Below, one piece after another: positions 1-62,843 of a stretch of 62,843 bases of DNA. The stretch comes from a virus (lineage: Duplodnaviria; Caudoviricetes). Positions within the stretch are counted from its first letter, which is position 1; the number at the start of each line of letters is the position of its first letter. The stretch covers positions 1 through 62,843 of IMG/VR virus record IMGVR_UViG_3300010362_000001. The stretch is one strand, 5' to 3'. Position numbers and translations under genes: made by a program. Under the pieces are notes generated by a model that was given only the letters and a program-made list of their open reading frames with translations, was not told the DNA's origin and searched no databases.

Positions 1-123
1 GCAGGGCGAGCAGGGCGCACGCGGCGAAAAGGGCGCGCAGGGCGAGCAAGGAATCGGCCTGATCGATTGCCGACTCGATCGTGCCAACTATGAACTTCGG
101 TTCGTGCTCAGCGACGGCGAGCA
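1..123. repeat. 123-bp exact direct repeat of 62721-62843 (circular-assembly overlap)
   Basis: Identical sequence at both ends; it falls inside a continuous ORF, so the molecule is circular (~62,720 bp). Confidence 0.95.
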
Positions 124-187
124 GATCGCCGTCAACGTGCGCGGCCTGTTCGAACAGTTCTTCATCGAGACCAAGAACAATGGCTGA
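1..187 (+). CDS. 3' end of the collagen-like protein that starts at 61699 and wraps the junction
   Basis: Frame continues ...LSDGEQIAVNVRGLFEQFFIETKNNG-stop (TGA 185-187), overlapping the next ATG at 180. Confidence 0.85.
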   Translation, partial: QGEQGARGEKGAQGEQGIGLIDCRLDRANYELRFVLSDGEQIAVNVRGLFEQFFIETKNNG

Positions 188-818
188 TCGCGTCATCAAA
201 ATCCTGACACCGGCGACGGAAATTGCGTTCGTGTCGCTCGCCGAAGTCAAGGTCATGCTCGGAATCACGACTAGTGATCCCGATCTCGACGCGCAGCTTG
301 ACATGTGGATCGATCAGAACTCAGCGACGATCATGCGCCTGTGCAACCGCATCTTCGCGCGCGAAGAAGTGCGCGAAACATGGCGCGATATCGGCGATCG
401 CCGGGTCTTCCTCTCGCATTGGCCAGTTGAGGAAGCCGACATTGAAAGCGTCGAGGACGGCGGCGCGCTGTTGGCGCCCGGTGATTACGAACTCGAAGAA
501 GGAAGCGGCAAGGTTACGCGGTTCGGCGGTTGGGCCGAAGATGTCGTCATCACCTATTGGGGCGGCTACGACCTGCCCGATGATTGCCCGCTTCCGCTCA
601 AGCAGGCGTGCGGCATGCTGGTGCGCGAGTCGAAGATGGCGGGGATCTTCGACATTGCCGCGTCGGGCATCCGCTCGATCAGCCACAAGGAAAAACGGGT
701 GCAGTTCTACGACACGACCAAGATCGCCACCGGCGGCGGCGGAACCGGCGGCGGTGGCTCGCGCACGGCCAACGCGGTCGACCGGTTGCTTGTGCACTAT
801 ACGCGCTGGGAAGTTTAG
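180..818 (+). CDS. Head-tail connector (HK97 gp6/SPP1 gp15-like adaptor)
   Basis: VSLAEVKxxL..D..L..WI..S..I...CNR.F start, Y.GGY..P...P.PLKQA; position after portal region. Confidence 0.8.
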   Translation: MADRVIKILTPATEIAFVSLAEVKVMLGITTSDPDLDAQLDMWIDQNSATIMRLCNRIFAREEVRETWRDIGDRRVFLSHWPVEEADIESVEDGGALLAPGDYELEEGSGKVTRFGGWAEDVVITYWGGYDLPDDCPLPLKQACGMLVRESKMAGIFDIAASGIRSISHKEKRVQFYDTTKIATGGGGTGGGGSRTANAVDRLLVHYTRWEV

Positions 819-1202
819 ATGCTGTTCTATACGGTCAAGGTCGAGGGCGCCGACAAGTGCGCCGAGATCGTGGGCGATATGCTGACCACGATCAGCGACT
901 TTCCCGCGCCGATGGCGGAAGAATTCGTCACGTGGCAACGCGACGATATGCGCCGGTCCTATCCCAAGGTCGATGTCGTCGATCCGATGACGGTGGCAAC
1001 CTCGGTCTATCCGCGCTCGCGCGCGAGCGCGCGCTACTACAAGCAGCGCGAACGGCAGGCGCCGCGCAAGCGCCGCATGGTCATCAAGAGCGCCGGGCGC
1101 CAGCGCGCCGGATCGAACCGGCCGATCCTACGGCCTAGCCTGTTTGAAAAACTATGCACGCGCATGGACGAACTGATGCAGCGGCTGATCCGCTGGGGGT
1201 GA
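819..1202 (+). CDS. Putative neck/tail-completion protein
   Basis: Abutting ORF in the morphogenesis operon; RPILRP motif resembles neck proteins. Confidence 0.5.
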   Translation: MLFYTVKVEGADKCAEIVGDMLTTISDFPAPMAEEFVTWQRDDMRRSYPKVDVVDPMTVATSVYPRSRASARYYKQRERQAPRKRRMVIKSAGRQRAGSNRPILRPSLFEKLCTRMDELMQRLIRWG

Positions 1203-1209
1203 ACGTGTC

Positions 1210-1575
1210 ATGGCAGTCGACTTTTCCAAGTTGGTGCTGTCGCCGAATTACGAATTCTGGTCGCGCCCGGTGACCGTCACGCCGCTTGCCTCGCAGCCGG
1301 GGCAGCCGGCGTACAGCGCGCGCGGCATCTATAGTTCGGGTCCGATCGACATCCCGGCCGAAGGCGGAATGATCATCTCCGATCAGCAGACCATTCTCGA
1401 CATCATGGAAGTCGAGTTCGCCGTGCTGCCGCGCCAGTTTGATCGCATCACCATTCCGGTCGATCCGGCATCCGGGTTGCCGCCACTCGGCGAGTTCGAA
1501 GTCGTCGACGTCAACAGCGATGGCGGTGGCGAGTCGACCTTGACCTTGCGGCTGATCGTAACGGCGGCGCCATGA
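1210..1575 (+). CDS. Head-closure/head-tail joining protein (gpFII-like)
   Basis: ~120 aa beta-rich, ends DGGGESTLTLR; synteny. Confidence 0.65.
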   Translation: MAVDFSKLVLSPNYEFWSRPVTVTPLASQPGQPAYSARGIYSSGPIDIPAEGGMIISDQQTILDIMEVEFAVLPRQFDRITIPVDPASGLPPLGEFEVVDVNSDGGGESTLTLRLIVTAAP

Positions 1576-2249
1576 TGGATGCAGCGGTCAGAACATTGCC
1601 GCCTGAAGGCATCACGGCGACCCAAAGTTTTTCCTGGGTCATGCGCGAAGTCTTCATCGCGGCGCTGGAGCGCTGGCCCTACTTCTCGACGTTCACCATT
1701 CGCCGCACGCCGCAATTGCCCGGCCAGACCGATACCATCCCGATTCTCGGCGTCTACATTCTCGACGAGACCATGACGCCGGACGGCGACGCCAATGCCG
1801 GCGAAGTCCGCTTCATCCATGCCTGTCGACTCGGCATCCAGGCGATCATCAAGAACAACGACCCGCCGGGATCGGAACAGAAGCTCGACGAGATCTTCTG
1901 GACCATCATGAATGTCTTATGGCGTGATCAGTACATCATGAACATGCTCGACACGACAAATCCGCACCTTGCCGGCCAGCGCAATCCGGACAATACGCGC
2001 GTCGAAGGCATCTCGCGCGGCGTGCGCCGACACAAATGGGGCGCCACCGGCGCCGCCAATGAGACGCCGCTGGCCGAACTGCAATATGACGTCACGTTCA
2101 CCTATCGCAGCAATTGGCCGCCGGACATCACCGATGATCTCCTGCTTATTCACCTGGAAACTGCCTTCCCGGTCGGCGGCGACACTGCATCCGTTCAGCA
2201 GGTTGTCGTCGAGTACAACTTTACGCCAGCTACCAAACAGGAGGATTAG
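1572..2249 (+). CDS. Putative tail terminator
   Basis: Position before the sheath; P.LGVY...E pattern; overlapping start/stop. Confidence 0.55.
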   Translation: MMDAAVRTLPPEGITATQSFSWVMREVFIAALERWPYFSTFTIRRTPQLPGQTDTIPILGVYILDETMTPDGDANAGEVRFIHACRLGIQAIIKNNDPPGSEQKLDEIFWTIMNVLWRDQYIMNMLDTTNPHLAGQRNPDNTRVEGISRGVRRHKWGATGAANETPLAELQYDVTFTYRSNWPPDITDDLLLIHLETAFPVGGDTASVQQVVVEYNFTPATKQED

Positions 2250-2253
2250 AGAC

Positions 2254-2562
2254 ATGGCTGATGAAGAAGAGAAGAGTCTGCGCCAACAGCAAATCGAGGC
2301 GCGCCAAGCGCGGATCCGCGCGACGATACCGCAGATCCCGCGCGTGCGCGTGACCGCGGCATCGCCCGAACTTGCGCAAGTGCTCAGACATCCGAGCGCG
2401 CGCAAGTTCCCCGACGATGGCGGCTCGGTCGAATGGCCGCTTGACGCTTTCACCAAACGGCGGCTCGCCGATGGTTCGATCAAAGCCGAATCCGAGGAAG
2501 ATGCAGCCAAGCGACAGCGCGGCGAGCATCGCAGTCGACGGCACGAAACCCCGGCCGCTTAG
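2254..2562 (+). CDS. Small tail protein, Mu gp38/DUF2635-like
   Basis: GGAGG RBS; HP....P..G.VEWP..F..RRLADG motif; directly before the sheath. Confidence 0.6.
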   Translation: MADEEEKSLRQQQIEARQARIRATIPQIPRVRVTAASPELAQVLRHPSARKFPDDGGSVEWPLDAFTKRRLADGSIKAESEEDAAKRQRGEHRSRRHETPAA

Positions 2563-2598
2563 CGCGCAGGGCGACGCAAGCAAAGAGGAGCTAAGTCC

Positions 2599-4164
2599 AT
2601 GCCAATAAGTTTCTCGCAGATACCCGCCAACATCAAAGTTCCATTGTACTGGGTCGAGGTCGATCCATCGCAGGCGGGCCTTCCCGTGCTCAAGCAACCG
2701 GCGCTGCTGGTCGGCACGATGATTGCGCCGGGCATAGCGACGAAGGACGTACCGATCGCCATCGGCTCGCAGACGCAGGCCGATGCCTCGTTCGGACAGG
2801 GCTCCGAACTGGCGCGCATGTTCAAGGCATTCTTCGCCAACAACACGGCGGGCGAAGTGTGGGGCTTGCCGGTGGCCGAACCGGCCGGCGCTGTTGCCGC
2901 CAGCGGCACGGTCACCATCACGACGGCGCCGGCTGAGGCGGGAACGATTCATCTCTACGTCGGCGGCGAGCACGTGCCCGTCAATGTCGGGACGACCGAT
3001 ACCATCACCGAGATTGCCGCGGCAATCGCCGCTGCGATCAACGATGACGTCAACCTGCCCGTAACGGCTGCTGCGGTCACCGGCACGGTCACGCTCACGG
3101 CGGTATGGAAAGGCGCCAGCGCCAACGACATCAGCGTCAGCCTGAATTATTACGGCACGATTGGCGGCGAGATCACGCCGCCCGGTCTTGGCATCACAGT
3201 GCCCGCCACTGGCTTTCTCACCGGCGGCACCGGCGTGCCTGTTTTCGATACGGCGATATCGAACATGGGCGAGCAGGAATTCGAATATGTCGCCATGCCG
3301 TATACCGATTCCAATTCGCTGTTTGCCTGGGAAGAGGAATACGGATTCGGCGACGATGGTCGTTGGGGCTGGAAGCGTCAGCACTTCGGCCATGTCTTCA
3401 ATGCCAAGCGCGACACCTATCCGAACCTGATGACGTTCGGCCCGACCCGCAACAGCGGCGTGATGTCGATCCTCGCCGTCGAGCCCGGCAGCCCGTCGCC
3501 GGTCTATGAATGGGCCGCGTCCTATGCAGGCAAGGCGCAGCGCGCATTGCTCAACGATCCAGCGCGTCCGCTGCAGACGCTGTCGCTCAACGAGATCAAG
3601 CTGGCGCCGCTGGAAAAGCGGTTCAACTTCACCGAACTGAATTCGCTGGCCATGAGCGGGCTGGCGATTCAGAAAGCGGGCAGCGACAACCAGCCGATGC
3701 TCGCGCGCGAGCAGACGACTTACCAGACCAATCTCTACGGCATGCCGGACGATGCCTATGAACTGGTCACGACGCTGGCGACGCTGGCCCGCCTGTTGCG
3801 CAATCAGCGACATGCGGTGACGACCAAATTCCCGCGGCATAAGCTGGCCAATGACGGGACACGCTTCGGGCCCGGGCAGGCGATCGTTACGCCCGGCATC
3901 ATCAAGGCCGAACTGATCGCGCAATATCGGCAGGACGAATTCAACGGCCTCGTCGAGGATACGCGCAACTTCAAGAAGCACCTATTGGTCGAGCGGGATC
4001 CCAACGATCCAAATCGCGTCAACGTTCTCTATCCGCCCGACCTGATCAACCAACTGCGGATCTTTGCCGTGCTCGCCCAATTCCGGCTGCAGTACGATCG
4101 CGGCATCGATCAGGAAATCACTGCGGGCGCCAATGTCGGCATGACCGGCATTCTCCCGCGCTGA
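2599..4164 (+). CDS. Contractile tail sheath (Mu gpL-like)
   Basis: ISFSQIPANIKVPL, FGQGSEL, DPARPLQTL, VERDPNDPNRVNVL.P.DLINQLRIFA. Confidence 0.95.
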   Translation: MPISFSQIPANIKVPLYWVEVDPSQAGLPVLKQPALLVGTMIAPGIATKDVPIAIGSQTQADASFGQGSELARMFKAFFANNTAGEVWGLPVAEPAGAVAASGTVTITTAPAEAGTIHLYVGGEHVPVNVGTTDTITEIAAAIAAAINDDVNLPVTAAAVTGTVTLTAVWKGASANDISVSLNYYGTIGGEITPPGLGITVPATGFLTGGTGVPVFDTAISNMGEQEFEYVAMPYTDSNSLFAWEEEYGFGDDGRWGWKRQHFGHVFNAKRDTYPNLMTFGPTRNSGVMSILAVEPGSPSPVYEWAASYAGKAQRALLNDPARPLQTLSLNEIKLAPLEKRFNFTELNSLAMSGLAIQKAGSDNQPMLAREQTTYQTNLYGMPDDAYELVTTLATLARLLRNQRHAVTTKFPRHKLANDGTRFGPGQAIVTPGIIKAELIAQYRQDEFNGLVEDTRNFKKHLLVERDPNDPNRVNVLYPPDLINQLRIFAVLAQFRLQYDRGIDQEITAGANVGMTGILPR

Positions 4165-4203
4165 AAATCATTCTTCTTCTCTTAGATCAACGGAGCTAGT
4201 GTC

Positions 4204-4569
4204 ATGGCGCAAAGATTCGCTGGCATCGCTTATCTCATGATCGACGGCGATCAATTGCCGCTGCGCGGCAACTTCACGGTGTCGCCGTCATCGGTCGAAC
4301 GGACGATGATTGCCGGACAAGATGGAGTCCACGGCTATCAGGAACTGCCCAGGGTGCCCTATATCGAGGGCGACATCTCGTTGACGCCGGAAGTCAATCT
4401 CGAAGACATCGAGGCGCAGACCGATGTCACCGTCGTTGCGCAACTCGCCAACGGCAAGCAATACACGCTGGCATCGGCAACATGTAAATCAGCGCTGGAA
4501 GCCAATACCCGCGACGGGCAGGCAAGGGTCCGTTGGGAAGGAATATGGTGCGAAGAAATAACGCTGTAA
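4204..4569 (+). CDS. Tail tube (Mu gpM-like)
   Basis: AGIAY..IDG, GQDGVHGY.E.P.VPYIE, ELANGK-like motif. Confidence 0.9.
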   Translation: MAQRFAGIAYLMIDGDQLPLRGNFTVSPSSVERTMIAGQDGVHGYQELPRVPYIEGDISLTPEVNLEDIEAQTDVTVVAQLANGKQYTLASATCKSALEANTRDGQARVRWEGIWCEEITL

Positions 4570-4582
4570 CACGGGAGGATCT

Positions 4583-4990
4583 ATGAACAAACCGCAATTG
4601 CGAGAAGGCTTCGTCACTGACGAGCGGGTTGACAACGTCATCGATGCGGAGCCCGCGCCGCAGCCGGCGACGCCGGCGGCCGAACCGTTCGTCGAGAAAT
4701 GGCCGATCACAGTCAGACTGATGCATCGGCCGATCTACAACAACAAGAACGAGGAGGTTCGCGAGCTAGTCTTTCGCGAGCCGACCGGCGGCGACATCAA
4801 TCGTTGCGGCAATCCGGTGCGCATCGATGGTGCCGGCGAGATCCTGATCGACGAACGCAAGATGACTCTGATGATGACAGCCTTGTGCGGGATTCTGACG
4901 CCGCTGCTTGAACGCATGGATCCGCGCGATTGGAATTCGTGCGCATATCGGTTGCGCAGTTTTTTTCTGCCCAATCCAGAGGCATGGTGA
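4583..4990 (+). CDS. Tail assembly chaperone
   Basis: EL.FREPTGGD, MDPRDW...FFL; between tube and tape measure. Confidence 0.85.
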   Translation: MNKPQLREGFVTDERVDNVIDAEPAPQPATPAAEPFVEKWPITVRLMHRPIYNNKNEEVRELVFREPTGGDINRCGNPVRIDGAGEILIDERKMTLMMTALCGILTPLLERMDPRDWNSCAYRLRSFFLPNPEAW

Positions 4991-5155
4991 ACAACGACGT
5001 TCTCGATTGTTATCGCTTGGCGCGCGAATATCATCAGAATCCGAACGTCTTTCTCGAAATGCCGATGAGCGAAGTGCGCATTCATATGGAGCGCACGATC
5101 GAGCTTGCATTGATTCGCGAGCGCGAGCAGCAACTGCGCGACGAAGACGACGGCT

Positions 5156-5163
<8 letters not shown>
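4960..5163 (+). CDS. -1 frameshift extension of the tail chaperone (gpE'/gpGT-like)
   Basis: T TTT TTT slippery heptamer at 4960-4966 in the chaperone frame; the -1 frame stays open to 5163 (YRLAREYHQNPNVFLEMPMSE). Confidence 0.75.
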
Positions 5164-8173
<3,010 letters not shown>

Positions 8174-8180
8174 GCCCGCG

Positions 8181-10409
8181 ATGCCGGAAGTCGAGGAACT
8201 ACGGCTGGTCGTAACGCTGACCGATGACGCGTCGGCCGGCGTCGCAAAACTCAGGGAGGAATTGAAGCGGCTATCTGGCGGCGACAACGTCCAGGCGCTC
8301 GATCGCGTCACACGCCAGATGCAGGAGTACACGCGGCAAATCAAGCCGATGACCGAAGAGATGGGCCGCGCGTCGCGCGCGGCGCAAGCGGTCGGAGCTT
8401 CGATCGGCCGAATGGCTGGCGCGCTGGCGGGATGGTTCATCGCCAAGTTCACGCTCGATTCGCTGAAAAATTTTACCGACGAGATGTTGCGCCTGAATGC
8501 AGTGTCGCAACAGATCGGCATCGGCCCGGGTCGACTGAAGGGCATCGCCGATCAGATGGCGCAGATGGGCATCAATGCCGATCAGGCGCAGGGCGCGGTC
8601 GCCGATTTCACGCGCACCATGGCCGATCTCGATCGCCATGGCAGCCAATTAAAACAGGATTTGTTGCAGTCCGCGAAGAGCGATCCCGAGGCGATGGAAG
8701 CGTGGATCGCGCGCATGACTGGTTTCGCCGCCCGCGGCGATATGGAATCCGCCATTAACGAATTCGTTGAAGGTCTGAACAACATCTTCGAGGCGGAACT
8801 GCAACGCACCGGTTCGCGCACCAAAGCGGCCGAACTGGTCACGACGATGGCGGAACGGTTCGGCGGCGGGCAAACGCTGCGCATGATCGAAGGCAAGATC
8901 CGGCAGGTCTCGGACGAAGAAGAAAAACGCATCCAGCGGCGCATCGAACTGGCGAAAGAGTTCAACAGAGAATGGGTCACAAGCAAGCAGAAGATTGATG
9001 AAGTCATTGCCGGACTCCAGGAGCAATTGCTTCCGGTAATAGTTGAACTCAATCGGGCAATGGGGGAGTCCGGCGAGTCGTGGGGCAAATTCTTCGGCGC
9101 CGGGCTGGCCAAGTTTCTGACTGACGCGGCGGCGGTGATCAGAACCATCTCGATGCTAGCCGCAGGAGATCCTCTTTCGGCAATACTCTACGGATGGACA
9201 GGCGACGAAAAGAAAACCGAGGAATTAAAAGAACGGCTGCTCAAAGAAGATCCGGGCCTGTTGCATAAATGGTTCGGAGAGTCGTGGCTCTGGAGTCCCA
9301 CGCCATATACAGGCTCTGGCTCTGGAATGCCGGCGCGCTTCGCCGACATTGGCTTCACCGGCGAAGATGCCAACGAGGCGCTAGGTGAAGTCTCGACGTG
9401 GAATGAGCGGCTGATCGAGGAGTTGAAGCGGCTCAACGATTTCATCGGTGCGCCGGGCGGCATGGGCGGCGCTGTTGGCGCGCTGAGTCCTGGCGGCGGC
9501 GTGGGCGGCGGAGCCGGCGGCGGTATGAGCGCGGCCGTGGGCAACGCAACACTGGGCCGGATGTTCGGTAACGTCTTCGGCGGCGGCGGCGATGGCACCG
9601 GCAGCGGCGGCGGTGGCGGCGGTGGCGGCGGCGGAGGAGGAGACGGCGGCGGCGGCGGCGGCGGCGGCGGTGGAACGGGCCCGGTCACGCCCGCGACCGG
9701 GCCGGGCGAGATCGGGCCAGCCCAGGCGCTTGCCCTTGCGCGCCAGCGTCTCGGCGAGCATGAGATCCGCGATCAGGGAAAGTTGAGGGACTTCTTTCGC
9801 TCGCAAGGCATCCCGATCAACCCGGCGACGACCGCATGGTGTGCGGCGTTCGTCAATGCCAACCTGTCAGCGGCCCAGGTCAAGGGTTCGGGTTCGGCGG
9901 TTGCGACTTCGTTCCTGAATTGGGGGAGTGGAGTTCAAGCCAAGAACGTGCAAGCCGGCGATGTTGCGGTGATCGCGCGCGGGCGGCGTGCGGGCCAGAC
10001 TGGTGGGCACGTCGGCTTTGCCACGGGCAATACCCGGATGCGCAACGGCGTGCTTGAAGTCGAGATGCTGGCGGGCAACGAAAGCAATCAAGTCAAGACG
10101 TCATGGCGGCCGGCCTCTCAGGTCACGCTACGTCGAGCAAGCGATCGCGAGTTGGCCCACACGCCGCGCGGACCAGCGCAGCCAATCGTTGTGCCGCCGG
10201 TGGCGCAGAACTGGGTTGGCCCGACCAATAGTGACCTTAACCGTGCTGTAATTGATCGCCAGCCATCATCAGGACGGCGCGTCGAAACCAGCGGCAAGCT
10301 GCAGGTAGACGTCAACGCGCCGAGAGGAACGAAAGTCACGGCGGAAGGGTCGGGCGCATTCAACAAGACTGAGACCAATCGCACGACCGCGCCGGCATTC
10401 GAGGAATGA
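8181..10409 (+). CDS. Tape-measure-like protein 2 with a C-terminal TIGR02594/CHAP-NlpC-like cysteine peptidase
   Basis: Paralogous to TMP1 over the first ~310 aa; AWCAAFVN...SFLNWG...GHVGF...LAGNESNQV. Confidence 0.8.
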   Translation: MPEVEELRLVVTLTDDASAGVAKLREELKRLSGGDNVQALDRVTRQMQEYTRQIKPMTEEMGRASRAAQAVGASIGRMAGALAGWFIAKFTLDSLKNFTDEMLRLNAVSQQIGIGPGRLKGIADQMAQMGINADQAQGAVADFTRTMADLDRHGSQLKQDLLQSAKSDPEAMEAWIARMTGFAARGDMESAINEFVEGLNNIFEAELQRTGSRTKAAELVTTMAERFGGGQTLRMIEGKIRQVSDEEEKRIQRRIELAKEFNREWVTSKQKIDEVIAGLQEQLLPVIVELNRAMGESGESWGKFFGAGLAKFLTDAAAVIRTISMLAAGDPLSAILYGWTGDEKKTEELKERLLKEDPGLLHKWFGESWLWSPTPYTGSGSGMPARFADIGFTGEDANEALGEVSTWNERLIEELKRLNDFIGAPGGMGGAVGALSPGGGVGGGAGGGMSAAVGNATLGRMFGNVFGGGGDGTGSGGGGGGGGGGGGDGGGGGGGGGGTGPVTPATGPGEIGPAQALALARQRLGEHEIRDQGKLRDFFRSQGIPINPATTAWCAAFVNANLSAAQVKGSGSAVATSFLNWGSGVQAKNVQAGDVAVIARGRRAGQTGGHVGFATGNTRMRNGVLEVEMLAGNESNQVKTSWRPASQVTLRRASDRELAHTPRGPAQPIVVPPVAQNWVGPTNSDLNRAVIDRQPSSGRRVETSGKLQVDVNAPRGTKVTAEGSGAFNKTETNRTTAPAFEE

Positions 10410-10412
10410 AGA

Positions 10413-10967
10413 ATGGCGACTATTCGCGATCTCGCCGAACCGCGCGCGGGGCAACCGGGCAGCCCGTGGCGCACGGATTTATTGCCGGCCAACTTTCGCG
10501 GCGCGCTGTTCCATGTCGAGTCGGGCTCGAAGGAAAACGGCCGGCGCATCGTGATGCATGAATATCCCAAGAAGGATTATCCCTATGCCGAGGACATGGG
10601 GCGGCGCGCGTACGAATTCTCGGTGCGCGGCTATTGCATCACTTATCCCTATGATGCCGGCGTATCGCTCTACAGCCGCGACTATCGCATCGCGCGCGAT
10701 CTGCTTGAAGCCGAGTTGACCAGCGGCATACCCGGCCCGCTGCAATTGCCGACGATGAATCCGATCGTTGTCGTTTGCCCGCGCTGGCGCCTGATCGAGG
10801 AAGAACGATTCGGCGGCTATTGCATCTTCGACATGCAATTTCAGGAACTCGGACTGCGGCCGGGCGAGGCATTGCCGGACACGCGCGGCGATCTTATCGC
10901 TCGCTCCAAAGCGTTGCGTACTCAGATCATCGCCGCGATATCAAACCCGCAAAGCCGGCAGAGATGA
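10413..10967 (+). CDS. Mu gpN-like DNA circularization protein, N-terminal domain
   Basis: W...L.PA.FRG..F.V, GRR...HEYP..D.PY.EDMGR. Confidence 0.85.
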   Translation: MATIRDLAEPRAGQPGSPWRTDLLPANFRGALFHVESGSKENGRRIVMHEYPKKDYPYAEDMGRRAYEFSVRGYCITYPYDAGVSLYSRDYRIARDLLEAELTSGIPGPLQLPTMNPIVVVCPRWRLIEEERFGGYCIFDMQFQELGLRPGEALPDTRGDLIARSKALRTQIIAAISNPQSRQR

Positions 10968-10971
10968 AAAA

Positions 10972-11640
10972 ATGCGCAAAGAAGACGTCGGCGAGGCGGC
11001 GGCAATCGTAGAGCGGACGCTGCAGACACTATTGGCGGCGGCGCCATCGGAGGGATCCGCGGGTGCGGATTTGCGCACGGCAGTCGGCGACATTCTCGCC
11101 CACGTCAAAACGTTGCTGCACGACGATGCCATCGGCGAGCCGCTCGACGAATGCTTCGATCTGGCGCAACAAGCAGGCGCGACGGTGCAGCAGATTGAAG
11201 TCGTGCGAAAGCAGGTCATGGCGGAAGCGCCGACGCTGCTTGGCGGCGCATTGATGCAGGATGCGCTTGTGCAATTCTGTCTGGCGACGCAATCGCGCAT
11301 TATTGCCGACATGACGTTCACCAGTCGCGAAGATGCGGAACAAACCAAGCTCAATGTGAACGCCGCATTCGCGCCGGCCGAAGAGACCATGGCCGACAAC
11401 ATGGATGCGGCGAGCTATCGCGCTCTGGTCAGTTTGCATGCGGCGACGACGCATCATCTGGTCACGACGGCGCGGCCATTGCCGCAGATGCTTGCATTCG
11501 TTTTTGCCGCACCGTTGACGACGCTGGTTGCGGCGCACAAGCTTTATGCCAATGCGGCGCGGGCTGACCAATTGCGCGAAGAAAACAAAGTCGTGCATCC
11601 GGCGTTCATGCAGCGAATGGGCCGGGCCCTGTCGAGATGA
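10972..11640 (+). CDS. Mu gpN-like C-terminal half (LysM-like end) encoded as a separate gene
   Basis: TLV.A..LY..A.RAD.L...N.VVHPAFM. Confidence 0.75.
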   Translation: MRKEDVGEAAAIVERTLQTLLAAAPSEGSAGADLRTAVGDILAHVKTLLHDDAIGEPLDECFDLAQQAGATVQQIEVVRKQVMAEAPTLLGGALMQDALVQFCLATQSRIIADMTFTSREDAEQTKLNVNAAFAPAEETMADNMDAASYRALVSLHAATTHHLVTTARPLPQMLAFVFAAPLTTLVAAHKLYANAARADQLREENKVVHPAFMQRMGRALSR

Positions 11641-12875
11641 GTGATGTTCATCCCAACGTCAGAAATCCGGATGAAATCGCTACTGTGTTCGTCGGTGGAC
11701 GCCGGTTCGATGATTGGGAAACCGTTTATGTGCAGCATCGTTGGGCCGATCCCTATCCGGTGTTCCGCTTCACAGCGACCGAGCGCGATCCGATCCCGGA
11801 GCTATGGGCGAAGCTGCAGTTCAAGCCGGGCGATCGCGTCGGTATCTATCTCGGCGGCATCCTTGCCATCACCGGCGTCATTCTTGACCGACAGGTGGCC
11901 TACGATGCGAACAGCCATGGCGTGATGCTGCAAGGCGTCGGCTGGACATGGTACGCAGCGCGCGGCAGCATCATTCACAAGACCGGCAGCTTCGACAATA
12001 AAACGTTCGAGCAGGTCGCACGCGAAGTGATCGCGCCGTTTGGCGTCGGCGTCAAAACCATCGGCAATCTGAATGCGACTCCGTTCGAGCGGTTGCAGGT
12101 AGAGACTGGCGAGAACTTGTGGGCCTTTTTAGAGCGTCTCGCGCGCCCGCGCGGCATTGTCATGGGCAGCGATCATCTCGGCAATATTCTCTTGATCGAC
12201 GACCATAATTTTCCGATCACCGATACCCTGATCGAAGGCTTCAATATTCTGCGCTGTCAGGCAACGATCTCGATCAAGGACAAGCGCTCGGACTACATCG
12301 TGCGCGGCCAGACAGCCGGCGGCGACAAGAAACATGGGCCTGATGCGTCGGAACAAGAAGGCGGCGTGAAAGGCAGTCTCGATCGTTACAGCCCATTGCT
12401 GACGCCGGCAGAGCAACCGGTTTGGGGCCTGGGCGAGATCATCGACCGTGCCAAGAACGAAGCCGTCTGGAACGAGGCGACCGAGGTTCAGGCGACAATC
12501 ACCGTGCAGGGCTGGATGCGTGCGCGCCGGGCCTTCATCGGCGGCGGCGTGACCATTCCTGCTGGCGGCGTCGGCGGAATCAGCGCTGGACTATGGCGCG
12601 CCGGCGACAAGGTGACGGTCAATTCGCCCATGGCGATGCTGAACAATTTCGAGATGAAAATTCAGAACGCGACGTTCACGCAAGACAGCAATTCGGGAAC
12701 CCTGACAACGCTCGATCTCGTGGCGCCGTGGCTGTTGAAGGATCAAGGCGACCCACGAGTCGGGCCGCAAGCGCCCGGTCAGGGCAAAGCAGGAGGGCCG
12801 GCGACGACACCAGAGGCGGCATTGCCGCCGGAGAATTTTGCCGAGACCATGGCCGCCCACGCAACGGAGTTTTAA
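11637..12875 (+). CDS. Baseplate hub (Mu gpP/gp44-like)
   Basis: V.G..F..W..V, GE..W.FLERLAR.RG, RSDY.V.GQ, V.GW. Confidence 0.9.
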   Translation: MSDVHPNVRNPDEIATVFVGGRRFDDWETVYVQHRWADPYPVFRFTATERDPIPELWAKLQFKPGDRVGIYLGGILAITGVILDRQVAYDANSHGVMLQGVGWTWYAARGSIIHKTGSFDNKTFEQVAREVIAPFGVGVKTIGNLNATPFERLQVETGENLWAFLERLARPRGIVMGSDHLGNILLIDDHNFPITDTLIEGFNILRCQATISIKDKRSDYIVRGQTAGGDKKHGPDASEQEGGVKGSLDRYSPLLTPAEQPVWGLGEIIDRAKNEAVWNEATEVQATITVQGWMRARRAFIGGGVTIPAGGVGGISAGLWRAGDKVTVNSPMAMLNNFEMKIQNATFTQDSNSGTLTTLDLVAPWLLKDQGDPRVGPQAPGQGKAGGPATTPEAALPPENFAETMAAHATEF

Positions 12876-12881
12876 AAGTCC

Positions 12882-15800
12882 ATGCATCGTGCCAATCCGC
12901 TGTCAACGTCGTTTCGCGCGTTCACTGCAGGCGGCGCAAAGTCGATTGTCGACAAGATCGCCGACCATCCGCTCATGCAGGAAATGAGCGGCAACATGAT
13001 GAAGGGAGAAACACGCAAGAACGTCGAGTCGCCGCAGAACTACGGCTTCACGTCGGTCGTCGCCGATGCGCTCAAGGGCAAGGATGGCCTGATGAAGATG
13101 GGCGCCGAAGCGATCATGTCCTTCATGGGCGGCAACCGCAGCTTTCCCATGTGCACGTCGATGGACGATCGCCGGCATCGCTTGATCAACCTGATCAAGG
13201 ATGCCGCCAAGGGCGCGACCGCCATGTTCGGCCAGAAGGAATGGGGCCAGCAATTCCTCAACACCGATACCGGCATGTTCATGACCGGCAACCTGGAAAA
13301 GGTGATGAAGTTTGCGCTGACCGAGAACAAGAACGGGCAGACGCAAACGCAAAGCAACAAAGGGCCGAAGCTGGCGCGGACGTTTCGCAGCGAATCAGGT
13401 GTCGAGTTCGACATCGAAACGTATCTGCTCGATGCCGAAGATGAGGCAGTGTTGCGCCGCTGCGGCATCGATCCAGATCAGCATGAAACGCTGCAGGAGA
13501 AATTGCGCGCGGCCGGCATCAATCAACCGCATGGATCGTTGCGGGTCGGCCGGATGGTTGCAACGCCGCGGACGAATGCCGGGGCGAGTGGCACGAACAG
13601 TGACGGATCGGTCGGCACCAGCAAGGCGACCGGGCAAAAGACGCTGCACAAGGAACAGTCCGACACCTACGTCAACATGGACAAAAACGCCATCGCGACC
13701 AAGCGCGGCGATGGCAACGTCAACGTGACCGGCGACGTCGTTCAGACGTTCCACAAGGACAAGAGCCACGATACGCGCTGCGACAAGAATCACGTGCATA
13801 TCGGCTTCGGCGGCAACAAACTATGGGTCGACGCCACTGGCGTATGGGCATCCAAGCCGATCGAGATTCGCAGTTGCGACGATCAGAACGGCAGTAGTTC
13901 CGGGCCGCCAAAGACCGCCGGGCCAGCGGCACATTCGGCAGAGGCGCCGCTGTCGCTCAACGACGCCGGCAAGATGTCACTCGGCATGCAGGCGCCGCTG
14001 AAGACGGCGCCGGCCACTGGCCCAGTGGCCTTTCATCCCGGGACGACGGTGCCGATGGTCTCCGGCGGCGGCGAATTGTTTCTCGATATTGCGGCGCCGC
14101 TCTTCGTCACCAGCGACGGCAAGCTTAGCTCGACGGGCGGGGGCACTGGTGCGGTCAATCAGGTGACCGCAACAAACGGACTATCGGCCGCGCCGACGAC
14201 CGGCAATGTCGTCATCGGCATCAATGCCAACGGCATTCTTAATGCCAGCCTGGGCACGATGCCGGCGCATACCTACAAGGGCAACAACACCGGTGCGACG
14301 GCGACTCCGATCGATGTCACTGCGGCGCAATTGCTGACCGACATCGGCGCCGCACCGGCATCGCATACGCACGTCGCCGCCAACATCACCGATTTCTCGG
14401 AAGCGGTCGACGATCGCGTCAGCGGCCTACTCGTTCCGGGCGCCAACGTGACGCTCGTTTACAACGATGTTGCCGGTACGTTGACCATCAATTCGGCGTT
14501 CGTCGATGCGCCGAACGACGGCAAGATGTACGGCCGCCGTAGCGCGGCCTGGGCGCAGGCCGAAGACTTCGCCAACAAGGGCGTGGCCAACGGTTACGCT
14601 TCGCTCGATGCGGGCGCCAAGGTGCCGGCGGCGCAATTGCCGAGCTACGTCGATGATGTCCAAGAGTTTGCCAATCTTGCGGCGTTTCCGGCGACCGGAA
14701 CAGCAGACATCATTTACGTCGCGCTGGATACGGGCAAAATCTATCGCTGGTCCGGATCGGCCTATGTCGAGATCAGTCCGTCGCCTGGCTCTACCGATGC
14801 GGTGCCCGAAGGCTCGACGAACCTCTATTTCACCACGGGTCGCGCATCGGCCGCGGCGCCGGTGCAAAGCGTGGCGAGCAAGACCGGCGCGGTAACCCTG
14901 GTCAAGGGCGACGTGGGCTTGGGCAACGTCGACAACACCAGCGATCTCAACAAGCCGATCTCGACCGCGACGCAGACAGCACTGAACGGCAAGCAGCCGC
15001 TCGACGGCGATCTGACGTCGCTCGCCGGCCAGACCAGCACCGACGTGATGGTGTACCGGAGCGCAACAGATACCTGGGCGCCGGTCACGATCGGATCGGG
15101 GATTACGTTCGCCGGCGGCACGCTGGCGGCATCGGCCAGCGGCGGCAACGTCAGCAACAGCGGCACGCCGACTAACGGGCAGATCGCGCAATGGACGGAC
15201 GCCACGCACATTCAGGGCGTAAATGCGTCATCGCTCGGCTTGGCGGCAGCCAGCGAAGCCTTCGTCACCATCGGCAATCCGGCGGGCTTGAGCAGCGAGC
15301 GGGCGCTAACTGCCGGGCCGGGCATCACCTTGACCGATGGCGGCGCGAACGGCGCGGCGACGCTGGCGGCGTTCCTGCACGGCAAGTGCCGTCTCGTAAA
15401 GTCGGGCAGCAATCTCCTGCTGCAAATCTATGACGGCAACACGCTGATCATCAACGGCAAGGTCTGCACCATTCCCGATGCCGGTGTGACGCTGGCGCCG
15501 ACGGGCCTGACGGTTGGTACGCAATATTTCATCTATGCGACGGAATCGGGCGGGGTCGTCAACGCGCTCGAAGCATCAACGACGACATGGGCCACATCGT
15601 TTGCCGCCGGCAACAAGGGCGTGAATACCAAGAGCGGCGACGCAACAAGAACGCTGGTTGCCACAGCAGTTCCGGCAACTGGCCCGGCTTGGGCGGATAC
15701 GCCGACGGCGCGACTGGTCCGCTCGTGGTTCAATCGGCCGCCGCTGGCGATGCACACCAATCTGTCGTCAAATACATCAACGACAGCCGGTCCATGGACG

Positions 15801-16094
15801 ACAGTGAGCAGTGATGGACTGTTCTTCGTAACGTGGCCGGACGAATTGGTTACGCTGCGGGCGAACATCAAGCAGACCTGCAGTGTGACGGCGGGACTTT
15901 ACGCCGGGCTTCTTGTGGATGGCTCGTTCCTGTGCGGGATGTATTGCACCGGTGCCGAGATGCAGAGCGCTCCATCGGCAACGGTTACCATTGGCGGCGG
16001 CTACCATACCGCCAATCTCGCGCAAGGCACTACGGCAGGCACGATAACCATGCAGGCCAGCGGCTACACCAGTTACGGGGCGTTCATAGGGTGA
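12882..16094 (+). CDS. Baseplate spike (Mu gp45-like) fused to a long fibre/receptor-binding region
   Basis: N-terminal VE..QNYGFTS, GAEA....GGNRS, DDRRHR; C-terminal fibre motifs (DAPNDGKMYGR, STDAVPEGSTNLYFT, VGLGNVDNTSD). Confidence 0.8.
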   Translation: MHRANPLSTSFRAFTAGGAKSIVDKIADHPLMQEMSGNMMKGETRKNVESPQNYGFTSVVADALKGKDGLMKMGAEAIMSFMGGNRSFPMCTSMDDRRHRLINLIKDAAKGATAMFGQKEWGQQFLNTDTGMFMTGNLEKVMKFALTENKNGQTQTQSNKGPKLARTFRSESGVEFDIETYLLDAEDEAVLRRCGIDPDQHETLQEKLRAAGINQPHGSLRVGRMVATPRTNAGASGTNSDGSVGTSKATGQKTLHKEQSDTYVNMDKNAIATKRGDGNVNVTGDVVQTFHKDKSHDTRCDKNHVHIGFGGNKLWVDATGVWASKPIEIRSCDDQNGSSSGPPKTAGPAAHSAEAPLSLNDAGKMSLGMQAPLKTAPATGPVAFHPGTTVPMVSGGGELFLDIAAPLFVTSDGKLSSTGGGTGAVNQVTATNGLSAAPTTGNVVIGINANGILNASLGTMPAHTYKGNNTGATATPIDVTAAQLLTDIGAAPASHTHVAANITDFSEAVDDRVSGLLVPGANVTLVYNDVAGTLTINSAFVDAPNDGKMYGRRSAAWAQAEDFANKGVANGYASLDAGAKVPAAQLPSYVDDVQEFANLAAFPATGTADIIYVALDTGKIYRWSGSAYVEISPSPGSTDAVPEGSTNLYFTTGRASAAAPVQSVASKTGAVTLVKGDVGLGNVDNTSDLNKPISTATQTALNGKQPLDGDLTSLAGQTSTDVMVYRSATDTWAPVTIGSGITFAGGTLAASASGGNVSNSGTPTNGQIAQWTDATHIQGVNASSLGLAAASEAFVTIGNPAGLSSERALTAGPGITLTDGGANGAATLAAFLHGKCRLVKSGSNLLLQIYDGNTLIINGKVCTIPDAGVTLAPTGLTVGTQYFIYATESGGVVNALEASTTTWATSFAAGNKGVNTKSGDATRTLVATAVPATGPAWADTPTARLVRSWFNRPPLAMHTNLSSNTSTTAGPWTTVSSDGLFFVTWPDELVTLRANIKQTCSVTAGLYAGLLVDGSFLCGMYCTGAEMQSAPSATVTIGGGYHTANLAQGTTAGTITMQASGYTSYGAFIG

Positions 16095-16095
16095 C

Positions 16096-16524
16096 GTGAT
16101 GGCAAAACAGTTAGGGCCAACGTTTGGAGATGAGGTGGTCGCGGCAGGCCTGGGCGGACTGCCGTTCGCGTGGGGAGCCACTGACGATACGATCACGGGG
16201 CGCGAGAACCTGACGACTGAGCAGAACACGACGCTTGACAACGTGGTCGCTGCGCACGACCCGACCAAGAAGCGCAAGAACATCATCGCGACGACGGACT
16301 TCATCGCGCGCTGGACCAATCAGGAATATCTCGCGCTGGAGAAGAAGCGGCGCGACGACATCGCGGCCAACAAGATCGGCAACGCGAAGAACTGGGACGT
16401 CGTCACGACGTGTGACGACATCGACATGAACCGGCAGAAATTTCAGAACCTGAAGACTGACCTTGTCGCCGACGGCATCCTGACGCAGGCGCGGGCTGAC
16501 GAGATCTTCGATACGCCGCCATGA
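16096..16524 (+). CDS. Putative fibre assembly chaperone
   Basis: Follows the fibre; AAHDP, F.ARWT..E, GILT.ARADEI pattern. Confidence 0.6.
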   Translation: MMAKQLGPTFGDEVVAAGLGGLPFAWGATDDTITGRENLTTEQNTTLDNVVAAHDPTKKRKNIIATTDFIARWTNQEYLALEKKRRDDIAANKIGNAKNWDVVTTCDDIDMNRQKFQNLKTDLVADGILTQARADEIFDTPP

Positions 16525-17054
16525 CCGACATCCGACTCGTCCAGCGCGGCGACTTCCCGGCGCAGACCGAGGTTTCGGTTGATTGGTTTCTGCGCTCCGA
16601 CGGCACGCTCGACGAGAATCAAGCGCTGGCGACGGCGGTGATCGTCGCGCTCGGCACCGATCGCCTCGCCGAGCGTACGGACATTTTGCCGGATCCCGAT
16701 TCGACCGATCGCCGGGGTTGGTGGGGCGATCTCGACGCCAAAGAACTGTTCGATGGTTGGAATATCGGCTCGCGGTTGTGGCTGCTCAAGCGCGCCAAGA
16801 TCACCGGGCCGGGCGCGCAGGGCGGCGCGACGGTGCGGCTGGTCGAGATCTATATCCGCGAGGCGATCCAGCCCTTCATCGATCGCCGTATTGCTTCGCG
16901 TATGGATGTCTCTGTTCATCGGATCGGCACCGAACGCATTGACGCGCTGGTGCGGCTCTATCGCGGTCCCGAACTTGCCGTCGACCTGCGCTTCCAGGTG
17001 CTGTGGGCCGGGATAATGCAAACGTCGCCGATGGGCGAATTCTTCAGTCCGTAA
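16521..17054 (+). CDS. Baseplate protein (Mu gp46-like)
   Basis: L.TAV.V.L.TDR.A, RRGWWGD, IGSRLWLL.RAK. Confidence 0.9.
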   Translation: MTDIRLVQRGDFPAQTEVSVDWFLRSDGTLDENQALATAVIVALGTDRLAERTDILPDPDSTDRRGWWGDLDAKELFDGWNIGSRLWLLKRAKITGPGAQGGATVRLVEIYIREAIQPFIDRRIASRMDVSVHRIGTERIDALVRLYRGPELAVDLRFQVLWAGIMQTSPMGEFFSP

Positions 17055-17072
17055 AAATCGATAGGGCTTCCG

Positions 17073-18155
17073 ATGCCGTGGGCAACGCCAACACTCAAGG
17101 AAGTGCGCGGTCTCGTGCGCGACAACGTGCGCGCCTCGTTGCCCGGTGCCGATGCCAGTGTGCCCAATTCGGTATTGCGCGTTCTGTCCGATGCGCAAGG
17201 CGGACTCTGCCATCTGACGCTGCAATACATCGACTGGCTGTCGCTGCAGCTTTTGCCCGACACTGCCGAGACCGAATGGCTCGATCGTCACGGCGACATC
17301 TGGCTTACCAATGCCGACGGCACCACGGGCCGCAAGCAGGCGACGCTGGCGACGGGCACGGTGGAATTCACCGGCACGTCGGGCACCGTCATTCCAATGG
17401 GCACGCGATTGGCCGGTGCCGGTGATGTCGAATACGAAACCACGGCGGAGATCACCATCGGCACGGCGGCAACGCCTGCGCCCGTGCGCGCGCTTGAACC
17501 GGGCGCCGCGAGCAATCGCGATGATGGATCATCGCTCAGTCTCATTCCGGACATTCCCGGAGCGGACGGCGAAGTCACGGTGGTCGAGCTTACGGGCGGC
17601 GTCGACACTGAAAGCGATGACGATCTGCGCGCGCGCATTCTGCACCGAATCCAGAACCCGCCAATGGGCGGCGCCGTTGCCGATTACGTGACATGGGCGC
17701 TCGCCGTGCCCGGCGTCACGCGCGCCTGGGCGGCACCGGAACAAGGGCTAGGCACCATCACGGTGCGCTTTCTGATGGACGATCTGCGCGCCGATGATGA
17801 CGGCTGGCCGACGCCAACCGACGTGCAGACGGTGCACAATTACATCAACAAGATGCGGCCAGTGACGGTGAAAGATTGCTACGTTCTGGCGCCAATCAAA
17901 GAATTCATCAATATCACCATCGTCGATCTGGAACCGGCGAGCGCGCAAGGCGCGGTCGAAGCCAGCCTGCGCGATATGCTGTTCGTGAAAGCGGCGCCCG
18001 GGCAGACGATCTATTCCGCCTGGATCTCCTACGCCATCATGAGCGCGCCCGACGTCGTATCGTTCAAACTGACGACGACCAATGACTTCATCATGCCGTC
18101 GCTCGGTCACATGGCGGTGCTCGGCACCATCCTGTTTGAAGAAACGACGACATGA
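17073..18155 (+). CDS. Baseplate J-like wedge (Mu gp47)
   Basis: QLLPDTAE..WL, GGVDTESDDDLRARIL, GG...DY..WAL.VPGVTRAW. Confidence 0.95.
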   Translation: MPWATPTLKEVRGLVRDNVRASLPGADASVPNSVLRVLSDAQGGLCHLTLQYIDWLSLQLLPDTAETEWLDRHGDIWLTNADGTTGRKQATLATGTVEFTGTSGTVIPMGTRLAGAGDVEYETTAEITIGTAATPAPVRALEPGAASNRDDGSSLSLIPDIPGADGEVTVVELTGGVDTESDDDLRARILHRIQNPPMGGAVADYVTWALAVPGVTRAWAAPEQGLGTITVRFLMDDLRADDDGWPTPTDVQTVHNYINKMRPVTVKDCYVLAPIKEFINITIVDLEPASAQGAVEASLRDMLFVKAAPGQTIYSAWISYAIMSAPDVVSFKLTTTNDFIMPSLGHMAVLGTILFEETTT

Positions 18156-18940
18156 GCGACAGGCATCTTCGCCGCCTCGGTCAGGACTATGGTAGCGCGT
18201 TTCTGACGCTTCTGCCGCAAGGGCAAGCGTGGCCAAAAGAGCCCGGCAGCACATTGGATGCGGCTTGTCGCGGGCTCGCGGAATATTGGGGCTTCGTCGA
18301 TGGCCGCGCCGCCGATCTCTTGGAACGCGACAGCGACCCGCGCAAGACAACCGATGTCGTCGATGCCAACGGCGTGCGCGATGGACTTTTATCCGACTGG
18401 GAACGCAACTGGGGACTGCCGGATCCCTGCTATACGGCGCCGCTGACGATCGGCGAACGCCAGCTTGCGCTGGTCATGCGGATGACGATGCAGGGCGCGC
18501 AGTCGCGCGAGTTCTTCATCAACGTCGCGGCGCAGATCGGCTACACGATCACCATCACGGAATATCGGACGTTCGTTGTCGGCATCGATCATGTCGGCGA
18601 CGCCCGGACCATCGGCGACGGCTCGCTGATGTACAACGAATGGGGCAATCCCATTCTCAACACGATTGGCGAGCCGGTTGCTGAAGGCGAAATGTCGGAA
18701 TGGCCCTATTACGGACTCGGGCCAGAAATCAACCGCTTCTATTGGACGGTCCACGTCGCGCAAGCAAAACTGATCTGGTTCCGCTGCAACAGCGGGCAAT
18801 GCGGCGTCGATCCACACTTGCGCATCGGCACGGCTGACGATCTCGAATGTCTGCTCAATCGCTGGAAGCCGGCTCATACGCAAATCATCTTTGACTATTC
18901 GGGCCTGTCGAGCGGCGGCGAGATGGCCGGCACGCCATGA
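18152..18940 (+). CDS. Baseplate protein (Mu gp48/YmfQ-like)
   Basis: LLP.G.AW, LL.DWER..GLPD.C, LEC.LNR.KPAHT. Confidence 0.9.
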   Translation: MSDRHLRRLGQDYGSAFLTLLPQGQAWPKEPGSTLDAACRGLAEYWGFVDGRAADLLERDSDPRKTTDVVDANGVRDGLLSDWERNWGLPDPCYTAPLTIGERQLALVMRMTMQGAQSREFFINVAAQIGYTITITEYRTFVVGIDHVGDARTIGDGSLMYNEWGNPILNTIGEPVAEGEMSEWPYYGLGPEINRFYWTVHVAQAKLIWFRCNSGQCGVDPHLRIGTADDLECLLNRWKPAHTQIIFDYSGLSSGGEMAGTP

Positions 18941-18961
18941 ACTGAAAACAGGAGGGCAATT

Positions 18962-20263
18962 GTGAAATACAATCAGCCGTACGGCGTCAGCGACGTCAAC
19001 GCGCCATACATCAACGGCAATCCCTCCACCGGCACGATGGGATCGATTCCGCCGGCTGCGTCGATCGAGTATCCGCAACGCGAGATCGTGAACATCATCA
19101 GCGACTGCGGCATCACGCCCGACAATGCCGATTTGCATCAGGTGGCCAAGGCCGTGCAATCGGGCATGGTCCTGTATGGCGTCGACACCGGCGTCAAGAA
19201 TCAAGTCACTGTCAATCTGACGCCGACACCGAGCAAATATCACGATGGCATGTTCGTCTGGGTCACGCCAATTGTCACTAACGACGGACCGAGTACCGTC
19301 AACGTCAACGCGCTCGGCGCCAGAAACATCGTGCGACGCGGCGGCGCTGCGCTAAGCGCCGGCGATCTGATCGGCGGCTATCGCTCGCTGCTTTGCTATA
19401 GTGCGCTGCACGCCAACTTCGAACTGTACGGAATCGATTTCGGCACGCCGGGCGGCTTTCTGCCGATCCTGACCGCTAACACCAATCTCTATGTCAACGG
19501 CACAACCGGCGACGACACGATCTACGACGGTACGACGCCAACCGTTGCCGCGCCGCATGGTCCGTTCAAAACCATTGGTCGCGCCGTCAACGAAACTTGG
19601 AAATATGGGCCGTCGCTCTATACGATGACGATCAACATCGCGGCCGGGACGTATACCGAGAACGTGCAGACACCGAACATCGTTGGCCCGACGACGATCT
19701 TCAAGGGCGCGGGGATTACGCAAACGTTCGTGCAGTGTCCATCGGGCGGCGGTTATACGTTTCTCAGTCAGGCATCGAATCGCATCATCATTCAGGATTT
19801 GCACGCCGCCGCGGTGTCGACCGTGGAAGGCAGTTCGATCTTTGTCTCGACCACCGGCGCGAAGCTGGAAACGGCGAATACCGCGACCGGCGGCGCGCCG
19901 CATGGTTACATCTTCGATGCGTTGGGCGGCTATCTGTATGCCGGCAACAACAATTTCGACAGCGGCACGGTATGTTATGCGGTCTTTACATCGTTCACTG
20001 GCGGCAATCTGGTCCTCTTGAATAGCGTCTATACGCATATGGGCGCGCTGACATGCAACGTCTATGCGACAGCAGTGGGCTTGGCCGTCATTTCAACTAA
20101 TCCACCGGGTGCGGGCGACCCGTCGTTTTCCAGCCCGGGCTTTGTTACCGGGTCGAAATGGTCGACCGATCTGAACGGCACCATCAACACGCAAGGTCAT
20201 TCCGTCTCATATTTCCCCGGCACGGCCGCGGGCGCGAGCAGCAGGGGCGGCCAGTACGGCTAA
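18962..20263 (+). CDS. Tail fibre/tailspike with possible beta-helix C-terminus
   Basis: E.PQREIVN.I...G.TPD..DL.Q baseplate anchor; LYVN..TG.D...G....PFKTI..A, I.IAAGTY.E. Confidence 0.8.
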   Translation: MKYNQPYGVSDVNAPYINGNPSTGTMGSIPPAASIEYPQREIVNIISDCGITPDNADLHQVAKAVQSGMVLYGVDTGVKNQVTVNLTPTPSKYHDGMFVWVTPIVTNDGPSTVNVNALGARNIVRRGGAALSAGDLIGGYRSLLCYSALHANFELYGIDFGTPGGFLPILTANTNLYVNGTTGDDTIYDGTTPTVAAPHGPFKTIGRAVNETWKYGPSLYTMTINIAAGTYTENVQTPNIVGPTTIFKGAGITQTFVQCPSGGGYTFLSQASNRIIIQDLHAAAVSTVEGSSIFVSTTGAKLETANTATGGAPHGYIFDALGGYLYAGNNNFDSGTVCYAVFTSFTGGNLVLLNSVYTHMGALTCNVYATAVGLAVISTNPPGAGDPSFSSPGFVTGSKWSTDLNGTINTQGHSVSYFPGTAAGASSRGGQYG

Positions 20264-20278
20264 CAGGAGCAAACGGCT

Positions 20279-20869
20279 ATGCAGATGCAGATGTTTTTCG
20301 CGCAGGACTGGTATTGGACCGTCGGCGGCGACCAGACCAAAGTCTATTCGTCGAAGCGTAACATCTATGTCGCAACAAGCGATGCCGACTTTCAGCAATG
20401 GGGGAGCGGTGGTCGGGTTGCGAGCCCGGCGGATAGCGAAGCCGACATCTGGTATCACGTGCAATCATTCACGCCTTTATGGTTGTGGAACGGCACCACC
20501 ATGTCGCAGCCTGCGGTCGGGCAATATACCAAGGACCAGCTTGCGAACTACAACGCCGTCGCGCGTTACGACCAAGTGGTCGGCGGCATGATTGCGGCCG
20601 GTGTGCCGGTCAAAACCGATGATCGCTCACGCGGCTTAATCGATGGCGCGCGCACGTCAGCTACCACCGATCCAAACTTCACGACGAAGTGGTATGGCTC
20701 GGATGGCAATTTCTACGACGTTGACGCCGCTCAGATGATTGAAATGTCGAACGCCGTCGGCAATCATACCAACCAGTGTTACATCATCTTTGCCGCGAAT
20801 GCAGACGCGATCACCGTAGGCACCATGACGACTCTTCAGCAAATCGATGATTCCTACAGCAGCGTGTGA
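20279..20869 (+). CDS. Tail fibre assembly protein (DUF4376-like)
   Basis: RY....GG....GV.V.TDDRSR.LI; downstream of the fibre. Confidence 0.65.
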   Translation: MQMQMFFAQDWYWTVGGDQTKVYSSKRNIYVATSDADFQQWGSGGRVASPADSEADIWYHVQSFTPLWLWNGTTMSQPAVGQYTKDQLANYNAVARYDQVVGGMIAAGVPVKTDDRSRGLIDGARTSATTDPNFTTKWYGSDGNFYDVDAAQMIEMSNAVGNHTNQCYIIFAANADAITVGTMTTLQQIDDSYSSV

Positions 20870-20872
20870 ACC

Positions 20873-21217
20873 ATGGCCATCGTCAACATCACCTGCGAAA
20901 ATGATGCGGACTTCTACCGCAGCTTTGCCTACCAGACGCAGGCAGGCATCCCGATCAATATCACGGGCGCGGGCATGGTGATGAAGTTGCGCAAGCATGC
21001 GGCCGATGTCATTGCGTTGCTTGAACTGTCGACAGACGAAGGCGAGATCGTGCTGGCCAATCCGGCGCAGGGCCTGTTCACGGTCTTCATCGCGCAGGAA
21101 CGTCTGGTGCAGATGGTGACCGGCGATTACGAACATTCATTGATCATGTCGCTCAACGATCTGAAGACCCGGATCTGGTCCGGCATCTTTACAGTGACTC
21201 CAGGGCCCTCGCGATGA
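20873..21217 (+). CDS. Fibre adaptor (BppU-like beta-sandwich)
   Basis: DF...F......PI.ITG, G.Y...L.....RIW.G.F.V. Confidence 0.55.
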   Translation: MAIVNITCENDADFYRSFAYQTQAGIPINITGAGMVMKLRKHAADVIALLELSTDEGEIVLANPAQGLFTVFIAQERLVQMVTGDYEHSLIMSLNDLKTRIWSGIFTVTPGPSR

Positions 21218-22584
21218 ATGATCTCGTAACTGGCGACGGCGTTGCGGTCAGCGATGACAACAGCGTCACCGTCATTCAAGAACCGAGTTCGGTCGGCATC
21301 ATCCAAACCGGCGATCAGGGGCCGCCCGGCATCCGCGGCAATTCGGTGCTGTCCGGCCCGACGGATCCGACCAATCTCGATGGCCGCGATGGCGATTACT
21401 ACATCAACACGTCGACATATTTCATCTTCGGCCCGAAGGCGGCGGGGTTCTGGCCGCCCGCCGGCACGTCTATGGTTGGGCCGCCGGGTCCGGTCTCTAC
21501 CGCCGACCCGCCGCTGCAGATCACCGGCAATAAAGTCGTATTGCTGAAAGACAGCACGCTTGTCGTGACCGGCGGCGCACTCGGCGTTGCGCCAACGATT
21601 GCGCCGCTCGACAGTCCCCTCTTCACCGGGGATCCAAGAGCGCCGACGCCAACAACGGCGGATAACGACACGTCGATCGCGACAACGGCCTACGTCAAGG
21701 CCAATCTTGCGACCTATGCGCCGCTCAACGCGCCGGTGTTCACTGGTGATGCGCGCTCGGTGACGCCAAGCGCCGGCGACAACGACACATCGATTGCGAC
21801 GACTGCGTTCGTGACGACAGCACTCGCCGCGGTCAGCGTCGGAGTCATCGGCCAGTGCCAGCTTCAATACATCAGCGGCGCGCAACTGCGCCTCGTTCCC
21901 TACAATGGCAATAAGATTGTCATCAACGCCACGACGCAGACCATCCCCGATGCCGGTGTCAATATCGCGTCCGGCACGTTCACGAACGCCGTCAGCTATT
22001 TTATCTATGCATTCATGAGCGGCGGCGTGATGACCTTGGAGAACTCGACTACGGCGCCGGCAGTGCAAGCTGGCACCGGCATCAAGATCAAGTCCGGGGA
22101 TGCAACGCGCACGCTGGTCGGCTTTGTACAGATGCAGGGCGGTACGTTCCAGGACAACAATGCCATGCGTCTTGTGCGATCATGGTTCAATGACAGGCAA
22201 TGCAATACGAGTACGACACTGTCAGGCAACATTACTACCACGTCAACGACATGGGTGGAAGTTGACAGCAGCGCGCGCATGCAAGCGTTGCTATGGAACA
22301 GCGAGTTTTTCCGGGGATGGATCACGGGCTCGGTGATCAGCACAACACAAGGCATGCAATATCAATTCGGGCTGGCGTTCAACGGGGGCACGGGAAGCAT
22401 GCAGGTGTTTTGTTTCGGCTATATTCCGGTGGCGAGTTATTACATTCCTTTTTCTGTTGCCTCGTCGGCGTATCAGGCGACGGCTGATGCTTTGAATTAT
22501 ATCTCGATCCACGCGCAGGCCAACGCGGCGCCCGGTTTTACGACATCCGGGATAACCACTCTCACTGGCGTGGTGAGCAGGTAA
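21214..22584 (+). CDS. Accessory tail fibre
   Basis: G.DGDYYINT, two APLxSP.FTG.P..PTP...DNDTSIATTA repeats; C-terminus related to the gp45 fusion. Confidence 0.8.
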   Translation: MNDLVTGDGVAVSDDNSVTVIQEPSSVGIIQTGDQGPPGIRGNSVLSGPTDPTNLDGRDGDYYINTSTYFIFGPKAAGFWPPAGTSMVGPPGPVSTADPPLQITGNKVVLLKDSTLVVTGGALGVAPTIAPLDSPLFTGDPRAPTPTTADNDTSIATTAYVKANLATYAPLNAPVFTGDARSVTPSAGDNDTSIATTAFVTTALAAVSVGVIGQCQLQYISGAQLRLVPYNGNKIVINATTQTIPDAGVNIASGTFTNAVSYFIYAFMSGGVMTLENSTTAPAVQAGTGIKIKSGDATRTLVGFVQMQGGTFQDNNAMRLVRSWFNDRQCNTSTTLSGNITTTSTTWVEVDSSARMQALLWNSEFFRGWITGSVISTTQGMQYQFGLAFNGGTGSMQVFCFGYIPVASYYIPFSVASSAYQATADALNYISIHAQANAAPGFTTSGITTLTGVVSR

Positions 22585-22586
22585 CT

Positions 22587-22685
22587 ATGCATGCCGGCCG
22601 ACCCAATGGCATGCGCGTGCTGCTATGGCTGGCGCTGGTGGTGGTCGTGCTCGTCTTTATTCTGGCGCTGTTCGGCGTGAAGTAA
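22587..22685 (+). CDS. Tiny membrane peptide (possible lysis accessory)
   Basis: 32-aa ORF with one strongly hydrophobic segment; below the ORF-track cutoff. Confidence 0.35.
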   Translation: MHAGRPNGMRVLLWLALVVVVLVFILALFGVK

Positions 22686-22773
22686 TGGGATATGATGATG
22701 CCTTGCCGCAAATGCGAAGCAGCGCGCAACGCCGCGCGCGAGATCTGGAAACGACTCGTGCGCAGGAAGCCGC

Positions 22774-22992
22774 ATGTCGCTGAACATCCCGCAAGCGGTG
22801 CTGTACGACGCATTGAACCGCGCGCTGAAGGCACACGTCGCGCGCCTGTACGGCGGGCTGCTCGACAGCGATGATGCCGACCGCCTCGCGCGGTTCGAGC
22901 TGGGCGTGCGCAAGGGGCTCGCGGTTTACGAAGATGCCATGCGCATCGTGACGCGCATCACGGCCGATCCCGCGGCAGAGGATTTATCATGA
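22774..22992 (+). CDS. Hypothetical helical protein, paralogue of 24208-24420
   Basis: ATGA overlap with the endolysin; shared AL.RA...RL...RF..G....VY..A..I. Confidence 0.6.
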   Translation: MSLNIPQAVLYDALNRALKAHVARLYGGLLDSDDADRLARFELGVRKGLAVYEDAMRIVTRITADPAAEDLS

Positions 22993-24194
22993 CAGCGGCG
23001 ACCTTGCTGCAATTGGCAGGCAGATGCTCGTGGTTCGGCGGGCCGGACGACGAAGGAGTCAGCCCGAGCGAAGGGTTGGCATTCATCTACGAGTATGATC
23101 AGGCGCCATATCTATTTCTCGATCAGCAGCCGCCGGGCACGACAGGGCTGGCGCGTCGATTGAATCCCGACGTCTTCTATATCGCATGCCGATGGGACTA
23201 CGGCGTGACGCCGAAAGAGCTGCTGCGCGAAAGTGGCTATCGCGCGCTGGTACGCGCCGGCGACAAAGCGTTCCTGGCGTGGCCGGCGGACTGGGGGCCG
23301 CATGAGGACACCGGCCGCGTCGCTGACATCTCGCTAGGTTTGATGGAAGCGCTCGACATCGAGACCGACGATGTAATCGAGGTCATCTATCCGGCACCAG
23401 AAGAGGACACAGACATGACAACGCCGAAGCGAATGGTTTTGGATTTGTCGCATCACAACACAGTCGACGACTGGAATCAGATGGTCTCCGCCGGCATCAT
23501 CGGCATGATCCACAAGGCGAGCGAAGGCGACTACATGAGCGACGACAAGTATCCCGGCCGGCGCGATGGGTGCGCCGAGAGTGGCTTGTGCTGGGGTGCT
23601 TATCACTTCGCGACCAACGACCCGGTCGAGGCGCAGGTCGAGTTGTTCCTGTCGGCAGCGCAGCCCGACGACGACACGCTGATGGTGCTCGACTGGGAGC
23701 CCTACGGCTCGAAGCAGATGACCGTCGAGCAGGCGAAGCAATGGATCGAGATGGTCGAAGAGCGCACCGGCCGGCCCGGTGAGGTCATGATCTATTCCGG
23801 CAATTTGGCCAAGGAAGAGCTTGGCTCAAGCGACACGTTCTTCGGCGAGCGTCGGCTATGGCTGGCGCAATATGGCTCGTCGCCATCGGTCGAGCCGCCA
23901 TGGGACGAATATTGGCTGTGGCAATATTCCGATGGCGACGTCGGGCCTGAGCCGAAGGGTTGTCCCGGCTGCGGCGGCTATGTCGATACCAACAGCTTCG
24001 ACGGCACCGAATCCGAGCTGCGCGCGGAATGGGCAAGCGGCAGTGCAGAGCGGCCGAAGCCGCCGCGGCCGCCGCGACCGCCGCAGCCGGTCGAGGGCGT
24101 GGTGAACATGGCCGTGATCATACGCGCGCCCGAGGGCGTCACGGTGAACGTGCACGTCGAGCAGATCCCGGCATGGACCAGACGGTCCGGTTAA
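22989..24194 (+). CDS. Endolysin: N-terminal RlpA/DPBB-like domain + GH25 muramidase
   Basis: SWFGG...ADWGP...RVADIS; DLSHHN, KASEG, GAYHF, LDWE, LWLAQY, LWQYSD, VDTN. Confidence 0.85.
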   Translation: MTAATLLQLAGRCSWFGGPDDEGVSPSEGLAFIYEYDQAPYLFLDQQPPGTTGLARRLNPDVFYIACRWDYGVTPKELLRESGYRALVRAGDKAFLAWPADWGPHEDTGRVADISLGLMEALDIETDDVIEVIYPAPEEDTDMTTPKRMVLDLSHHNTVDDWNQMVSAGIIGMIHKASEGDYMSDDKYPGRRDGCAESGLCWGAYHFATNDPVEAQVELFLSAAQPDDDTLMVLDWEPYGSKQMTVEQAKQWIEMVEERTGRPGEVMIYSGNLAKEELGSSDTFFGERRLWLAQYGSSPSVEPPWDEYWLWQYSDGDVGPEPKGCPGCGGYVDTNSFDGTESELRAEWASGSAERPKPPRPPRPPQPVEGVVNMAVIIRAPEGVTVNVHVEQIPAWTRRSG

Positions 24195-24207
24195 CCCGGT
24201 AGCGGGA

Positions 24208-24420
24208 ATGGCGATGACGATGACCGATGCGGATTTTGCCGTTGCCGTCGATCATGCGTTGATGCGTGCCATCGAGAATCGTCTGACCGGTCTGGTCGAC
24301 GTGTTGATGAAGGAATGGCGTGACCCCGAGGCGGTTGACAGATTCAGGGAGGGGATGAAGCGCACCCGGGAGGTCTACGCGGCGGCGGCGAAGATATGCC
24401 GCGAGGAGCAGGAACCATGA
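24208..24420 (+). CDS. Hypothetical helical protein, paralogue of 22774-22992
   Basis: Visible similarity; ATGA overlap with the next gene. Confidence 0.6.
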   Translation: MAMTMTDADFAVAVDHALMRAIENRLTGLVDVLMKEWRDPEAVDRFREGMKRTREVYAAAAKICREEQEP

Positions 24421-24689
24421 ACCCCGGACCTGTTGAAGAAACCGGCAAGGTTGCCATTGGCGTTGTTGACGCCTTGAAGACTCAGCCCGTCACTCTGGCC
24501 ATGGTGATCTTCAATATCATCCTCTTGGGCGTCGTCTACTTCGGCATCGAGAACATGCGCACGCATCAGGCCAAAGTGCTGGAGAGCATCTTCGAGCACT
24601 CGGACCGGCTGTACAACTGCGGCAAGGCAGCGGGCAAGCAGGGTTATAAGCTGCAGTCCGATGAAACGAAGCCGGCGGAGCTAGATTAA
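24417..24689 (+). CDS. Single-TM protein, holin/spanin-like candidate
   Basis: PVTLAMVIFNIILLGVVYF hydrophobic helix; last gene of the late operon. Confidence 0.45.
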   Translation: MNPGPVEETGKVAIGVVDALKTQPVTLAMVIFNIILLGVVYFGIENMRTHQAKVLESIFEHSDRLYNCGKAAGKQGYKLQSDETKPAELD

Positions 24690-24699
24690 GAATCATTAG

Positions 24700-25203
24700 T
24701 CAGATTCGCCCCGTTCCGCGGCATCCCCAACATTGATGCGCAGCGAGCTTGCCCGCGCCGCCGCAGATCGGGCACGTCAGTGCGTCCGGTGTCGGCGATG
24801 CCTTGGCCGCTGCGGCCATGTCGATAGTCTGCACGTCCGGTGTCGGCGGGGCACTGCGGCGCAGCGCGGCGTGCAGGACATGCTGTTCCTGCTCGGTAAG
24901 GTGACGCGCCGCCGGATCGTGGATCTCAATCGTGACGGAACAGTCGACGCCGTCGAGCTTGTTGAAGCGGCCGGGCATTTGCGTGATCCCGCGCGCATCC
25001 ATCACCGGTGCGATGTCGGCGGCGTCGCGCGCGGGCACGAAGCCAAGCATGATCCAGTCCCAACTAACGGCGATGGCGTTCTTGTCGTGCGCGTTGTCAG
25101 GATCGCGCGCCAGCGTCAGCGATGCGTTGTCGTGAAGATTGCGCAAGATGTTGACGGCGCCGGGATGATGTTTCGCGCCGACGATGGCAACCGTGCGTCT
25201 CAT
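24700..25203 (-). CDS. HIRAN-domain protein with C-terminal Zn ribbon
   Basis: L.RDPDN.HDKNAIAV...LGFVP; CPICGG.G...CWGC.G.G. Confidence 0.8.
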   Translation of the reverse strand: MRRTVAIVGAKHHPGAVNILRNLHDNASLTLARDPDNAHDKNAIAVSWDWIMLGFVPARDAADIAPVMDARGITQMPGRFNKLDGVDCSVTIEIHDPAARHLTEQEQHVLHAALRRSAPPTPDVQTIDMAAAAKASPTPDALTCPICGGAGKLAAHQCWGCRGTGRI

Positions 25204-25280
25204 TTGGTCACTTCATTGGCGCGAGCAATTTCTTCGCTGATCTCCGCAACCACGCGGTCGATCGCGGCCGTGCGCCTTGC

Positions 25281-25520
25281 TCATGCGCGTCTCCGTTTCT
25301 GCGGTCGCTTCGGCCGCGGCGCCATCATGGCTTCCTGGTCGAGCAATTGCTGCATCGCCAGCTTGGTGCGCTCGGGGAGCGGCCAGCCTTGCTCGTACCG
25401 TATGATGCTGTGGCGGCTCAGTCCAAGGCGCTCGGCGAATTCACGTTGCGACAGGCCAAGCCGCGCGCGCGCGCGCTTGACGAAATCAGGCATCGGCACT
25501 TCGATCACCGGCATCGACAT
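25281..25520 (-). CDS. Xre-family HTH regulator
   Basis: RARLGLSQREFAERLGLSRHSIIRYEQG. Confidence 0.85.
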   Translation of the reverse strand: MSMPVIEVPMPDFVKRARARLGLSQREFAERLGLSRHSIIRYEQGWPLPERTKLAMQQLLDQEAMMAPRPKRPQKRRRA

Positions 25521-25560
25521 GGTCCCCATTCCAGCCCTTTTTTGGAATCGCATTAACAAT

Positions 25561-25577
25561 GTCGCATGATGCGACCA
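25561..25577. promoter_or_regulatory. Palindromic operator O1 (GTCGCATGATGCGAC) within the putative promoter of the Xre gene
   Basis: 7-1-7 palindrome just 3' of CTTGCG on the minus strand; 17-bp exact inverted copy at 31387-31403. Confidence 0.7.
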
Positions 25578-25709
25578 AACGCAAGGGCTGCGCATGAGGC
25601 TGGCAAGTTCTTGCCCAACTCTTTCTACGCAATCATACGCAGCGCGTGCTTAGTCGCCGTCTGCTACGGATGCCGCGTTGCAACCTCGAAAGAACTTGGA
25701 GGATCCCTG

Positions 25710-25856
25710 ATGAAGATGACTGTTTGGATTGTTGGCGCGTTCCTGACGATCGCGGCGGTCGGCGCCCTGGCAACAGAGGCGTGGGCGGCGTGCCCGGCGG
25801 GCACGCGGTATCAGTGCTATCCGAGCAACGGCAAGATGGTGTGCGGCTGCTTTTGA
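25710..25856 (+). CDS. Small secreted cysteine-rich peptide
   Basis: GGAGG RBS; signal peptide ending AWA; mature ACPAGTRYQCYPSNGKMVCGCF with 4 Cys; own terminator. Confidence 0.7.
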   Translation: MKMTVWIVGAFLTIAAVGALATEAWAACPAGTRYQCYPSNGKMVCGCF

Positions 25857-25879
25857 TCGAGCTGCTTTGTCCCAAACGG

Positions 25880-25911
25880 AGCCCCGGCCAGCTAGGCCGG
25901 GGCTTTTTTTT
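25880..25911 (+). terminator. Intrinsic terminator
   Basis: AGCCCCGGCC-AGCTA-GGCCGGGGCT followed by a T run. Confidence 0.9.
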
Positions 25912-26010
25912 GGCCTTCGCCGGCATTATATTTCTCAGAATCGCGGACCTCGGGGCGGACTCCAACCCGGACCGCGGCCGGACCGCGCGATTTGCAAGGT
26001 CGCGCGAGTC

Positions 26011-26053
26011 AAAAAAAATCCCCCGGTGAGCCTTGCGGCTCCCGGGGGATTTT
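26011..26053 (-). terminator. Intrinsic (probably bidirectional) terminator ending the MoxR operon
   Basis: AAAATCCCCCGG...CCGGGGGATTTT stem with an A run on the plus strand. Confidence 0.85.
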
Positions 26054-26077
26054 GATTTTTGGGGGACTGGAGATCCT

Positions 26078-26392
26078 TCACTCGTAATAGCGCGGGCCGC
26101 TGCTGCGCCCAAGATCGAGCAGGCGGTTGCCGACACGGCCGAGCATCTTCTGCTCGCGCTTGGTCAGGCCGATGGCTTCGATCCCGTCGTCCATGATGCC
26201 GGCCGCGAGGCCGCGGTTGAGCAAGCTCAATTCTTTGTCGCTCAGCACGACGACGTGATGTCGAGCGCCGATCTGCGAGATCCTCGCGTGCAAAGAATCG
26301 AGGCGGTCCCGATCGCCGTCATATGCGCCGGCACCGAGCATGCCGAGTGCTTCCCCGATGATCTTGAGATCGCGTCTGGTGAGAGAGGTCAT
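26078..26392 (-). CDS. Hypothetical protein (last gene of the MoxR operon)
   Basis: GAGG RBS, MTSLTRRDL...; internal LT/S.rE...L pattern three times. Confidence 0.6.
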   Translation of the reverse strand: MTSLTRRDLKIIGEALGMLGAGAYDGDRDRLDSLHARISQIGARHHVVVLSDKELSLLNRGLAAGIMDDGIEAIGLTKREQKMLGRVGNRLLDLGRSSGPRYYE

Positions 26393-26399
26393 TGGTTCC

Positions 26400-26789
26400 T
26401 CACAAGGCTTCGATCTTGCACTGCTTGAGCTGCAGGTCGCCGAACGTGACATCGTCGATGATGCCGCTGACCTGGATGCGCTGGCCCTTGTTCCACTCGA
26501 CGATCTTATCGAGCAGAGTCTGATCGGTGACGGTGCAATCGACGTTTCCGCCGATGCCACCATTGCCGATGTTCACACGGTAGCCGCCGCCGAACAGTCG
26601 AGCCCTGGCGTTGTGGAACGTCCAGGTGAACGCGATCGACTTGCCAGCGTAGTCGCGCGCGAAGCGGACTTCGTTGGCCTTGTAGGTGCCGATGGCTTTT
26701 TCGATGTCAGCCGGACCGTAATCGGCAGCCGACGCGTTCGACGCCGCGGCGATCGTGACGGCGACAAAGGCAAGCAAGAACTTTTTCAT
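26400..26789 (-). CDS. Secreted OB-fold protein (tRNA_anti-like family)
   Basis: Signal peptide; Y.ANEV.....Y.GK.I, C.......KGQ.I.V.G......L..C. Confidence 0.7.
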   Translation of the reverse strand: MKKFLLAFVAVTIAAASNASAADYGPADIEKAIGTYKANEVRFARDYAGKSIAFTWTFHNARARLFGGGYRVNIGNGGIGGNVDCTVTDQTLLDKIVEWNKGQRIQVSGIIDDVTFGDLQLKQCKIEAL

Positions 26790-26885
26790 CTCTGACTCCA
26801 TTGGTTGGGATTGTCCCGGTGCAAGGCCCGGGGTTCGTGTTCGGAATGAACACTATGACGGCGCCCGCAGGCGCCGCTGTAGTAC
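26790..26885 (-). repeat. Structured intergenic element, copy 5 (hairpin A + CUUGCA hairpin B + UGGAGUC RBS)
   Basis: Plus strand: tgactcca / cccggtgcaaggcccggg / actatgacggcgcccgcaggcgccgctgtagt. Confidence 0.85.
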
Positions 26886-27242
26886 TCACTCGTCGTTGCT
26901 CCCCGCAGGAATCGCCTGGGCAACGGCAGCAACACCAGCGTTGTGCACCTGGGTCTGCCGGATTGCTTCAATCAGCCGCTCGTTGTCGTTATGACGCGAG
27001 ATTGCCGACCGCGATACTGCGCAGAACACCCACGCAATCAGCCAGCATACGAAACTGCCGAGGAAACTGAAAAACGCAGGCACCCCGCCGAACATGGCCA
27101 GCAGTGTGAGCACGCAAAACGCGAAGCAGAGAAAGCGCCAAGCGGTGCCAGTCGGTGGGGTTGGCTTCATCAGCCCGATGCCGGAACACAGCAGCGGCAG
27201 GAAGATGATCACTAGGAAGAGAAGAACGGAAGGGTTTTCCAT
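26886..27242 (-). CDS. Membrane protein (3 predicted TM helices)
   Basis: Three hydrophobic segments, W.IAW motif reminiscent of superinfection-immunity proteins. Confidence 0.7.
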   Translation of the reverse strand: MENPSVLLFLVIIFLPLLCSGIGLMKPTPPTGTAWRFLCFAFCVLTLLAMFGGVPAFFSFLGSFVCWLIAWVFCAVSRSAISRHNDNERLIEAIRQTQVHNAGVAAVAQAIPAGSNDE

Positions 27243-27344
27243 TTGGTTTGACTCCTTTGGGTGTGGGTTGATTGCGCCCGTGCAAGCCGGGCCAGTGCTC
27301 GGATGGGCACTATGAGGCGGCGCCTAAAGCGCCGCCCTTAGTGC
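27243..27344 (-). repeat. Structured intergenic element, copy 4
   Basis: tgactcc / gcccgtgcaagccgggc / cactatgaggcggcgcctaaagcgccgcccttagtg (36 bp identical to 29889-29924). Confidence 0.9.
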
Positions 27345-28853
27345 TCAGTGGCTGCCGACGTCGATCGCCGGGGCGCCCCACGGGGCGGTTTCGATCATGC
27401 TGCGGACCGCGTCCGGATATCCGGTATAGGCCCACAGCACGTCGCACGGCGGTTCGCCATCGGCCGCGACGTCGTCGATGTACCCGTCGGTGAAGCAGAC
27501 GATCAGCGTCGGGTCTTCGATCTCGTCGCGTACGTAGTCGAACAAGGGCTTCAGCACCGTGCCGCCACCGCCGCGCGGGTCGAACTCGATCTCGTCGCCG
27601 TTGCGGTAGGTGTCGACCTTGGTGACGCGCGTGTCGCCGTAGACGACGACCGCCTCGTCGATGATGCCCTCGTCGAGGGCCGCCCGCGTCTCCGTCTCGA
27701 TGCAGCCGAGCGCGATGTCATCCATCGAGCCCGATGTGTCGATCAGGAACACGATGCGGTTGATGCCTTCGCGCTCGCGACCCGGCAGGTAGAGCCCGCC
27801 GCCGGCGAAGCGCCGGTTCGGCCGCGACCACGTTTCACGGGAAACGGCGCCCTGGTCGAAGTAGGCCCGGAGCGTCTCGCGCCAGTCTTGCGGCGGCTTG
27901 TCCGCCCGCTCGATCTCGCGCGTGACGTGGCCGGGAGCGTTGCCGCGCTTGGCCGCCAGTGATGCGGCCTGACGCAGGACGCGTTCCCAGGTGGAGTCAG
28001 CGTCGGACAGCCCGGCCGGCTCGTCGGCGGCGTCGAGAACCTCGCCGCAGCCGCCGGGATCGCCAGAGGTTCCGCCCGGTTCGCCGGCCTCGCCGGGCTC
28101 GCCAGCGGCCTCGGGGCTGCTTTCGCCACCCGTGCCGCTACCCTTGCCCGGCTCTTCGGAAGGCTCGCCAGCGGCCTCGCCAGCGTTGCCGCCGGCCTCG
28201 TCGCCATCGGTATCGCCTTCCTCTTCGCCGCCCTGGCCGTCAGCCTCGCCGGCCTCGTCGCCGCCCTCGTCGCCGGGAGAGTTGCCCGACTCCTTGCCAG
28301 CCTCGTCGCCTTCGTCTTGCTGGTCGCCGGCATCATCGTTGCCGGCATCGTCCTGCTCTTCGTCGGCGCCGCCGTTGCTCGGCTGATCGTCGTCGTCGTC
28401 CTCGCCGTCGCCTTGCTGCTGCTGCTGCTGCTGCTTGGCGCGGTCCAGCTCGCGCGCCCGGTAAATATCTTCGGCTGACCAGCCGCGATATTGCGGATCG
28501 ACGAGCGCGCCCTTGGGAAGGGTTACGCCTTCGTCCACGAGATCGATGTTGATCGCGTAGTCGGTGGCAATGTTCCATTCCTTCGGGTCGCGAGCACCGC
28601 GGCGCGAGTGATGCCGCCGCGCGTCGTGCTCCGACTCGTGCCGCTGCACGCCGAGCAGTTCGTTCTGCGTCAGCGTCGCGATGAAGTCGGGATTGTAGAA
28701 GTGCGTCTTGCCGTCCGTCGCCATCGTCGGAAATGCCCGCGACGGCTTCGGCGCGACGTTGGAAACCAGCACGCCATAGAACGTGTGGGCAGTGACCAGC
28801 TCGACGCGCGCCTTCAAGATGCGCTCGGCTGCAAGCCTGTCGGTGTCATTCAT
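27345..28853 (-). CDS. DUF2201-like metallopeptidase + acidic linker + vWA domain
   Basis: MATDG, HESEH (HExxH), WNIATDYAIN; IDTSGSM MIDAS, GGGGT, FTDGY. Confidence 0.9.
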   Translation of the reverse strand: MNDTDRLAAERILKARVELVTAHTFYGVLVSNVAPKPSRAFPTMATDGKTHFYNPDFIATLTQNELLGVQRHESEHDARRHHSRRGARDPKEWNIATDYAINIDLVDEGVTLPKGALVDPQYRGWSAEDIYRARELDRAKQQQQQQQGDGEDDDDDQPSNGGADEEQDDAGNDDAGDQQDEGDEAGKESGNSPGDEGGDEAGEADGQGGEEEGDTDGDEAGGNAGEAAGEPSEEPGKGSGTGGESSPEAAGEPGEAGEPGGTSGDPGGCGEVLDAADEPAGLSDADSTWERVLRQAASLAAKRGNAPGHVTREIERADKPPQDWRETLRAYFDQGAVSRETWSRPNRRFAGGGLYLPGREREGINRIVFLIDTSGSMDDIALGCIETETRAALDEGIIDEAVVVYGDTRVTKVDTYRNGDEIEFDPRGGGGTVLKPLFDYVRDEIEDPTLIVCFTDGYIDDVAADGEPPCDVLWAYTGYPDAVRSMIETAPWGAPAIDVGSH

Positions 28854-28955
28854 TGTCTGACTCCAGGTTTTGAATTGAAAGGCCGCGGTGCAAGTCCGCG
28901 GCAGTGCGGACTATCGGACGGCGCAACGCGGCGCCGTCCTGTAGTAAGGCCCGTT
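28854..28955 (-). repeat. Structured intergenic element, copy 3
   Basis: tgactcca / gccgcggtgcaagtccgcggc / actatcggacggcgcaacgcggcgccgtcctgtagt. Confidence 0.85.
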
Positions 28956-29828
28956 TCAGCCAAGTAGCGACTCGACATCCTTCAGGATGTCGTCGGCGCT
29001 TTTCTGCACGCTGGCGCGAACCGTGTCGTCCTTGCGCAGCGTTTCCGCTTCTTCGACGCACAGTTCGCGCTTGATCCGCTCGGCGACCGCATCGAACTTC
29101 GGGTCGTCGGCGAAGTTGAAGGCAGGCAGGAGATCGGCCAACTCGCGCACATTGTCGACCAGCGAGCCGGTGAAAAAGCTGTTGTCGTTCTTGTACGCCT
29201 TCAGCTTTTCCGACATGTGGCCGATCACCTTGGCGATCTCGTCGACCGTGTCGCGCATCGCGCCGTCGAGCACCTTGGCGTTGGTTGCATCCATCTCGCG
29301 ACGGATATCGTCCAGCATGTCCTTGTCGAGCACGTCGGACCGGAAGTCGTCCGAATCCGGCACCGGGAACGTTTTGGTGTCCAGATTGAACTTCGACCGG
29401 ATCTCGTCTGGCGACGGATAGTCGTTCGCGTCGAACAGGCCGTTGAGCGCCCGGCGGCGCTCCGCGACGAAGTCGGGATAGCCGGCGCAGAACTCGTCGA
29501 CCGCTTCGTTGAACTCGCGCTTGAGCACGCGAAATTCCTCGGCGAACTTTGCGTGCAGCCTGTTCGGCAGAATGCGCAAGCCCTGATCGGCCCACGGCTT
29601 GGTCAGCCGATAGTGCAGATCGCGCGCCTTGCTGACCAGTCCGTTGATGCGCTGCAAGCGCTTGGCCTCGATCAGGAGCTTGTTGTAGCGGCCGGCGTCT
29701 TCGCTGGCGCCGTGCTCGGCATTGACCTTTTGCGTGACTTTCTTGTCGAGCTTGCGCGCCGTCCACTGCGAGATGTCGACCGAGACCAGCGTTGCCTTGC
29801 GGCAAAGCGGGTTCATGATCTTCGTCAT
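28956..29828 (-). CDS. DUF3150-like helical protein
   Basis: LVSV.IS.WTARK.DK, T.PW...G.RILP, F...DYPS...IRSKF; sits between MoxR and vWA genes. Confidence 0.65.
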   Translation of the reverse strand: MTKIMNPLCRKATLVSVDISQWTARKLDKKVTQKVNAEHGASEDAGRYNKLLIEAKRLQRINGLVSKARDLHYRLTKPWADQGLRILPNRLHAKFAEEFRVLKREFNEAVDEFCAGYPDFVAERRRALNGLFDANDYPSPDEIRSKFNLDTKTFPVPDSDDFRSDVLDKDMLDDIRREMDATNAKVLDGAMRDTVDEIAKVIGHMSEKLKAYKNDNSFFTGSLVDNVRELADLLPAFNFADDPKFDAVAERIKRELCVEEAETLRKDDTVRASVQKSADDILKDVESLLG

Positions 29829-29925
29829 GGTGATGACTCCATTTGATTGGTTGGCGCCCGGTGCAAGGCCGGGCGAGCGTTCGATGAACACTATGAGGCG
29901 GCGCCTAAAGCGCCGCCCTTAGTGA
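29829..29925 (-). repeat. Structured intergenic element, copy 2
   Basis: tgactcca / cgcccggtgcaaggccgggcg / cactatgaggcggcgcctaaagcgccgcccttagtg. Confidence 0.9.
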
Positions 29926-30945
29926 TCACTGCATGAGCACGGCGCTGTTGTTGACGGCCCAGGTTGAATAGGCCGGCGTGTCCTTCAGCGTCGCGTCGCG
30001 CACGGTCGCATCGTGCACGAGCAGAACCTGCTGCTCGGCCGGAAGGCGATCGGCATACTTGATGATCTGGCTCCAGTTCTTCCGCGTCGCGAGACGCGCA
30101 AGGCCGGTGCAGACCGCGTATTTTTCGCTCGGCTCGACCGGCACCTTGGCGCCCATCGGGTCGCGTACGATGTCTTCGAGCGAACCGAGTGACCGATAGA
30201 GCTGCAGGAAGCCTTCCAGCTCCGCGGCAACGTCGTCGCCGATATGCGCCGCGAACAGCCGCTGGCGATGTGCCTTCGGCGCGTTCACGTGCTCGGCGGC
30301 CCGGGTCAAGGACCGCGCCGACGGGAACGCGTTCTCGTCGCCGCGCGGTGCCCGGTAGATCAGTTCGCGCCGGAACCGCACGAAGGCGACCATCTCCGGC
30401 GCGACGTTGTTCGCCGTGGCCCAGGTGGCCCAGGCCGCGACGTCCGGCGTCACATAGAGATGGGCGAAGCGGTTGCGGATATGCGTCGGCATGCGCTGCG
30501 CCGCGGCACGGTCAGTGACGCGGTTGCCGGCGGCGATCACGCGCCAGCCTTTCGGCAGGCGATAGTCGCCGACCTTGCCTTCGAGGATCAGGCCGGCGAG
30601 CACCGCTTGCATTTGCGGCGTCGCTTGGTTGATCTCGTCGGTGAACAGGTAGCCATCGGCGCCGTCGCGCTCGGCTTGCGGCAGCTCGTCAGGCACCAGC
30701 CACTTGGTCGTGCCCGTCGCCAGATCCGCAACCGGGATGCCGCGCAAGTCGACCGGCTCGCGCAGCGCGGCGTGGAACTCAAGGACCGTGCGGCCCTTGC
30801 GTTCGCCAAGCTGGCGCACGATCGAGGATTTGCCAACGCCGGGCGGGCCCCAAAGCATGACGGGCGCGCCGGCATCGGTCAGAAGTTCGAGCAGCACCGC
30901 GGCTTCCGCAATGGTGCACTCGATTTCTCGGAGAGTGTTTTGCAT
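29926..30945 (-). CDS. MoxR-like AAA+ ATPase
   Basis: Walker A GPPGVGKS, DLRGIP, Walker B LFTDEINQA, AAGNR, NRF. Confidence 0.92.
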   Translation of the reverse strand: MQNTLREIECTIAEAAVLLELLTDAGAPVMLWGPPGVGKSSIVRQLGERKGRTVLEFHAALREPVDLRGIPVADLATGTTKWLVPDELPQAERDGADGYLFTDEINQATPQMQAVLAGLILEGKVGDYRLPKGWRVIAAGNRVTDRAAAQRMPTHIRNRFAHLYVTPDVAAWATWATANNVAPEMVAFVRFRRELIYRAPRGDENAFPSARSLTRAAEHVNAPKAHRQRLFAAHIGDDVAAELEGFLQLYRSLGSLEDIVRDPMGAKVPVEPSEKYAVCTGLARLATRKNWSQIIKYADRLPAEQQVLLVHDATVRDATLKDTPAYSTWAVNNSAVLMQ

Positions 30946-31038
30946 TTTCGGACTCCATTGATGTTGCGCCGTTGCAAGACGGCGCGTGTTGCGAGGCAAC
31001 ACGTTAGAGCGGCGCCAACCGGGCGCCGCTCGGTACGT
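30946..31038 (-). repeat. Structured intergenic element, copy 1 (with one extra small hairpin)
   Basis: gactcca / gcgccgttgcaagacggcgc / gagcggcgccaaccgggcgccgctc. Confidence 0.8.
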
Positions 31039-31275
31039 ATTGTCTTTAAGAGTCTCTCAGTCCCCCACACTCTCGCGTGGGTCTTTCATCCCCTGCACCC
31101 GCAAGGCGCGCGCGGGTCTTTGTCGAGGGATGACTGTGGCCGTTACCTCGGGCTGGCATGGGCCGGTGACCGGTTCACCATGCTCCCTCGGGCTCTACCA
31201 TCCGGGCTTCGTTCCGGTACGCGGGCGGCGCGGGCGTTTGTCAGTCCTGAAAACCTCCGTTGTCTCAACGACAAC
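31039..31275 (-). ncRNA. Putative structured leader RNA of the MoxR operon
   Basis: No minus-strand ORF of 60 aa or more starts above 31070; many nested helices, including a GAGA tetraloop stem; lies between the promoter and the first gene. Confidence 0.55.
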
Positions 31276-31279
31276 CGAG

Positions 31280-31308
31280 ATATAGTGTAGCATGGTGCAA
31301 CATGCAAG
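31280..31308 (-). promoter_or_regulatory. Sigma70-type promoter CTTGCA-N17-CTATAT with operator O2 (31287-31301) in the spacer
   Basis: Near-consensus rhizobial RpoD promoter; spacer GTTGCACCATGCTAC matches O1 at 12/15. Confidence 0.8.
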
Positions 31309-31386
31309 AGCCGGCGAAGATTTTTTTTGATTTATTAAGTCCCGGAAAAATATAGAGATTTCAGACGCCGCTGCGTATTTTCAGTA

Positions 31387-31403
31387 TGGTCGCATCATGC
31401 GAC
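31387..31403. promoter_or_regulatory. Palindromic operator O3
   Basis: TGGTCGCATCATGCGAC, exact reverse complement of 25561-25577. Confidence 0.65.
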
Positions 31404-31865
31404 CTGCTTGCGCCGCCGCGGCGCGTGGTAGCGACGTAGGGGCGGCGGCGGGGAGTCGACCAGCGTCAGGAAATCTGCCGGCTGGCAGTGCAGCGCTCGC
31501 GCGGCGAGTTCGGTGAATTCATGATTGAGGCGGATGCCGCCATTCTCATACGCGCTGATGGTCTTGCGGCTCTTGCCGGTCTCGCGGGCGAGCCATCCCT
31601 GTGAGCGGCCGCGGTCCTCGCGGATGGCCTTGAGCCGGCGCCCGATGCGCTTGCTTCCCCCCGGTGGCGACGTCGCCTTGTCGTCGAGCGGCTTCAGCTT
31701 GGCGCGCGCATGGCGGCGGTGGGCGAGGCCGTCATACGCCTTGGCGATCTCCAGCATGGTTTCGACGATATGGTTGTCGTTGCCTTTGTATTTGCGCGCA
31801 ATCACGCGCGCCTCGGCGGCACGCTCTGACCAGTCGAGCTGGATGAGCTTTCCGACCTGTGGCAT
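31395..31865 (-). CDS. Xre HTH regulator with an N-terminal helical-hairpin domain
   Basis: RLKAIREDRGRSQGWLARETGKSRKTISAYENG; N-terminal W.ERA.EAR...ML.IA..YD.LA. Confidence 0.75.
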   Translation of the reverse strand: MPQVGKLIQLDWSERAAEARVIARKYKGNDNHIVETMLEIAKAYDGLAHRRHARAKLKPLDDKATSPPGGSKRIGRRLKAIREDRGRSQGWLARETGKSRKTISAYENGGIRLNHEFTELAARALHCQPADFLTLVDSPPPPLRRYHAPRRRKQVA

Positions 31866-32143
31866 TGCGAGCCAAGCGAGCAAGCGAATTTGCTGGAGTC
31901 CAATTGTGCCCAACATTGCGGAATTGTGAAAGGTTCAATTCAGAGGCCGCGGCACGATGTCCTCAGGTCAACCCCGACGACACGATCAGGGCAATACCTG
32001 ATGACAAAATGGCAGCAAGCCCACCGCCAGCGACAATTCGCGATCGATCATTCCGGGGAGATTCCGCGTTTCGCTGCGCCGCGCAATGACGACGCGATAT
32101 GTCAACTATGCGGAATCGCATAAGTACGCAGGGAATGCGCATC

Positions 32144-32386
32144 TCAGAGTTGCTGTTGTGTCTGCTTTGCGCGCCGGCGTCGCATGATCTCGGCGAGCTT
32201 GTCGTAAAGGTCCGCGATGTGCAGCATCGTATCGCGCGCTCGACGATCGACGAGAAAAGCGATCTGCCGCGCCTCGTCAGCGCGCTCGCGCCAGTACTTG
32301 GGATGGAGATGTGGCTTCTTTTCGATAGTACGGGGTGCGGACGTTCGTCGCGCTGGCCTAGAGCTGCGTTTGCGCGCGGTCTTCAT
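32144..32386 (-). CDS. Small helical-hairpin protein (stand-alone copy of the domain in 31395-31865)
   Basis: YWRERADEARQIA...DTMLHIADLYDKLA. Confidence 0.7.
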   Translation of the reverse strand: MKTARKRSSRPARRTSAPRTIEKKPHLHPKYWRERADEARQIAFLVDRRARDTMLHIADLYDKLAEIMRRRRAKQTQQQL

Positions 32387-32457
32387 AGCAAGAAGTCGCT
32401 GTCATGCAGTTCGAAGCATGATGTCGGATGCCCGACGCAGCGCGGTATCATATTCCT

Positions 32458-32697
32458 TCACGCTCCGGCGTCGCGAATTTTCCTCAAAGCCTTGATCGGA
32501 TCGAAACCGATCGCGTCAGCGATGCGGAAAAACTCGATCACGTCGATTCGGCGCTGGCCGCTTTCGATGCGTGCCATGAACGACTGGTGTTCGCCTAACG
32601 CGGTGGCGACATCAGATTGAAACTGATTTCGCGCTTCCCGTTCTTCGCGGATCAGGCGAACCATGAATCGATGCCGGGGTGTTCCGATGGTCCGCAC
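32458..32697 (-). CDS. Xre HTH regulator
   Basis: QSDVATALGEHQSFMARIESGQRRIDVIEF; GTG start assumed. Confidence 0.8.
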   Translation of the reverse strand: MRTIGTPRHRFMVRLIREEREARNQFQSDVATALGEHQSFMARIESGQRRIDVIEFFRIADAIGFDPIKALRKIRDAGA

Positions 32698-32819
32698 TCC
32701 CGATTTTATAGATGCTATTTCCCGATATCTAAACTTCGTAAGTAACTGTTGCAATGGTCTCATTCTACCCAAATACCATAACAGCGCTTCGAAGATCAGC
32801 CTGAGATGAAGGGCCGCAC

Positions 32820-33104
32820 ATGACCAACACATACATCGCAAGGTGGTGGGATCCGCACCGGAGGGCGCCGCCCGGCGTGCCGTTGGTCACTTGGCCGATG
32901 AATGTCTACCATGATGGCCGGGTGCAGCGATACGCGGTGCTGCGCGGACCGATCAGGGATGGCGCGCTGGATGTGTTCGCCGCCGCGACCGTGGCTGTTT
33001 ATGCCTATGAGAGCGAGTTGCCGCTGGCGCCGTTCGATCTCATAGACCAATGGGCAGCGCAACATGCAACGCCGGACGCGCCGCCCATGTTTGGCCGGCG
33101 ATAG
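32820..33104 (+). CDS. Hypothetical protein next to attP
   Basis: ATG with AGGG upstream; no recognisable motif. Confidence 0.4.
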   Translation: MTNTYIARWWDPHRRAPPGVPLVTWPMNVYHDGRVQRYAVLRGPIRDGALDVFAAATVAVYAYESELPLAPFDLIDQWAAQHATPDAPPMFGRR

Positions 33105-33121
33105 CCCTTCGGCCGCATGAG

Positions 33122-33351
33122 TTTCCGGGGGACTTTCCGGGGGACAAAAATCGGTGCTTCGGCTAAGTCTTTGATTTTATGGTGGGCGCTCACAGGATCG
33201 AACTGTGGACCTCTCCCGTGTGAAGGAGCAGCGCGGCCAAAAAAACCAGCGATTTCAGTGCGCATTTGTCGAGTTTGAGCCAGATTGTCACGTTTCGTTC
33301 CGGGGTTTCCCGGGGATAACCCGGGGACAAGAACGTTCTGTTCTCCCGGGA
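33122..33351. mobile_element. attP: core 33180-33226 = 3' half of tRNA-Val(CAC), flanked by arm-type repeats
   Basis: Minus strand reads CCTTCACACGGGAGAGGTCCACAGTTCGATCCTGTGAGCGCCCACCA; TTTCCGGGGGAC x2 (33122-33145), CCGGGG repeats at ~33300-33350; IHF-like TAAGTCTTTGATT; directly after the int stop. Confidence 0.9.
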
Positions 33352-33360
33352 GGGAACGCT

Positions 33361-34509
33361 TTATCCGTTGCCCCGCATCCTCGCCCAGGCGGCATCGACC
33401 ACGTTCCGCAGATGGCCCATGGCGTGATGACCATAGGTGTCCTGGATGACCTTCTCGCTGGTGCCGAGCATGCCGGCTACGTCGAAAGTGGACATGCCGG
33501 CCTGGAGCAACAGCGTCGCGCATGTGTGCCTGAGAACATGCGGCGTCGCGTCGGGACCTAACCCCGCCATGATCCTGGTGCCATCCCAGGAACGCCGAAG
33601 CTGCGACGCGATCGGTTTGCCGTCGTACTCGACGACGTACTGAGTCGAGAGTCGGCGCCAGCGTCGTAAATGCGCCTTCAGCTTTTTGGGAATCAGCGTC
33701 GGCGTACGACGCTTGTTTGTCTCGATGGCATCTTGCGGTCGGCGATAGAGAATGCCGGCGTCGAGATCGAACCAGCCGCCGACGGTATTGCGCATCCATT
33801 GCAGCCGCAACATCGCATCATGTCGGGTGCCGGTATAGAACCCGATCAGAATGAAGCGGGCGAGATGGCGATTGATCCTGAACTTGTTGCGGGTGCCGTC
33901 GCGATTGAAGCCGAGCGCGGCCCACAACAGCGCAGCGACTTCCTTACGCGTGAAATATCGCTCGCGACGCTCAGCCACTCTCGGCATCGAGACGATGATC
34001 GGCCGATCGAGCACCTGCGGTTTCCTTACTGCGTGGCACCAATTGAGCGCAGCCGACAGCGTGACCAGCTCCCGCTTGGCTGTCGACAGCTTGATCTTGC
34101 GTCCGTTCCTTTTCGCGCGTCGGTCGGTTTGCGCGCAACGAAACTTGACCCATTCGTCGATCGTGTCCTTGCTGATTTCGGACACATAGCGTTGACCCCA
34201 AAATTCGGTAAGCCGCTCGACTTCACCGGCGATGCGTTCTTGGGAATCTTCGCGCGGGAGCGTCGGAGCATATTTCTCACAATACAATGACAAGCAATCT
34301 CCGATCAGGACTTGATCGGGACGACCGTTGCCGAAGGACGGTTGTCTGTTTTCGATGATGTATTCCGCGAGCGCGATTTCAGCTTTCGCGCGCTCGCCAT
34401 CGCCCGCGCCTGTGCTAATTTCTTTCTCTCTGTCTCTGATGATCCAGGCGCCTCGGTTGCGGCCCCGGGCGTCTCTCCACACGAGTCTTGGCGGTTTGGT
34501 AGGGCGCAT
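33361..34509 (-). CDS. int: Tyrosine integrase
   Basis: TGTR, HVLRHT, YGH catalytic motifs; adjacent attP. Confidence 0.95.
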   Translation of the reverse strand: MRPTKPPRLVWRDARGRNRGAWIIRDREKEISTGAGDGERAKAEIALAEYIIENRQPSFGNGRPDQVLIGDCLSLYCEKYAPTLPREDSQERIAGEVERLTEFWGQRYVSEISKDTIDEWVKFRCAQTDRRAKRNGRKIKLSTAKRELVTLSAALNWCHAVRKPQVLDRPIIVSMPRVAERRERYFTRKEVAALLWAALGFNRDGTRNKFRINRHLARFILIGFYTGTRHDAMLRLQWMRNTVGGWFDLDAGILYRRPQDAIETNKRRTPTLIPKKLKAHLRRWRRLSTQYVVEYDGKPIASQLRRSWDGTRIMAGLGPDATPHVLRHTCATLLLQAGMSTFDVAGMLGTSEKVIQDTYGHHAMGHLRNVVDAAWARMRGNG

Positions 34510-34748
34510 CGCGTTCGCATCTCCTTCAATGCTGCTCGCGTCGTGTAGTCCTTGCCGGCAACGCGCCAGATGCGCAGGCGACCGCGCTGAGCTTCGCTGC
34601 GTAGAGCAGAAGCGCCGACGCTGCCATCGGGAAATTCGAGCGCGGCAGCCACGGCAAGGCGCAGGAGCGTGTCATCATTGATCGTCATCGGGTCGGGGAC
34701 ATACTTACGGCGTCGGTTGGGTCGTTCAATTCTCGGCATTTCAAGCAT
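34305..34748 (-). CDS. Excisionase-like protein overlapping the int 5' end
   Basis: LR.EA.RGRL....VAGKDYTT..A..EM...C pattern upstream of int. Confidence 0.7.
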   Translation of the reverse strand: MLEMPRIERPNRRRKYVPDPMTINDDTLLRLAVAAALEFPDGSVGASALRSEAQRGRLRIWRVAGKDYTTRAALKEMRTRCALPNRQDSCGETPGAATEAPGSSETERKKLAQARAMASARKLKSRSRNTSSKTDNRPSATVVPIKS

Positions 34749-34823
34749 CTCCTACATACGCAATAGCTGCGCTATACGCAAGATGCGCCCGGTAATCCGT
34801 CCACAAGTCCAGCAAAGTCTGGC

Positions 34824-35021
34824 TCAACTCTTCAGCAGCTCGTCTTCGAATCGCTGCAGCGAGCGTTCGGTGATGCGGTGGCGGTGATCGAGCTTGACCA
34901 TTTCCAGCCGGCCTTCGCGCGCGAGCGCTAAGATTTTGCTGCGGCCGCAGCCGAGCCGTTCCATTGCCTGCCTCACGGTGCGCAGGCCGCGCGGATCGTC
35001 GTGGTTGGTTCGCTTGGTCAT
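34824..35021 (-). CDS. HTH_17/Xis-like DNA-binding protein
   Basis: TVRQAMERLGCGRSKI..L...G.L..VK....RI. Confidence 0.8.
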   Translation of the reverse strand: MTKRTNHDDPRGLRTVRQAMERLGCGRSKILALAREGRLEMVKLDHRHRITERSLQRFEDELLKS

Positions 35022-35260
35022 TGCTCGACTGTTCCGGTGCGCACCAGTGCGAGCGAGCGCCGCGCCATGTTGAGGAACGACTCGTCGTTGCCGGTGTGCA
35101 TGTTGGCGGCGAGCAGCAACGTCTCAGCGCTGAGCTGCCGCTGAATTTCCGATACCGACGAATCTAGCGCGCGCGCCTCGTTGTCGAGACTGGTGATGGC
35201 CGCCGCCACCATCAGCTTGTACATCGCAACCAGTTTGTCAGCTTCAGCCTTTGTCATCAT
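35018..35260 (-). CDS. Hypothetical protein
   Basis: Overlapping start/stop in the early leftward operon. Confidence 0.55.
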   Translation of the reverse strand: MMTKAEADKLVAMYKLMVAAAITSLDNEARALDSSVSEIQRQLSAETLLLAANMHTGNDESFLNMARRSLALVRTGTVEQ

Positions 35261-35660
35261 CGGTGCGACCCGTTGTTTCGTGGTCGGGAGAGATCGTCGC
35301 GTCGTCCGGCATGAGGCCGGCCGGCGGCGCCGGCGGCGGCAAGGCTCCGGTATAGAGCGCGCGCTGCGCCAGCACGGCCTGCTGCTTGTGCTGCAGATAC
35401 ATGCGCTGCACCGTCGCCACCCGCGTCGCGTAATCGTCGATGGTGCGCATCACGTGCTCCTGGATCAGCTTGAGCGTGTCGTCGAGGCGATCGCATTCGG
35501 CGCGCGCGTCGAGCCCGGCGCGCACGGCGTCGGATGCCATCGACGTGATCACTTCGCGGATCGCGCGTTGCGTGTCGCTCGGCGCGGCGTCGAGCATCAG
35601 CACCCGGGTCTTGTCGACCGGTGCCCCGAACAAGGGCCGTCGTTCACGCATCGTGGTCAT
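35244..35660 (-). CDS. Hypothetical protein
   Basis: GGAGG RBS; coupled to neighbours. Confidence 0.55.
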   Translation of the reverse strand: MTTMRERRPLFGAPVDKTRVLMLDAAPSDTQRAIREVITSMASDAVRAGLDARAECDRLDDTLKLIQEHVMRTIDDYATRVATVQRMYLQHKQQAVLAQRALYTGALPPPAPPAGLMPDDATISPDHETTGRTDDDKG

Positions 35661-35908
35661 ATGAATTCCTCCCCTTGTGTTGCCTCGTTGCGGTGCATGG
35701 CGCCGCTCCACAGCGCGCGCTCCAGGTCGCCCGGCGCGGGCCATTGCAAGGCATAGGCGCGCCCGGTCAGAACCCACCATGCGGCGGTCAAGCGATTGGC
35801 CGTGTACGGCTCGACCGGCGCAAACACGTGCCCGCCGCGATGCCATTGCGTGACGGCGCCGTCATAGATGTCGGCGATGACGTGCACGCCCCACGGTCGC
35901 TCGATCAT
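35657..35908 (-). CDS. Hypothetical protein
   Basis: RL.AAW.V.TGRA.AL.W motif typical of small phage ORFs. Confidence 0.6.
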   Translation of the reverse strand: MIERPWGVHVIADIYDGAVTQWHRGGHVFAPVEPYTANRLTAAWWVLTGRAYALQWPAPGDLERALWSGAMHRNEATQGEEFI

Positions 35909-35925
35909 TCGACAACTGCTCCCCG

Positions 35926-36204
35926 CTACTGATTAGCTCGGCGCAGCCCTGACAGGATGCAGCGCCAGCCGAGTCTCAGCATCTCCCATCGGCTCATTCG
36001 CCAGCGGGTATAGACCTCCGGATTGAGGTCGCGAATATGCAGCACTCCTTCATCGTCGCGTTCAATCAGCGGCCCGGTCGGATCAGAGAAAAGCAGCATC
36101 GTCTCTACTCCTGTCTTCATCGCGGGCTCATTCGGTCGAGCCGGGTGCCCCGTCGGTGCGATGTCCCGGCCCGACCTTTCGTACGGCAGACGTTCCGACT
36201 CCAC
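35926..36204 (-). CDS. Hypothetical protein (start uncertain)
   Basis: Operon position only. Confidence 0.4.
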   Translation of the reverse strand: MESERLPYERSGRDIAPTGHPARPNEPAMKTGVETMLLFSDPTGPLIERDDEGVLHIRDLNPEVYTRWRMSRWEMLRLGWRCILSGLRRANQ

Positions 36205-36229
36205 TGTTTTGCACCGACGCAGCGATGGC

Positions 36230-36604
36230 TCATGGCTTGGCGTCCAGGACCTCGTCTAACACTGGCTCGATGTTCGGATTGTAGACAGCCGGGTTGTCGT
36301 TCAGACTTCTGATCTGACGCAACGCCGCCGTCAGTCGCTCGATCTTGGCGCGCTGCTGTTCGATGATGTCGCAGTCGGGCGCTGTCAGAGCCCGCTGGCG
36401 CAGCGCCCGCACGATCAGGCGCAGCTCGCCCTCGAAGAAGTTGATCGCCCGGAACAGACGACGGTCATCGCCGATGCCGTATTCACGCAAGGCGCGCTCG
36501 ATCTCGTCGGCGATGCGGGCGGGATCGGTGGCGTAATCCAGAAGCTCGTCACTGGCGAGGCTCACAGTTTTATTGCCAGTTCCTTCGGTCTTTCTGCCGG
36601 CCAT
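36230..36604 (-). CDS. Hypothetical protein
   Basis: Operon position; coiled-coil-like C-terminus. Confidence 0.5.
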   Translation of the reverse strand: MAGRKTEGTGNKTVSLASDELLDYATDPARIADEIERALREYGIGDDRRLFRAINFFEGELRLIVRALRQRALTAPDCDIIEQQRAKIERLTAALRQIRSLNDNPAVYNPNIEPVLDEVLDAKP

Positions 36605-36996
36605 GACCAGATGACCTTTCCATTGAGAAGCATCTGCGGACGCACGATTCTGCCGTCATGAATCGCCTGCTCGACGTCGAGAGCGCCGTTGAAGAAATCG
36701 ATGAACGGCAAGGGTGGCTCGAAGTCGATCGTCTCGCCCACCTGATTGAAGGCGTAGAGCAAGGCGTTGCCGGCATAGAGGCGCTGTTCGATGGCAAAAT
36801 AGGCTTGCTGGTGCGGCGGAACGAACAAGCCGTATTCGAACACGATGATGCCGATGCCGCGGTCTCTGTCGCGCGAGACGATGGCGAAATCGATTTTATT
36901 CGGCTCCAGCCCGATCGCGCGCTCGGCGGCGAACAAGCTTTTGAAGCCAACGATGCGCGCTTGGCACAGATGCGGCTCGACCGTTGCGAACATCAT
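36562..36996 (-). CDS. Hypothetical protein
   Basis: ATGA overlap; I.VFEYGL...YAGNALL. Confidence 0.6.
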   Translation of the reverse strand: MMFATVEPHLCQARIVGFKSLFAAERAIGLEPNKIDFAIVSRDRDRGIGIIVFEYGLFVPPHQQAYFAIEQRLYAGNALLYAFNQVGETIDFEPPLPFIDFFNGALDVEQAIHDGRIVRPQMLLNGKVIWSWPAERPKELAIKL

Positions 36997-37349
36997 GGCC
37001 GCCGATCTCCCTGCCAACGGCTGGCGAAGGGCTCGGCGCCGTCGGTCTCGTCCGGGCGCGCCGGCAACGGCGGCCATACTGATCGCAACAGGACCGACTC
37101 TTCGTCGCGCTCGCTCGGCGAACGCAGCGGCGGCCGCGGCTTTAGCGGCAGCTTGCGCGCTACCGGCGCCCGCCAGTGCAGCTTGGCTTTCGCCATGCCG
37201 CGCGCGCCGACGTACCAGCAGCGCTTGCCGTCGATCTGGCGCCAGGACCAGTATTTTCCGTCGTTGGCGCGCGACGACTTGCATTCGAGCGCCGCGGCCG
37301 GGAACGTAAGCGCGATCAGCACGGCGAGGATGCCAAGCGATTTGAGCAT
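36993..37349 (-). CDS. Putative secreted protein
   Basis: Signal peptide; C......YWSWRQIDGKRCWY. Confidence 0.65.
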   Translation of the reverse strand: MLKSLGILAVLIALTFPAAALECKSSRANDGKYWSWRQIDGKRCWYVGARGMAKAKLHWRAPVARKLPLKPRPPLRSPSERDEESVLLRSVWPPLPARPDETDGAEPFASRWQGDRRP

Positions 37350-37576
37350 CACGAATGCAACTCCGTTCTGCCCTTCATGGCATCGATCTCGGCGACAGTA
37401 GCCCACAATCCATTGCAGAGCCTGTCGATGGCATCGCGGTCGATCACGGCGTCAGCGATGATCTGGTCATGTTCATCGAACAGCACGAGATGCGGGTGAC
37501 GGCAATCCTCGCCACCGCAGGTCATGACGCGCCAGCTATGGGCGCGCGGGTGCACGGGCATCGGCGTGGTCTTCAT
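37349..37576 (-). CDS. Hypothetical protein
   Basis: AHS....C....C..PHLVLFD. Confidence 0.55.
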   Translation of the reverse strand: MKTTPMPVHPRAHSWRVMTCGGEDCRHPHLVLFDEHDQIIADAVIDRDAIDRLCNGLWATVAEIDAMKGRTELHS

Positions 37577-37929
37577 GAAACCTCCCGCGCTGCGTACTCG
37601 CGCTCGATCGCGGCGACGTCGGAGAGGACTTCGTCGCGTGTCAGCATCCAGGATGAACGCGCAAGTCCGTTGATCGCCCGGAATTTGAATTGCTGGTGCA
37701 GCCGCAGCGCGCGCTCGTCATCGCGCAAGGCATGCGCCAGGATGGCAAGCGCCAATTGCGCCGGCCCACTCCCGGCATAGCCCCATTCATATCCATGTGA
37801 ATGGCTGAACAGATCGCGCCGCGCCGGCAGTCGCTTCGCGTGTCCATGGCAAACGCGGACGTGCGCCGTTCCGTCAACATCGCGCCAGCCGTAATAGAAG
37901 ACATCGACGCCGCCGATGGTCATTGTCAT
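37573..37929 (-). CDS. DUF6166-like protein
   Basis: HS.GYEWGYAGSGPAQLALAIL...HQQFK. Confidence 0.75.
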   Translation of the reverse strand: MTMTIGGVDVFYYGWRDVDGTAHVRVCHGHAKRLPARRDLFSHSHGYEWGYAGSGPAQLALAILAHALRDDERALRLHQQFKFRAINGLARSSWMLTRDEVLSDVAAIEREYAAREVS

Positions 37930-38999
37930 GTCTCCGACTTGAACGCCGGCATTGGTCCGCCATCGTGGCCGGCCTGCCACGCGAGCGCCTCGCGCGTCTT
38001 CGCCGGATCGCGAAATTCCGGCGGCAATGCCTTGCGCTGATGGCCGGCGGCTTTTGCTTCGCGGCCGCGAGCGTAGGCGACGGCGAGCGGATCCTCGGCG
38101 GGAGCGTCAGCGGCGGCAGAACCGGCTTCTGGAGGCTGCTGTGCGTGTTGCTGGTCCTGCGCGCCGCCGTCCTCCGCTGCGGGCGGGGATGGACTACCCG
38201 ACGCGGAAGCTTCATCACGTGCGAATTGTTCGAGTGCTGCGGCCGGGCCGCTGGCGCGCGGCTCGTTGACCGGCACGATGCTCAGGCCTTCGGGCGCCGT
38301 TGTCGGCGCGTCCAACTCGACCAACTCGTCCTCGCCCATCAGATCGCGCACGGATGGCAGCATCTTCGACAGTCGTCGCAGTGCGGTTTTTCGATACATT
38401 TCGCTCGTCCAAAGTTTCCACGGCGAGTCTTCGCGCGTGGTCCTGGACATGCTGCGAATTTTGTCGGCTTCCGCTTTCGGGATTACACAAACGAATTGGC
38501 CGCCGTCGCGCGTGGTGGCGAGCGCATAAATTTTCAGAATCGGCTTGCTGGTATCGTCGCCCGGAACGTGGCGAAAGTGCTCGCCATCTTGATCGATGTA
38601 ATGATGAAACTCTTCGCCTTCATGCACGATGCCGGCGGTGATCCACTTGAATTGACCGGAGCGGCGGAAGCGACGCAGCAGCCCCTGGTACATTGGAATC
38701 CAGGTCGCCGTACTTTTGTAAGGAACGATCGCGCCTTCGATACCGTCGGGCAGCAAGCCGTCGCGACAAGCCTTCATGACGGAGATCCAGACTGACTGCC
38801 ACGAGCAGCCGAGAATGTCGGTGTTGATCGTTGCCGCCGTGATGACGGCGCGAATGAACGAAGCCGGAGAAATGTCGGGCGGCAGTGCGGCCTTCAGCTC
38901 GCCCTCGCGTTCCTGCAGACGCTGGCGCAAGACGACGATCGGCGGCCGGGTATCTTTCTCGCGCTGTTGCGGAACAGTGGCGACGTCGGTGCTGCTCAT
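37926..38999 (-). CDS. recT: RecT-family single-strand annealing protein
   Basis: AALP....F.R, GLLPDG.E..IVPY, MYQGL, SPW..W..EM.RKT.LRRL.K.LP. Confidence 0.92.
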   Translation of the reverse strand: MSSTDVATVPQQREKDTRPPIVVLRQRLQEREGELKAALPPDISPASFIRAVITAATINTDILGCSWQSVWISVMKACRDGLLPDGIEGAIVPYKSTATWIPMYQGLLRRFRRSGQFKWITAGIVHEGEEFHHYIDQDGEHFRHVPGDDTSKPILKIYALATTRDGGQFVCVIPKAEADKIRSMSRTTREDSPWKLWTSEMYRKTALRRLSKMLPSVRDLMGEDELVELDAPTTAPEGLSIVPVNEPRASGPAAALEQFARDEASASGSPSPPAAEDGGAQDQQHAQQPPEAGSAAADAPAEDPLAVAYARGREAKAAGHQRKALPPEFRDPAKTREALAWQAGHDGGPMPAFKSET

Positions 39000-39985
39000 G
39001 ATTCCTCCAGCGATTCAATGGGACGAGCTTCGTCGGGACGGCGATCGTAAATGCGCAAGGTGCGCAGGGTTTTCGCGGGAACCGTGTAGCCTTTCCGCTC
39101 GCCGGTCTTATAGGTGATGTGCCAGTCGGGAATGGTCGCGATCTCGGAATCGCCCATGAGGAATTTCAGCTCGGTCTCGATCACACTGCAGCGAATTTCG
39201 GCAGCTTTGATACGAGCGTGCAGTTCTTCGCGCTCGGCGAGCAGTGCCGGCAGCTCATTGTTGCCGCTGAGATCGACGACGGCGCCACCGCGCGACCGCG
39301 GATACATTGCCTGAATGACGGCGGCATCCCGCGCGAAGTCCGGGTCCGGCTCGTTGCCATCTTCGACGTCGATCCAGTGTTGCTCGACGGCATCAATAAT
39401 CCTTTTTTCTGCTGCCGCGTTGCGCGGAATTTCCTGAATGATCGGTTCCATGTTGAACGGGTCGACGGGAAGAAAGGCGACGACGCCGAAGGCGGCATCA
39501 GCCAGCATCGCCTGGGTCAAGGTCTGTAGGACAATCCATAACGGCACGCGGCCGTCAGCATAATCGCGGCGACCAACGGATGGAGTGCCGCTCTTGGCTT
39601 CGAGGACAGCAAGTCCGCGCGGGTCGCCATGGATAAAGAAATCCGGCGTCGCGCCAAGCTTCAGTCCCTTATGGCGCAAGTAGACGTCGGCGGGTTTGAT
39701 TATCCATTCCGGATGTTTCCGGCGCACTGCTTCGGCGACAGCGGGCTGCATGATCTTGCCGCGCTCTGTCGCGCTGTTCTCGACTGGCGCGAATTCGACG
39801 CCGCGATGCTTGGCGTAAAGCCGCAATGCCGTCTCGTATGGATGATGACAATCCGGGAACAAGGCGCCGACGCCGCTGGCAGTAACGTCTGCATCGTGCC
39901 ACGCCAGCCAGTCGGTTTCGTTGGTGATCGTGCGCCACTCGATCGTTGCCGGGTCTATCAACTGCGGGATGTGGTTCGCGTTCAT
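38996..39985 (-). CDS. YqaJ/lambda-exonuclease-like recombination nuclease
   Basis: WL......VTAS, GATPD, LEAK, Q...Q; upstream of recT. Confidence 0.88.
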   Translation of the reverse strand: MNANHIPQLIDPATIEWRTITNETDWLAWHDADVTASGVGALFPDCHHPYETALRLYAKHRGVEFAPVENSATERGKIMQPAVAEAVRRKHPEWIIKPADVYLRHKGLKLGATPDFFIHGDPRGLAVLEAKSGTPSVGRRDYADGRVPLWIVLQTLTQAMLADAAFGVVAFLPVDPFNMEPIIQEIPRNAAAEKRIIDAVEQHWIDVEDGNEPDPDFARDAAVIQAMYPRSRGGAVVDLSGNNELPALLAEREELHARIKAAEIRCSVIETELKFLMGDSEIATIPDWHITYKTGERKGYTVPAKTLRTLRIYDRRPDEARPIESLEES

Positions 39986-40441
39986 CGGTTGTACGTCCCG
40001 CGGGGCAACAGACCGTCGAGTCCTCGACATGAGGACTGGTCGTGCGCCAGTGCTCTTTCTCGGTTTTTGCTGTGTTCCGGCGCGCGGAGGTGATCGGAAT
40101 TCGCCGGGCACGCTCGCACATGGTGCGCCATGGATTTTTATTTTCAAGCGGACTTTTCGGCGCGTGCATCTCTAATGTCTATAAGGAGGCATTTTTGCCA
40201 ACCTGATGCCTGCCGGAAATGCCTATGGTACAGCGACAACTGTACCGAATACGCAAATGCTGCGTGTCTAGTAAAAATAGACATTCTCCATGCGCTGTTT
40301 GGCCTTGCTTCCGCCTCGGGCCGGGGTCATTCTTCACGTCACTAAGACAACACCGTGAAATTGCAGCGGATTTCGTGACCGGGGCGGGAAGCCGACACTC
40401 GCGGGCCGGACCCGGCCGATTCAAGGAAGGGTAGAGTTGTC
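39986..40441. promoter_or_regulatory. Divergent early control region (possible operators)
   Basis: Non-coding, lower GC; recurring TG(T/C)CT half-sites and TGTCTA-N7-TAGACA at ~40266-40284. Confidence 0.45.
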
Positions 40442-40843
40442 ATGGGAGAGATCAAGAGCATATCGGAGCGGCCGGGCTCCAACGGCGGCGTCTCCGGCGA
40501 CGAGCTGCGCGGCTACCTCGACGCGGTCGCCAAGGAAGACGACGACCTGCTGACGCTCAAGTCCGAGTACATGCTTCAGTGCAAGGGACCACGCCGGCGC
40601 ATCAAGGACCAGATGGTGCTGGCCAAGCAAGCGGGGATCAACATGGTGGCGCTGCGCCAGTTGATCGCCGACGACCGGGCGCGACGACGGCGCGACAGCA
40701 AGATTGCCGAGATGGAAGCCGACGACGCGGCTGACCTGAAATCGATGCAAGAGGCGTTGGGCGAGTTCATCGACACTCCGCTCGGTCAGGCCGCGCTGCG
40801 CCGCGAGCAAGGCGACGAAACTCTCGATAATCTTTCGGCGTAA
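40442..40843 (+). CDS. GapR/DUF2312-like DNA-binding protein
   Basis: DELRGYLD...IKD....AK..G....ALRQLI..R. Confidence 0.65.
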   Translation: MGEIKSISERPGSNGGVSGDELRGYLDAVAKEDDDLLTLKSEYMLQCKGPRRRIKDQMVLAKQAGINMVALRQLIADDRARRRRDSKIAEMEADDAADLKSMQEALGEFIDTPLGQAALRREQGDETLDNLSA

Positions 40844-40865
40844 CCCTTCATGACGCGAGGCGGTC

Positions 40866-41357
40866 ATGCTCGACCATTCGTGTCAGGTCGGCCGCGCGCC
40901 GCTGGTTGAACGACGCGGGGATTGTTACGACACGCCGCCGGTCGCGGTGCACGCGCTGCTCAAGGTCGAGCGCTTGCCGCATCGGATCTGGGAACCGGCA
41001 TGCGGCACCGGCAACATCGTCGCCGTGCTGCGCAGCGTCGGGCATGACGTCATCGCGACGGATCTCAATCCGCCATTCGCGCTGGCCGAGAAATTCGTTG
41101 CCGCCGCGCTCGACCGGGCACCGTTGGTGATCATGCTGCTGCGGCTGGCGTTCTTCGAAAGCGAACGACGGACAGACATTCTCGACAACGGCAAGCTGGC
41201 GCGGATTCACGCCTTCGCCAAGCGTCTGCCGATGATGCATCGCGCCGGATGGGAAGGGCGCAAGACGAACTCAGGCATGGCGTTCGCGTGGTTCGTCTGG
41301 GATCAGGAGCACGCCGGGCCGACAACGATCGATCGAATCCGATGGGAGGCGGAATGA
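40866..41357 (+). CDS. Small SAM-dependent DNA methyltransferase-like protein (internally shortened)
   Basis: D.Y.TP, IWEPACGTG, NPPF, LRLAFFES, FAWFVWD. Confidence 0.7.
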   Translation: MLDHSCQVGRAPLVERRGDCYDTPPVAVHALLKVERLPHRIWEPACGTGNIVAVLRSVGHDVIATDLNPPFALAEKFVAAALDRAPLVIMLLRLAFFESERRTDILDNGKLARIHAFAKRLPMMHRAGWEGRKTNSGMAFAWFVWDQEHAGPTTIDRIRWEAE

Positions 41358-41602
41358 TGGACGTGAAGAATCTGTCGCTGTTGCGCCGCGAGGTCTTCGA
41401 CCTGATCGATCAGCGCGGCGAGCACGGCGCCACCTGCGACGAGATCGAGGTCATGCTCGATCTCACTCACCAGTGTGCAAGCCCGCGGTGCACCGAGCTG
41501 CGCGAGAAGGGACTGATCGTCGACAGCGGCCGGCGCCGTATAACGCGCAGCGGCCGGCGCGCGGCCGTCTACTGCACGAAGCGAAGGGAGGCAGCGGAAT
41601 GA
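41354..41602 (+). CDS. Small winged-helix protein
   Basis: GATCDEI...L...HQ..SPR..EL...GLI.DSG.RR..RSGR. Confidence 0.75.
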   Translation: MMDVKNLSLLRREVFDLIDQRGEHGATCDEIEVMLDLTHQCASPRCTELREKGLIVDSGRRRITRSGRRAAVYCTKRREAAE

Positions 41603-42513
41603 GCGAGAAGCAGCTCACATTGCTCGACGGTGGGCGCGATGTTGTCCAGTTCGACCCGGAGAAGACGCACGTCATTGTCTCCGCATTAGAGGCTGCGATC
41701 GAAAAAGCCAAGCGCATGCGCGATTGGGAGAAGTTATTCAAAGCAGTCGATTGGCTGATCGAAGAGCAGCGCGAATTCGTTGCGTGGTGGGACGCGTCGG
41801 TCAGACATAACAGCCGGCCGATAACTAATGCAGAACCGCATTACTTATCCAATTACTTATCCGCTCCCGAAGCGACGAGCAAAACGCACGTCAAGCAGTA
41901 TCAGGTTTCGCGTTGGCGCACTGGCCTTGCGCGTCCCGATTATCGCGCCAAGCTCGCCAGACCAAGCCTCATTGCGGGACTTGGCGAGGAAGCGCAGAAC
42001 CGCGCCGATCTGCAGACCGGCGAAATGGAGTGGTACACGCCGGCCGTCTATATCGAGAAAGCCCGGCGCGTTCTCGGTGCATTCGATCTCGACCCGGCGA
42101 GTTGCGCAGCGCCGCAAGAAGTCATCCGCGCCGAAACCTATTTCACGAAAGAGGACGACGGGCTGAAACAGAAATGGCATGGCCGCGTCTGGCTCAATCC
42201 GCCATATGCCGGCAAGATCGTCGCTGCCTTCGCCGAGAAAATGGTCAAGTCGTGGAATGCTGGCGATCTTGAAGCCGCGTTGATGCTGACGAACTCCTAC
42301 ACCGAGACTTCATGGTGGCACGCGCTGACCGGCGCGAGCACTGCCGTATGCTTCACGCGCGGGCGCATCAAATTCGAATCGCCGCACGGCGAGAAATGCG
42401 CACCGACCAATGGCCAGACGTTCTTCTATTTTGGATCAGAGTTAGAACGATTCCGCGCCGCGTTCGACGATGTCGGTACGATCATGGGGCGGTTCGCATG
42501 CAGCAGCGAATGA
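41599..42513 (+). CDS. Phage DNA N6-adenine methyltransferase (Dam_2/PF05869-like)
   Basis: EWYTP, FDLDPAS, W.GRVWLNPPY, RIKF. Confidence 0.9.
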   Translation: MSEKQLTLLDGGRDVVQFDPEKTHVIVSALEAAIEKAKRMRDWEKLFKAVDWLIEEQREFVAWWDASVRHNSRPITNAEPHYLSNYLSAPEATSKTHVKQYQVSRWRTGLARPDYRAKLARPSLIAGLGEEAQNRADLQTGEMEWYTPAVYIEKARRVLGAFDLDPASCAAPQEVIRAETYFTKEDDGLKQKWHGRVWLNPPYAGKIVAAFAEKMVKSWNAGDLEAALMLTNSYTETSWWHALTGASTAVCFTRGRIKFESPHGEKCAPTNGQTFFYFGSELERFRAAFDDVGTIMGRFACSSE

Positions 42514-43043
42514 CGCGCCACGGGATTTTTACAACGAGTGCGCTGTGTTGGGCGCATCTGTTTCCGTTTGAATGTAAGCTTTTTTATTATCGTGTTGCTG
42601 ATTGCGTTGCGCACATAAATAGCACGAACCCGCCATTGGTTCCTGGCTATTCGAGAAACGGAATCATTACCGGGCAAGGATATCTCATTCGCAAGTATAA
42701 GAAGTTCGTTAGGTGTCGCCGGATCGATCCGAGACGTCTCGATTGCTACGATTGGAACAACGGAACCAATCGCCAAACTGGCAAGCATTGGGGCGAGTCG
42801 CTTGTTTGCTTATGGGCGACGTTCGGCGTTTTTGGTTTCGAACCTAAGGACGTAGTTGTGTACGGGATACGGGAGCAATTCTGCGCTGTCGATTTCGGGA
42901 TGTTGCGCAACGGCGCGTGGGAAAAATGGGAGATCAAAACAGAGACTATTCGGGACACGCCAAATCTATTCGTTCAGGAATCTGAGCGCAACCATGATCC
43001 CAACCTGTTGCCGGATGGATCACGCAGATGGACACCGCTCTGA
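42510..43043 (+). CDS. Putative PD-(D/E)xK nuclease, low-GC gene
   Basis: Q...VDF.......WEIKTE....NLFVQ; ATGA-coupled to the MTase. Confidence 0.5.
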   Translation: MTRHGIFTTSALCWAHLFPFECKLFYYRVADCVAHINSTNPPLVPGYSRNGIITGQGYLIRKYKKFVRCRRIDPRRLDCYDWNNGTNRQTGKHWGESLVCLWATFGVFGFEPKDVVVYGIREQFCAVDFGMLRNGAWEKWEIKTETIRDTPNLFVQESERNHDPNLLPDGSRRWTPL

Positions 43044-43077
43044 TCGAGCATGCGCACCAACGGAAACGGCACAAGGC

Positions 43078-43626
43078 ATGACCGACATCCTCGCCCTCGA
43101 CATTGCGACGCGCGCCGGTTGGGTGCGCGGCCGCGTTGGCGGCATCCCGACGTCGGGCTCGATCCGCTTCGGGACGACGTTCACAAGCGACAATGCCGTA
43201 TTCGGCAAGGCGCTGGCGTGGTTCGCCGATTTTCTCAAAGCCGAGCCGCGGCCGACCATGCTGGTGATCGAGGCGATGTTGCCGCCGACGGCGATGAAGG
43301 GACATACGAGCCGCGCGGTGCGTGACCGGCTGGCCGGGCTGCACGGGATCTTCCGCGCCGTCGCTTACTTGCGCGGCGTCTACAACATCGAGGTTGTCGA
43401 GGTCGGTCGCGTGCGCGCGCATTTCATCGGCGATGCGCATTGCAAGCGCGACGCAGCCAAGCGCGAGACGATCGAGCGATGCCGCAGTCTTGGCTGGATC
43501 GCCGACGATGACAACGCCGCCGACGCGCTCGCGGCGTGGTCGTTCGGATGTAGCATCATCGATCCGACGACCGCGCTGAAAGTGTCGCCGCTGTTCAATC
43601 GCGAACTGACAAGGGGCGCGCTGTGA
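43078..43626 (+). CDS. RuvC-like Holliday junction resolvase
   Basis: ILALDIA...GW, LVIE, K, DDNAADA. Confidence 0.8.
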   Translation: MTDILALDIATRAGWVRGRVGGIPTSGSIRFGTTFTSDNAVFGKALAWFADFLKAEPRPTMLVIEAMLPPTAMKGHTSRAVRDRLAGLHGIFRAVAYLRGVYNIEVVEVGRVRAHFIGDAHCKRDAAKRETIERCRSLGWIADDDNAADALAAWSFGCSIIDPTTALKVSPLFNRELTRGAL

Positions 43627-43628
43627 GC

Positions 43629-43916
43629 TTATGGCCGTTGCTGTTCAAGCGTGGCGATGCGTGCGGCGAGATCGCGAAGTTCCGTCAAGGCGCGATCGAT
43701 GTCGGTGTGCATAGCTTCGACTTCGCCGGCCGTGATGTTGGTACGGGCCATGTCGTTGAGGGCGGCGCGGATCAATCGGACCTCACGCTGCAACACCGTG
43801 ATGGCTTCGCCAACGAGCGGCAAGCCGCTGACTCGCGCCTCGACCGCGGACAGCCGTGCGATCAGGCGTTCTTCGAGTCCGTTGAGTGCAGCCAAAATTG
43901 TATCCGTGTCGGTCAT
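43629..43916 (-). CDS. Antisense coiled-coil protein (moron-like)
   Basis: Heptad pattern; GGAG upstream; fills an otherwise empty gap. Confidence 0.6.
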   Translation of the reverse strand: MTDTDTILAALNGLEERLIARLSAVEARVSGLPLVGEAITVLQREVRLIRAALNDMARTNITAGEVEAMHTDIDRALTELRDLAARIATLEQQRP

Positions 43917-44000
43917 TCTGCCAAGACTCCAATCGTGCGCAATATATGCGCATCGGCACGACCTGCGCAAGGTAACTGACTTGCATGAGGGCACGACGCC

Positions 44001-46049
44001 ATGGCCAACGGTCCGCCATTCGCCGAGTTGATCGGACCGGTTGCGCGGCTGTTGCTCGGCGAGCCCAACGCCAAGCTGTCGAGCAAGAGCGAGCTGCGCT
44101 ATGGCTCGCGCGGATCGATGGCGATCGATCTCCAGAACGGCCTATGGTTCGATCATGAGACCGGCGACGGCGGCGGCGTATTCGATCTGGTCGCGCGCGA
44201 GGCCCATGTCGATGTTTCCGAATGCCCGACATGGCTGCACGAGCACGGGTTCGACATCGGCGACGATCGCGAGCATGCGCGCAAGGGCAACGGCGCCGAC
44301 GGCAAGGCCCGCAGTAAGATCGTCAAGACTTACGATTACGTCGACGAGTACGGCGCGCTCTTGTTCCAAGTCTGCCGCTTCGAGCCCAAGGACTTCCGCC
44401 AGCGCAAGCCTGATCGCAACAAGCCGGACGGCTGGAGCTGGTCGGTCAAGGGCGTGCGCCGCGTTCCCTATCGGCTGTCCGACCTGATCGAGGTCCTTGC
44501 CAGCGAGCGTGTCGTCTTCATCGTCGAAGGCGAGAAAGATGTCGACAATCTCTGGCACGTCGGGATCCCGGCTACGACCAACGCCGGCGGCGCCGGCAAG
44601 TGGCATGCCGAGCTGAGCGAGTTCTTTCGCAGCGCCGATGTCGTCGTCATCCCGGACTACGATCCGCAGAAGCGAAACCCGAAGACCAACGAGCCGATGT
44701 TCCACGATGACGGCCGGCCGGTCCTTCCCGGGCAGGACCACGCACAGGAGATCGCCGCTGCGCTAGTCGACGTCGGCGCCAGGGTGCGCGTCCTGGAGCT
44801 GTGGCAGCATTGGCCCGACATGCCGCTCAAGGGCGACGTCTCGGACTGGCTCAAGGCCGGCGGCACCGCCGACGGGCTCTATGCGCTGGTCGACGAAACA
44901 CCGCTATGGGCCCCGGGCAAAGAGGCGCCCGGCGCGCCGTCGCCGCTGCGCATTCTGACCAAAGCCGATTTCATCAAGGACTTCCGCCCGCCCGATTATC
45001 TGATCGAGGGCCTGTTGCAGCGCCGCTTCGTCTACAGCCTGACGGGAGTAACCGGTCACGCCAAGAGCGCCATCGCGCTGCTCTTGTCCGAACTCGTTTC
45101 GTCGAACAGAACGACATGGCTCGGCTCGCATCGCGTCGAGCAGGGACGCGTCGCCTATTTCGTCGGCGAGAATCCCGACGACATCCGCATGCGCGTCATC
45201 GGCGCCGACAGCAAGCGCCCGGACGACGAGCAGCCGTTGCGCGACAACATCGTCTTCATTCCCGGCATCTTCGACATCGGCGCGATGTTCACGACGCTGC
45301 ACCAGCGCCTCGGCAAGCTCGGCAGCTTCGATCTGATCATCGTCGACACGTCGGCGGCATATTTTCTCGGCAACGAGGAACTGAGCAATACCCAGATGGG
45401 GGCTCACGCCCGCATGTTGCGCCGGCTGACCGAGCTGCCGGGCGGACCGTGCGTTCTCGTTCTCTCGCATCCGATCAAGCACGCGGTTGAACCGACGCAG
45501 CTTCTGCCGCGTGGCGGCGGCGCCTTCCTGGCGGAAATGGATGGCAATTTCACCGCCTGGAAACATGACGAAGTTCTTGTTCAACTCCACTATACCAAGC
45601 TGCGGGGGCCCGGCTTCGAGCCGCTGACGTTCCGGTTAGAGACGATCAGAACCGAAAGGCTCGTCGACAACAAAGGCCGGTCAATCCCGACGGTGCGCGC
45701 CGTCGCCATCTCGCAATCGGAAGAAGATCAACAACAGCGAAACATCCATAGCGACGACGAGCACGTCCTCGCCGCGCGGCTGCGCTACGGCGACGACCAG
45801 CAGGTTTCCATCGCCGATCTGGCAACCGCATGCGGCTGGACCTTCGGCGACGGTTCACCGGCCAAGTCGCGCGTGCAGAAAGCGCTCGAACGCCTGGAGA
45901 AGGCGAAGCCCGCGGCGCTCGCCTATCGCGACCGCGGCCGCTGGCTTCTGACCGAGAAGGGCAAGGACGCAGCGCGCAAGGTGACGCTCCGTCTGGCCCA
46001 GGAAGAGCGCAGCAATCATACAAGACAAATGGCAATGGACCTGACGTAA
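44001..46049 (+). CDS. Primase-helicase (TOPRIM + RepA/AAA_25 + winged helix)
   Basis: YDY.DE.G, KDFRQR, IVEGEKD, IPDYD; GVTGHAKS, LIIVDT, HP.K, PRGGGA. Confidence 0.9.
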   Translation: MANGPPFAELIGPVARLLLGEPNAKLSSKSELRYGSRGSMAIDLQNGLWFDHETGDGGGVFDLVAREAHVDVSECPTWLHEHGFDIGDDREHARKGNGADGKARSKIVKTYDYVDEYGALLFQVCRFEPKDFRQRKPDRNKPDGWSWSVKGVRRVPYRLSDLIEVLASERVVFIVEGEKDVDNLWHVGIPATTNAGGAGKWHAELSEFFRSADVVVIPDYDPQKRNPKTNEPMFHDDGRPVLPGQDHAQEIAAALVDVGARVRVLELWQHWPDMPLKGDVSDWLKAGGTADGLYALVDETPLWAPGKEAPGAPSPLRILTKADFIKDFRPPDYLIEGLLQRRFVYSLTGVTGHAKSAIALLLSELVSSNRTTWLGSHRVEQGRVAYFVGENPDDIRMRVIGADSKRPDDEQPLRDNIVFIPGIFDIGAMFTTLHQRLGKLGSFDLIIVDTSAAYFLGNEELSNTQMGAHARMLRRLTELPGGPCVLVLSHPIKHAVEPTQLLPRGGGAFLAEMDGNFTAWKHDEVLVQLHYTKLRGPGFEPLTFRLETIRTERLVDNKGRSIPTVRAVAISQSEEDQQQRNIHSDDEHVLAARLRYGDDQQVSIADLATACGWTFGDGSPAKSRVQKALERLEKAKPAALAYRDRGRWLLTEKGKDAARKVTLRLAQEERSNHTRQMAMDLT

Positions 46050-46275
46050 ATGTACCAAAATCGAGCAGGTACGGTCGCGCGCGATTTTCGCACTGCGCTG
46101 AGAGCGTACCAGCCTCTTAGGTATGCTCAGGTCCGAAGATCGCGCGACCGCGATCAAGCCCATAGCCGATTTAAGGTTTTCCCGTATTGGAGGCCCGGGT
46201 ACGCGCCCCGGCGGCGGAATCCATCGTCCGCCCGGGGTGTGCCGTACCGTACCTGTCCCTTCCTCTCTAGAGAGG
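46050..46275. other. Candidate replication origin
   Basis: Six GTAC-centred repeats in ~210 bp and the palindrome CTCTCTAGAGAG right after the primase-helicase. Confidence 0.45.
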
Positions 46276-46433
46276 AGTCCAGAGGAGAGGGAAATGCGAG
46301 GGAGATTAAGTGATGTCAAAAATGACGGCGCGAAAGTTGAGCAAAAAATCATGCGGTCTTAACCAACGTCGAAAGCGATGGATGAAAAGCTGACCAAGAA
46401 CTTGCCAGACTCACGGCCAAGAGGCTGGACCGC

Positions 46434-46604
46434 ATGACGATCGAGTACGTCGACAGGTTCGATCTCGCGGTCTTCATCGCCGGCTATGTGATCGCCGCGA
46501 TCGGCATCGGCATGGCGAGCGGCCTCGCCGGCCTGCTGATCTACGTCGGCGCCACGATGATGTTGGCAGCCTGGACTTCACGCCAAGAAAGGAATGAGCC
46601 GTGA
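46434..46604 (+). CDS. Small membrane protein
   Basis: 56-aa hydrophobic ORF, GAGG RBS, GTGA overlap. Confidence 0.5.
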   Translation: MTIEYVDRFDLAVFIAGYVIAAIGIGMASGLAGLLIYVGATMMLAAWTSRQERNEP

Positions 46605-46855
46605 GCATTATGGAAAACGATGTCCCGCCCCGCCGCATCGGTCGGCCGCCGCGCTACAGCGGCCGGCGGCAGACGTTCAGCTTCCGGATCACCGACGAAA
46701 TGCGTCAGCAGCTCATCGGCGCTGTGCGCATCAGCGGACGCTCGTTGTCGGAAGAGGTCGAATACCGGGTCGCGCGCTCGTTCCTGGAAGACCGATGGGA
46801 AGAGCGAATGCGCGAAACATTGTCCAAGCTTCTGCACCCGGACGAAAAGCCATGA
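46601..46855 (+). CDS. Arc/TraY-like ribbon-helix-helix protein
   Basis: GRPP, FSFRI....R..L......SGRSLSEE.EYR. Confidence 0.8.
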   Translation: MSIMENDVPPRRIGRPPRYSGRRQTFSFRITDEMRQQLIGAVRISGRSLSEEVEYRVARSFLEDRWEERMRETLSKLLHPDEKP

Positions 46856-47169
46856 GCATCGGGCGCGAAATGTTGCCGCTGCGCCGGCAGTGCGCGACGT
46901 TCAAAATCCGCTTCGGCGGTCAGAACTCGGCGTACCATATTACGCTCGGCCTCTACGATGACGGCCGACTGGGCGAAGTCTTCATCTCAACCAACAAGAT
47001 CGGCAGCGCCGCCGATGCGCTCGCGCGCGACATCGCCATTCTCATGTCGCTCGCCATGCAGCACGGTTGCGCGATGCAGACCATGCGCGACGCATTGACA
47101 CGCAACGCCGATGGCTCGCCGTCAACGATCGCCGGCGCCGTCGCCGACAGGATTACGGGAGAACAATAA
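46852..47169 (+). CDS. Stand-alone TSCPD/NrdJb-like domain protein
   Basis: R..LP.RR....F, DGRLGEVFI...K.GS, SLA.QHG. Confidence 0.75.
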   Translation: MSIGREMLPLRRQCATFKIRFGGQNSAYHITLGLYDDGRLGEVFISTNKIGSAADALARDIAILMSLAMQHGCAMQTMRDALTRNADGSPSTIAGAVADRITGEQ

Positions 47170-47206
47170 AAAACAGCCGACCACGAGAGACTCGCGATCG
47201 GCTGTT
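47168..47206. terminator. Terminator-like hairpin before the NusG paralogue
   Basis: A-run + AACAGCCGA...TCGGCTGTT. Confidence 0.55.
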
Positions 47207-47267
47207 CGGAGGGAAGGTGGTGGAAGTCAGACAATGGCCATCATAGCACGCATGGTGAAATCGGGGA

Positions 47268-47780
47268 ATGAGTTTTTGGTCGGTCGTTCAATGCGAGCCA
47301 CGCATGCTGATCAAGGCGGCGCGACGTGATGAAACGCTCGCCGAGGATCTGTTCCGCCGCGGCGGTTTCGAATCGTACTTGCCGCAGACAAAATCGCGCA
47401 AGGGCGGCAAGACCAGAATCGCGCCGCTGTTTCCGGGTTACATCTTCGTGCGCATCATCGATCAATGGTACCCGGTCCGTTGGACCATCGGCGTCTTGCG
47501 CATCCTCATGGCCGGTGACGAACCGGCGCGCCTTGCCGATCAGGTGGTCGACAGCATCCGCCGGCGCGAAGTCGGCGGCTTCGTCAAACTGCCGTCGGCA
47601 ATCAAGCGCGGGCCGCTCAATCCAGGGCAGAAAGTCCGAATCCTCACCGGATCATTTCAAGGGCATGTCGGGCTCTACGACGGGCAATCGCCGCAAGAGC
47701 GCGAGCGCGTTCTGCTCAACCTTTTGGGCCGACGCGTCCCGGTTGTTCTGGCCAAGGATGATCGCCTCGCCGCACTATAG
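47268..47780 (+). CDS. NusG/RfaH-family antiterminator (NGN + KOW)
   Basis: W.VV, YLP, PLFPGYIFV, GQKVRI..G.F.G, RVLLNLLGR. Confidence 0.9.
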   Translation: MSFWSVVQCEPRMLIKAARRDETLAEDLFRRGGFESYLPQTKSRKGGKTRIAPLFPGYIFVRIIDQWYPVRWTIGVLRILMAGDEPARLADQVVDSIRRREVGGFVKLPSAIKRGPLNPGQKVRILTGSFQGHVGLYDGQSPQERERVLLNLLGRRVPVVLAKDDRLAAL

Positions 47781-48150
47781 CTTGCGTCAAAATCCAATCT
47801 GCGATACTAGACGGAAATCCCAACTCAGACGGCAACCGGTTGTTTCACCGAGGAAAGTCCCGCGATCTGTGGACTCCTCGACACGCAGCGCGCTTGTCTC
47901 GCGCGGGTCTTGCATGCCGTCATGAGTTGGGAACCCGTTGCGGCAAAGCAGGACCTGACCGAGAGCGAAGCGCCAGACGCCGAACATCGGCACTCAGCCG
48001 CCGAGACCCTCTCAAGTCCGCGCGTCTGGCGCTTTCGTCCTTTTTCTTTTCTTGCCTACCTCACCACGGCCGCCAGCTGTGTGAGCAGGCGAGAACGACG
48101 GGCGCTAGAGGACTGACGTTTCCCCCCGCTGGTGCCCGTCGGCTTTTTCC
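47781..48150 (+). promoter_or_regulatory. Putative late promoter and structured leader with two terminator-like hairpins
   Basis: CTTGCG-N17-ATACTA; stems 47968-47980/48022-48034 + T tract and 48096-48105/48132-48141 + T tract. Confidence 0.6.
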
Positions 48151-48165
48151 CTCAAGGTCTTGAAC

Positions 48166-48525
48166 ATGCGTCAGCCCGAGTTGGTGAGGATCACGCCAGC
48201 CTTTGCGCGTCGTGCTGCGCATCATCGCTGGTACTCAACGCAGCGCTGGCGCCGCAAAGCCAAGCGCCAGCTCCAAGAACATCCGCTCTGTGCCATGCAT
48301 CTGCAGCGCGGGCAGGTGATGCCCGCCTCGGTCGCTGATCACATCATCCCGCATCGTGGTGATGTTCAGCAGTTCTGGTCTGGTGCGCTGCAGTCTCTGT
48401 GCGACGCATGCCACAACAGTGCCAAGCGCCTCGAAGAGCAGGACGGTTTCCGCTCCGACGTGGGCCCCGATGGCTGGCCTCTCGACCCTAGGCACCCTGC
48501 CCACTCCTGCCCACTAAGCCGTTGA
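48166..48525 (+). CDS. Terminase-associated HNH endonuclease
   Basis: WY...RW, PLC, ADHIIPHRGD, LQSLCDACHN..K. Confidence 0.9.
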   Translation: MRQPELVRITPAFARRAAHHRWYSTQRWRRKAKRQLQEHPLCAMHLQRGQVMPASVADHIIPHRGDVQQFWSGALQSLCDACHNSAKRLEEQDGFRSDVGPDGWPLDPRHPAHSCPLSR

Positions 48526-48639
48526 GCGAGAAGAATATTCTTCTCCGCCGGTTCCCTGCCCGGATGCCCCGCGCAATAAAAAAACAGGGGTCCAAATACC
48601 TCCAAACGAGCCCCACAGAGGGCCGCTGGTGCGTTTGAC

Positions 48640-48790
48640 TTGGGGCGGGGGTAGGGGGGAGTATCCCCCACCTATGCCGCGCAACGTACGGCCTTCTCAG
48701 GGCCGGGGGGGCCCCAATTTTTTGGGGACTCCCGCCGGCCGCGGCCGCGGCGGCGCTCGACTTTTTTGTATGTCAAAAAAGGCGGCTGTT
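48640..48790. other. Candidate cos (cohesive end) region
   Basis: Between HNH and terL; G runs, then GC-only CCGCGGCCGCGGCGGCGC, then T/A tracts, as in HK97-type 3' cos phages. Confidence 0.5.
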
Positions 48791-48957
48791 TTGTAATTTT
48801 GTTGCGCGGTTCCCAGGGCGGTTCCCGGGGGGTAGAAAAATCTTCTATGCCGTTGAAATACCTCCGAAAACGGAGGTATTCCAGGCGTCCCATCCCGGCC
48901 CCTGGGAAAGTTGGGCAGGGAGTGGGCAAATCCCTGAAAAACCTTGGGAAATCTTTT

Positions 48958-50553
48958 ATGGGCTTACGCGGGCCGCGGGCGTTCTCGATCTCGAAGCGCG
49001 AGGCGATTGGCGATCTCGGGCCGCAGGCGTGGCAACCTGCCGGCCTGAAACGGTGGGAGAAGGTTGTCGCCTTTATCGAGTCGTTGACGATCACGTCGGG
49101 CGCGTTGGCCGGGCAGAAAATCAAGTTGCGCGGCTTTCAGCGCAAGTTCATCCGCGACGTCTATCGCGAGGTCGGCGGGCTGCGGCCGGTCAGAACTGCG
49201 GTTTTGAGCACCGGCCGCAAGAACGGCAAGACCCAACTCGCCGCGGCGCTGGCGCTGTGTCATCTGTGCGGGCCCGAGGCGGAGAACCGCGGCGAGGTTT
49301 ATTCGTGCGCCAACGATCGCTTTCAGGCGGCGAAGATTTTCCAGGAAATGATGGCGATGATCGCGCAATCGCCGTGGCTGATGGAACGCTGTCACGCCAT
49401 CTATGCGCAGCACATTCTCAACGATCTCGGCACCGGCTCGGTGTATGCGGCGCTGTCGCGCGAAGCGCGCACCAAGATGGGCCTGTCGCCGAGCTTCGTG
49501 ATCTACGACGAGCTAGGGCAGGCGCCCGACGACGCGCTCTATCGCGCCATGGACACCGCCATGGGCGCGCGGCTCAACCCGCTGATGATGGTGATCTCGA
49601 CCCAGGCCGCGGACGATTTTGCGCCGATGTCGCGGCTGATCGATTACGGGCTCAAGGTCAACTCGAAGCTGGTCAAGGATCCGGCGTTTCATCTGACGTT
49701 CTACGGCGCCGAGCACGACGACGATCCATGGAGCGTCGCGACGTGGCGCAAGGCCAACCCGGCGCTCGGCGACTTCCGCAGCATGGAGGATGTGCAACGG
49801 CAGGCGCAGCAGGCGCAGAGCATGCCGGCGATGGAGAATTCGTTCCGCAACCTGATCCTCAATCAGCGGGTCGCGTCGGAAACGCGGTTCGTCGATCGGA
49901 TCAAGTGGAAGGCGTGCGGCGGGGCGGCGCAAATCCCCGCCGGCGCGCGCGTGTTCGCCGCGGTCGATCTCGGGGCAACGCGCGACATGTCGGCGCTCGT
50001 TCTCTTGTACGGCGACGCACAGCAGGTGTTCCATGTGCTGCCGTACTTCTGGCTGCCCGGTAATCCGCAGACGCGTACCGACGAGGACCGCGCGCCGTAC
50101 GTCGAGTGGATCCGCAAGAAACTTTTGTATTCGATCGGCGAGACCACCGACCCGAAGGCCATCGCGCTCAAGATTGCCGAGCTGAACGGCATCTATCGCA
50201 TTACGGCGCTGGCGTTCGATCGCTGGCGCATCGGCGATTTGCAGCGCGAACTTTCTGCAATCGGCTGCCACGTGCCGCTCATACCGCACGGCCAGGGCTA
50301 CAAGGACATGGGCCCGGCGGTCGAAGTGCTCGAACGCCACATCGTCCAGGAGCGCATTCGCCACGGCAACCATCCGGTGCTGGCGATGAACGCCGCGCAT
50401 GCGGTTGTGACGCGCGACGCGACCAACGCGCGCAAGCTCGACAAGGCCAAGTCGAACGGACGCATCGACGGGCTCGTGGCGCTGGCGATGGCGTTCTCGA
50501 TCGCCCTGGTGAAGGGCATGAAGCCGGTCGACGTCGAGACAATGATCGGCTAA
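48958..50553 (+). CDS. terL: Terminase large subunit (Terminase_1 type)
   Basis: GRKNGKT, IYDELG, ISTQ, KANPALG, VDLG, IDGLVA. Confidence 0.95.
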   Translation: MGLRGPRAFSISKREAIGDLGPQAWQPAGLKRWEKVVAFIESLTITSGALAGQKIKLRGFQRKFIRDVYREVGGLRPVRTAVLSTGRKNGKTQLAAALALCHLCGPEAENRGEVYSCANDRFQAAKIFQEMMAMIAQSPWLMERCHAIYAQHILNDLGTGSVYAALSREARTKMGLSPSFVIYDELGQAPDDALYRAMDTAMGARLNPLMMVISTQAADDFAPMSRLIDYGLKVNSKLVKDPAFHLTFYGAEHDDDPWSVATWRKANPALGDFRSMEDVQRQAQQAQSMPAMENSFRNLILNQRVASETRFVDRIKWKACGGAAQIPAGARVFAAVDLGATRDMSALVLLYGDAQQVFHVLPYFWLPGNPQTRTDEDRAPYVEWIRKKLLYSIGETTDPKAIALKIAELNGIYRITALAFDRWRIGDLQRELSAIGCHVPLIPHGQGYKDMGPAVEVLERHIVQERIRHGNHPVLAMNAAHAVVTRDATNARKLDKAKSNGRIDGLVALAMAFSIALVKGMKPVDVETMIG

Positions 50554-50567
50554 GCGGAGCATCAATC

Positions 50568-50906
50568 ATGCCGACAGTAACATTCAAGCCGAAGATTCTC
50601 GCCGGCCAGTCGTTGAGCGATGCTGTCGACTGCAGTGGCGGCGACATCATGTATGTGATGATGCCGCCGGCTTGGGAACGGGCCAACATTTCGTTCCAGG
50701 CGTCGCCCGACAATGTCCTATTTGGTGACATCTGCACGGAGGATGGAAAAGAAGTGATGATTCCATGCCTTGCGGGAACGGCCGTGCAGATTCCGCCCGG
50801 ATTGACTGCGGCTAAAGGTTCGTGGCTCAAGATCCGTTCCGGCTCGCGCAATTATCCGGTGATGCAGACCATCGATCAGGAATTCATCATCGTCGTCGGC
50901 AGTTGA
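50568..50906 (+). CDS. Beta-rich protein, possible head decoration
   Basis: I.AG.SLS..VD, MP.AW..A.ISFQ.S.D, LKIRSG. Confidence 0.55.
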   Translation: MPTVTFKPKILAGQSLSDAVDCSGGDIMYVMMPPAWERANISFQASPDNVLFGDICTEDGKEVMIPCLAGTAVQIPPGLTAAKGSWLKIRSGSRNYPVMQTIDQEFIIVVGS

Positions 50907-50952
50907 TTTGGCCGACGTCGAGTTAATGATCTGGTGAAGGAAAGAACCCCCC

Positions 50953-51192
50953 ATGTTGCAGATCCTCCTACTCGTTGGCTTGCTGCTCGTCGTCCCGGCG
51001 GGCAGTGCAGCGGCGCAAGTCGGCGTCCAGGTCGGCCCCGGCGGCGTTCAGGTCGAGACCGGGCGCGACAGAGATCGACGCTATCGCGATCGCGATTACG
51101 AGCGGCGTCCGCAGCGATGCCGCGAAGTCAGAACGCGTACGCAAATGCCCGACGGGTCCATCAGGACCGTGAGAGAACGACGGTGCAGGTAA
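50953..51192 (+). CDS. Small secreted Arg-rich protein
   Basis: Signal peptide, VGPGGV, two Cys. Confidence 0.65.
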   Translation: MLQILLLVGLLLVVPAGSAAAQVGVQVGPGGVQVETGRDRDRRYRDRDYERRPQRCREVRTRTQMPDGSIRTVRERRCR

Positions 51193-51392
51193 ACATGCGG
51201 CGAAGAATCTACGAGGCTTCCCGCCATTATCCGGGCCTGCGCGCCAACGCGCGGGCGCGCGTGCGGCGATAAACCGATGACTGAATTCGTGATGCTGTAC
51301 GTCATGGCCAACGCCATCGCCGCATCATGGGCGCTTGCGTGGGTCAAGGCTGGCCAGTTCTTTCTAGCCTTCAACCATCAGGAGCCACCGCC

Positions 51393-51608
51393 ATGATCGA
51401 GCTTGCGATCAGTATCCTATGGCTCGCGCTCGGCATCATCGTTCTGCTTGGCGTCATCTGGTTGGTGCTCTACGGCATCAAGATTTTTACGCCGATCCCG
51501 CCGCGCATCGAGCAACTGGTCTGGATCGTCGTGCTGATCCTCATTCTGATCGCCGTGCTGTCGCTGCTCGCCGGCCATGGGGGCTCTATTCGACCTCCCT
51601 TTCGGTGA
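51393..51608 (+). CDS. Small two-TM membrane protein
   Basis: AGGAG RBS; two hydrophobic helices around PIPP. Confidence 0.7.
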   Translation: MIELAISILWLALGIIVLLGVIWLVLYGIKIFTPIPPRIEQLVWIVVLILILIAVLSLLAGHGGSIRPPFR

Positions 51609-51678
51609 GTCCCAGGTCGAGCCGCTGTCGCCTTACCCGCCCGGCCCGCCGCCGATTTGCCGGGGATGCTGAAAAAAC

Positions 51679-52242
51679 TTAACCGGCCTTGAATTTCCCG
51701 GCCAGCGCGGCGCGGATCTCGCGCGCGGTGTGCTGCCGTTCCGGCTTCGATCTTGATCGTTCCTCGTGCCATTCGCCATCGGAAGCCATGGCCGGCGGGA
51801 ACAGCGTAAAGGCGTCCTGGCTGCTGTAGCGAATGATGGCGGCGACGCCGTGCTCGCCGCGCTCGGCCAGGAAGGCACGCAGCGCCGGATCGCGGTGGGC
51901 ATCGGGATGCTTCGGGTCGACCCACACCTGAATGACCGGAACGTCGATGCGCTCGCCGGTCTCATCGTTCTGGATCGAGATGTAATCCGGCAGGACATCG
52001 ACGACGTAATGCGCGCGGTCGGGACGCGCGCCGGTATCGTGGCCGGTCAGCCAAGCGCAGGACCATAGCTTGCACGACATCGGCATCGTGTCGGTGCCAT
52101 AGACGCGGCAGCCCTTGCCGTGCGCTTGGTGCTCGCAGCGCGTATTCGCAGGTTTGCCGATCTCGCCGACGGGAAGAAGCTTGCAGCAAAGCTGGCAGTC
52201 GCCGCACTTGCGGACTTTACTCGTCGCGATAAACTTGATCAC
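51679..52242 (-). CDS. CxxCxxCC (YkgJ-like) metal-cluster protein
   Basis: CGDCQLCCK, C.H, C.VY...P.SC..W.C.WL. Confidence 0.8.
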   Translation of the reverse strand: MIKFIATSKVRKCGDCQLCCKLLPVGEIGKPANTRCEHQAHGKGCRVYGTDTMPMSCKLWSCAWLTGHDTGARPDRAHYVVDVLPDYISIQNDETGERIDVPVIQVWVDPKHPDAHRDPALRAFLAERGEHGVAAIIRYSSQDAFTLFPPAMASDGEWHEERSRSKPERQHTAREIRAALAGKFKAG

Positions 52243-52459
52243 GGGCTCGGTCCTCGGCCCCCATTTGCCATTGGAGCAGTTCCACGATGTGCGCGTCGAG
52301 CGTACGCAGTTCCTCTAGTATCTCTTTGTGTCGGCGTTCTGCTTCTTGCCAGCGCTTCTGCCGGTGCTCGTCCATCTCTCGGGCGACGCGGGAGACAACG
52401 AGCCCAAGGACAACTATGGGAATGAGCCACGCGAATATACCTAAGAACAGATCGGCCAT
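52217..52459 (-). CDS. Small single-TM protein
   Basis: N-terminal hydrophobic helix + coiled coil. Confidence 0.55.
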   Translation of the reverse strand: MADLFLGIFAWLIPIVVLGLVVSRVAREMDEHRQKRWQEAERRHKEILEELRTLDAHIVELLQWQMGAEDRARDQVYRDE

Positions 52460-52466
52460 GGCTCGG

Positions 52467-52640
52467 CTACTCGCTGGGAGCGCTCACGCGCGTCGCGAGG
52501 ATATCGATGCGCGCCGCGATGCCGTCGAGCCGTTGCTCAAGGCGATCGATCTTGGTTTGCAGCACCGAGAACTCGGCGCGCGTTTCCTCGCGATGTTCGG
52601 TGATCAGCTTGGCAAGCAGTTCGTTGGTGACGTCTGCCAT
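52467..52640 (-). CDS. Small coiled-coil protein
   Basis: MADVTNELL...KIDRLEQRLD. Confidence 0.55.
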   Translation of the reverse strand: MADVTNELLAKLITEHREETRAEFSVLQTKIDRLEQRLDGIAARIDILATRVSAPSE

Positions 52641-52644
52641 TGGT

Positions 52645-52860
52645 TCATTCCGCCGGGATCGGGGTTTCGGCGGCCTTCGCCGTGATCTTCGCGTTGACCA
52701 GAACGCGCAAAAGTTTCTGGACCGGGATGGGGATTTTGTCGCCATTGGCCCACCCGTGAGTCGAGCGGATCGAGACGCCGAGAAATTGAGCCGCAGTGCC
52801 TTGAGTCAGGTCCAGTTGTTCGAGCGCGCGCCGGAACTCGAATTTCGTCATCGTGCGCAT
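52645..52860 (-). CDS. Small Xre/Cro-like HTH protein
   Basis: EFRRALEQLDLTQGTAAQFLGVSIRS...W..G..IP. Confidence 0.8.
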   Translation of the reverse strand: MRTMTKFEFRRALEQLDLTQGTAAQFLGVSIRSTHGWANGDKIPIPVQKLLRVLVNAKITAKAAETPIPAE

Positions 52861-52938
52861 GGATATGTCCAAACCTCCATGTCCGTTGTCGGCCGGAAGC
52901 ATAGGCATAAATTGCGTACGCGCAAGAGTATCTGCGGG

Positions 52939-53205
52939 CTATCTCTTGGGCGCAGTCGATCTGCCGATGGTGACGCCGCGACTGTCGCGGAATGTCGTGG
53001 TGCCCTGGCTGTCGGTCGTCGCCGTGCTCGTGGTCCTGCCGCTGGCATCGCGGAACGTGGTGACGTTCCCGCTCGTTGTGGCCGTGCCGACGGATCGGCC
53101 GTCAGGCCCGTAGAATCGCTGCTGCTGCGCGGCGGCCGGCGTTGCGAGCGCCGGAGTTACAACGAGAATCAGCGCGCCCGCTTGGGCCAGAAACTTGGTG
53201 ATCAT
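52939..53205 (-). CDS. Secreted beta-hairpin repeat protein
   Basis: Signal peptide; three F(Y/R)D..GR..T repeats. Confidence 0.7.
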   Translation of the reverse strand: MITKFLAQAGALILVVTPALATPAAAQQQRFYGPDGRSVGTATTSGNVTTFRDASGRTTSTATTDSQGTTTFRDSRGVTIGRSTAPKR

Positions 53206-53423
53206 CACAGCCTCGTTGAAATGGTCATGAGTTGCGTGATGACCAAGCCAAATCCGGCAACCATCGCGCCAAACATCAGCGTTACCGTCCATTGCAGATA
53301 CGTCAGGGTTGTTTCGATCTTGGCCTGACGAATCTCAAAGCCATAGACTTCACGGGCGCTCTCTCGCGCATCCTCGTCTGAGGCCCCGATCTTTTTGAGC
53401 GTCTCAAACAAGCGAATGGTCAT
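53205..53423 (-). CDS. Small C-terminally anchored membrane protein
   Basis: LFETLKKIGASDEDAR...LQW + TM helix (DUF1640-like). Confidence 0.65.
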   Translation of the reverse strand: MTIRLFETLKKIGASDEDARESAREVYGFEIRQAKIETTLTYLQWTVTLMFGAMVAGFGLVITQLMTISTRL

Positions 53424-53439
53424 TTCGTTCTCCCAGAGG

Positions 53440-53775
53440 TTACAGGGCGCGCATGAATTCAGCGTCGCCGAAGACGACGACGACCGGGCCGACCAGCACG
53501 TCGATCCGTTGGGCCGGTTGCAGTCCGGCGTGCCACAGCATCGTCGCCATCTCGTTCACCGGCAGGTCTTTCATCTTGCCTTCTTCGTCGCAGAAGGCGG
53601 CGCAGCGTACGAGGCGATCGGCGGCGCGGGACGGATAGCGCGTGAAGCCCGGCACTGCCTCAAGCCAGCCGCCGTCGAGCATGGCCTTCAGCGTTTCGAG
53701 ATCGGGCACCGCCGTGAACGTGGTCACGGTCGGCGCCATGTCGCCCGGCCGATAAAGATGCGCTTCGCCGTGCAT
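53440..53775 (-). CDS. DUF3846-like protein
   Basis: GGWLEAV, CDEEGK...LPVN..AT, D.LVG.VV. Confidence 0.75.
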   Translation of the reverse strand: MHGEAHLYRPGDMAPTVTTFTAVPDLETLKAMLDGGWLEAVPGFTRYPSRAADRLVRCAAFCDEEGKMKDLPVNEMATMLWHAGLQPAQRIDVLVGPVVVVFGDAEFMRAL

Positions 53776-53778
53776 GGT

Positions 53779-54126
53779 TTACAATGGCCGGATGGTCCAA
53801 GTGCCGGTGTTAGGTTCGACCACTTGCGCGGTCTCGGCCTGTTGTGACGCATGATTGCGGTACTGTTGCTCGAACTCTTCAATCATTTGCAACATGTAAC
53901 GCCCTGCGTGCAGCCATTTACCTGCGCCGTTGCCCATGGGGCCACCGTTGACGTACAGCGCGCCATTTTTATCGACATCAATCTTCACGGTCATTTTCGC
54001 CTTGTTGTCCGCGAATTCCACACGCATGTGGTTGCGCACATCTTCCAAACTGTTCATTGTCGTAGTCCTTCTGTTGATCGTCAGGTACAGGATCTCGTCA
54101 GGCAGCAGCGTCGCGTTGATTTTCAT
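53779..54126 (-). CDS. Hypothetical lower-GC protein (start uncertain)
   Basis: Operon position; A/T-richer codons. Confidence 0.5.
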   Translation of the reverse strand: MKINATLLPDEILYLTINRRTTTMNSLEDVRNHMRVEFADNKAKMTVKIDVDKNGALYVNGGPMGNGAGKWLHAGRYMLQMIEEFEQQYRNHASQQAETAQVVEPNTGTWTIRPL

Positions 54127-54329
54127 AGATGGCCGTCAGCAACCGAAGCAACCGAGGCCATCGCCTCTCGGACACCGCTACGAGCTTATTGCCGGGCAGA
54201 GCCACAAGCATTCGGCCATCGGCAGCTGGTTGGATGCAGACTTCGAATTTCACGCCTTTCATCTTCGTAGCCCTTCTTCTTGCTGCATGAGCGCAGCGGC
54301 TTTGCTGCATGAGCGCAGCGAACGAGTAG

Positions 54330-54725
54330 TCATGCGGCTTTGTCCTTGGGCGCGTCTTCGTCGAGCACGGCGACGAAGAGATCATCGCGAGCGATGACCG
54401 TGAGAAGAGATGCCGCGAGCTTCTGTTCCGTCGTGCCGGAACGGTGCGCTCGCGCTTCGAGCAAGTCGACGATGCCGCCCGGCAGTTCTACGATCAGACG
54501 CACGCAAGAAGCCTTGACGCGCGGCTGCGGCGGTTCGGCGGCGCGCTCCGGTTGCTTCGGCCGGCGCAACGAGATGCCAAGCTGCGCGCACTTGGCTTTG
54601 AGCGTGCCCGGCCTGCAGCCGATCGCATCGGCAATGTCGCGCACGGTGTAGCCGTTGGCGAGGTACAGCGGCACATCGGCAAGCTGCGCGATGATCGCTT
54701 CGGTGAAGATCCTGTTGTCGTCCAT
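54330..54725 (-). CDS. HTH + RHH-like DNA-binding protein
   Basis: IADAIGC..GTLK..C..LGISLRR; LL..IA.DDLF.AVLD. Confidence 0.7.
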   Translation of the reverse strand: MDDNRIFTEAIIAQLADVPLYLANGYTVRDIADAIGCRPGTLKAKCAQLGISLRRPKQPERAAEPPQPRVKASCVRLIVELPGGIVDLLEARAHRSGTTEQKLAASLLTVIARDDLFVAVLDEDAPKDKAA

Positions 54726-54949
54726 CAGCGTCCGTACGTGTTTTGTTGCGTGCGCGCGCGCCGTCGATCGGCCTCGCGTCTGAGGTTGTGCAAATAAGCT
54801 TCGGCGTGCGTGACGTCGGTGTCGAGCGCGTTGGCTTGCGCGTACCAGCGTTTCCACGTGCTTTCGGAAATGTTCGGCACGACGCAGGCGACGCCGCGCT
54901 TGCGCAGCGCGGTAACGACGGCGATCTGCCATTCACGATATGCGGTCAT
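54725..54949 (-). CDS. Hypothetical protein
   Basis: GGAG RBS; TGATG coupling to the next gene. Confidence 0.5.
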   Translation of the reverse strand: MTAYREWQIAVVTALRKRGVACVVPNISESTWKRWYAQANALDTDVTHAEAYLHNLRREADRRRARTQQNTYGR

Positions 54950-55018
54950 GATCTCCATATACGCAGGTATTGCGCAGTACGCAAGCCATGCGCTGAAAAA
55001 AGCTGACCACTCGGAAAG

Positions 55019-55486
55019 ATGACAAAGAGTTTTCCAGAAACTCAGGCCGCTGCGCGCGCCGTCGCGGTCAAGCTTGGCTTCGATCCGGGGCGGATCGAAC
55101 TTTGTGACGACGAACGGCAGGTCGAGCTGAATGGCCGGACTTATCAGTACGCCGCAGTGTGCGACGGCGCGGCGATCGTCCTCTATGCCAGATACGTCAT
55201 CCCGGAGACGGCCACCGGCATCGCCGCGCACGCGATCACGCACAACAAGTTCACCAAGTTCTTGGCCAACTCTGGCGGACGGGTCGACTACGCCGGCCGC
55301 TACGAGGGCGTGACCGAATGCAGCCGGCGCTATTGGCAGGCCCATGCCCGGCGTCGCATCGATGCCAGCGGCGCCGCCGCCAACATGCTCGCCGAGATGG
55401 CGCGCATTAAAGTCGAGACCAACAAGCTGCCGGGCAGCCGGGACTGGCGCGAACTCTATCGGCTCGTCGACAAGGGCTTCGAATGA
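55019..55486 (+). CDS. Zincin-like metallopeptidase homologue with degenerate active site
   Basis: AHAITH in place of HExxH; GVT..S..YW; NMLAE in place of E..AE. Confidence 0.5.
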   Translation: MTKSFPETQAAARAVAVKLGFDPGRIELCDDERQVELNGRTYQYAAVCDGAAIVLYARYVIPETATGIAAHAITHNKFTKFLANSGGRVDYAGRYEGVTECSRRYWQAHARRRIDASGAAANMLAEMARIKVETNKLPGSRDWRELYRLVDKGFE

Positions 55487-57222
55487 TGCAGCAAATGCTC
55501 GACATCGAAGGCCGGCCGGCGCTCGTCACGTTCATGGACGAGATGTTCGTGCCTGTCGATGATCCCGACGAGGCGGCGCTGGTCAAAGCGCAATTCACCG
55601 ATCGCGCCGGCGGCGTCGTCTTTTTGGTGCCGCAGGCCAAAGAGTTCGACGAGTCGAAGCATCCGCGCGAGCCAGCCGGGTCGCCGACCGGCGGACAGTT
55701 CACATCGGGCGGCGGTGGCGGTCCTGGTGGCGAAGCTAAGCCGGCAGAGGAAAAGCCGCCGAGCGTCAGCACCAAGGCCAAGAAGAAAACCGAGGCCAAG
55801 GACTTCAGCGAAGACAAGATCGAACTTGATTCCGGCACGATCGCCAACAAGGAGAAGCAGGAGAAATTTTTAAATCGCTGGAATAGCGGCATTGATATCG
55901 ATCCGGGCGAATTCAAAAAGCAGTTTCTCGGCGGGCTGCCGGGCACGATGTCGATTTACTATCGCGACGCCGAAGATACGATGGACATTAGCGGCCGCAT
56001 CGAGGATGCCAATGGCAACGTCATCGCTGATTACACGCGCGAGATCAGGTTCCGCCAGGGCGTGCCCGACTCGGCCTATTCGTCCTACTTCAAAATGAAA
56101 AAGGCAGAACAGGGCGGCGGCGTTGGCAAGACCATGCTGAAAGCCAACGTCGACATGTACCAGAAAATCGGCGCGAAGAAACTCTCGGTCAGTGCCAACA
56201 TCGACGTCGGCGGCTATGCCTGGGCCAAGTATGGCTACGTGCCGACGCCCGGCAGTTGGTCCGCGTTGCGATCGATCATCGGTGAACGCATCGACAAACT
56301 GCAGGGGCGCAGCGCGCGCGCGAGCGGTGGCGGCGGCGATACCTATACGCCCGACGAATGGGCGGCCATGGGCGAGGAGGATCACGAGCGCATTTTCCGC
56401 GCGTGGGCGAACTCGACGCGCAGTGAGTTTATTGATTTCGAGATCGAAAGCTGGCGCGACAGCGGGCAGCCGCTCGAAGACGCCAAAAATGAACTCGCCG
56501 GAAACTATTCGCCCGATGCCGAATGGGCGCAGGCGGCGCTGGAACGCGTGCGCGAAAAACGCGAGGATGCCGGCAAGCCGCCGATCCCGTTCACCGATGC
56601 GCAGCTACTCGAAGCCATCACCGTCGAAGAATATCAATCGCGTTACGGCGACGGGCGTGACGATCCTGACATCTCGTTCGATGATGACAAGCTGACCGCG
56701 CCGACCGGCTACGATCCGGCGCAACAGACCTTGCCACTGCCGGGGGTCGAGCCGCTAGAGCCGCACGAAATGCTGACCGAGGACATGCGCAAGGATCTCG
56801 ACAAGGCATTGGTCCGCGCGTTCAACAATGAGGCCGAGGCCAAGGCAGCCGACATGCCGACGCCGGATTGGATCGGGCAGGAGGTCGAAGAGCGCCAGGG
56901 CGAATACTGGGACAGCATGGACGAGGGCGGCCGTTACGAATGGGCCGAACGCAACGGCGAATTGCCGGAATACCCGATCGAGGAAGAAGACGAGGACGAC
57001 GAGGCGCCCGAACCGCAAGCGCCGATCACGCCGGCCGATGAAACGCCGCTGGAAGCGGTGCGCAAGCTGGCGCAAAGTTCAGATCCCAAAGCGCTGTGGG
57101 CGATTGCCGATTCGAAGTACGGCAAGGATCTCCTGCTCAATACAAACTGGTCGGGCGTCATCGATTTCAGCGATAAGCAGACAATGGATCGGTTCAATGC
57201 CTACGTCGGACGAAAAAAGTAA
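55483..57222 (+). CDS. HPR-motif protein with GNAT-like acetyltransferase domain and acidic insertion
   Basis: FDESKHPR....GGQFT; QGGGVGK acetyl-CoA loop; ANIDVGGYAWAKYGY. Confidence 0.7.
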   Translation: MMQQMLDIEGRPALVTFMDEMFVPVDDPDEAALVKAQFTDRAGGVVFLVPQAKEFDESKHPREPAGSPTGGQFTSGGGGGPGGEAKPAEEKPPSVSTKAKKKTEAKDFSEDKIELDSGTIANKEKQEKFLNRWNSGIDIDPGEFKKQFLGGLPGTMSIYYRDAEDTMDISGRIEDANGNVIADYTREIRFRQGVPDSAYSSYFKMKKAEQGGGVGKTMLKANVDMYQKIGAKKLSVSANIDVGGYAWAKYGYVPTPGSWSALRSIIGERIDKLQGRSARASGGGGDTYTPDEWAAMGEEDHERIFRAWANSTRSEFIDFEIESWRDSGQPLEDAKNELAGNYSPDAEWAQAALERVREKREDAGKPPIPFTDAQLLEAITVEEYQSRYGDGRDDPDISFDDDKLTAPTGYDPAQQTLPLPGVEPLEPHEMLTEDMRKDLDKALVRAFNNEAEAKAADMPTPDWIGQEVEERQGEYWDSMDEGGRYEWAERNGELPEYPIEEEDEDDEAPEPQAPITPADETPLEAVRKLAQSSDPKALWAIADSKYGKDLLLNTNWSGVIDFSDKQTMDRFNAYVGRKK

Positions 57223-57403
57223 CCCGCCAGCGCGCGAGTTCTTCTATCTCGGCAAGAGCCTCAAGCAGGACGCCGAGCTACATGACCCGATCATCGCCGC
57301 CGGTGATCAGGAAACCGCGCGCAAGGTCGCGCGCGCAGTCGCCAAGGACATCGGCCTGACCGACGAAGAGATCGTGGCCATCGGGCTTGGCCCGAAAGAC
57401 TGA
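57197..57403 (+). CDS. Small protein overlapping the GNAT gene end
   Basis: 68-aa ORF MPTSDEKSNPPAREFFY...GLTDEEI. Confidence 0.5.
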   Translation: MPTSDEKSNPPAREFFYLGKSLKQDAELHDPIIAAGDQETARKVARAVAKDIGLTDEEIVAIGLGPKD

Positions 57404-57470
57404 CGAGAACTTTCCAACCTCACGACGACGCGCGCGGGCGCTCTCGCGTGCGCGAACGATGGAGCGCGCC

Positions 57471-59765
57471 ATGCCGATGAAGCCGGGCAAGGATGAATCG
57501 CAATCCGAGTTCATGCATCGCTGCGTCCCCGAGATGATGGGCGACGGCAAGCGCGAGCAGGAGCAGGCCGTTGCCATCTGTCTGCAGATCTGGCGCGACA
57601 AGGACAAGAAGTCGATCGACCCGGCGGACTACGACGACCGCGACGAATTCATGTCCGACTGCGTCGCCGAGACCGATGACGAGGATGCATGTCAGATCGC
57701 CTGGGAAGAGCGCGCCGCGCGCGGGCCCATGCGCAAGAGCGGCGGCAAGAATGTCCTGTTCAAGACTCACGCCGAGACCGTCAACGGCATGGAATTCATC
57801 CTGTCGGACGAAACGCCCGATCGCATGGGCGACATCATTGCGTCGGACGGATGGGAATTGACCAATTTCAAACGCAACCCCGTCGCATTATTTAACCACA
57901 ATCCCTCGTTCATCGTAGGTCGCTGGCATAATCTGCGGATCGATCGCGGCGCCTTGCGCGGCCATCTCGAACTGGCGCCGGAGGGAACGTCGGCGCGCAT
58001 CGACGAGATCCGCAAGCTGGTCGACGCCGGCATCCTCAAGGCCGTGTCGGTCGGCTTCGTGCCGCTGCAATCCGGTCCGCGCAGCAAGAGCGGCACCGAA
58101 GAGAAGGCAACGTTCGGCATTGTTGGCGAGCATTACAGCAAAGTCGAACTGGTCGAGACATCGCTTGTCGCCGTGCCCGCCAATCCGGCGGCGCTTGCGG
58201 TCGCCAAGTCGTTGGACGTTTCCCCAAGCACGCTGCAGATGGTGTTCGCCGAGTCCGGCAAGAAGGACACACGTCTCAAGCGCAAGGGGTTCACTGGCGA
58301 GTCCGCCGAGACATCTCGCAAAGGAAAGGGCGAAGCCATGTCGCTCGCTCAACGCATTACCGATCTTGAGGCGCGGATAACCGCGTCACGGGACAAACTG
58401 ACGGAACACCTCAAGACCGTTGACGATACCAACGTCAGCGATTCGCAGATGCAAACGACGCACGATCTCAATGAACTGATCGCGCGTGATGTGAAGCTGC
58501 GCGACTCGTATGTCGAGTCGGAAAAGAGCCTCGCCAAGTCGAGCGAAGGCAACGGTGGCGGCGGCGGCACTGGTGTTGTCGCGCGCTCGCAGAATGGCGG
58601 CGGCGAGCGCAGCGACGAGCTTCGCATGCCGTTCGGCATCCCGAAGACCAAGGATGGTCGCATCGAGATCCTGGCGCGGTCGGGCTGCATCCAACTGCTC
58701 AGCCATATGCGCAAGGTCTCGATCGACGCGGCCGCCGGCATGATGGTGAAGGCCGGCTATCGTTCTTATGGTGATGAGGCGACCCGCATGCTGGCGGACT
58801 GGAGTCAACGTGCGGCCAGCGCGCCGGCGATGACCACGGTCACCGGTTGGGCGGCGGAATTGGTCCAGCAGATCAATTCCGACGTGATGGAAACGCTGAT
58901 GCCGAAGTCAGTGTATCCGCGGCTGTCGAATCTGGGCCTGTCGCTCAGTTTCGGCCGTTCAGGACGCATCGCCATTCCGACGCGTTCGCGAACGCCGACG
59001 ATCGCCGGATCGTTCGTCGGCGAAGGCGCGCCGATTCCAGTTCGTCAGGGTGCGTTCACGGCGCAGATTCTGACGCCAAAGAAGATGGCCGTGATTTCGA
59101 CCTGGACAAGGGAGATGGACGAACACTCCATCCCCGCGATCGAGCCGCTGATACGGCAAGCGATCCAGGAGGATACCGCGGTCTCGCTCGACTCGGTCCT
59201 GATCGATACCAACGCGGCGACGGCGATACGGCCGCCCGGGCTGCTCAACGGCGTGACGGGCTTGACGCCGACGGCGGGCGGCGGCTTCAATGCGCTGGTC
59301 GCCGACTTGAAAGCGCTCACCGGAGCGGTGCTTGCGAACACTGCCGGATTCGTGCGTGCGCCATGCTTTCTGATGAATCCTCAGCAAGTCTTGTCCATCA
59401 GCCTGACGACAACAACGGCGGGCACGTTCCCGTTCAAGGAAGAAGTCGGGAACGGGCAACTGCTGACCTATCCGATCATCGACTCCGGCACAATTCCGCT
59501 CGGAACTGTGATCTTCGTCGATGCCGCGGACTTCGTCAGCGTCGGCGGCGAGGCGCCACGGTTCGAGGTGTCCGATCAGGCGACCTTGCATATGGAAGAT
59601 ACGACTCCGCTGGCCATTGGCACCGTCGGCACGCCGGCTGTCGTCGCGGCGCCGACGCGTTCGCTGTTTCAGACTGACAGCATCGCCCTTCGCCTGATTC
59701 TTCCCATGAACTGGGCGTTGCGGCGCACCGGCATCGTGTCGTTTGTCGCCGGCGTCACTTGGTAA
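57471..59765 (+). CDS. Prohead protease-scaffold-major capsid fusion (HK97 fold)
   Basis: GGAG RBS; DRMGD, NPVALFNH, AVSVGF, ETSLV.VPANP; FVGEG.PIP, P.GLLNG, SLFQTDSIALR. Confidence 0.92.
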   Translation: MPMKPGKDESQSEFMHRCVPEMMGDGKREQEQAVAICLQIWRDKDKKSIDPADYDDRDEFMSDCVAETDDEDACQIAWEERAARGPMRKSGGKNVLFKTHAETVNGMEFILSDETPDRMGDIIASDGWELTNFKRNPVALFNHNPSFIVGRWHNLRIDRGALRGHLELAPEGTSARIDEIRKLVDAGILKAVSVGFVPLQSGPRSKSGTEEKATFGIVGEHYSKVELVETSLVAVPANPAALAVAKSLDVSPSTLQMVFAESGKKDTRLKRKGFTGESAETSRKGKGEAMSLAQRITDLEARITASRDKLTEHLKTVDDTNVSDSQMQTTHDLNELIARDVKLRDSYVESEKSLAKSSEGNGGGGGTGVVARSQNGGGERSDELRMPFGIPKTKDGRIEILARSGCIQLLSHMRKVSIDAAAGMMVKAGYRSYGDEATRMLADWSQRAASAPAMTTVTGWAAELVQQINSDVMETLMPKSVYPRLSNLGLSLSFGRSGRIAIPTRSRTPTIAGSFVGEGAPIPVRQGAFTAQILTPKKMAVISTWTREMDEHSIPAIEPLIRQAIQEDTAVSLDSVLIDTNAATAIRPPGLLNGVTGLTPTAGGGFNALVADLKALTGAVLANTAGFVRAPCFLMNPQQVLSISLTTTTAGTFPFKEEVGNGQLLTYPIIDSGTIPLGTVIFVDAADFVSVGGEAPRFEVSDQATLHMEDTTPLAIGTVGTPAVVAAPTRSLFQTDSIALRLILPMNWALRRTGIVSFVAGVTW

Positions 59766-59810
59766 TCTTCGGCGCGTCGGCGGCGGCATTAAACAGAGGA
59801 GACTGAAACG

Positions 59811-60074
59811 ATGGCAAATGCCAAGCGTGATGCGCGTCTGGCGGATCCGCCAGACGTGGTGATCAATCCGACGCCGACGCAGGAAGAAAACGACCTCGCC
59901 ATGATGGGCGCAACCGTCATGGAAAAAGAGTCCGACGGGTCCGAGCCCGTCGTAACGCCGCTGATGCTGGCAACGACGTTGCCAGCATTATCCACAACAG
60001 GAGATGAAGCGAATGTCAGCAGAGCCAAGCGAAGCGGTCCGTCAGACGCTCGAAAAGAATCGCGAGGCGAGTGA
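59811..60074 (+). CDS. Small protein with PTPTQEENDLA motif (copy 1)
   Basis: GAGGAG RBS; motif shared with the next gene. Confidence 0.6.
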   Translation: MANAKRDARLADPPDVVINPTPTQEENDLAMMGATVMEKESDGSEPVVTPLMLATTLPALSTTGDEANVSRAKRSGPSDARKESRGE

Positions 60075-60315
60075 GAAATCGCGCGCCGAAGCGGATGAGC
60101 GGACGAAGGGCAAACCGACGCCGACGCAGGAAGAAAACGATCTTGCGGCGCTCGGTCATCACGTTGCCGAACATGAAGACGACGGCAGCGGGCCCGAATT
60201 GGTCTTCGGACCGATGAAGCGCGACGTCGAGCCGGCGAAGAAGCCGGCCGGCGCCGGTTATCAGACGCGCGCCAGCGCGCCGATCCCGCAACGTACAACG
60301 CACAAAAGCGAATGA
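60013..60315 (+). CDS. Small protein with PTPTQEENDLA motif (copy 2)
   Basis: AGGAG RBS; ends Y.TR; ATGA-coupled to portal. Confidence 0.7.
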   Translation: MSAEPSEAVRQTLEKNREASEKSRAEADERTKGKPTPTQEENDLAALGHHVAEHEDDGSGPELVFGPMKRDVEPAKKPAGAGYQTRASAPIPQRTTHKSE

Positions 60316-61766
60316 GCGCGCGCGGACTGCTCGCCAGAATGCTGCGGCCCTTGGTGACGAAAGCCGCCGAGGGCCAATATCGTCCCGGGCCATATAATCT
60401 TCCGGTGACGGGCGGCTGGCTGTCGGCGCAAGCCGGCCAGTTTATAAATTGGTGGCAGCTTGGCTATGACGTTGAAGGCGGGTCGACGCAATCGGCCATG
60501 GTCGAGGCGTGCGTATCAGCCTATTCGCAAACCGTGGCCATGTGTCCGGGTGATCACTGGCGCTTGAATGCCAAGGGCGGCCGCGATCGCATCAAGAATA
60601 CGGCGCTGTATCGCATTTTGCGCTATCCCAACACGTATCAGTCCATTTCCGATTTCATGCTCAATCTGACGCGATCGCTGTACGCAAGCGGCAATGCCTA
60701 TGCGCTGGCGCTGCGCAATGATCGCTACGAAGTTGACGAACTTCACCTGATGCATCCGCGCGATAGTTGGCCGCAACTCGCCGCCAATGGCGATATCTTC
60801 TATCATCTCGGCGGCAACGACGTCATCGCGCGTCGCATTCCCGGGCAGCTTGTCGTTCCGCAACGCGATGTTTTGCATGTCCGCTTGCATACAGTGCGGC
60901 AGTATCCCTGGCCGCTGGTCGGCGAGAGTCCGCTGCTCGCGGCATTGGCGGATATCGCCGCCATGAAGGCGATGACCGATCAACAGATTCAGTTCTACAA
61001 CAACATGGCGCGACCGAGCGCGGTGCTGTCGACCGATCAGGTGCTCGACAAGGATCAGGTCCAATTTCTCCGGGATCGATGGGACGAGCAGGTGCGCGGC
61101 CTGGGGTCCGGCGGCACGCCGATTTTAACCGCGGGTTTGAAAGTGATGCCGTGGTCGATCGGCGGCCGCGACTCCGAGATCGCCGACGTAATGAAACTGA
61201 CCGAGCAGCACATCGCGCTGGCGTTTCGCATTCCGCTGCAGGTTCTTGGTCTCGGCGGACCATCCTATGGCTCGACCGAAGCGCTGATGCAGGCATGGAT
61301 TGCGACAGGCTTGGGCTTTGCGCTCAATCACATTGAGGAAGCGTTCGGCAATTTGTTTCAGTTGAAGGGCCAGCCGGACGAGTATGTTGAATTTGATACT
61401 GCGGCGCTGTTGCGCTCCGCGCTCAAGGATCGCATCGACGCATTGGCGCGCGGCGTGCAGGGCGGGATCTATTCGCCCAATGAGGCGCGCGAGCAGGAGG
61501 GACTCGACGCCGTCGCGCATGGCGACGAGCCGAGAGTTCAGCAGCAAGTTGTCCCATTAAGCGCGGCCGCCGCGATTCCCGCGGCGCCTGGACCGGGCGC
61601 GCCGCCTGCCGCTGGCGGCCAGCCGGCACCGAAGGAAAAACCAGAAGACGACGAGAAGCCGCCCTTGCCGCCGCCGCCGTCCGCGAAGGAAAAGGCCGAT
61701 GCCAGCAAACGGGAAGCACGTCGACTCCTCGCAGTCGCCAACCGAATATCACGAGGACTTCACTGA
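60312..61766 (+). CDS. Portal protein (HK97 family)
   Basis: V.ACVS, PN.YQ, GNAY, DVLH, G.SPL, IA.AF.IP, NEAR..EGL. Confidence 0.93.
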   Translation: MSARGLLARMLRPLVTKAAEGQYRPGPYNLPVTGGWLSAQAGQFINWWQLGYDVEGGSTQSAMVEACVSAYSQTVAMCPGDHWRLNAKGGRDRIKNTALYRILRYPNTYQSISDFMLNLTRSLYASGNAYALALRNDRYEVDELHLMHPRDSWPQLAANGDIFYHLGGNDVIARRIPGQLVVPQRDVLHVRLHTVRQYPWPLVGESPLLAALADIAAMKAMTDQQIQFYNNMARPSAVLSTDQVLDKDQVQFLRDRWDEQVRGLGSGGTPILTAGLKVMPWSIGGRDSEIADVMKLTEQHIALAFRIPLQVLGLGGPSYGSTEALMQAWIATGLGFALNHIEEAFGNLFQLKGQPDEYVEFDTAALLRSALKDRIDALARGVQGGIYSPNEAREQEGLDAVAHGDEPRVQQQVVPLSAAAAIPAAPGPGAPPAAGGQPAPKEKPEDDEKPPLPPPPSAKEKADASKREARRLLAVANRISRGLH

Positions 61767-62843
61767 CGCGTTTCGCGAAGCGCTGGGCGAGGTTCTCGCC
61801 TATGAGCGGCGCGAATGGCAACGCGAGCGCGCGCTGATCGAGGGACAGGCGCAATCGGTCATCGCCGATCTGCGCGTGCAGATTGCCGAACTGAAAAGCG
61901 AGCGCACCGAGATCTTGGCCAACATGCGCGCCGAGATCACGCGTCTGGTTGAGACCAAGCTGGCCGCGGTACGTGATGGCGAGCGCGGCGTGCGCGGCCC
62001 GCCCGGTGAACCTGGAGCGCCGGGCGCGCCCGGCGAACCCGGCGAGCGCGGTCCGGAAGGCGAACCCGGCGTCAGCGTCAAGGGCGACACGGGCGCGCCC
62101 GGCGAGCGCGGCCCGTGCGGCGAGCGTGGCCCGGCCGGACCGGCCGGCGAGCGCGGCGAGCGCGGCGTGCGTGGCTTTCCCGGTGAGCCCGGGGCCACGG
62201 GTGAGACTGGCGCATCTGGGTTGCCCGGACCCACGGGCACGCCAGGGCCGCAAGGCCCGGCGGGGCCCGCTGGTGCGGCCGGGGCGGCCGGCCCTGCCGG
62301 ACCTAGCGGGCCTACCGGGGAGCGCGGCCAGGAAGGGCCGGCGGGCGTTCCAGGGGCCAAGGGCGAGACGGGGGAACGGGGCATCACCGGGGCGCCCGGC
62401 AAGCTGCCGGCGGTCATCCCGTGGGGCCCGGACGGCGTCAATTACGAAGGCGCCGTGGTGACGCATGAAGGCGCCACATGGCAGGCAATCAAGGACACCG
62501 GGCAGGCGCCCGGCGGTACAGATTGGCTCTGCCTCGCAGTCGCTGGCCGCGACGGAGTGAGCCCGGTGCCACTCGGTACCTATCGCCCGACCGGCGTGGC
62601 CTACAAGGCGCTCAACATCGTGGCGCATAATGGCGGATCATTCATCGCCAAGCGCGACGATCCGGGCGCGTGTCCCGGCGACGGCTGGCAATCCTTGACC
62701 ATGCCGGGCAAGCGCGGGCTGCAGGGCGAGCAGGGCGCACGCGGCGAAAAGGGCGCGCAGGGCGAGCAAGGAATCGGCCTGATCGATTGCCGACTCGATC
62801 GTGCCAACTATGAACTTCGGTTCGTGCTCAGCGACGGCGAGCA
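61699..62843 (+). CDS. Collagen-like virion protein (~402 aa, continues at 124-187); missed by the ORF track
   Basis: Coiled coil, then >40 Gly-X-Y triplets (~61978-62400), two short W-containing beta modules, a second short collagen stretch. Confidence 0.88.
   Translation, partial: MPANGKHVDSSQSPTEYHEDFTDAFREALGEVLAYERREWQRERALIEGQAQSVIADLRVQIAELKSERTEILANMRAEITRLVETKLAAVRDGERGVRGPPGEPGAPGAPGEPGERGPEGEPGVSVKGDTGAPGERGPCGERGPAGPAGERGERGVRGFPGEPGATGETGASGLPGPTGTPGPQGPAGPAGAAGAAGPAGPSGPTGERGQEGPAGVPGAKGETGERGITGAPGKLPAVIPWGPDGVNYEGAVVTHEGATWQAIKDTGQAPGGTDWLCLAVAGRDGVSPVPLGTYRPTGVAYKALNIVAHNGGSFIAKRDDPGACPGDGWQSLTMPGKRGLQGEQGARGEKGAQGEQGIGLIDCRLDRANYELRFVLSDGE

What the first reader, a model, noticed from the sequence alone, without database searches (positions are those of the whole stretch)
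26790..31038. Five copies of a two-hairpin RNA element precede five consecutive genes of the MoxR-vWA operon
Seen: each long intergenic gap (30946-31038, 29829-29925, 28854-28955, 27243-27344, 26790-26885) has the same ~100-nt layout on the coding (minus) strand. First comes hairpin A (lower stem ACUA/UAGU, or ACGU/ACGU in copy 1; small internal loop; upper stem ending CGGCGC-variable loop-GCGCCG). Then hairpin B, a GC stem whose apex always carries CUUGCA. Then an A/C-rich spacer, a GGAGUC RBS and AUG. Stems differ between copies but keep pairing (GGACGGCGC/GCGCCGUCC vs GAGCGGCGC/GCGCCGCUC; CCCGG/CCGGG vs GCCGCGG/CCGCGGC), which argues for selection on structure. Hairpin A is 36/36 identical at 27308-27343 and 29889-29924, bracketing the DUF3150+vWA pair. 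I did not notice the element elsewhere in the window. Inference: a gene-by-gene post-transcriptional control system. Hairpin A could be an RNase III-type processing site (as in T7 early mRNA) and the CUUGCA loop a protein- or RNA-binding translational operator. The repeats could also act as homology for cassette gain/loss, which would explain unrelated cargo genes joining the operon. I do not recognise it as a known motif.
Basis: partly seen in the sequence, partly recalled or inferred. Interest (0 to 1): 0.88.

Follow-up and report, generated by a model that had tools for sequence, protein, structure and literature searches.

The report
Structured repeat between phage operon genes
A soil phage puts the same ~100-base, three-hairpin RNA-like element in front of every gene of one operon, and related phages use it as the joint between swappable small genes, a kind of regulatory gene-cassette junction not described before.

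Summary
The window is a complete temperate phage record. Its minus-strand MoxR-ATPase / DUF3150 / DUF2201-vWA operon holds exactly five copies of a ~100-nt element and none elsewhere.

Rfam has no match. Uncultured relatives carry 5-8 copies each, always clustered in this one operon. Across 45 and 52 distinct copies the stems covary strongly, and G-U far outnumbers A-C, so folding is on the sense strand. It is not a sigma-70 promoter: 1 of 81 copies has a -10. It is not a host REP-like repeat.

Non-core genes behind the element differ between phages, and one cargo gene sits in different slots.

Best reading: a structured intercistronic mRNA leader that doubles as a recombination joint, analogous to T4 PeSLs but without a promoter. 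RNase III cleavage and an operator role remain untested.

The parts
31280..31308 (-). Likely operon promoter: CTTGCA-N17-CTATAT, preceded by an A-run
   Evidence: Read. It resembles the S. meliloti sigma-70 consensus CTTGAC-N17-CTATAT (PMC2873474, passages). The simple E. coli-type scan did not list it. Promoter function is inferred.
31046..31279 (-). Untranslated leader, about 230 nt, between the promoter and copy 1
   Evidence: No Rfam match. Relatives have a different, mutually conserved leader.
30943..31045 (-). Element copy 1, before the MoxR ATPase. Hairpin A 31001-31038, hairpin M 30986-31002, hairpin B 30966-30985 with loop CUUGCA 30973-30978, GGAGUC 30951-30956, ATG 30943-30945.
   Evidence: CM R1 70.4 bits. 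MFE structure..
29926..30945 (-). MoxR-type AAA ATPase gene, 339 aa
   Evidence: Pfam AAA_5 and others. phrog_1297, E 1.3e-79.
29826..29930 (-). Element copy 2, before DUF3150. Stop TGA 29926-29928, hairpin A 29890-29923, hairpin M 29876-29892, loop CUUGCA 29862-29867, ATG 29826-29828.
   Evidence: CM 76.8 bits..
28956..29828 (-). DUF3150 gene, 290 aa
   Evidence: Pfam PF11348, E 5.4e-6.
28851..28952 (-). Element copy 3, before the vWA gene; degenerate. Hairpin A 28910-28945. An M-like pairing 28893-28912 overlaps hairpin B 28882-28902. Loop CUUGCA 28889-28894.
   Evidence: Lowest CM score of the five, 51.1 bits..
27345..28853 (-). DUF2201 metallopeptidase-like plus vWA gene, 502 aa, with an acidic low-complexity insert
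   Evidence: Pfam DUF2201_N 4.1e-39 and DUF2201 5.3e-11. phrog_1314.
27240..27349 (-). Element copy 4, before the membrane-protein gene. Hairpin A 27309-27342, hairpin M 27293-27312, loop CUUGCA 27281-27286.
   Evidence: CM 71.9 bits..
26886..27242 (-). Cargo gene 1: 118-aa hydrophobic protein with no family
   Evidence: No homologue among the other element-led ORFs.
26787..26890 (-). Element copy 5, before the secreted-protein gene. Hairpin A 26852-26883, hairpin M 26837-26853, loop CUUGCA 26820-26825.
   Evidence: CM 65.9 bits..
26400..26789 (-). Cargo gene 2: 129-aa protein with a signal-peptide-like N-terminus and a tRNA_anti-like OB domain
   Evidence: Pfam PF12869, E 7.4e-7. No homologue among the other element-led ORFs.

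Best explanation
The five repeats are copies of a structured intercistronic leader of about 100 nt. It is transcribed as part of one polycistronic mRNA from the promoter-like site at 31280-31308.

On the sense RNA each copy folds into three hairpins:
- Hairpin A starts 2 nt after the upstream stop codon. It has a conserved 5-bp base, CACUA/UAGUG, an internal loop and a GC-rich top.
- Hairpin M (AGUGUUC...GAACACU) shares its AGUG with the base of A, so A-long and M are alternative states.
- Hairpin B has a free-to-vary stem that presents a fixed CUUGCA loop.

A G-poor unstructured spacer, a strong Shine-Dalgarno sequence (GGAGUC) and the ATG follow.

I propose that the unit gives every cistron, including newly acquired foreign ORFs, the same self-contained translation start. 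Stable hairpins on the 5' side would insulate that start from neighbouring sequence. They would also probably mark sites of endonucleolytic processing and act as 5'/3' stability caps. The CUUGCA loop would be the contact for a still unknown trans-acting factor shared by all these phages or their hosts.

At the DNA level the same ~100 bp of repeated homology serves as the joint at which ORF-plus-element cassettes are gained, lost and moved.

Shown: repetition, conservation, covariation, sense-strand bias, restriction to this operon, and cargo turnover at the joints. Inferred: transcription as one mRNA, processing, insulation of translation, factor binding, and recombination as the cause of the turnover.
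For: - The window holds exactly five copies, all in one operon on one strand.
- In five whole relatives' records the copies number 6, 7, 6, 5 and 8. In each record they cluster in one 4-7 kb stretch on one strand.
- First covariation set, 45 distinct copies: 90.7% of stem cells are paired against 66.5% in shuffles. 197 cells have changes on both sides against 56.5 in shuffles and 27-54 with slid partners. 0 of 500 shuffles reach the observed values.
- Second set, 52 distinct copies from metagenome contigs: 91.8% against 69.3%, and 212 against 62.8.
- Hairpin A's lower stem was not part of the model, yet pair 14-91 shows AU 23 / GC 15 with 2 unpaired.
- G-U/U-G against A-C/C-A in stems: 55:15 and 72:17, binomial p 1.7e-6 and 3e-9. 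This fits folding of the sense strand.
- The upstream stop codon ends within 10 nt of the element in 27 of 38 junctions, and exactly 2 nt before ACUA in 17 of 38.
- The loop is CTTGCA or CTTGCT in 82 of 86 distinct copies, while stem B varies from 4 to 7 bp in 75 of those 82.
- The core trio of genes is preceded by the element in all 8 lineages examined. The 22 non-core element-led ORFs fall into 21 clusters.
- With the metagenome loci added, 55 non-core ORFs fall into 41 clusters.
- One cargo family sits between MoxR and DUF3150 in L032 but after the vWA gene in L048.
- L043 differs from L004 (MoxR 83.6% nt identity) by one 101-aa ORF plus one element. The single L004 element resembles L043's left element on its 5' side and the right one on its 3' side.
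Against: - There are no RNA data. No listed sequencing run is RNA, so transcription, ends and processing are unobserved.
- The alignments used for the counts were fitted to the model's structure, which inflates pairing. The lower-stem result and the slid-partner control mitigate this only in part.
- Copies are related by descent, so the shuffle controls overstate significance.
- Hairpin A has 13-17 bp, short for RNase III.
- Predicted accessibility of the SD-AUG stretch is only moderate (mean 0.50). It does not change when a ribosome footprint is imposed at the upstream stop: 0.497 against 0.512, n=83, p=0.12. The A/M switch therefore has no demonstrated output.
- The loop hexamer equals the -35 hexamer of the operon's own promoter. 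The RNA reading does not explain this.
- No factor for the loop is identified.
Confidence: 0.55

Rival explanations
1. The elements are DNA-level regulatory cassettes like T4-type PeSLs. Each would carry its own promoter, with CTTGCA as the -35 box, plus a terminator or attenuator hairpin, so every gene would be transcribed separately.
For: - The layout matches PeSLs: about 100 bp from stop codon to ATG, a stem-loop, SD and start codon, flanking ORFans (PMC2839356, passages).
- CTTGCA is also the -35 hexamer of the operon's own promoter-like site in the window and in L005.
- In some relatives hairpin B is followed by a U-rich run. Window copy 3's hairpin B was listed as terminator-like.
Against: - Only 1 of 81 copies has a -10-like hexamer 16-19 nt after CTTGCA.
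- The distance from CTTGCA to the conserved GGAGUC varies from 16 to 25 nt in the window alone. A transcript starting downstream of a -10 placed there would lack the SD.
- The sigma-54 spacing GG-N10-GC is not met, read by eye.
- No RNA polymerase was found among the 10 ORFs scanned. Not all ORFs were scanned.
- Window hairpin A is not followed by a U-tract.
Confidence: 0.1
2. The elements are mainly recombination sites of an integron-like cassette array: single-stranded DNA hairpins or plain homology. They would have no role in the RNA.
For: - Arrays of ORF-plus-element units with very diverse small ORFs.
- The same cargo gene in different slots.
- A one-cassette difference between relatives, with a chimeric joint.
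- A tyrosine integrase gene lies 2.3 kb upstream of the operon.
- Some copies within one genome share identical hairpin A sequences.
Against: - The integrase scores 20.3 bits against the integron-integrase model, whose cut-off is 265.
- The element includes the SD and ATG at one end and the stop codon at the other. This speaks for an expression role.
- The core trio keeps the elements in all 8 lineages even where no cargo intervenes.
- Plain homology needs neither three covarying stems nor a fixed loop.
- The fold is favoured on the sense strand. In integrons, attC folds on the bottom strand (recalled).
Confidence: 0.15
3. The elements act on the elongating RNA polymerase, as repeated attenuators or as nut/put-like antitermination signals that set read-through gene by gene.
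For: - Hairpins with a conserved loop and variable stems resemble boxB-type sites (recalled).
- There is a two-to-three hairpin RNA of about 70 nt upstream of each gene.
- U-rich tracts follow hairpin B in some relatives.
Against: - Known nut and put sites occur once or twice per genome just downstream of early promoters, not before every gene (recalled).
- The window copies lack U-tracts after either hairpin, except copy 3.
- No N- or Q-like gene was identified, though this was not searched systematically.
Confidence: 0.08
4. The A/M alternative pairing is a ribosome-sensing switch. A ribosome stopping at the upstream stop codon melts the base of hairpin A and hairpin M forms. This would couple the fate of the downstream cistron (translation or cleavage) to translation of the upstream one.
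For: - The stop codon is 2 nt from the base of hairpin A in 17 of 38 junctions.
- Among 46 evaluable copies, the long form of A is predicted to dominate in 33 and M in 11.
- Imposing a ribosome footprint at the stop raises the mean probability of M from 0.31 to 0.93.
- Both the lower stem of A and the inner pairs of M covary.
Against: - Predicted SD-AUG accessibility does not change with the footprint, so no output of the switch is visible in silico.
- First copies of the operon, including window copy 1, have hairpin A but no upstream ORF.
- All of this rests on thermodynamic prediction.
Confidence: 0.12

Closest known systems
PeSLs (promoter-early stem-loops) of T4-type phages (PMC2839356, passages read; PMC4122927, abstract read)
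   Same: [quoted passage not shown] They contain a stem-loop, are repeated many times in a region rich in small ORFans, and lie at the boundaries of insertions, deletions and replacements between related phages.
   Different: PeSLs are defined by a consensus sigma-70 promoter and a terminator hairpin. Here there is no -10 box (1 of 81) and no U-tract after hairpin A. Instead there are three covarying hairpins with a fixed loop, confined to one operon that also holds conserved core genes. Sequence and hosts are unrelated.
SAS / ESAS repeats of Cluster K mycobacteriophages (PMC3203893 and PMC12699233, passages read)
   Same: An asymmetric conserved motif that includes the SD just upstream of start codons of a subset of non-structural genes. 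About half of these are preceded by an imperfect inverted repeat with a variable spacer. All are in one orientation, and the function is still unknown.
   Different: The sequence differs (GGGATAGGAGCCC against GGAGUC(AC)). SAS/ESAS has one inverted repeat whose arms are conserved in sequence, not three hairpins with compensatory change. Those sites are spread over half a genome, and no link to cassette shuffling was reported in the passages read.
RNase III processing sites between phage T7 early genes (recalled; general substrate rules from PMC3867540, passages read)
   Same: A repeated hairpin with a lower stem, internal loop and upper stem between consecutive cistrons of one phage transcript. 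Cleavage in such internal loops leaves a 3' hairpin that stabilises the upstream mRNA.
   Different: Hairpin A has 13-17 bp against an ideal of 22 bp. Two further hairpins and a fixed loop have no T7 counterpart. Cleavage is untested.
Integron attC sites and cassette arrays (recalled)
   Same: An array of promoterless ORFs, each with a hairpin-forming repeat. Cargo is highly variable, and conservation lies in structure rather than sequence.
   Different: There is no integron integrase. The element carries the SD and ATG, it folds on the sense strand, and it flanks conserved core genes too.

Membership tests
Any Rfam 15 family | Match to a curated covariance model | tested here: not met
   Window 24000-34000 at E<=10: the only hits on the elements are two chance hits of 18.7 bits on hairpin A, against a gathering score of 80. 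Relatives L005, L021 and L033 at E<=0.1: 0 hits.
PeSL (T4-type promoter/terminator cassette) | Consensus sigma-70 promoter (-35 and -10) inside the cassette | tested here: not met
   1 of 81 copies has a -10-like hexamer 16-19 nt after CTTGCA.
PeSL (T4-type promoter/terminator cassette) | Stem-loop that terminates or attenuates transcription | tested here: inconclusive
   Stable hairpins are present. The terminator scan lists only copy 3's hairpin B, 1 of 5 copies. There is no functional test.
PeSL (T4-type promoter/terminator cassette) | Spans stop codon to SD and ATG, flanks variable ORFans, and marks indel boundaries between relatives | tested here: met
PeSL (T4-type promoter/terminator cassette) | Formation of cassette mini-circles | not testable with these tools
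   Needs inverse PCR on phage DNA.
SAS/ESAS (Cluster K mycobacteriophages) | 13-bp motif GGGATAGGAGCCC at start codons, with 17-bp imperfect inverted repeats upstream | tested here: not met
   The copies carry GGAGTC(AC) and three different hairpins. The motif definition is from PMC3203893.
T7-type RNase III site | Double-helical hairpin of about two turns with an internal loop at the target site | tested here: inconclusive
   Hairpin A has a lower stem of 5-7 bp, an internal loop and an upper stem of 8-10 bp. The ideal is 22 bp, and many cellular substrates have under 20 bp (PMC3867540).
T7-type RNase III site | Cleavage by RNase III | not testable with these tools
   No RNA run is listed.
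Integron (attC array) | Integron-type integrase next to the array | tested here: not met
   The window integrase scores 20.3 bits against TIGR02249, cut-off 265.
Host REP/BIME/RIME-like dispersed repeat | Many copies scattered over bacterial chromosomes | tested here: not met
   - An exact M+B pattern scanned over one genome of each of 185,579 species gave 9 stretches. Only L028, a 2.7-kb contig of a soil MAG, is confirmed by the model.
- That MAG holds 1 hit in all.
- 1 of 151 genomes of its class has a hit, and that one is the same MAG. Only 26 candidates per genome were scored.
- Within phage records, all copies sit in one operon.
tRNA-like element / anticodon-arm mimic | Cloverleaf found by ARAGORN; 7-nt loop of the form YU-NNN-RN | tested here: not met
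   ARAGORN finds 0 genes in the window. The loop of hairpin B is 6 nt in 36 copies and 7 nt in 33 of 82.

The most novel reading that the evidence does not exclude
This phage lineage runs an integron-like gene-cassette system whose joints are RNA machines rather than recombinase sites. Each cassette would bring a plug-and-play leader with three functions:
- It senses termination of the upstream cistron through the bistable hairpin A / hairpin M switch.
- It is cut into monocistronic, hairpin-capped mRNAs.
- It recruits a factor through the CUUGCA loop. That hexamer is identical to the -35 box of the operon's own promoter, so the loop may mimic a -35 element and bind the sigma subunit, or a phage regulator that also acts at the promoter.
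Probability: 0.12. Interest if true: 0.85.

Novelty: new variant of a known kind. Interest (0 to 1): 0.62.

Why it matters
If the reading holds, this adds a well-supported structured RNA motif to the few repeated intercistronic elements known in phages. About 86 distinct copies were found, with clear covariation. It also gives a second, independent example, after the T4 PeSLs, of a regulatory repeat that doubles as the joint for shuffling small accessory genes. Here the example comes from temperate phages of soil bacteria and has no promoter.

The element could explain how foreign ORFs become expressed at once after insertion into an operon. It offers a compact natural insulator part for polycistronic design in alphaproteobacteria. 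The fixed loop and the A/M alternative pairing are concrete handles for finding the factor and the signal involved.

Tried and rejected
- **Sigma-70 promoter in each element.** Rejected: 1 of 81 copies has a -10, and the spacing to GGAGUC varies.
- **Sigma-54 promoter.** TTGCA resembles the -12 box, but the GG is not 10 nt upstream of the GC in any window copy (read by eye).
- **ECF-type promoters.** Considered by eye only; no consistent spacing was seen.
- **Intrinsic terminator after each gene.** No U-tract follows hairpin A. The scan lists only copy 3's hairpin B.
- **tRNA-like or anticodon-arm mimic.** ARAGORN finds 0 genes. Loop length is not fixed at 7 nt.
- **Closing helix between the stop-codon flank (GUGAY) and GUCAC after the SD.** 24 of 45 copies can form 4 or 5 of 5 pairs, but both sides are conserved strings without compensatory change, and the window copies mostly lack GUCAC. 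Left open, not claimed.
- **Translational coupling through SD unmasking.** No change in predicted accessibility.
- **Within-genome homogenisation against positional orthology.** The picture is mixed and the script stopped early on a locus with one copy. No claim is made beyond the identical hairpin A pairs.
- **Leader upstream of copy 1.** The alignment of five leaders gave a weak consensus fold, -4.4 kcal/mol. Not pursued.
- **Cultured relatives.** The 5.1-kb region has one trivial 73-nt hit among phage records. The MoxR protein has no hit of 60% identity or more in phages (best listed 35.3%) or plasmids (best listed 37.2%).
- **RNA evidence.** No RNA holder is listed among the sequencing runs.
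- **Literature.** Searches for the motif or a description of it found only the analogues cited and nothing on this element. Supplements were not seen. Those of PMC2839356 and PMC3203893 hold motif alignments that could refine the comparison.

Full report
**What the window is.**
- It is a complete IMG/VR virus record of 62,843 bp with a 123-bp direct terminal repeat (family D8).
- It encodes a tail sheath, a large terminase, a head protein fused to a protease, a primase/helicase, a tyrosine integrase and Cro/CI-type HTH proteins. It is therefore a temperate myovirus-like phage.
- DNA runs that hold it are soil metagenomes.
- No cultured phage or plasmid is close. The MoxR protein has no hit of 60% identity or more; the best hits listed are 35.3% and 37.2%.

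**The operon on the minus strand.**
- A promoter-like CTTGCA-N17-CTATAT at 31308-31280. For comparison, the rhizobial consensus is CTTGAC-N17-CTATAT (PMC2873474).
- A leader of about 230 nt.
- A MoxR-type AAA ATPase, 30945-29926.
- DUF3150, 29828-28956.
- A DUF2201 metallopeptidase-like/vWA protein, 28853-27345.
- A 118-aa hydrophobic protein, 27242-26886.
- A 129-aa secreted OB-fold protein, 26789-26400.

**Observation.** All five intergenic stretches carry the element as described.
- ACTA-N18-34-TAGT occurs four times, only at copies 2-5, against 0.42 expected. Copy 1 has ACGU/ACGU.
- Of the 30 CTTGCA hexamers in the window, the five copies have flanking stems of 5-7 bp. One coding-region site is the only other with 5 bp or more.
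- The 36/36 identity of hairpin A in copies 2 and 4 is real.
- Minimum free energies lie 2.6 to 5.4 standard deviations below shuffles.
- A covariance model built later finds these five copies. Its only other window hit at E<=1 is a weak reverse-strand hit on hairpin A.

**Anatomy, refined with relatives.**
- Four IMG/VR loci encode a MoxR at 67-69% identity and carry 6-7 copies each.
- An exact-pattern scan found 15 stretches on 11 viral contigs. Ten of those contigs are confirmed by the model.
- The full unit, 5' to 3', is:
  - the upstream stop codon, usually TGA inside AGUGAUCACUA;
  - hairpin A, with lower stem CACUA/UAGUG, an internal loop and a GC-rich upper stem;
  - hairpin M, AGUGUUC-N3-5-GAACACU;
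  - hairpin B, a 4-7 bp stem of free sequence with loop CUUGCA;
  - a spacer without stable structure, A/C-rich in the window and UUUCUCGAAA-like in some relatives;
  - GGAGUC(AC), then 3-7 nt, then AUG.
- ViennaRNA places M in the minimum-energy fold of copies 1 and 2 and the extended hairpin A in copies 4 and 5.

**Is the structure selected, and on which strand?**
- Model R1 was built from 35 copies with hairpin A (upper stem), M and B as the structure. It retrieved 48 matches, 45 of them distinct, from ten loci.
- On that alignment 90.7% of stem cells pair, against 66.5% in shuffles. 197 cells have changes on both sides, against 56.5 in shuffles and 27-54 with slid partners. 21 of 22 pairs show compensatory change.
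- A second set came from 58 of 61 metagenome loci. It gave 54 matches in 21 loci, 52 of them distinct, and the same picture: 91.8% against 69.3%, and 212 against 62.8.
- These alignments are fitted to the model, and the copies are related by descent. The shuffle counts therefore overstate significance.
- The lower stem of hairpin A was not in the model, yet it covaries. Pair 14-91 is A-U in 23 copies, G-C in 15, and unpaired in 2.
- In the stems G-U/U-G outnumber A-C/C-A by 55:15 and 72:17. This is expected if the sense strand folds, and not if the antisense strand or a protein-bound duplex were the object of selection.

**Distribution.**
- In five whole phage records the copies number 6, 7, 6, 5 and 8. 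In each they lie in one 4-7 kb stretch on one strand.
- The exact M+B pattern was scanned across one genome of each of 185,579 prokaryote species. It gave nine stretches, and only one is confirmed: a 2.7-kb contig in a soil alphaproteobacterial MAG. That MAG has no further copy.
- None of 150 other genomes of its class had a hit, with the caveat that only 26 candidates per genome were scored.
- The element is thus not a host REP-like repeat. It belongs to this operon of an uncultured phage group.
- An alphaproteobacterial host is an inference from that MAG and from the promoter type.

**What lies behind the elements.**
- In eight lineages the core trio is always present, and each of its genes is preceded by an element. 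The other 22 element-led ORFs, of 15 to 215 aa, form 21 clusters.
- With the metagenome loci added, 55 non-core ORFs form 41 clusters. Some pairs are the same phage seen twice.
- Cargo sits before MoxR, between MoxR and DUF3150, or after the vWA gene.
- One cargo family lies between MoxR and DUF3150 in L032 and after the vWA gene in L048.
- L043 and L004 share MoxR at 83.6% nt identity and differ by one 101-aa ORF plus one element. The single L004 joint looks like L043's left element on its 5' side and the right element on its 3' side.
- Window copy 1 shares its 5' flank (GACAAUAC), its GUGUUGC/GCAACAC form of M and its CGAAAAUG end with the first copies of L003 and L005. Those copies lead a 61-65-aa gene that the window lacks.
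- These patterns match what was described for PeSLs in T4-type phages (PMC2839356; PMC4122927).

**What it is not.**
- No Rfam family matches.
- It is not a sigma-70 promoter: 1 of 81 copies has a -10-like hexamer.
- It is not an intrinsic terminator.
- It is not tRNA-like.
- It is not an integron: the integrase scores 20.3 bits against a cut-off of 265.

**Mechanism.**
- I commit to a structured intercistronic mRNA leader that gives each cistron a uniform, insulated translation start. It probably also defines processing and stability boundaries. The CUUGCA loop would be a recognition site for an unknown factor, and the repeat would be the homology at which cassettes are exchanged.
- The stop codon lies 2 nt from hairpin A's base in 17 of 38 junctions.
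- A modelled ribosome footprint at the stop shifts the ensemble from hairpin A-long to M. The mean probability of M rises from 0.31 to 0.93 over 46 copies. This suggests a termination-sensing switch.
- The predicted SD accessibility does not change, however: 0.497 against 0.512, n=83, p=0.12. The output of the switch is unknown.
- That the loop hexamer equals the operon promoter's -35 hexamer is unexplained.
- RNase III cleavage at hairpin A remains possible. The helix has 13-17 bp against an ideal of 22 (PMC3867540), and there are no RNA data.

**Comparison and novelty.**
- The closest analogues are T4 PeSLs, the SAS/ESAS repeats of Cluster K mycobacteriophages, whose function is still unknown (PMC3203893; PMC12699233), the T7 RNase III sites, and integron attC arrays.
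- The element fails the defining features of each. It is best filed as a new variant of the known kind 'repeated regulatory intergenic cassette of phages'.
- Literature searches found no description of it. Supplements were not available.

Noticed in passing
window 1-123 and 62721-62843: A 123-bp exact direct terminal repeat. The record is a complete phage genome, or a circular assembly overlap (D8).
   Followed up: partly
window 31280-31308 (-); L005 about 555-585: The operon's promoter-like site uses CTTGCA as its -35 hexamer, the same hexamer as the loop of hairpin B. L005 has CTTGCA-N18-TATAAT and L004 has CTTGCG-N17-TATAAT upstream of their operons. Unexplained coincidence, or a lead.
   Followed up: partly
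L004 about 4240-4499; L005 about 600-875; L021 4596-4890 (-); L033 7888-8190 (-): Relatives share a conserved leader of about 250 nt upstream of the first element, with blocks such as CTGTTTGACAATTCG, CATAGTCGCC, GGCATTGCC and GAGCCCGACGC. There is no Rfam match. The window's leader (31046-31279) is only loosely similar. It may be a second structured RNA.
   Followed up: partly
window 30951-30956, 29835-29840, 28857-28862, and the GGAGTC of copies 4 and 5: The conserved GGAGTC contains GANTC, the target motif of the alphaproteobacterial CcrM methylase (recalled). GANTC lies within the last 22 nt of 67 of 86 distinct copies. The L021 lineage has AAGGTCAC instead.
   Followed up: partly
window 5156-8173, 8181-10409 (+); 61969-62390 (+): Two adjacent large genes carry long GGC/Gly-rich repeats and share repeated blocks. 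A collagen-like 9-nt periodic repeat lies near the right end, probably in tail or fibre proteins.
   Followed up: no
window 25842-25918 (+): A weak sub-threshold Rfam hit (suhB/mmgR, 28.5 bits against a gathering score of 41). It coincides with a strong terminator-like hairpin at 25878-25906 followed by a T-run. This is most likely just a terminator.
   Followed up: no
window 28040-28430 (-), inside the vWA gene: The DUF2201 protein has a long acidic, Gly/Glu/Asp-rich low-complexity insert that begins with a CAG (Gln) run. phrog_1314, which it matches at 1.8e-87, is labelled 'HNH endonuclease', which does not fit the Pfam domains.
   Followed up: no
L021 1826-1933 (-): One copy has the middle hairpin in reversed polarity (UGCACU...AGUGCA instead of AGUG...CACU) and scores only 29 bits.
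   Followed up: no

Follow-up and report, generated by a model that had tools for sequence, protein, structure and literature searches.

The window, by which we mean the whole stretch of DNA analysed here, is a complete phage genome, a viral record 62,843 bp long that carries direct terminal repeats. On its minus strand lies an operon whose first gene encodes a MoxR-like ATPase (29926..30945, ATG at 30945-30943; Pfam AAA_5, E 2.2e-7), followed by genes for a DUF3150 protein, a DUF2201 metallopeptidase/VWA protein and a small membrane protein and by two more small ORFs. A canonical terminator near 26045-26010 marks the end of the operon. Upstream, an Xre-type helix-turn-helix (HTH) gene occupies 31916-31395 (minus strand), and the 449 nt between this gene and the MoxR operon hold no convincing gene on the minus strand. 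The genomes of related phages are otherwise tightly packed.

Promoter-like site, 5' inverted repeat and coding content

The intergenic region contains a promoter-like site on the minus strand (31279..31307), with a -35 box TTGCAT (31307-31302), a 17-nt spacer, a -10 box TATATC (31284-31279) and an A-rich tract upstream. The HTH gene ends 88 nt before the -35 box, and about 336 nt separate the -10 box from the MoxR ATG at 30945. A TATA(T/A)(T/C/A) box, located by eye, likewise heads the leader in 10 out of 10 related leaders. The boxes of the near-consensus promoter that the original prediction placed at 31280-31308 are there; a consensus promoter scan, whose rule demands a T at position 6 of the -10 box, did not list the site. 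We consider the leader promoter TTGCAT-17-TATATC plausible and infer that transcription starts from it. In most relatives (L013, L015, L011, L006, L012, L016 and L010) a conserved motif, TAACC(C/T)ATTGAT(T), precedes the -10 box by about 40-90 nt and may correspond to the IHF consensus; the window has no such motif there.

Four nucleotides after the -10 box begins an inverted repeat, GTTGTC-GTTGA-GACAAC (31259..31275, minus strand; arms at 31275-31270 and 31264-31259), of which this is the only copy in the genome. Because of this spacing, a normal start site would cut into the 5' arm, and the repeat may therefore be a DNA operator and not an RNA hairpin. The letters of the GUUGUC/GACAAC fold proposed for the 5' end of the RNA are present, but the transcript probably lacks part of the 5' arm. 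Putative targets of the HTH protein (31916-31395) include this inverted repeat (31275-31259), the direct repeats described below and GGTCGCATSATGCGACC palindromes. Additionally, a 15-nt palindrome, GTCGCATSATGCGAC, has exactly two copies in the window: one at 31389-31403, where it overlaps the HTH stop codon ahead of the leader promoter, and one at 25561-25575, past the far end of the operon and about 40 nt upstream of an ATG at 25520 (minus strand). They could serve as a pair of operators or, alternatively, as weak terminators.

Open reading frames on the sense strand of the leader do not exceed 63 aa, one 99-aa ORF runs antisense, and a PHROG scan of five leader ORFs returned no match, in agreement with the view that some 330 nt without a credible ORF lie between the promoter and the first AUG. 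Nor does the leader carry a remnant of the small genes of relatives: tblastn with 47 ORFs that 8 relatives have in the interval from leader to MoxR, a few of them reaching into MoxR or containing it, gave as its best match 20 aa of a MoxR N-terminus (E 0.006 in a 520-nt database), which is not convincing. ARAGORN called neither a tRNA nor a tmRNA. That the leader encodes a small protein or a leader peptide is suggested by a perfect GGAGG at 31258-31254 and by open frames of 32-63 aa on the minus strand, but no ATG, GTG or TTG follows the GGAGG within 5-10 nt, no frame has the GGAGTC motif of the operon, and the frames, like the DNA itself, are not conserved. With the empty PHROG scan, these points make a coding function highly improbable.

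Motifs, local repeats and predicted fold of the leader body

Every motif listed in the original prediction, the repeated AGCCCGAGG included, is found at its place on the minus strand. The 5' part of the 241-nt leader body holds UUUUCAGGACU (31243..31253), the predicted long-range partner of the first ribosome-binding site (RBS), AGUCCGAAAA (30954-30945; pair probability ~0.89), and CTGACAAACGCCCGCGC (31228..31244), the first copy of a GACAAA-N2-CCCGCGC repeat (repeat D1). Further downstream, two direct repeats of AGCCCGAGG (31194-31186 and 31154-31146) flank the hairpin GCAUGG...CCAUGC (31183-31156). The 3' part contains GGTGCAGG (31099-31092) and, at the border of the body, GACTCTTAAAGACAATAC (31037..31054), which has a weak anti-RBS and a weak boxA likeness and includes GACTCT (31054-31049); at this position relatives have GACTCC...GACAATAC.

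The local repeats of the leader are real, because the only exact genome copies of AGCCCGAGG and of the 13-nt AAAGACCCRCGCG stand here: both copies of AGCCCGAGG in the whole genome are in the leader, 40 nt apart, and so are both exact copies of AAAGACCCRCGCG, 35 nt apart. Each AAAGACCCRCGCG copy forms the 5' arm of a hairpin, and a third, looser copy of the repeat, GACAAACGCCCGCGC, lies at 31242-31228. The pentamer GACAA, picked after boxA had been seen, occurs four times in the leader versus 0.51 expected (reached in 1 of 1000 shuffles). Elsewhere in the window, at 47912-47872 (minus strand), CAAGACCCGCGCG reproduces the AAAGACCC repeat with one mismatch, and a short hairpin and then GGAGTCC come after it; this site is antisense to a plus-strand gene block.

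The multi-branched fold had been drawn by eye, and part of it is recovered computationally. More specifically, the centroid fold of 31202-31055 contains the proposed junction (31058..31136), closed by CAGTC (31136-31132) and GACTG (31062-31058), with all three inner helices: ATCCCT/GGGGAT (31131-31126 / 31093-31088), which encloses the hairpin ACCCGC/GCGGGT (31117-31112 / 31102-31097), and the GNRA-looped hairpin CCCACGC-GAGA-GTGTGGG (31081-31064). The two junction hairpins, the ACCCGC/GCGGGU one and the GAGA-looped one, are related in that both start with AAAGACCC. For the upstream element, in which GCATGG/CCATGC (31183-31178 / 31161-31156) was to enclose GGUGA/UCACC, the motifs exist, but GGUGA (31179-31175) overlaps GCAUGG by two G residues, so the helices compete and could not both form in full; the minimum free energy (MFE) structure instead places CCGG/CCGG inside the GCAUGG/CCAUGC helix.

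Fold energy does not set the body apart. The MFE z-score is -3.55 for 334 nt that include the hairpins of the downstream module (0 of 100 shuffles), and -1.76 for the 241-nt body, with 10 of 200 shuffles folding equally well (-1.66 in a second run). Across 31 other 241-nt windows of the genome the mean z is -0.87 (sd 1.31), and six of them reach -1.76 or below; the fold stability of the body is ordinary for its own genome. This test is also blind to a class of related leaders (type A, see below), whose z ranges from 0 to -1.6 despite covariation, and it argues neither for nor against a structured RNA. The multi-branched fold is accordingly possible but unsupported: its junction appears in the centroid prediction, its stability lies within the genome background, and covariation lends it no support. 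Evidence for a structured noncoding RNA is weak, and drawing a multi-branch fold by hand, in DNA this rich in G+C, does not amount to evidence of one; the value of this part of the analysis is mostly negative.

No known RNA family matches the region, as had been expected of a novel RNA. At the gathering threshold, the 4227 Rfam models gave no match in the whole window and none in 10 related loci; in E-value mode, the best match within 30800-31500 was sraL, with 15.3 bits versus 39 needed (E 0.64). Any function of the leader would therefore be new.

Relatives of the leader were sought in several collections. A 'distant' blastn search with the leader against 50,697 phage records found no match, and by tblastn the MoxR relatives of cultured phages stay below 60% identity (29-35% among the 25 matches listed). 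Loci of closer relatives were found by pattern-seeded scans with the MoxR protein or an alignment, which yielded 4 and then at least 30 loci in viral contigs, at least 17 in metagenome contigs and one weak locus in genome contigs. MoxR identity of the operon relatives is 54-72%, with none above 72% among the loci recovered. Against these loci, blastn with the leader matches the 3' module only, and no k-mers are shared with related leaders beyond GC-rich low-complexity words. Local alignment of the body with 10 leader bodies gave z-scores near 0 except for L011 (z 4.2 over a 40-nt stretch, by mononucleotide shuffles); the likeness to L011 was set aside as unproven, the only other match of its pattern in viral contigs being a coding region (L129). 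The pattern TTGACAATTCG..CATAGTC occurs in 45 stretches, of which four are real, all on contigs already recovered. A single-sequence covariance model of 31202-31055 finds only itself, with no match in 24 related loci.

The homologues hoped for upstream of phage MoxR genes were thus found for no part of the body, in neither the 24 related loci nor the phage collection; relatives keep neither its sequence nor its fold, and to that extent a structure conserved among homologues is lacking. A second soil run holds an identical copy of the leader with no variant inside (a single A>G change at 31358 lies upstream of the promoter), and no RNA run is listed as containing the leader sequence. To judge from these comparisons, the leader body is an orphan sequence among the collections searched.

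The hairpin and GGAGTC module and its pairing with the leader

The last ~90 nt of the leader (30946..31031, minus strand), adjoining the 241-nt body, are the first copy of a module that recurs through the operon. This copy consists of the hairpins GAGCGGCGCC/GGCGCCGCTC (31031-31007) and CGTGTTGC/GCAACACG (31003-30985), a hairpin with a CTTGCA loop (30985-30966) and the first RBS motif, GGAGTC (30956-30951). The general order is one or two G+C-rich hairpins, the CTTGCA-loop hairpin, about 10-20 nt, GGAGTC and the start codon, and the same module stands before each of the first five genes, through the gene starting near 26788 (CTTGCA-loop hairpins at 30985-30966, 29875-29855, 28902-28882, 27292-27276 and 26832-26815, minus strand). 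GGAGTC with a preceding hairpin is found at five start sites, all in this operon, and nowhere else in the genome. The intergenic hairpins have no U-tracts and are therefore not obvious terminators; the sole canonical terminator is the one at the end of the operon.

The modules of relatives are strikingly conserved: stems vary, while the loop is constant, CTTGCA(A/G/C), and is followed by (T)GGAGTCAC. Written as RNA, the consensus over the window and all related loci is C/U-UUGCA-A/C/G followed by (U)GGAGUC(AC). Read as the 7-nt CUUGCAA, the loop has the form of the anticodon loop of tRNA-Ala(UGC), and the UUGCAA of several relatives is palindromic, which could permit loop kissing. Just past the terminator, at 26005-25945 (minus strand), lies a sixth, gene-less module copy, in which the hairpin CGCGCGA-CCTTGCAAA-TCGCGCG is followed after about 30 nt by GGAGTC with no start codon; it looks partly tRNA-like, but ARAGORN did not call it.

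The closest analogue in print concerns this module, the 3' ~90 nt of the leader, and not the orphan body. In the portion of the source available to us, the SAS/ESAS elements of Cluster K mycobacteriophages are described as a conserved asymmetric RBS motif of a subset of genes with an inverted repeat upstream and a variable spacer (PMC3203893). The module shares with them an RBS motif placed after an inverted repeat; it differs in that the sequences are unrelated, that conservation falls on the CTTGCA loop and not on the variable stems, and that a single operon contains the motif.

Two kinds of pairing between leader and module had been proposed, one with the RBS and one with the loop. For the RBS, the predicted helix between UUUUCAGGACU (31253-31243) and AGUCCGAAAA (30954-30945) invites a model of translational or stability control in cis, in which the MoxR start would be masked until the helix is opened; the same helix would close the whole leader into one domain, and 5' structure may protect the mRNA. 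Partition-function folds are consistent with such a model, as they have the first RBS of most phages paired to a remote part of the leader: for the window this has the high pair probability given above, and for L007, L048, L012, L013 and L011 the partner is GACUCC (p 0.66-1.0). Several versions of the leader also have GACTCY a short distance before the first module. However, 25 of 40 shuffled bodies of the window pair the RBS as well, with similar results in the other 10 leaders, and the energies of leader-RBS duplexes are at chance in all 11 leaders (z -1.45 to +1.87). The GACTCC box is, moreover, common by descent among leaders, so its occurrences are not independent. We rejected the anti-RBS idea on the chance level of both shuffled leaders and duplex energies, and the suggested pairing of GACUCU with the GGAGUC RBS is likewise at chance level; translational control in cis is, in our view, doubtful.

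Pairing with the loop fared somewhat differently. The leader segment GGGUGCAGGGG (31090..31100, minus strand) can pair with the CCUUGCACC loop that two intergenic hairpins farther down the operon carry, with a duplex energy of -16.3 kcal/mol against CCUUGCACC (z -4.0, equalled in 0 of 300 shuffles) and a z of -3.3 against ACUUGCACC. The proposed pairing of GGUGCAGG with the repeat loop is in this sense above chance here, although only two of this phage's four loops show it and the remaining two do not. In six relatives (L007, L014, L013, L011, L012 and L015) the loops tested show no comparable excess; the best of them, L015, reaches z -1.78 (14 of 300 shuffles).

These figures bear on the proposal of a processed RNA acting in trans. 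P1 C4 and P4 CI are processed antisense RNAs from operon leaders, and an RNA cut from the window leader could likewise pair with the loops or RBSs of the operon and regulate its genes jointly. The position of the leader and its short complementarity to repeated sites downstream in the operon resemble these systems, and the confinement of hairpin-preceded GGAGTC sites to five start sites of one operon would suit such a regulator. Unlike C4 and CI, the leader has no Rfam match (any C4 model there included), and its complementarity covers two of four loops, is unmatched in the relatives tested and does not extend over the RBS, where pairing is at chance. The G-rich strand is also buried in predicted helices. 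A C4/CI-like trans-acting RNA is, with loop pairing confined to this phage, unlikely, and we see only a slim chance for it.

The same slot in sister phages and candidate functions of the leader

All 10 related leaders that could be delimited are long, their first start codon lying 318-520 nt past the -10 box (336 in the window), and most of them cannot be aligned with each other. The window leader is non-coding, long, positionally conserved and made of local repeats, and it has no known family or homologue among the collections searched; its fold and function we infer. Five of the related leaders (L006, L007, L014, L048 and L011), here called type A, have three elements in common: the boxA-like TGCTGTTTGACAATTCG, a three-helix hairpin and CCATAGTCG. 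A covariance model of type A returned, at E<=10, its four building sequences and L011 as a new match. The hairpin covaries among the four sequences: 7 of 15 pairs changed on both sides and 93% of cells are paired, a result equalled by 0 of 500 shuffles, and slid controls collapse. The element, nut-like in its arrangement, spans L007:3216-3306, L048:280-370, L014:3022-3112, L006:2164-2254 and L011:2717-2826; its hairpin has a conserved GUCCAHA loop, and no Rfam family matches it.

The type-A box GCTGTTTGACAATT is exact in L007 and L048, with near-variants in L014, L006 and L011, and is identical over 14 of 14 nt to a box about 223 nt upstream of the 16S gene in L126; another rrn box matches the type-A motif over 12 of 12 nt. 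For this comparison, the 16S loci of 30 Pseudomonadota genomes were scanned with a loose pattern 150-270 nt upstream of 16S, which found an rrn box in 14 genomes (the other 16 had no pattern match or too short a flank), and a boxA matrix was built from the 14 rrn-leader boxes. Type-A boxes score 15.9-22.5 bits, versus a maximum of 12.7 bits over all 62.8 kb of the window. Antitermination leaders of the nut and rrn kind combine a boxA, bound by NusB/NusE, with a boxB hairpin, and the order of boxA and hairpin in type A is also that of lambda nutR, where CGCTCTTA is followed by GCCCTGAAAAAGGGC. On this likeness we conclude that type-A leaders are putative nut-like antitermination leaders.

The window leader lacks this element. 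On the boxA matrix its best score is -0.1 bits, in GACTCTTAAAGACAATAC, a level reached by 0.56% of genome positions; CTGACAAACGCCCGCGC has no boxA matrix score, and the type-A covariance model does not match the leader at E<=10. A boxA in the window leader is rejected on this basis, the gapped likeness of GACTCTTAAAGACAAT to boxA being one seen by eye only. The leaders of L010, L012, L013, L015 and L016 also hold no boxA by the matrix, and boxA is therefore not general to the slot. Short likenesses to type A, again by eye, are the spacing of TGACAA, 36 nt from the -10 box as compared with about 40-54 nt for type A, and the presence of CCACAGTC at the place that CCATAGTC occupies in type A. CTGACAAACGCCCGCGC lies at about the promoter distance of boxA in type-A relatives and keeps only the TGACAA half; the leader also has predicted hairpins.

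With lambda nut and rrn leaders, the window leader shares its place, after a promoter of early type and ahead of the gene that opens a long operon, and with nutR also a GNRA-looped hairpin and the 6-mer CTCTTA, which ends the nutR boxA CGCTCTTA. It differs from them in having no boxA, and no N-like protein was identified. It also misses the gamma-proteobacterial boxA consensus GYTCTTTAANA, which the accessible part of one study gives together with a C4T/T6C double mutant that abolished function (PMC5725501); according to an excerpt of another, NusB/NusE recognise 8 nt of boxA (PMC3177189). In the literature excerpts available to us we found no work on boxA or nut elements in phages of Alphaproteobacteria.

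We tentatively favour, with low confidence and by analogy, a cis-acting elongation-control leader in the nut-like slot of the sister phages, because that slot, which a promoter of this kind and the module likewise delimit in type A, holds a boxA and a covarying hairpin; this argument from position is an analogy and not a test. The MoxR-AAA / DUF3150 / VWA-metallopeptidase operon would then have an untranslated leader of ~330 nt, of which the body is the first two-thirds from the 5' end; this body would consist of orphan, locally duplicated G+C-rich hairpin units, namely the AAAGACCC pair of hairpins and another hairpin flanked by the AGCCCGAGG repeats, running into the first hairpin and GGAGTC module copy. 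Working in cis on its own transcript, it would help RNA polymerase to traverse an extended untranslated region and an operon full of hairpins, by antitermination or protection from Rho. In favour weigh the absence of coding, the long leaders in all 10 relatives, the boxA and covariation of type A, the TGACAA spacing, the GACAA excess and the unique repeats. Against it weigh the missing boxA, type-A model match and homologue, the ordinary MFE z, hairpins that lack U-tracts, the five other leaders without boxA and the lack of a Rho loading signal, as the leader has no strongly C-rich, G-poor stretch and an unremarkable C/G profile.

Nearly as likely, and possible to our mind, is that the leader has no dedicated RNA function and is a spacer grown by local duplication and decay of hairpin units, whose functional parts are DNA sites: a palindromic operator covering the start site, and short direct repeats with a spacing of 35-40 bp to which a phage regulator such as the upstream HTH protein would bind. 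The inverted repeat GTTGTC-N5-GACAAC, unique in the genome and 4 nt past the -10 box, suits this explanation, as do the direct repeats at 35 and 40 bp in their only exact genome copies, the Xre-type gene ending 88 nt upstream of the -35 box, a body sequence kept in no relative and a fold energy ordinary for the genome. A mere spacer is, however, harder to reconcile with leaders that stay long in all 10 relatives, in compact genomes, and with a lineage under RNA-level selection in the same slot; the repeats are also 5' arms of hairpins, so duplicated RNA units fit them equally well.

If the leader does control elongation, it would, without boxA, have to work differently from type A, either without protein factors, as HK022 put does, or with the help of a phage protein bound to the twin hairpins. 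The put RNA of HK022 is a factor-independent antiterminator RNA of two stem-loops that acts in cis on RNA polymerase, and lambda (nut) and HK022 (put) carry non-homologous antitermination RNAs in one genomic slot. The boxA and hairpin of sister phages lend indirect support, by analogy, to the put-like antiterminator of the original prediction. Like put, the window leader would be a cis-acting leader just downstream of a promoter, has two adjacent predicted stem-loops (31121-31064) and would be a non-homologous replacement of the nut-like site in the slot of its relatives; it may differ in that the 5' arms of its two hairpins are alike. An elongation-control leader without boxA would be a second natural example of RNA-only antitermination and would mean that such modules are also exchanged among phages outside the lambdoid group.

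A bolder version, which we regard as quite improbable, is that this uncultivated soil phage group swaps non-homologous antitermination RNAs in one slot, the window's being of a new put-like class with twin AAAGACCC hairpins. One lineage would use a copy of the host rrn boxA with a hairpin, while the window RNA would be factor-independent and act on an operon with a CUUGCA-loop hairpin before every gene.

The more solid by-product is the nut-like boxA and hairpin of the sister phages, whose match to an rrn boxA hints at a host group and which suggests a function of the slot that can be tested. Outside the leader, at 53688-53771 on the plus strand of the window, the type-A hairpin model has a weak match (16.8 bits, E 0.12) with no boxA, probably due to chance; most base pairs of its three helices are retained, and an ORF of 150 aa encloses it.
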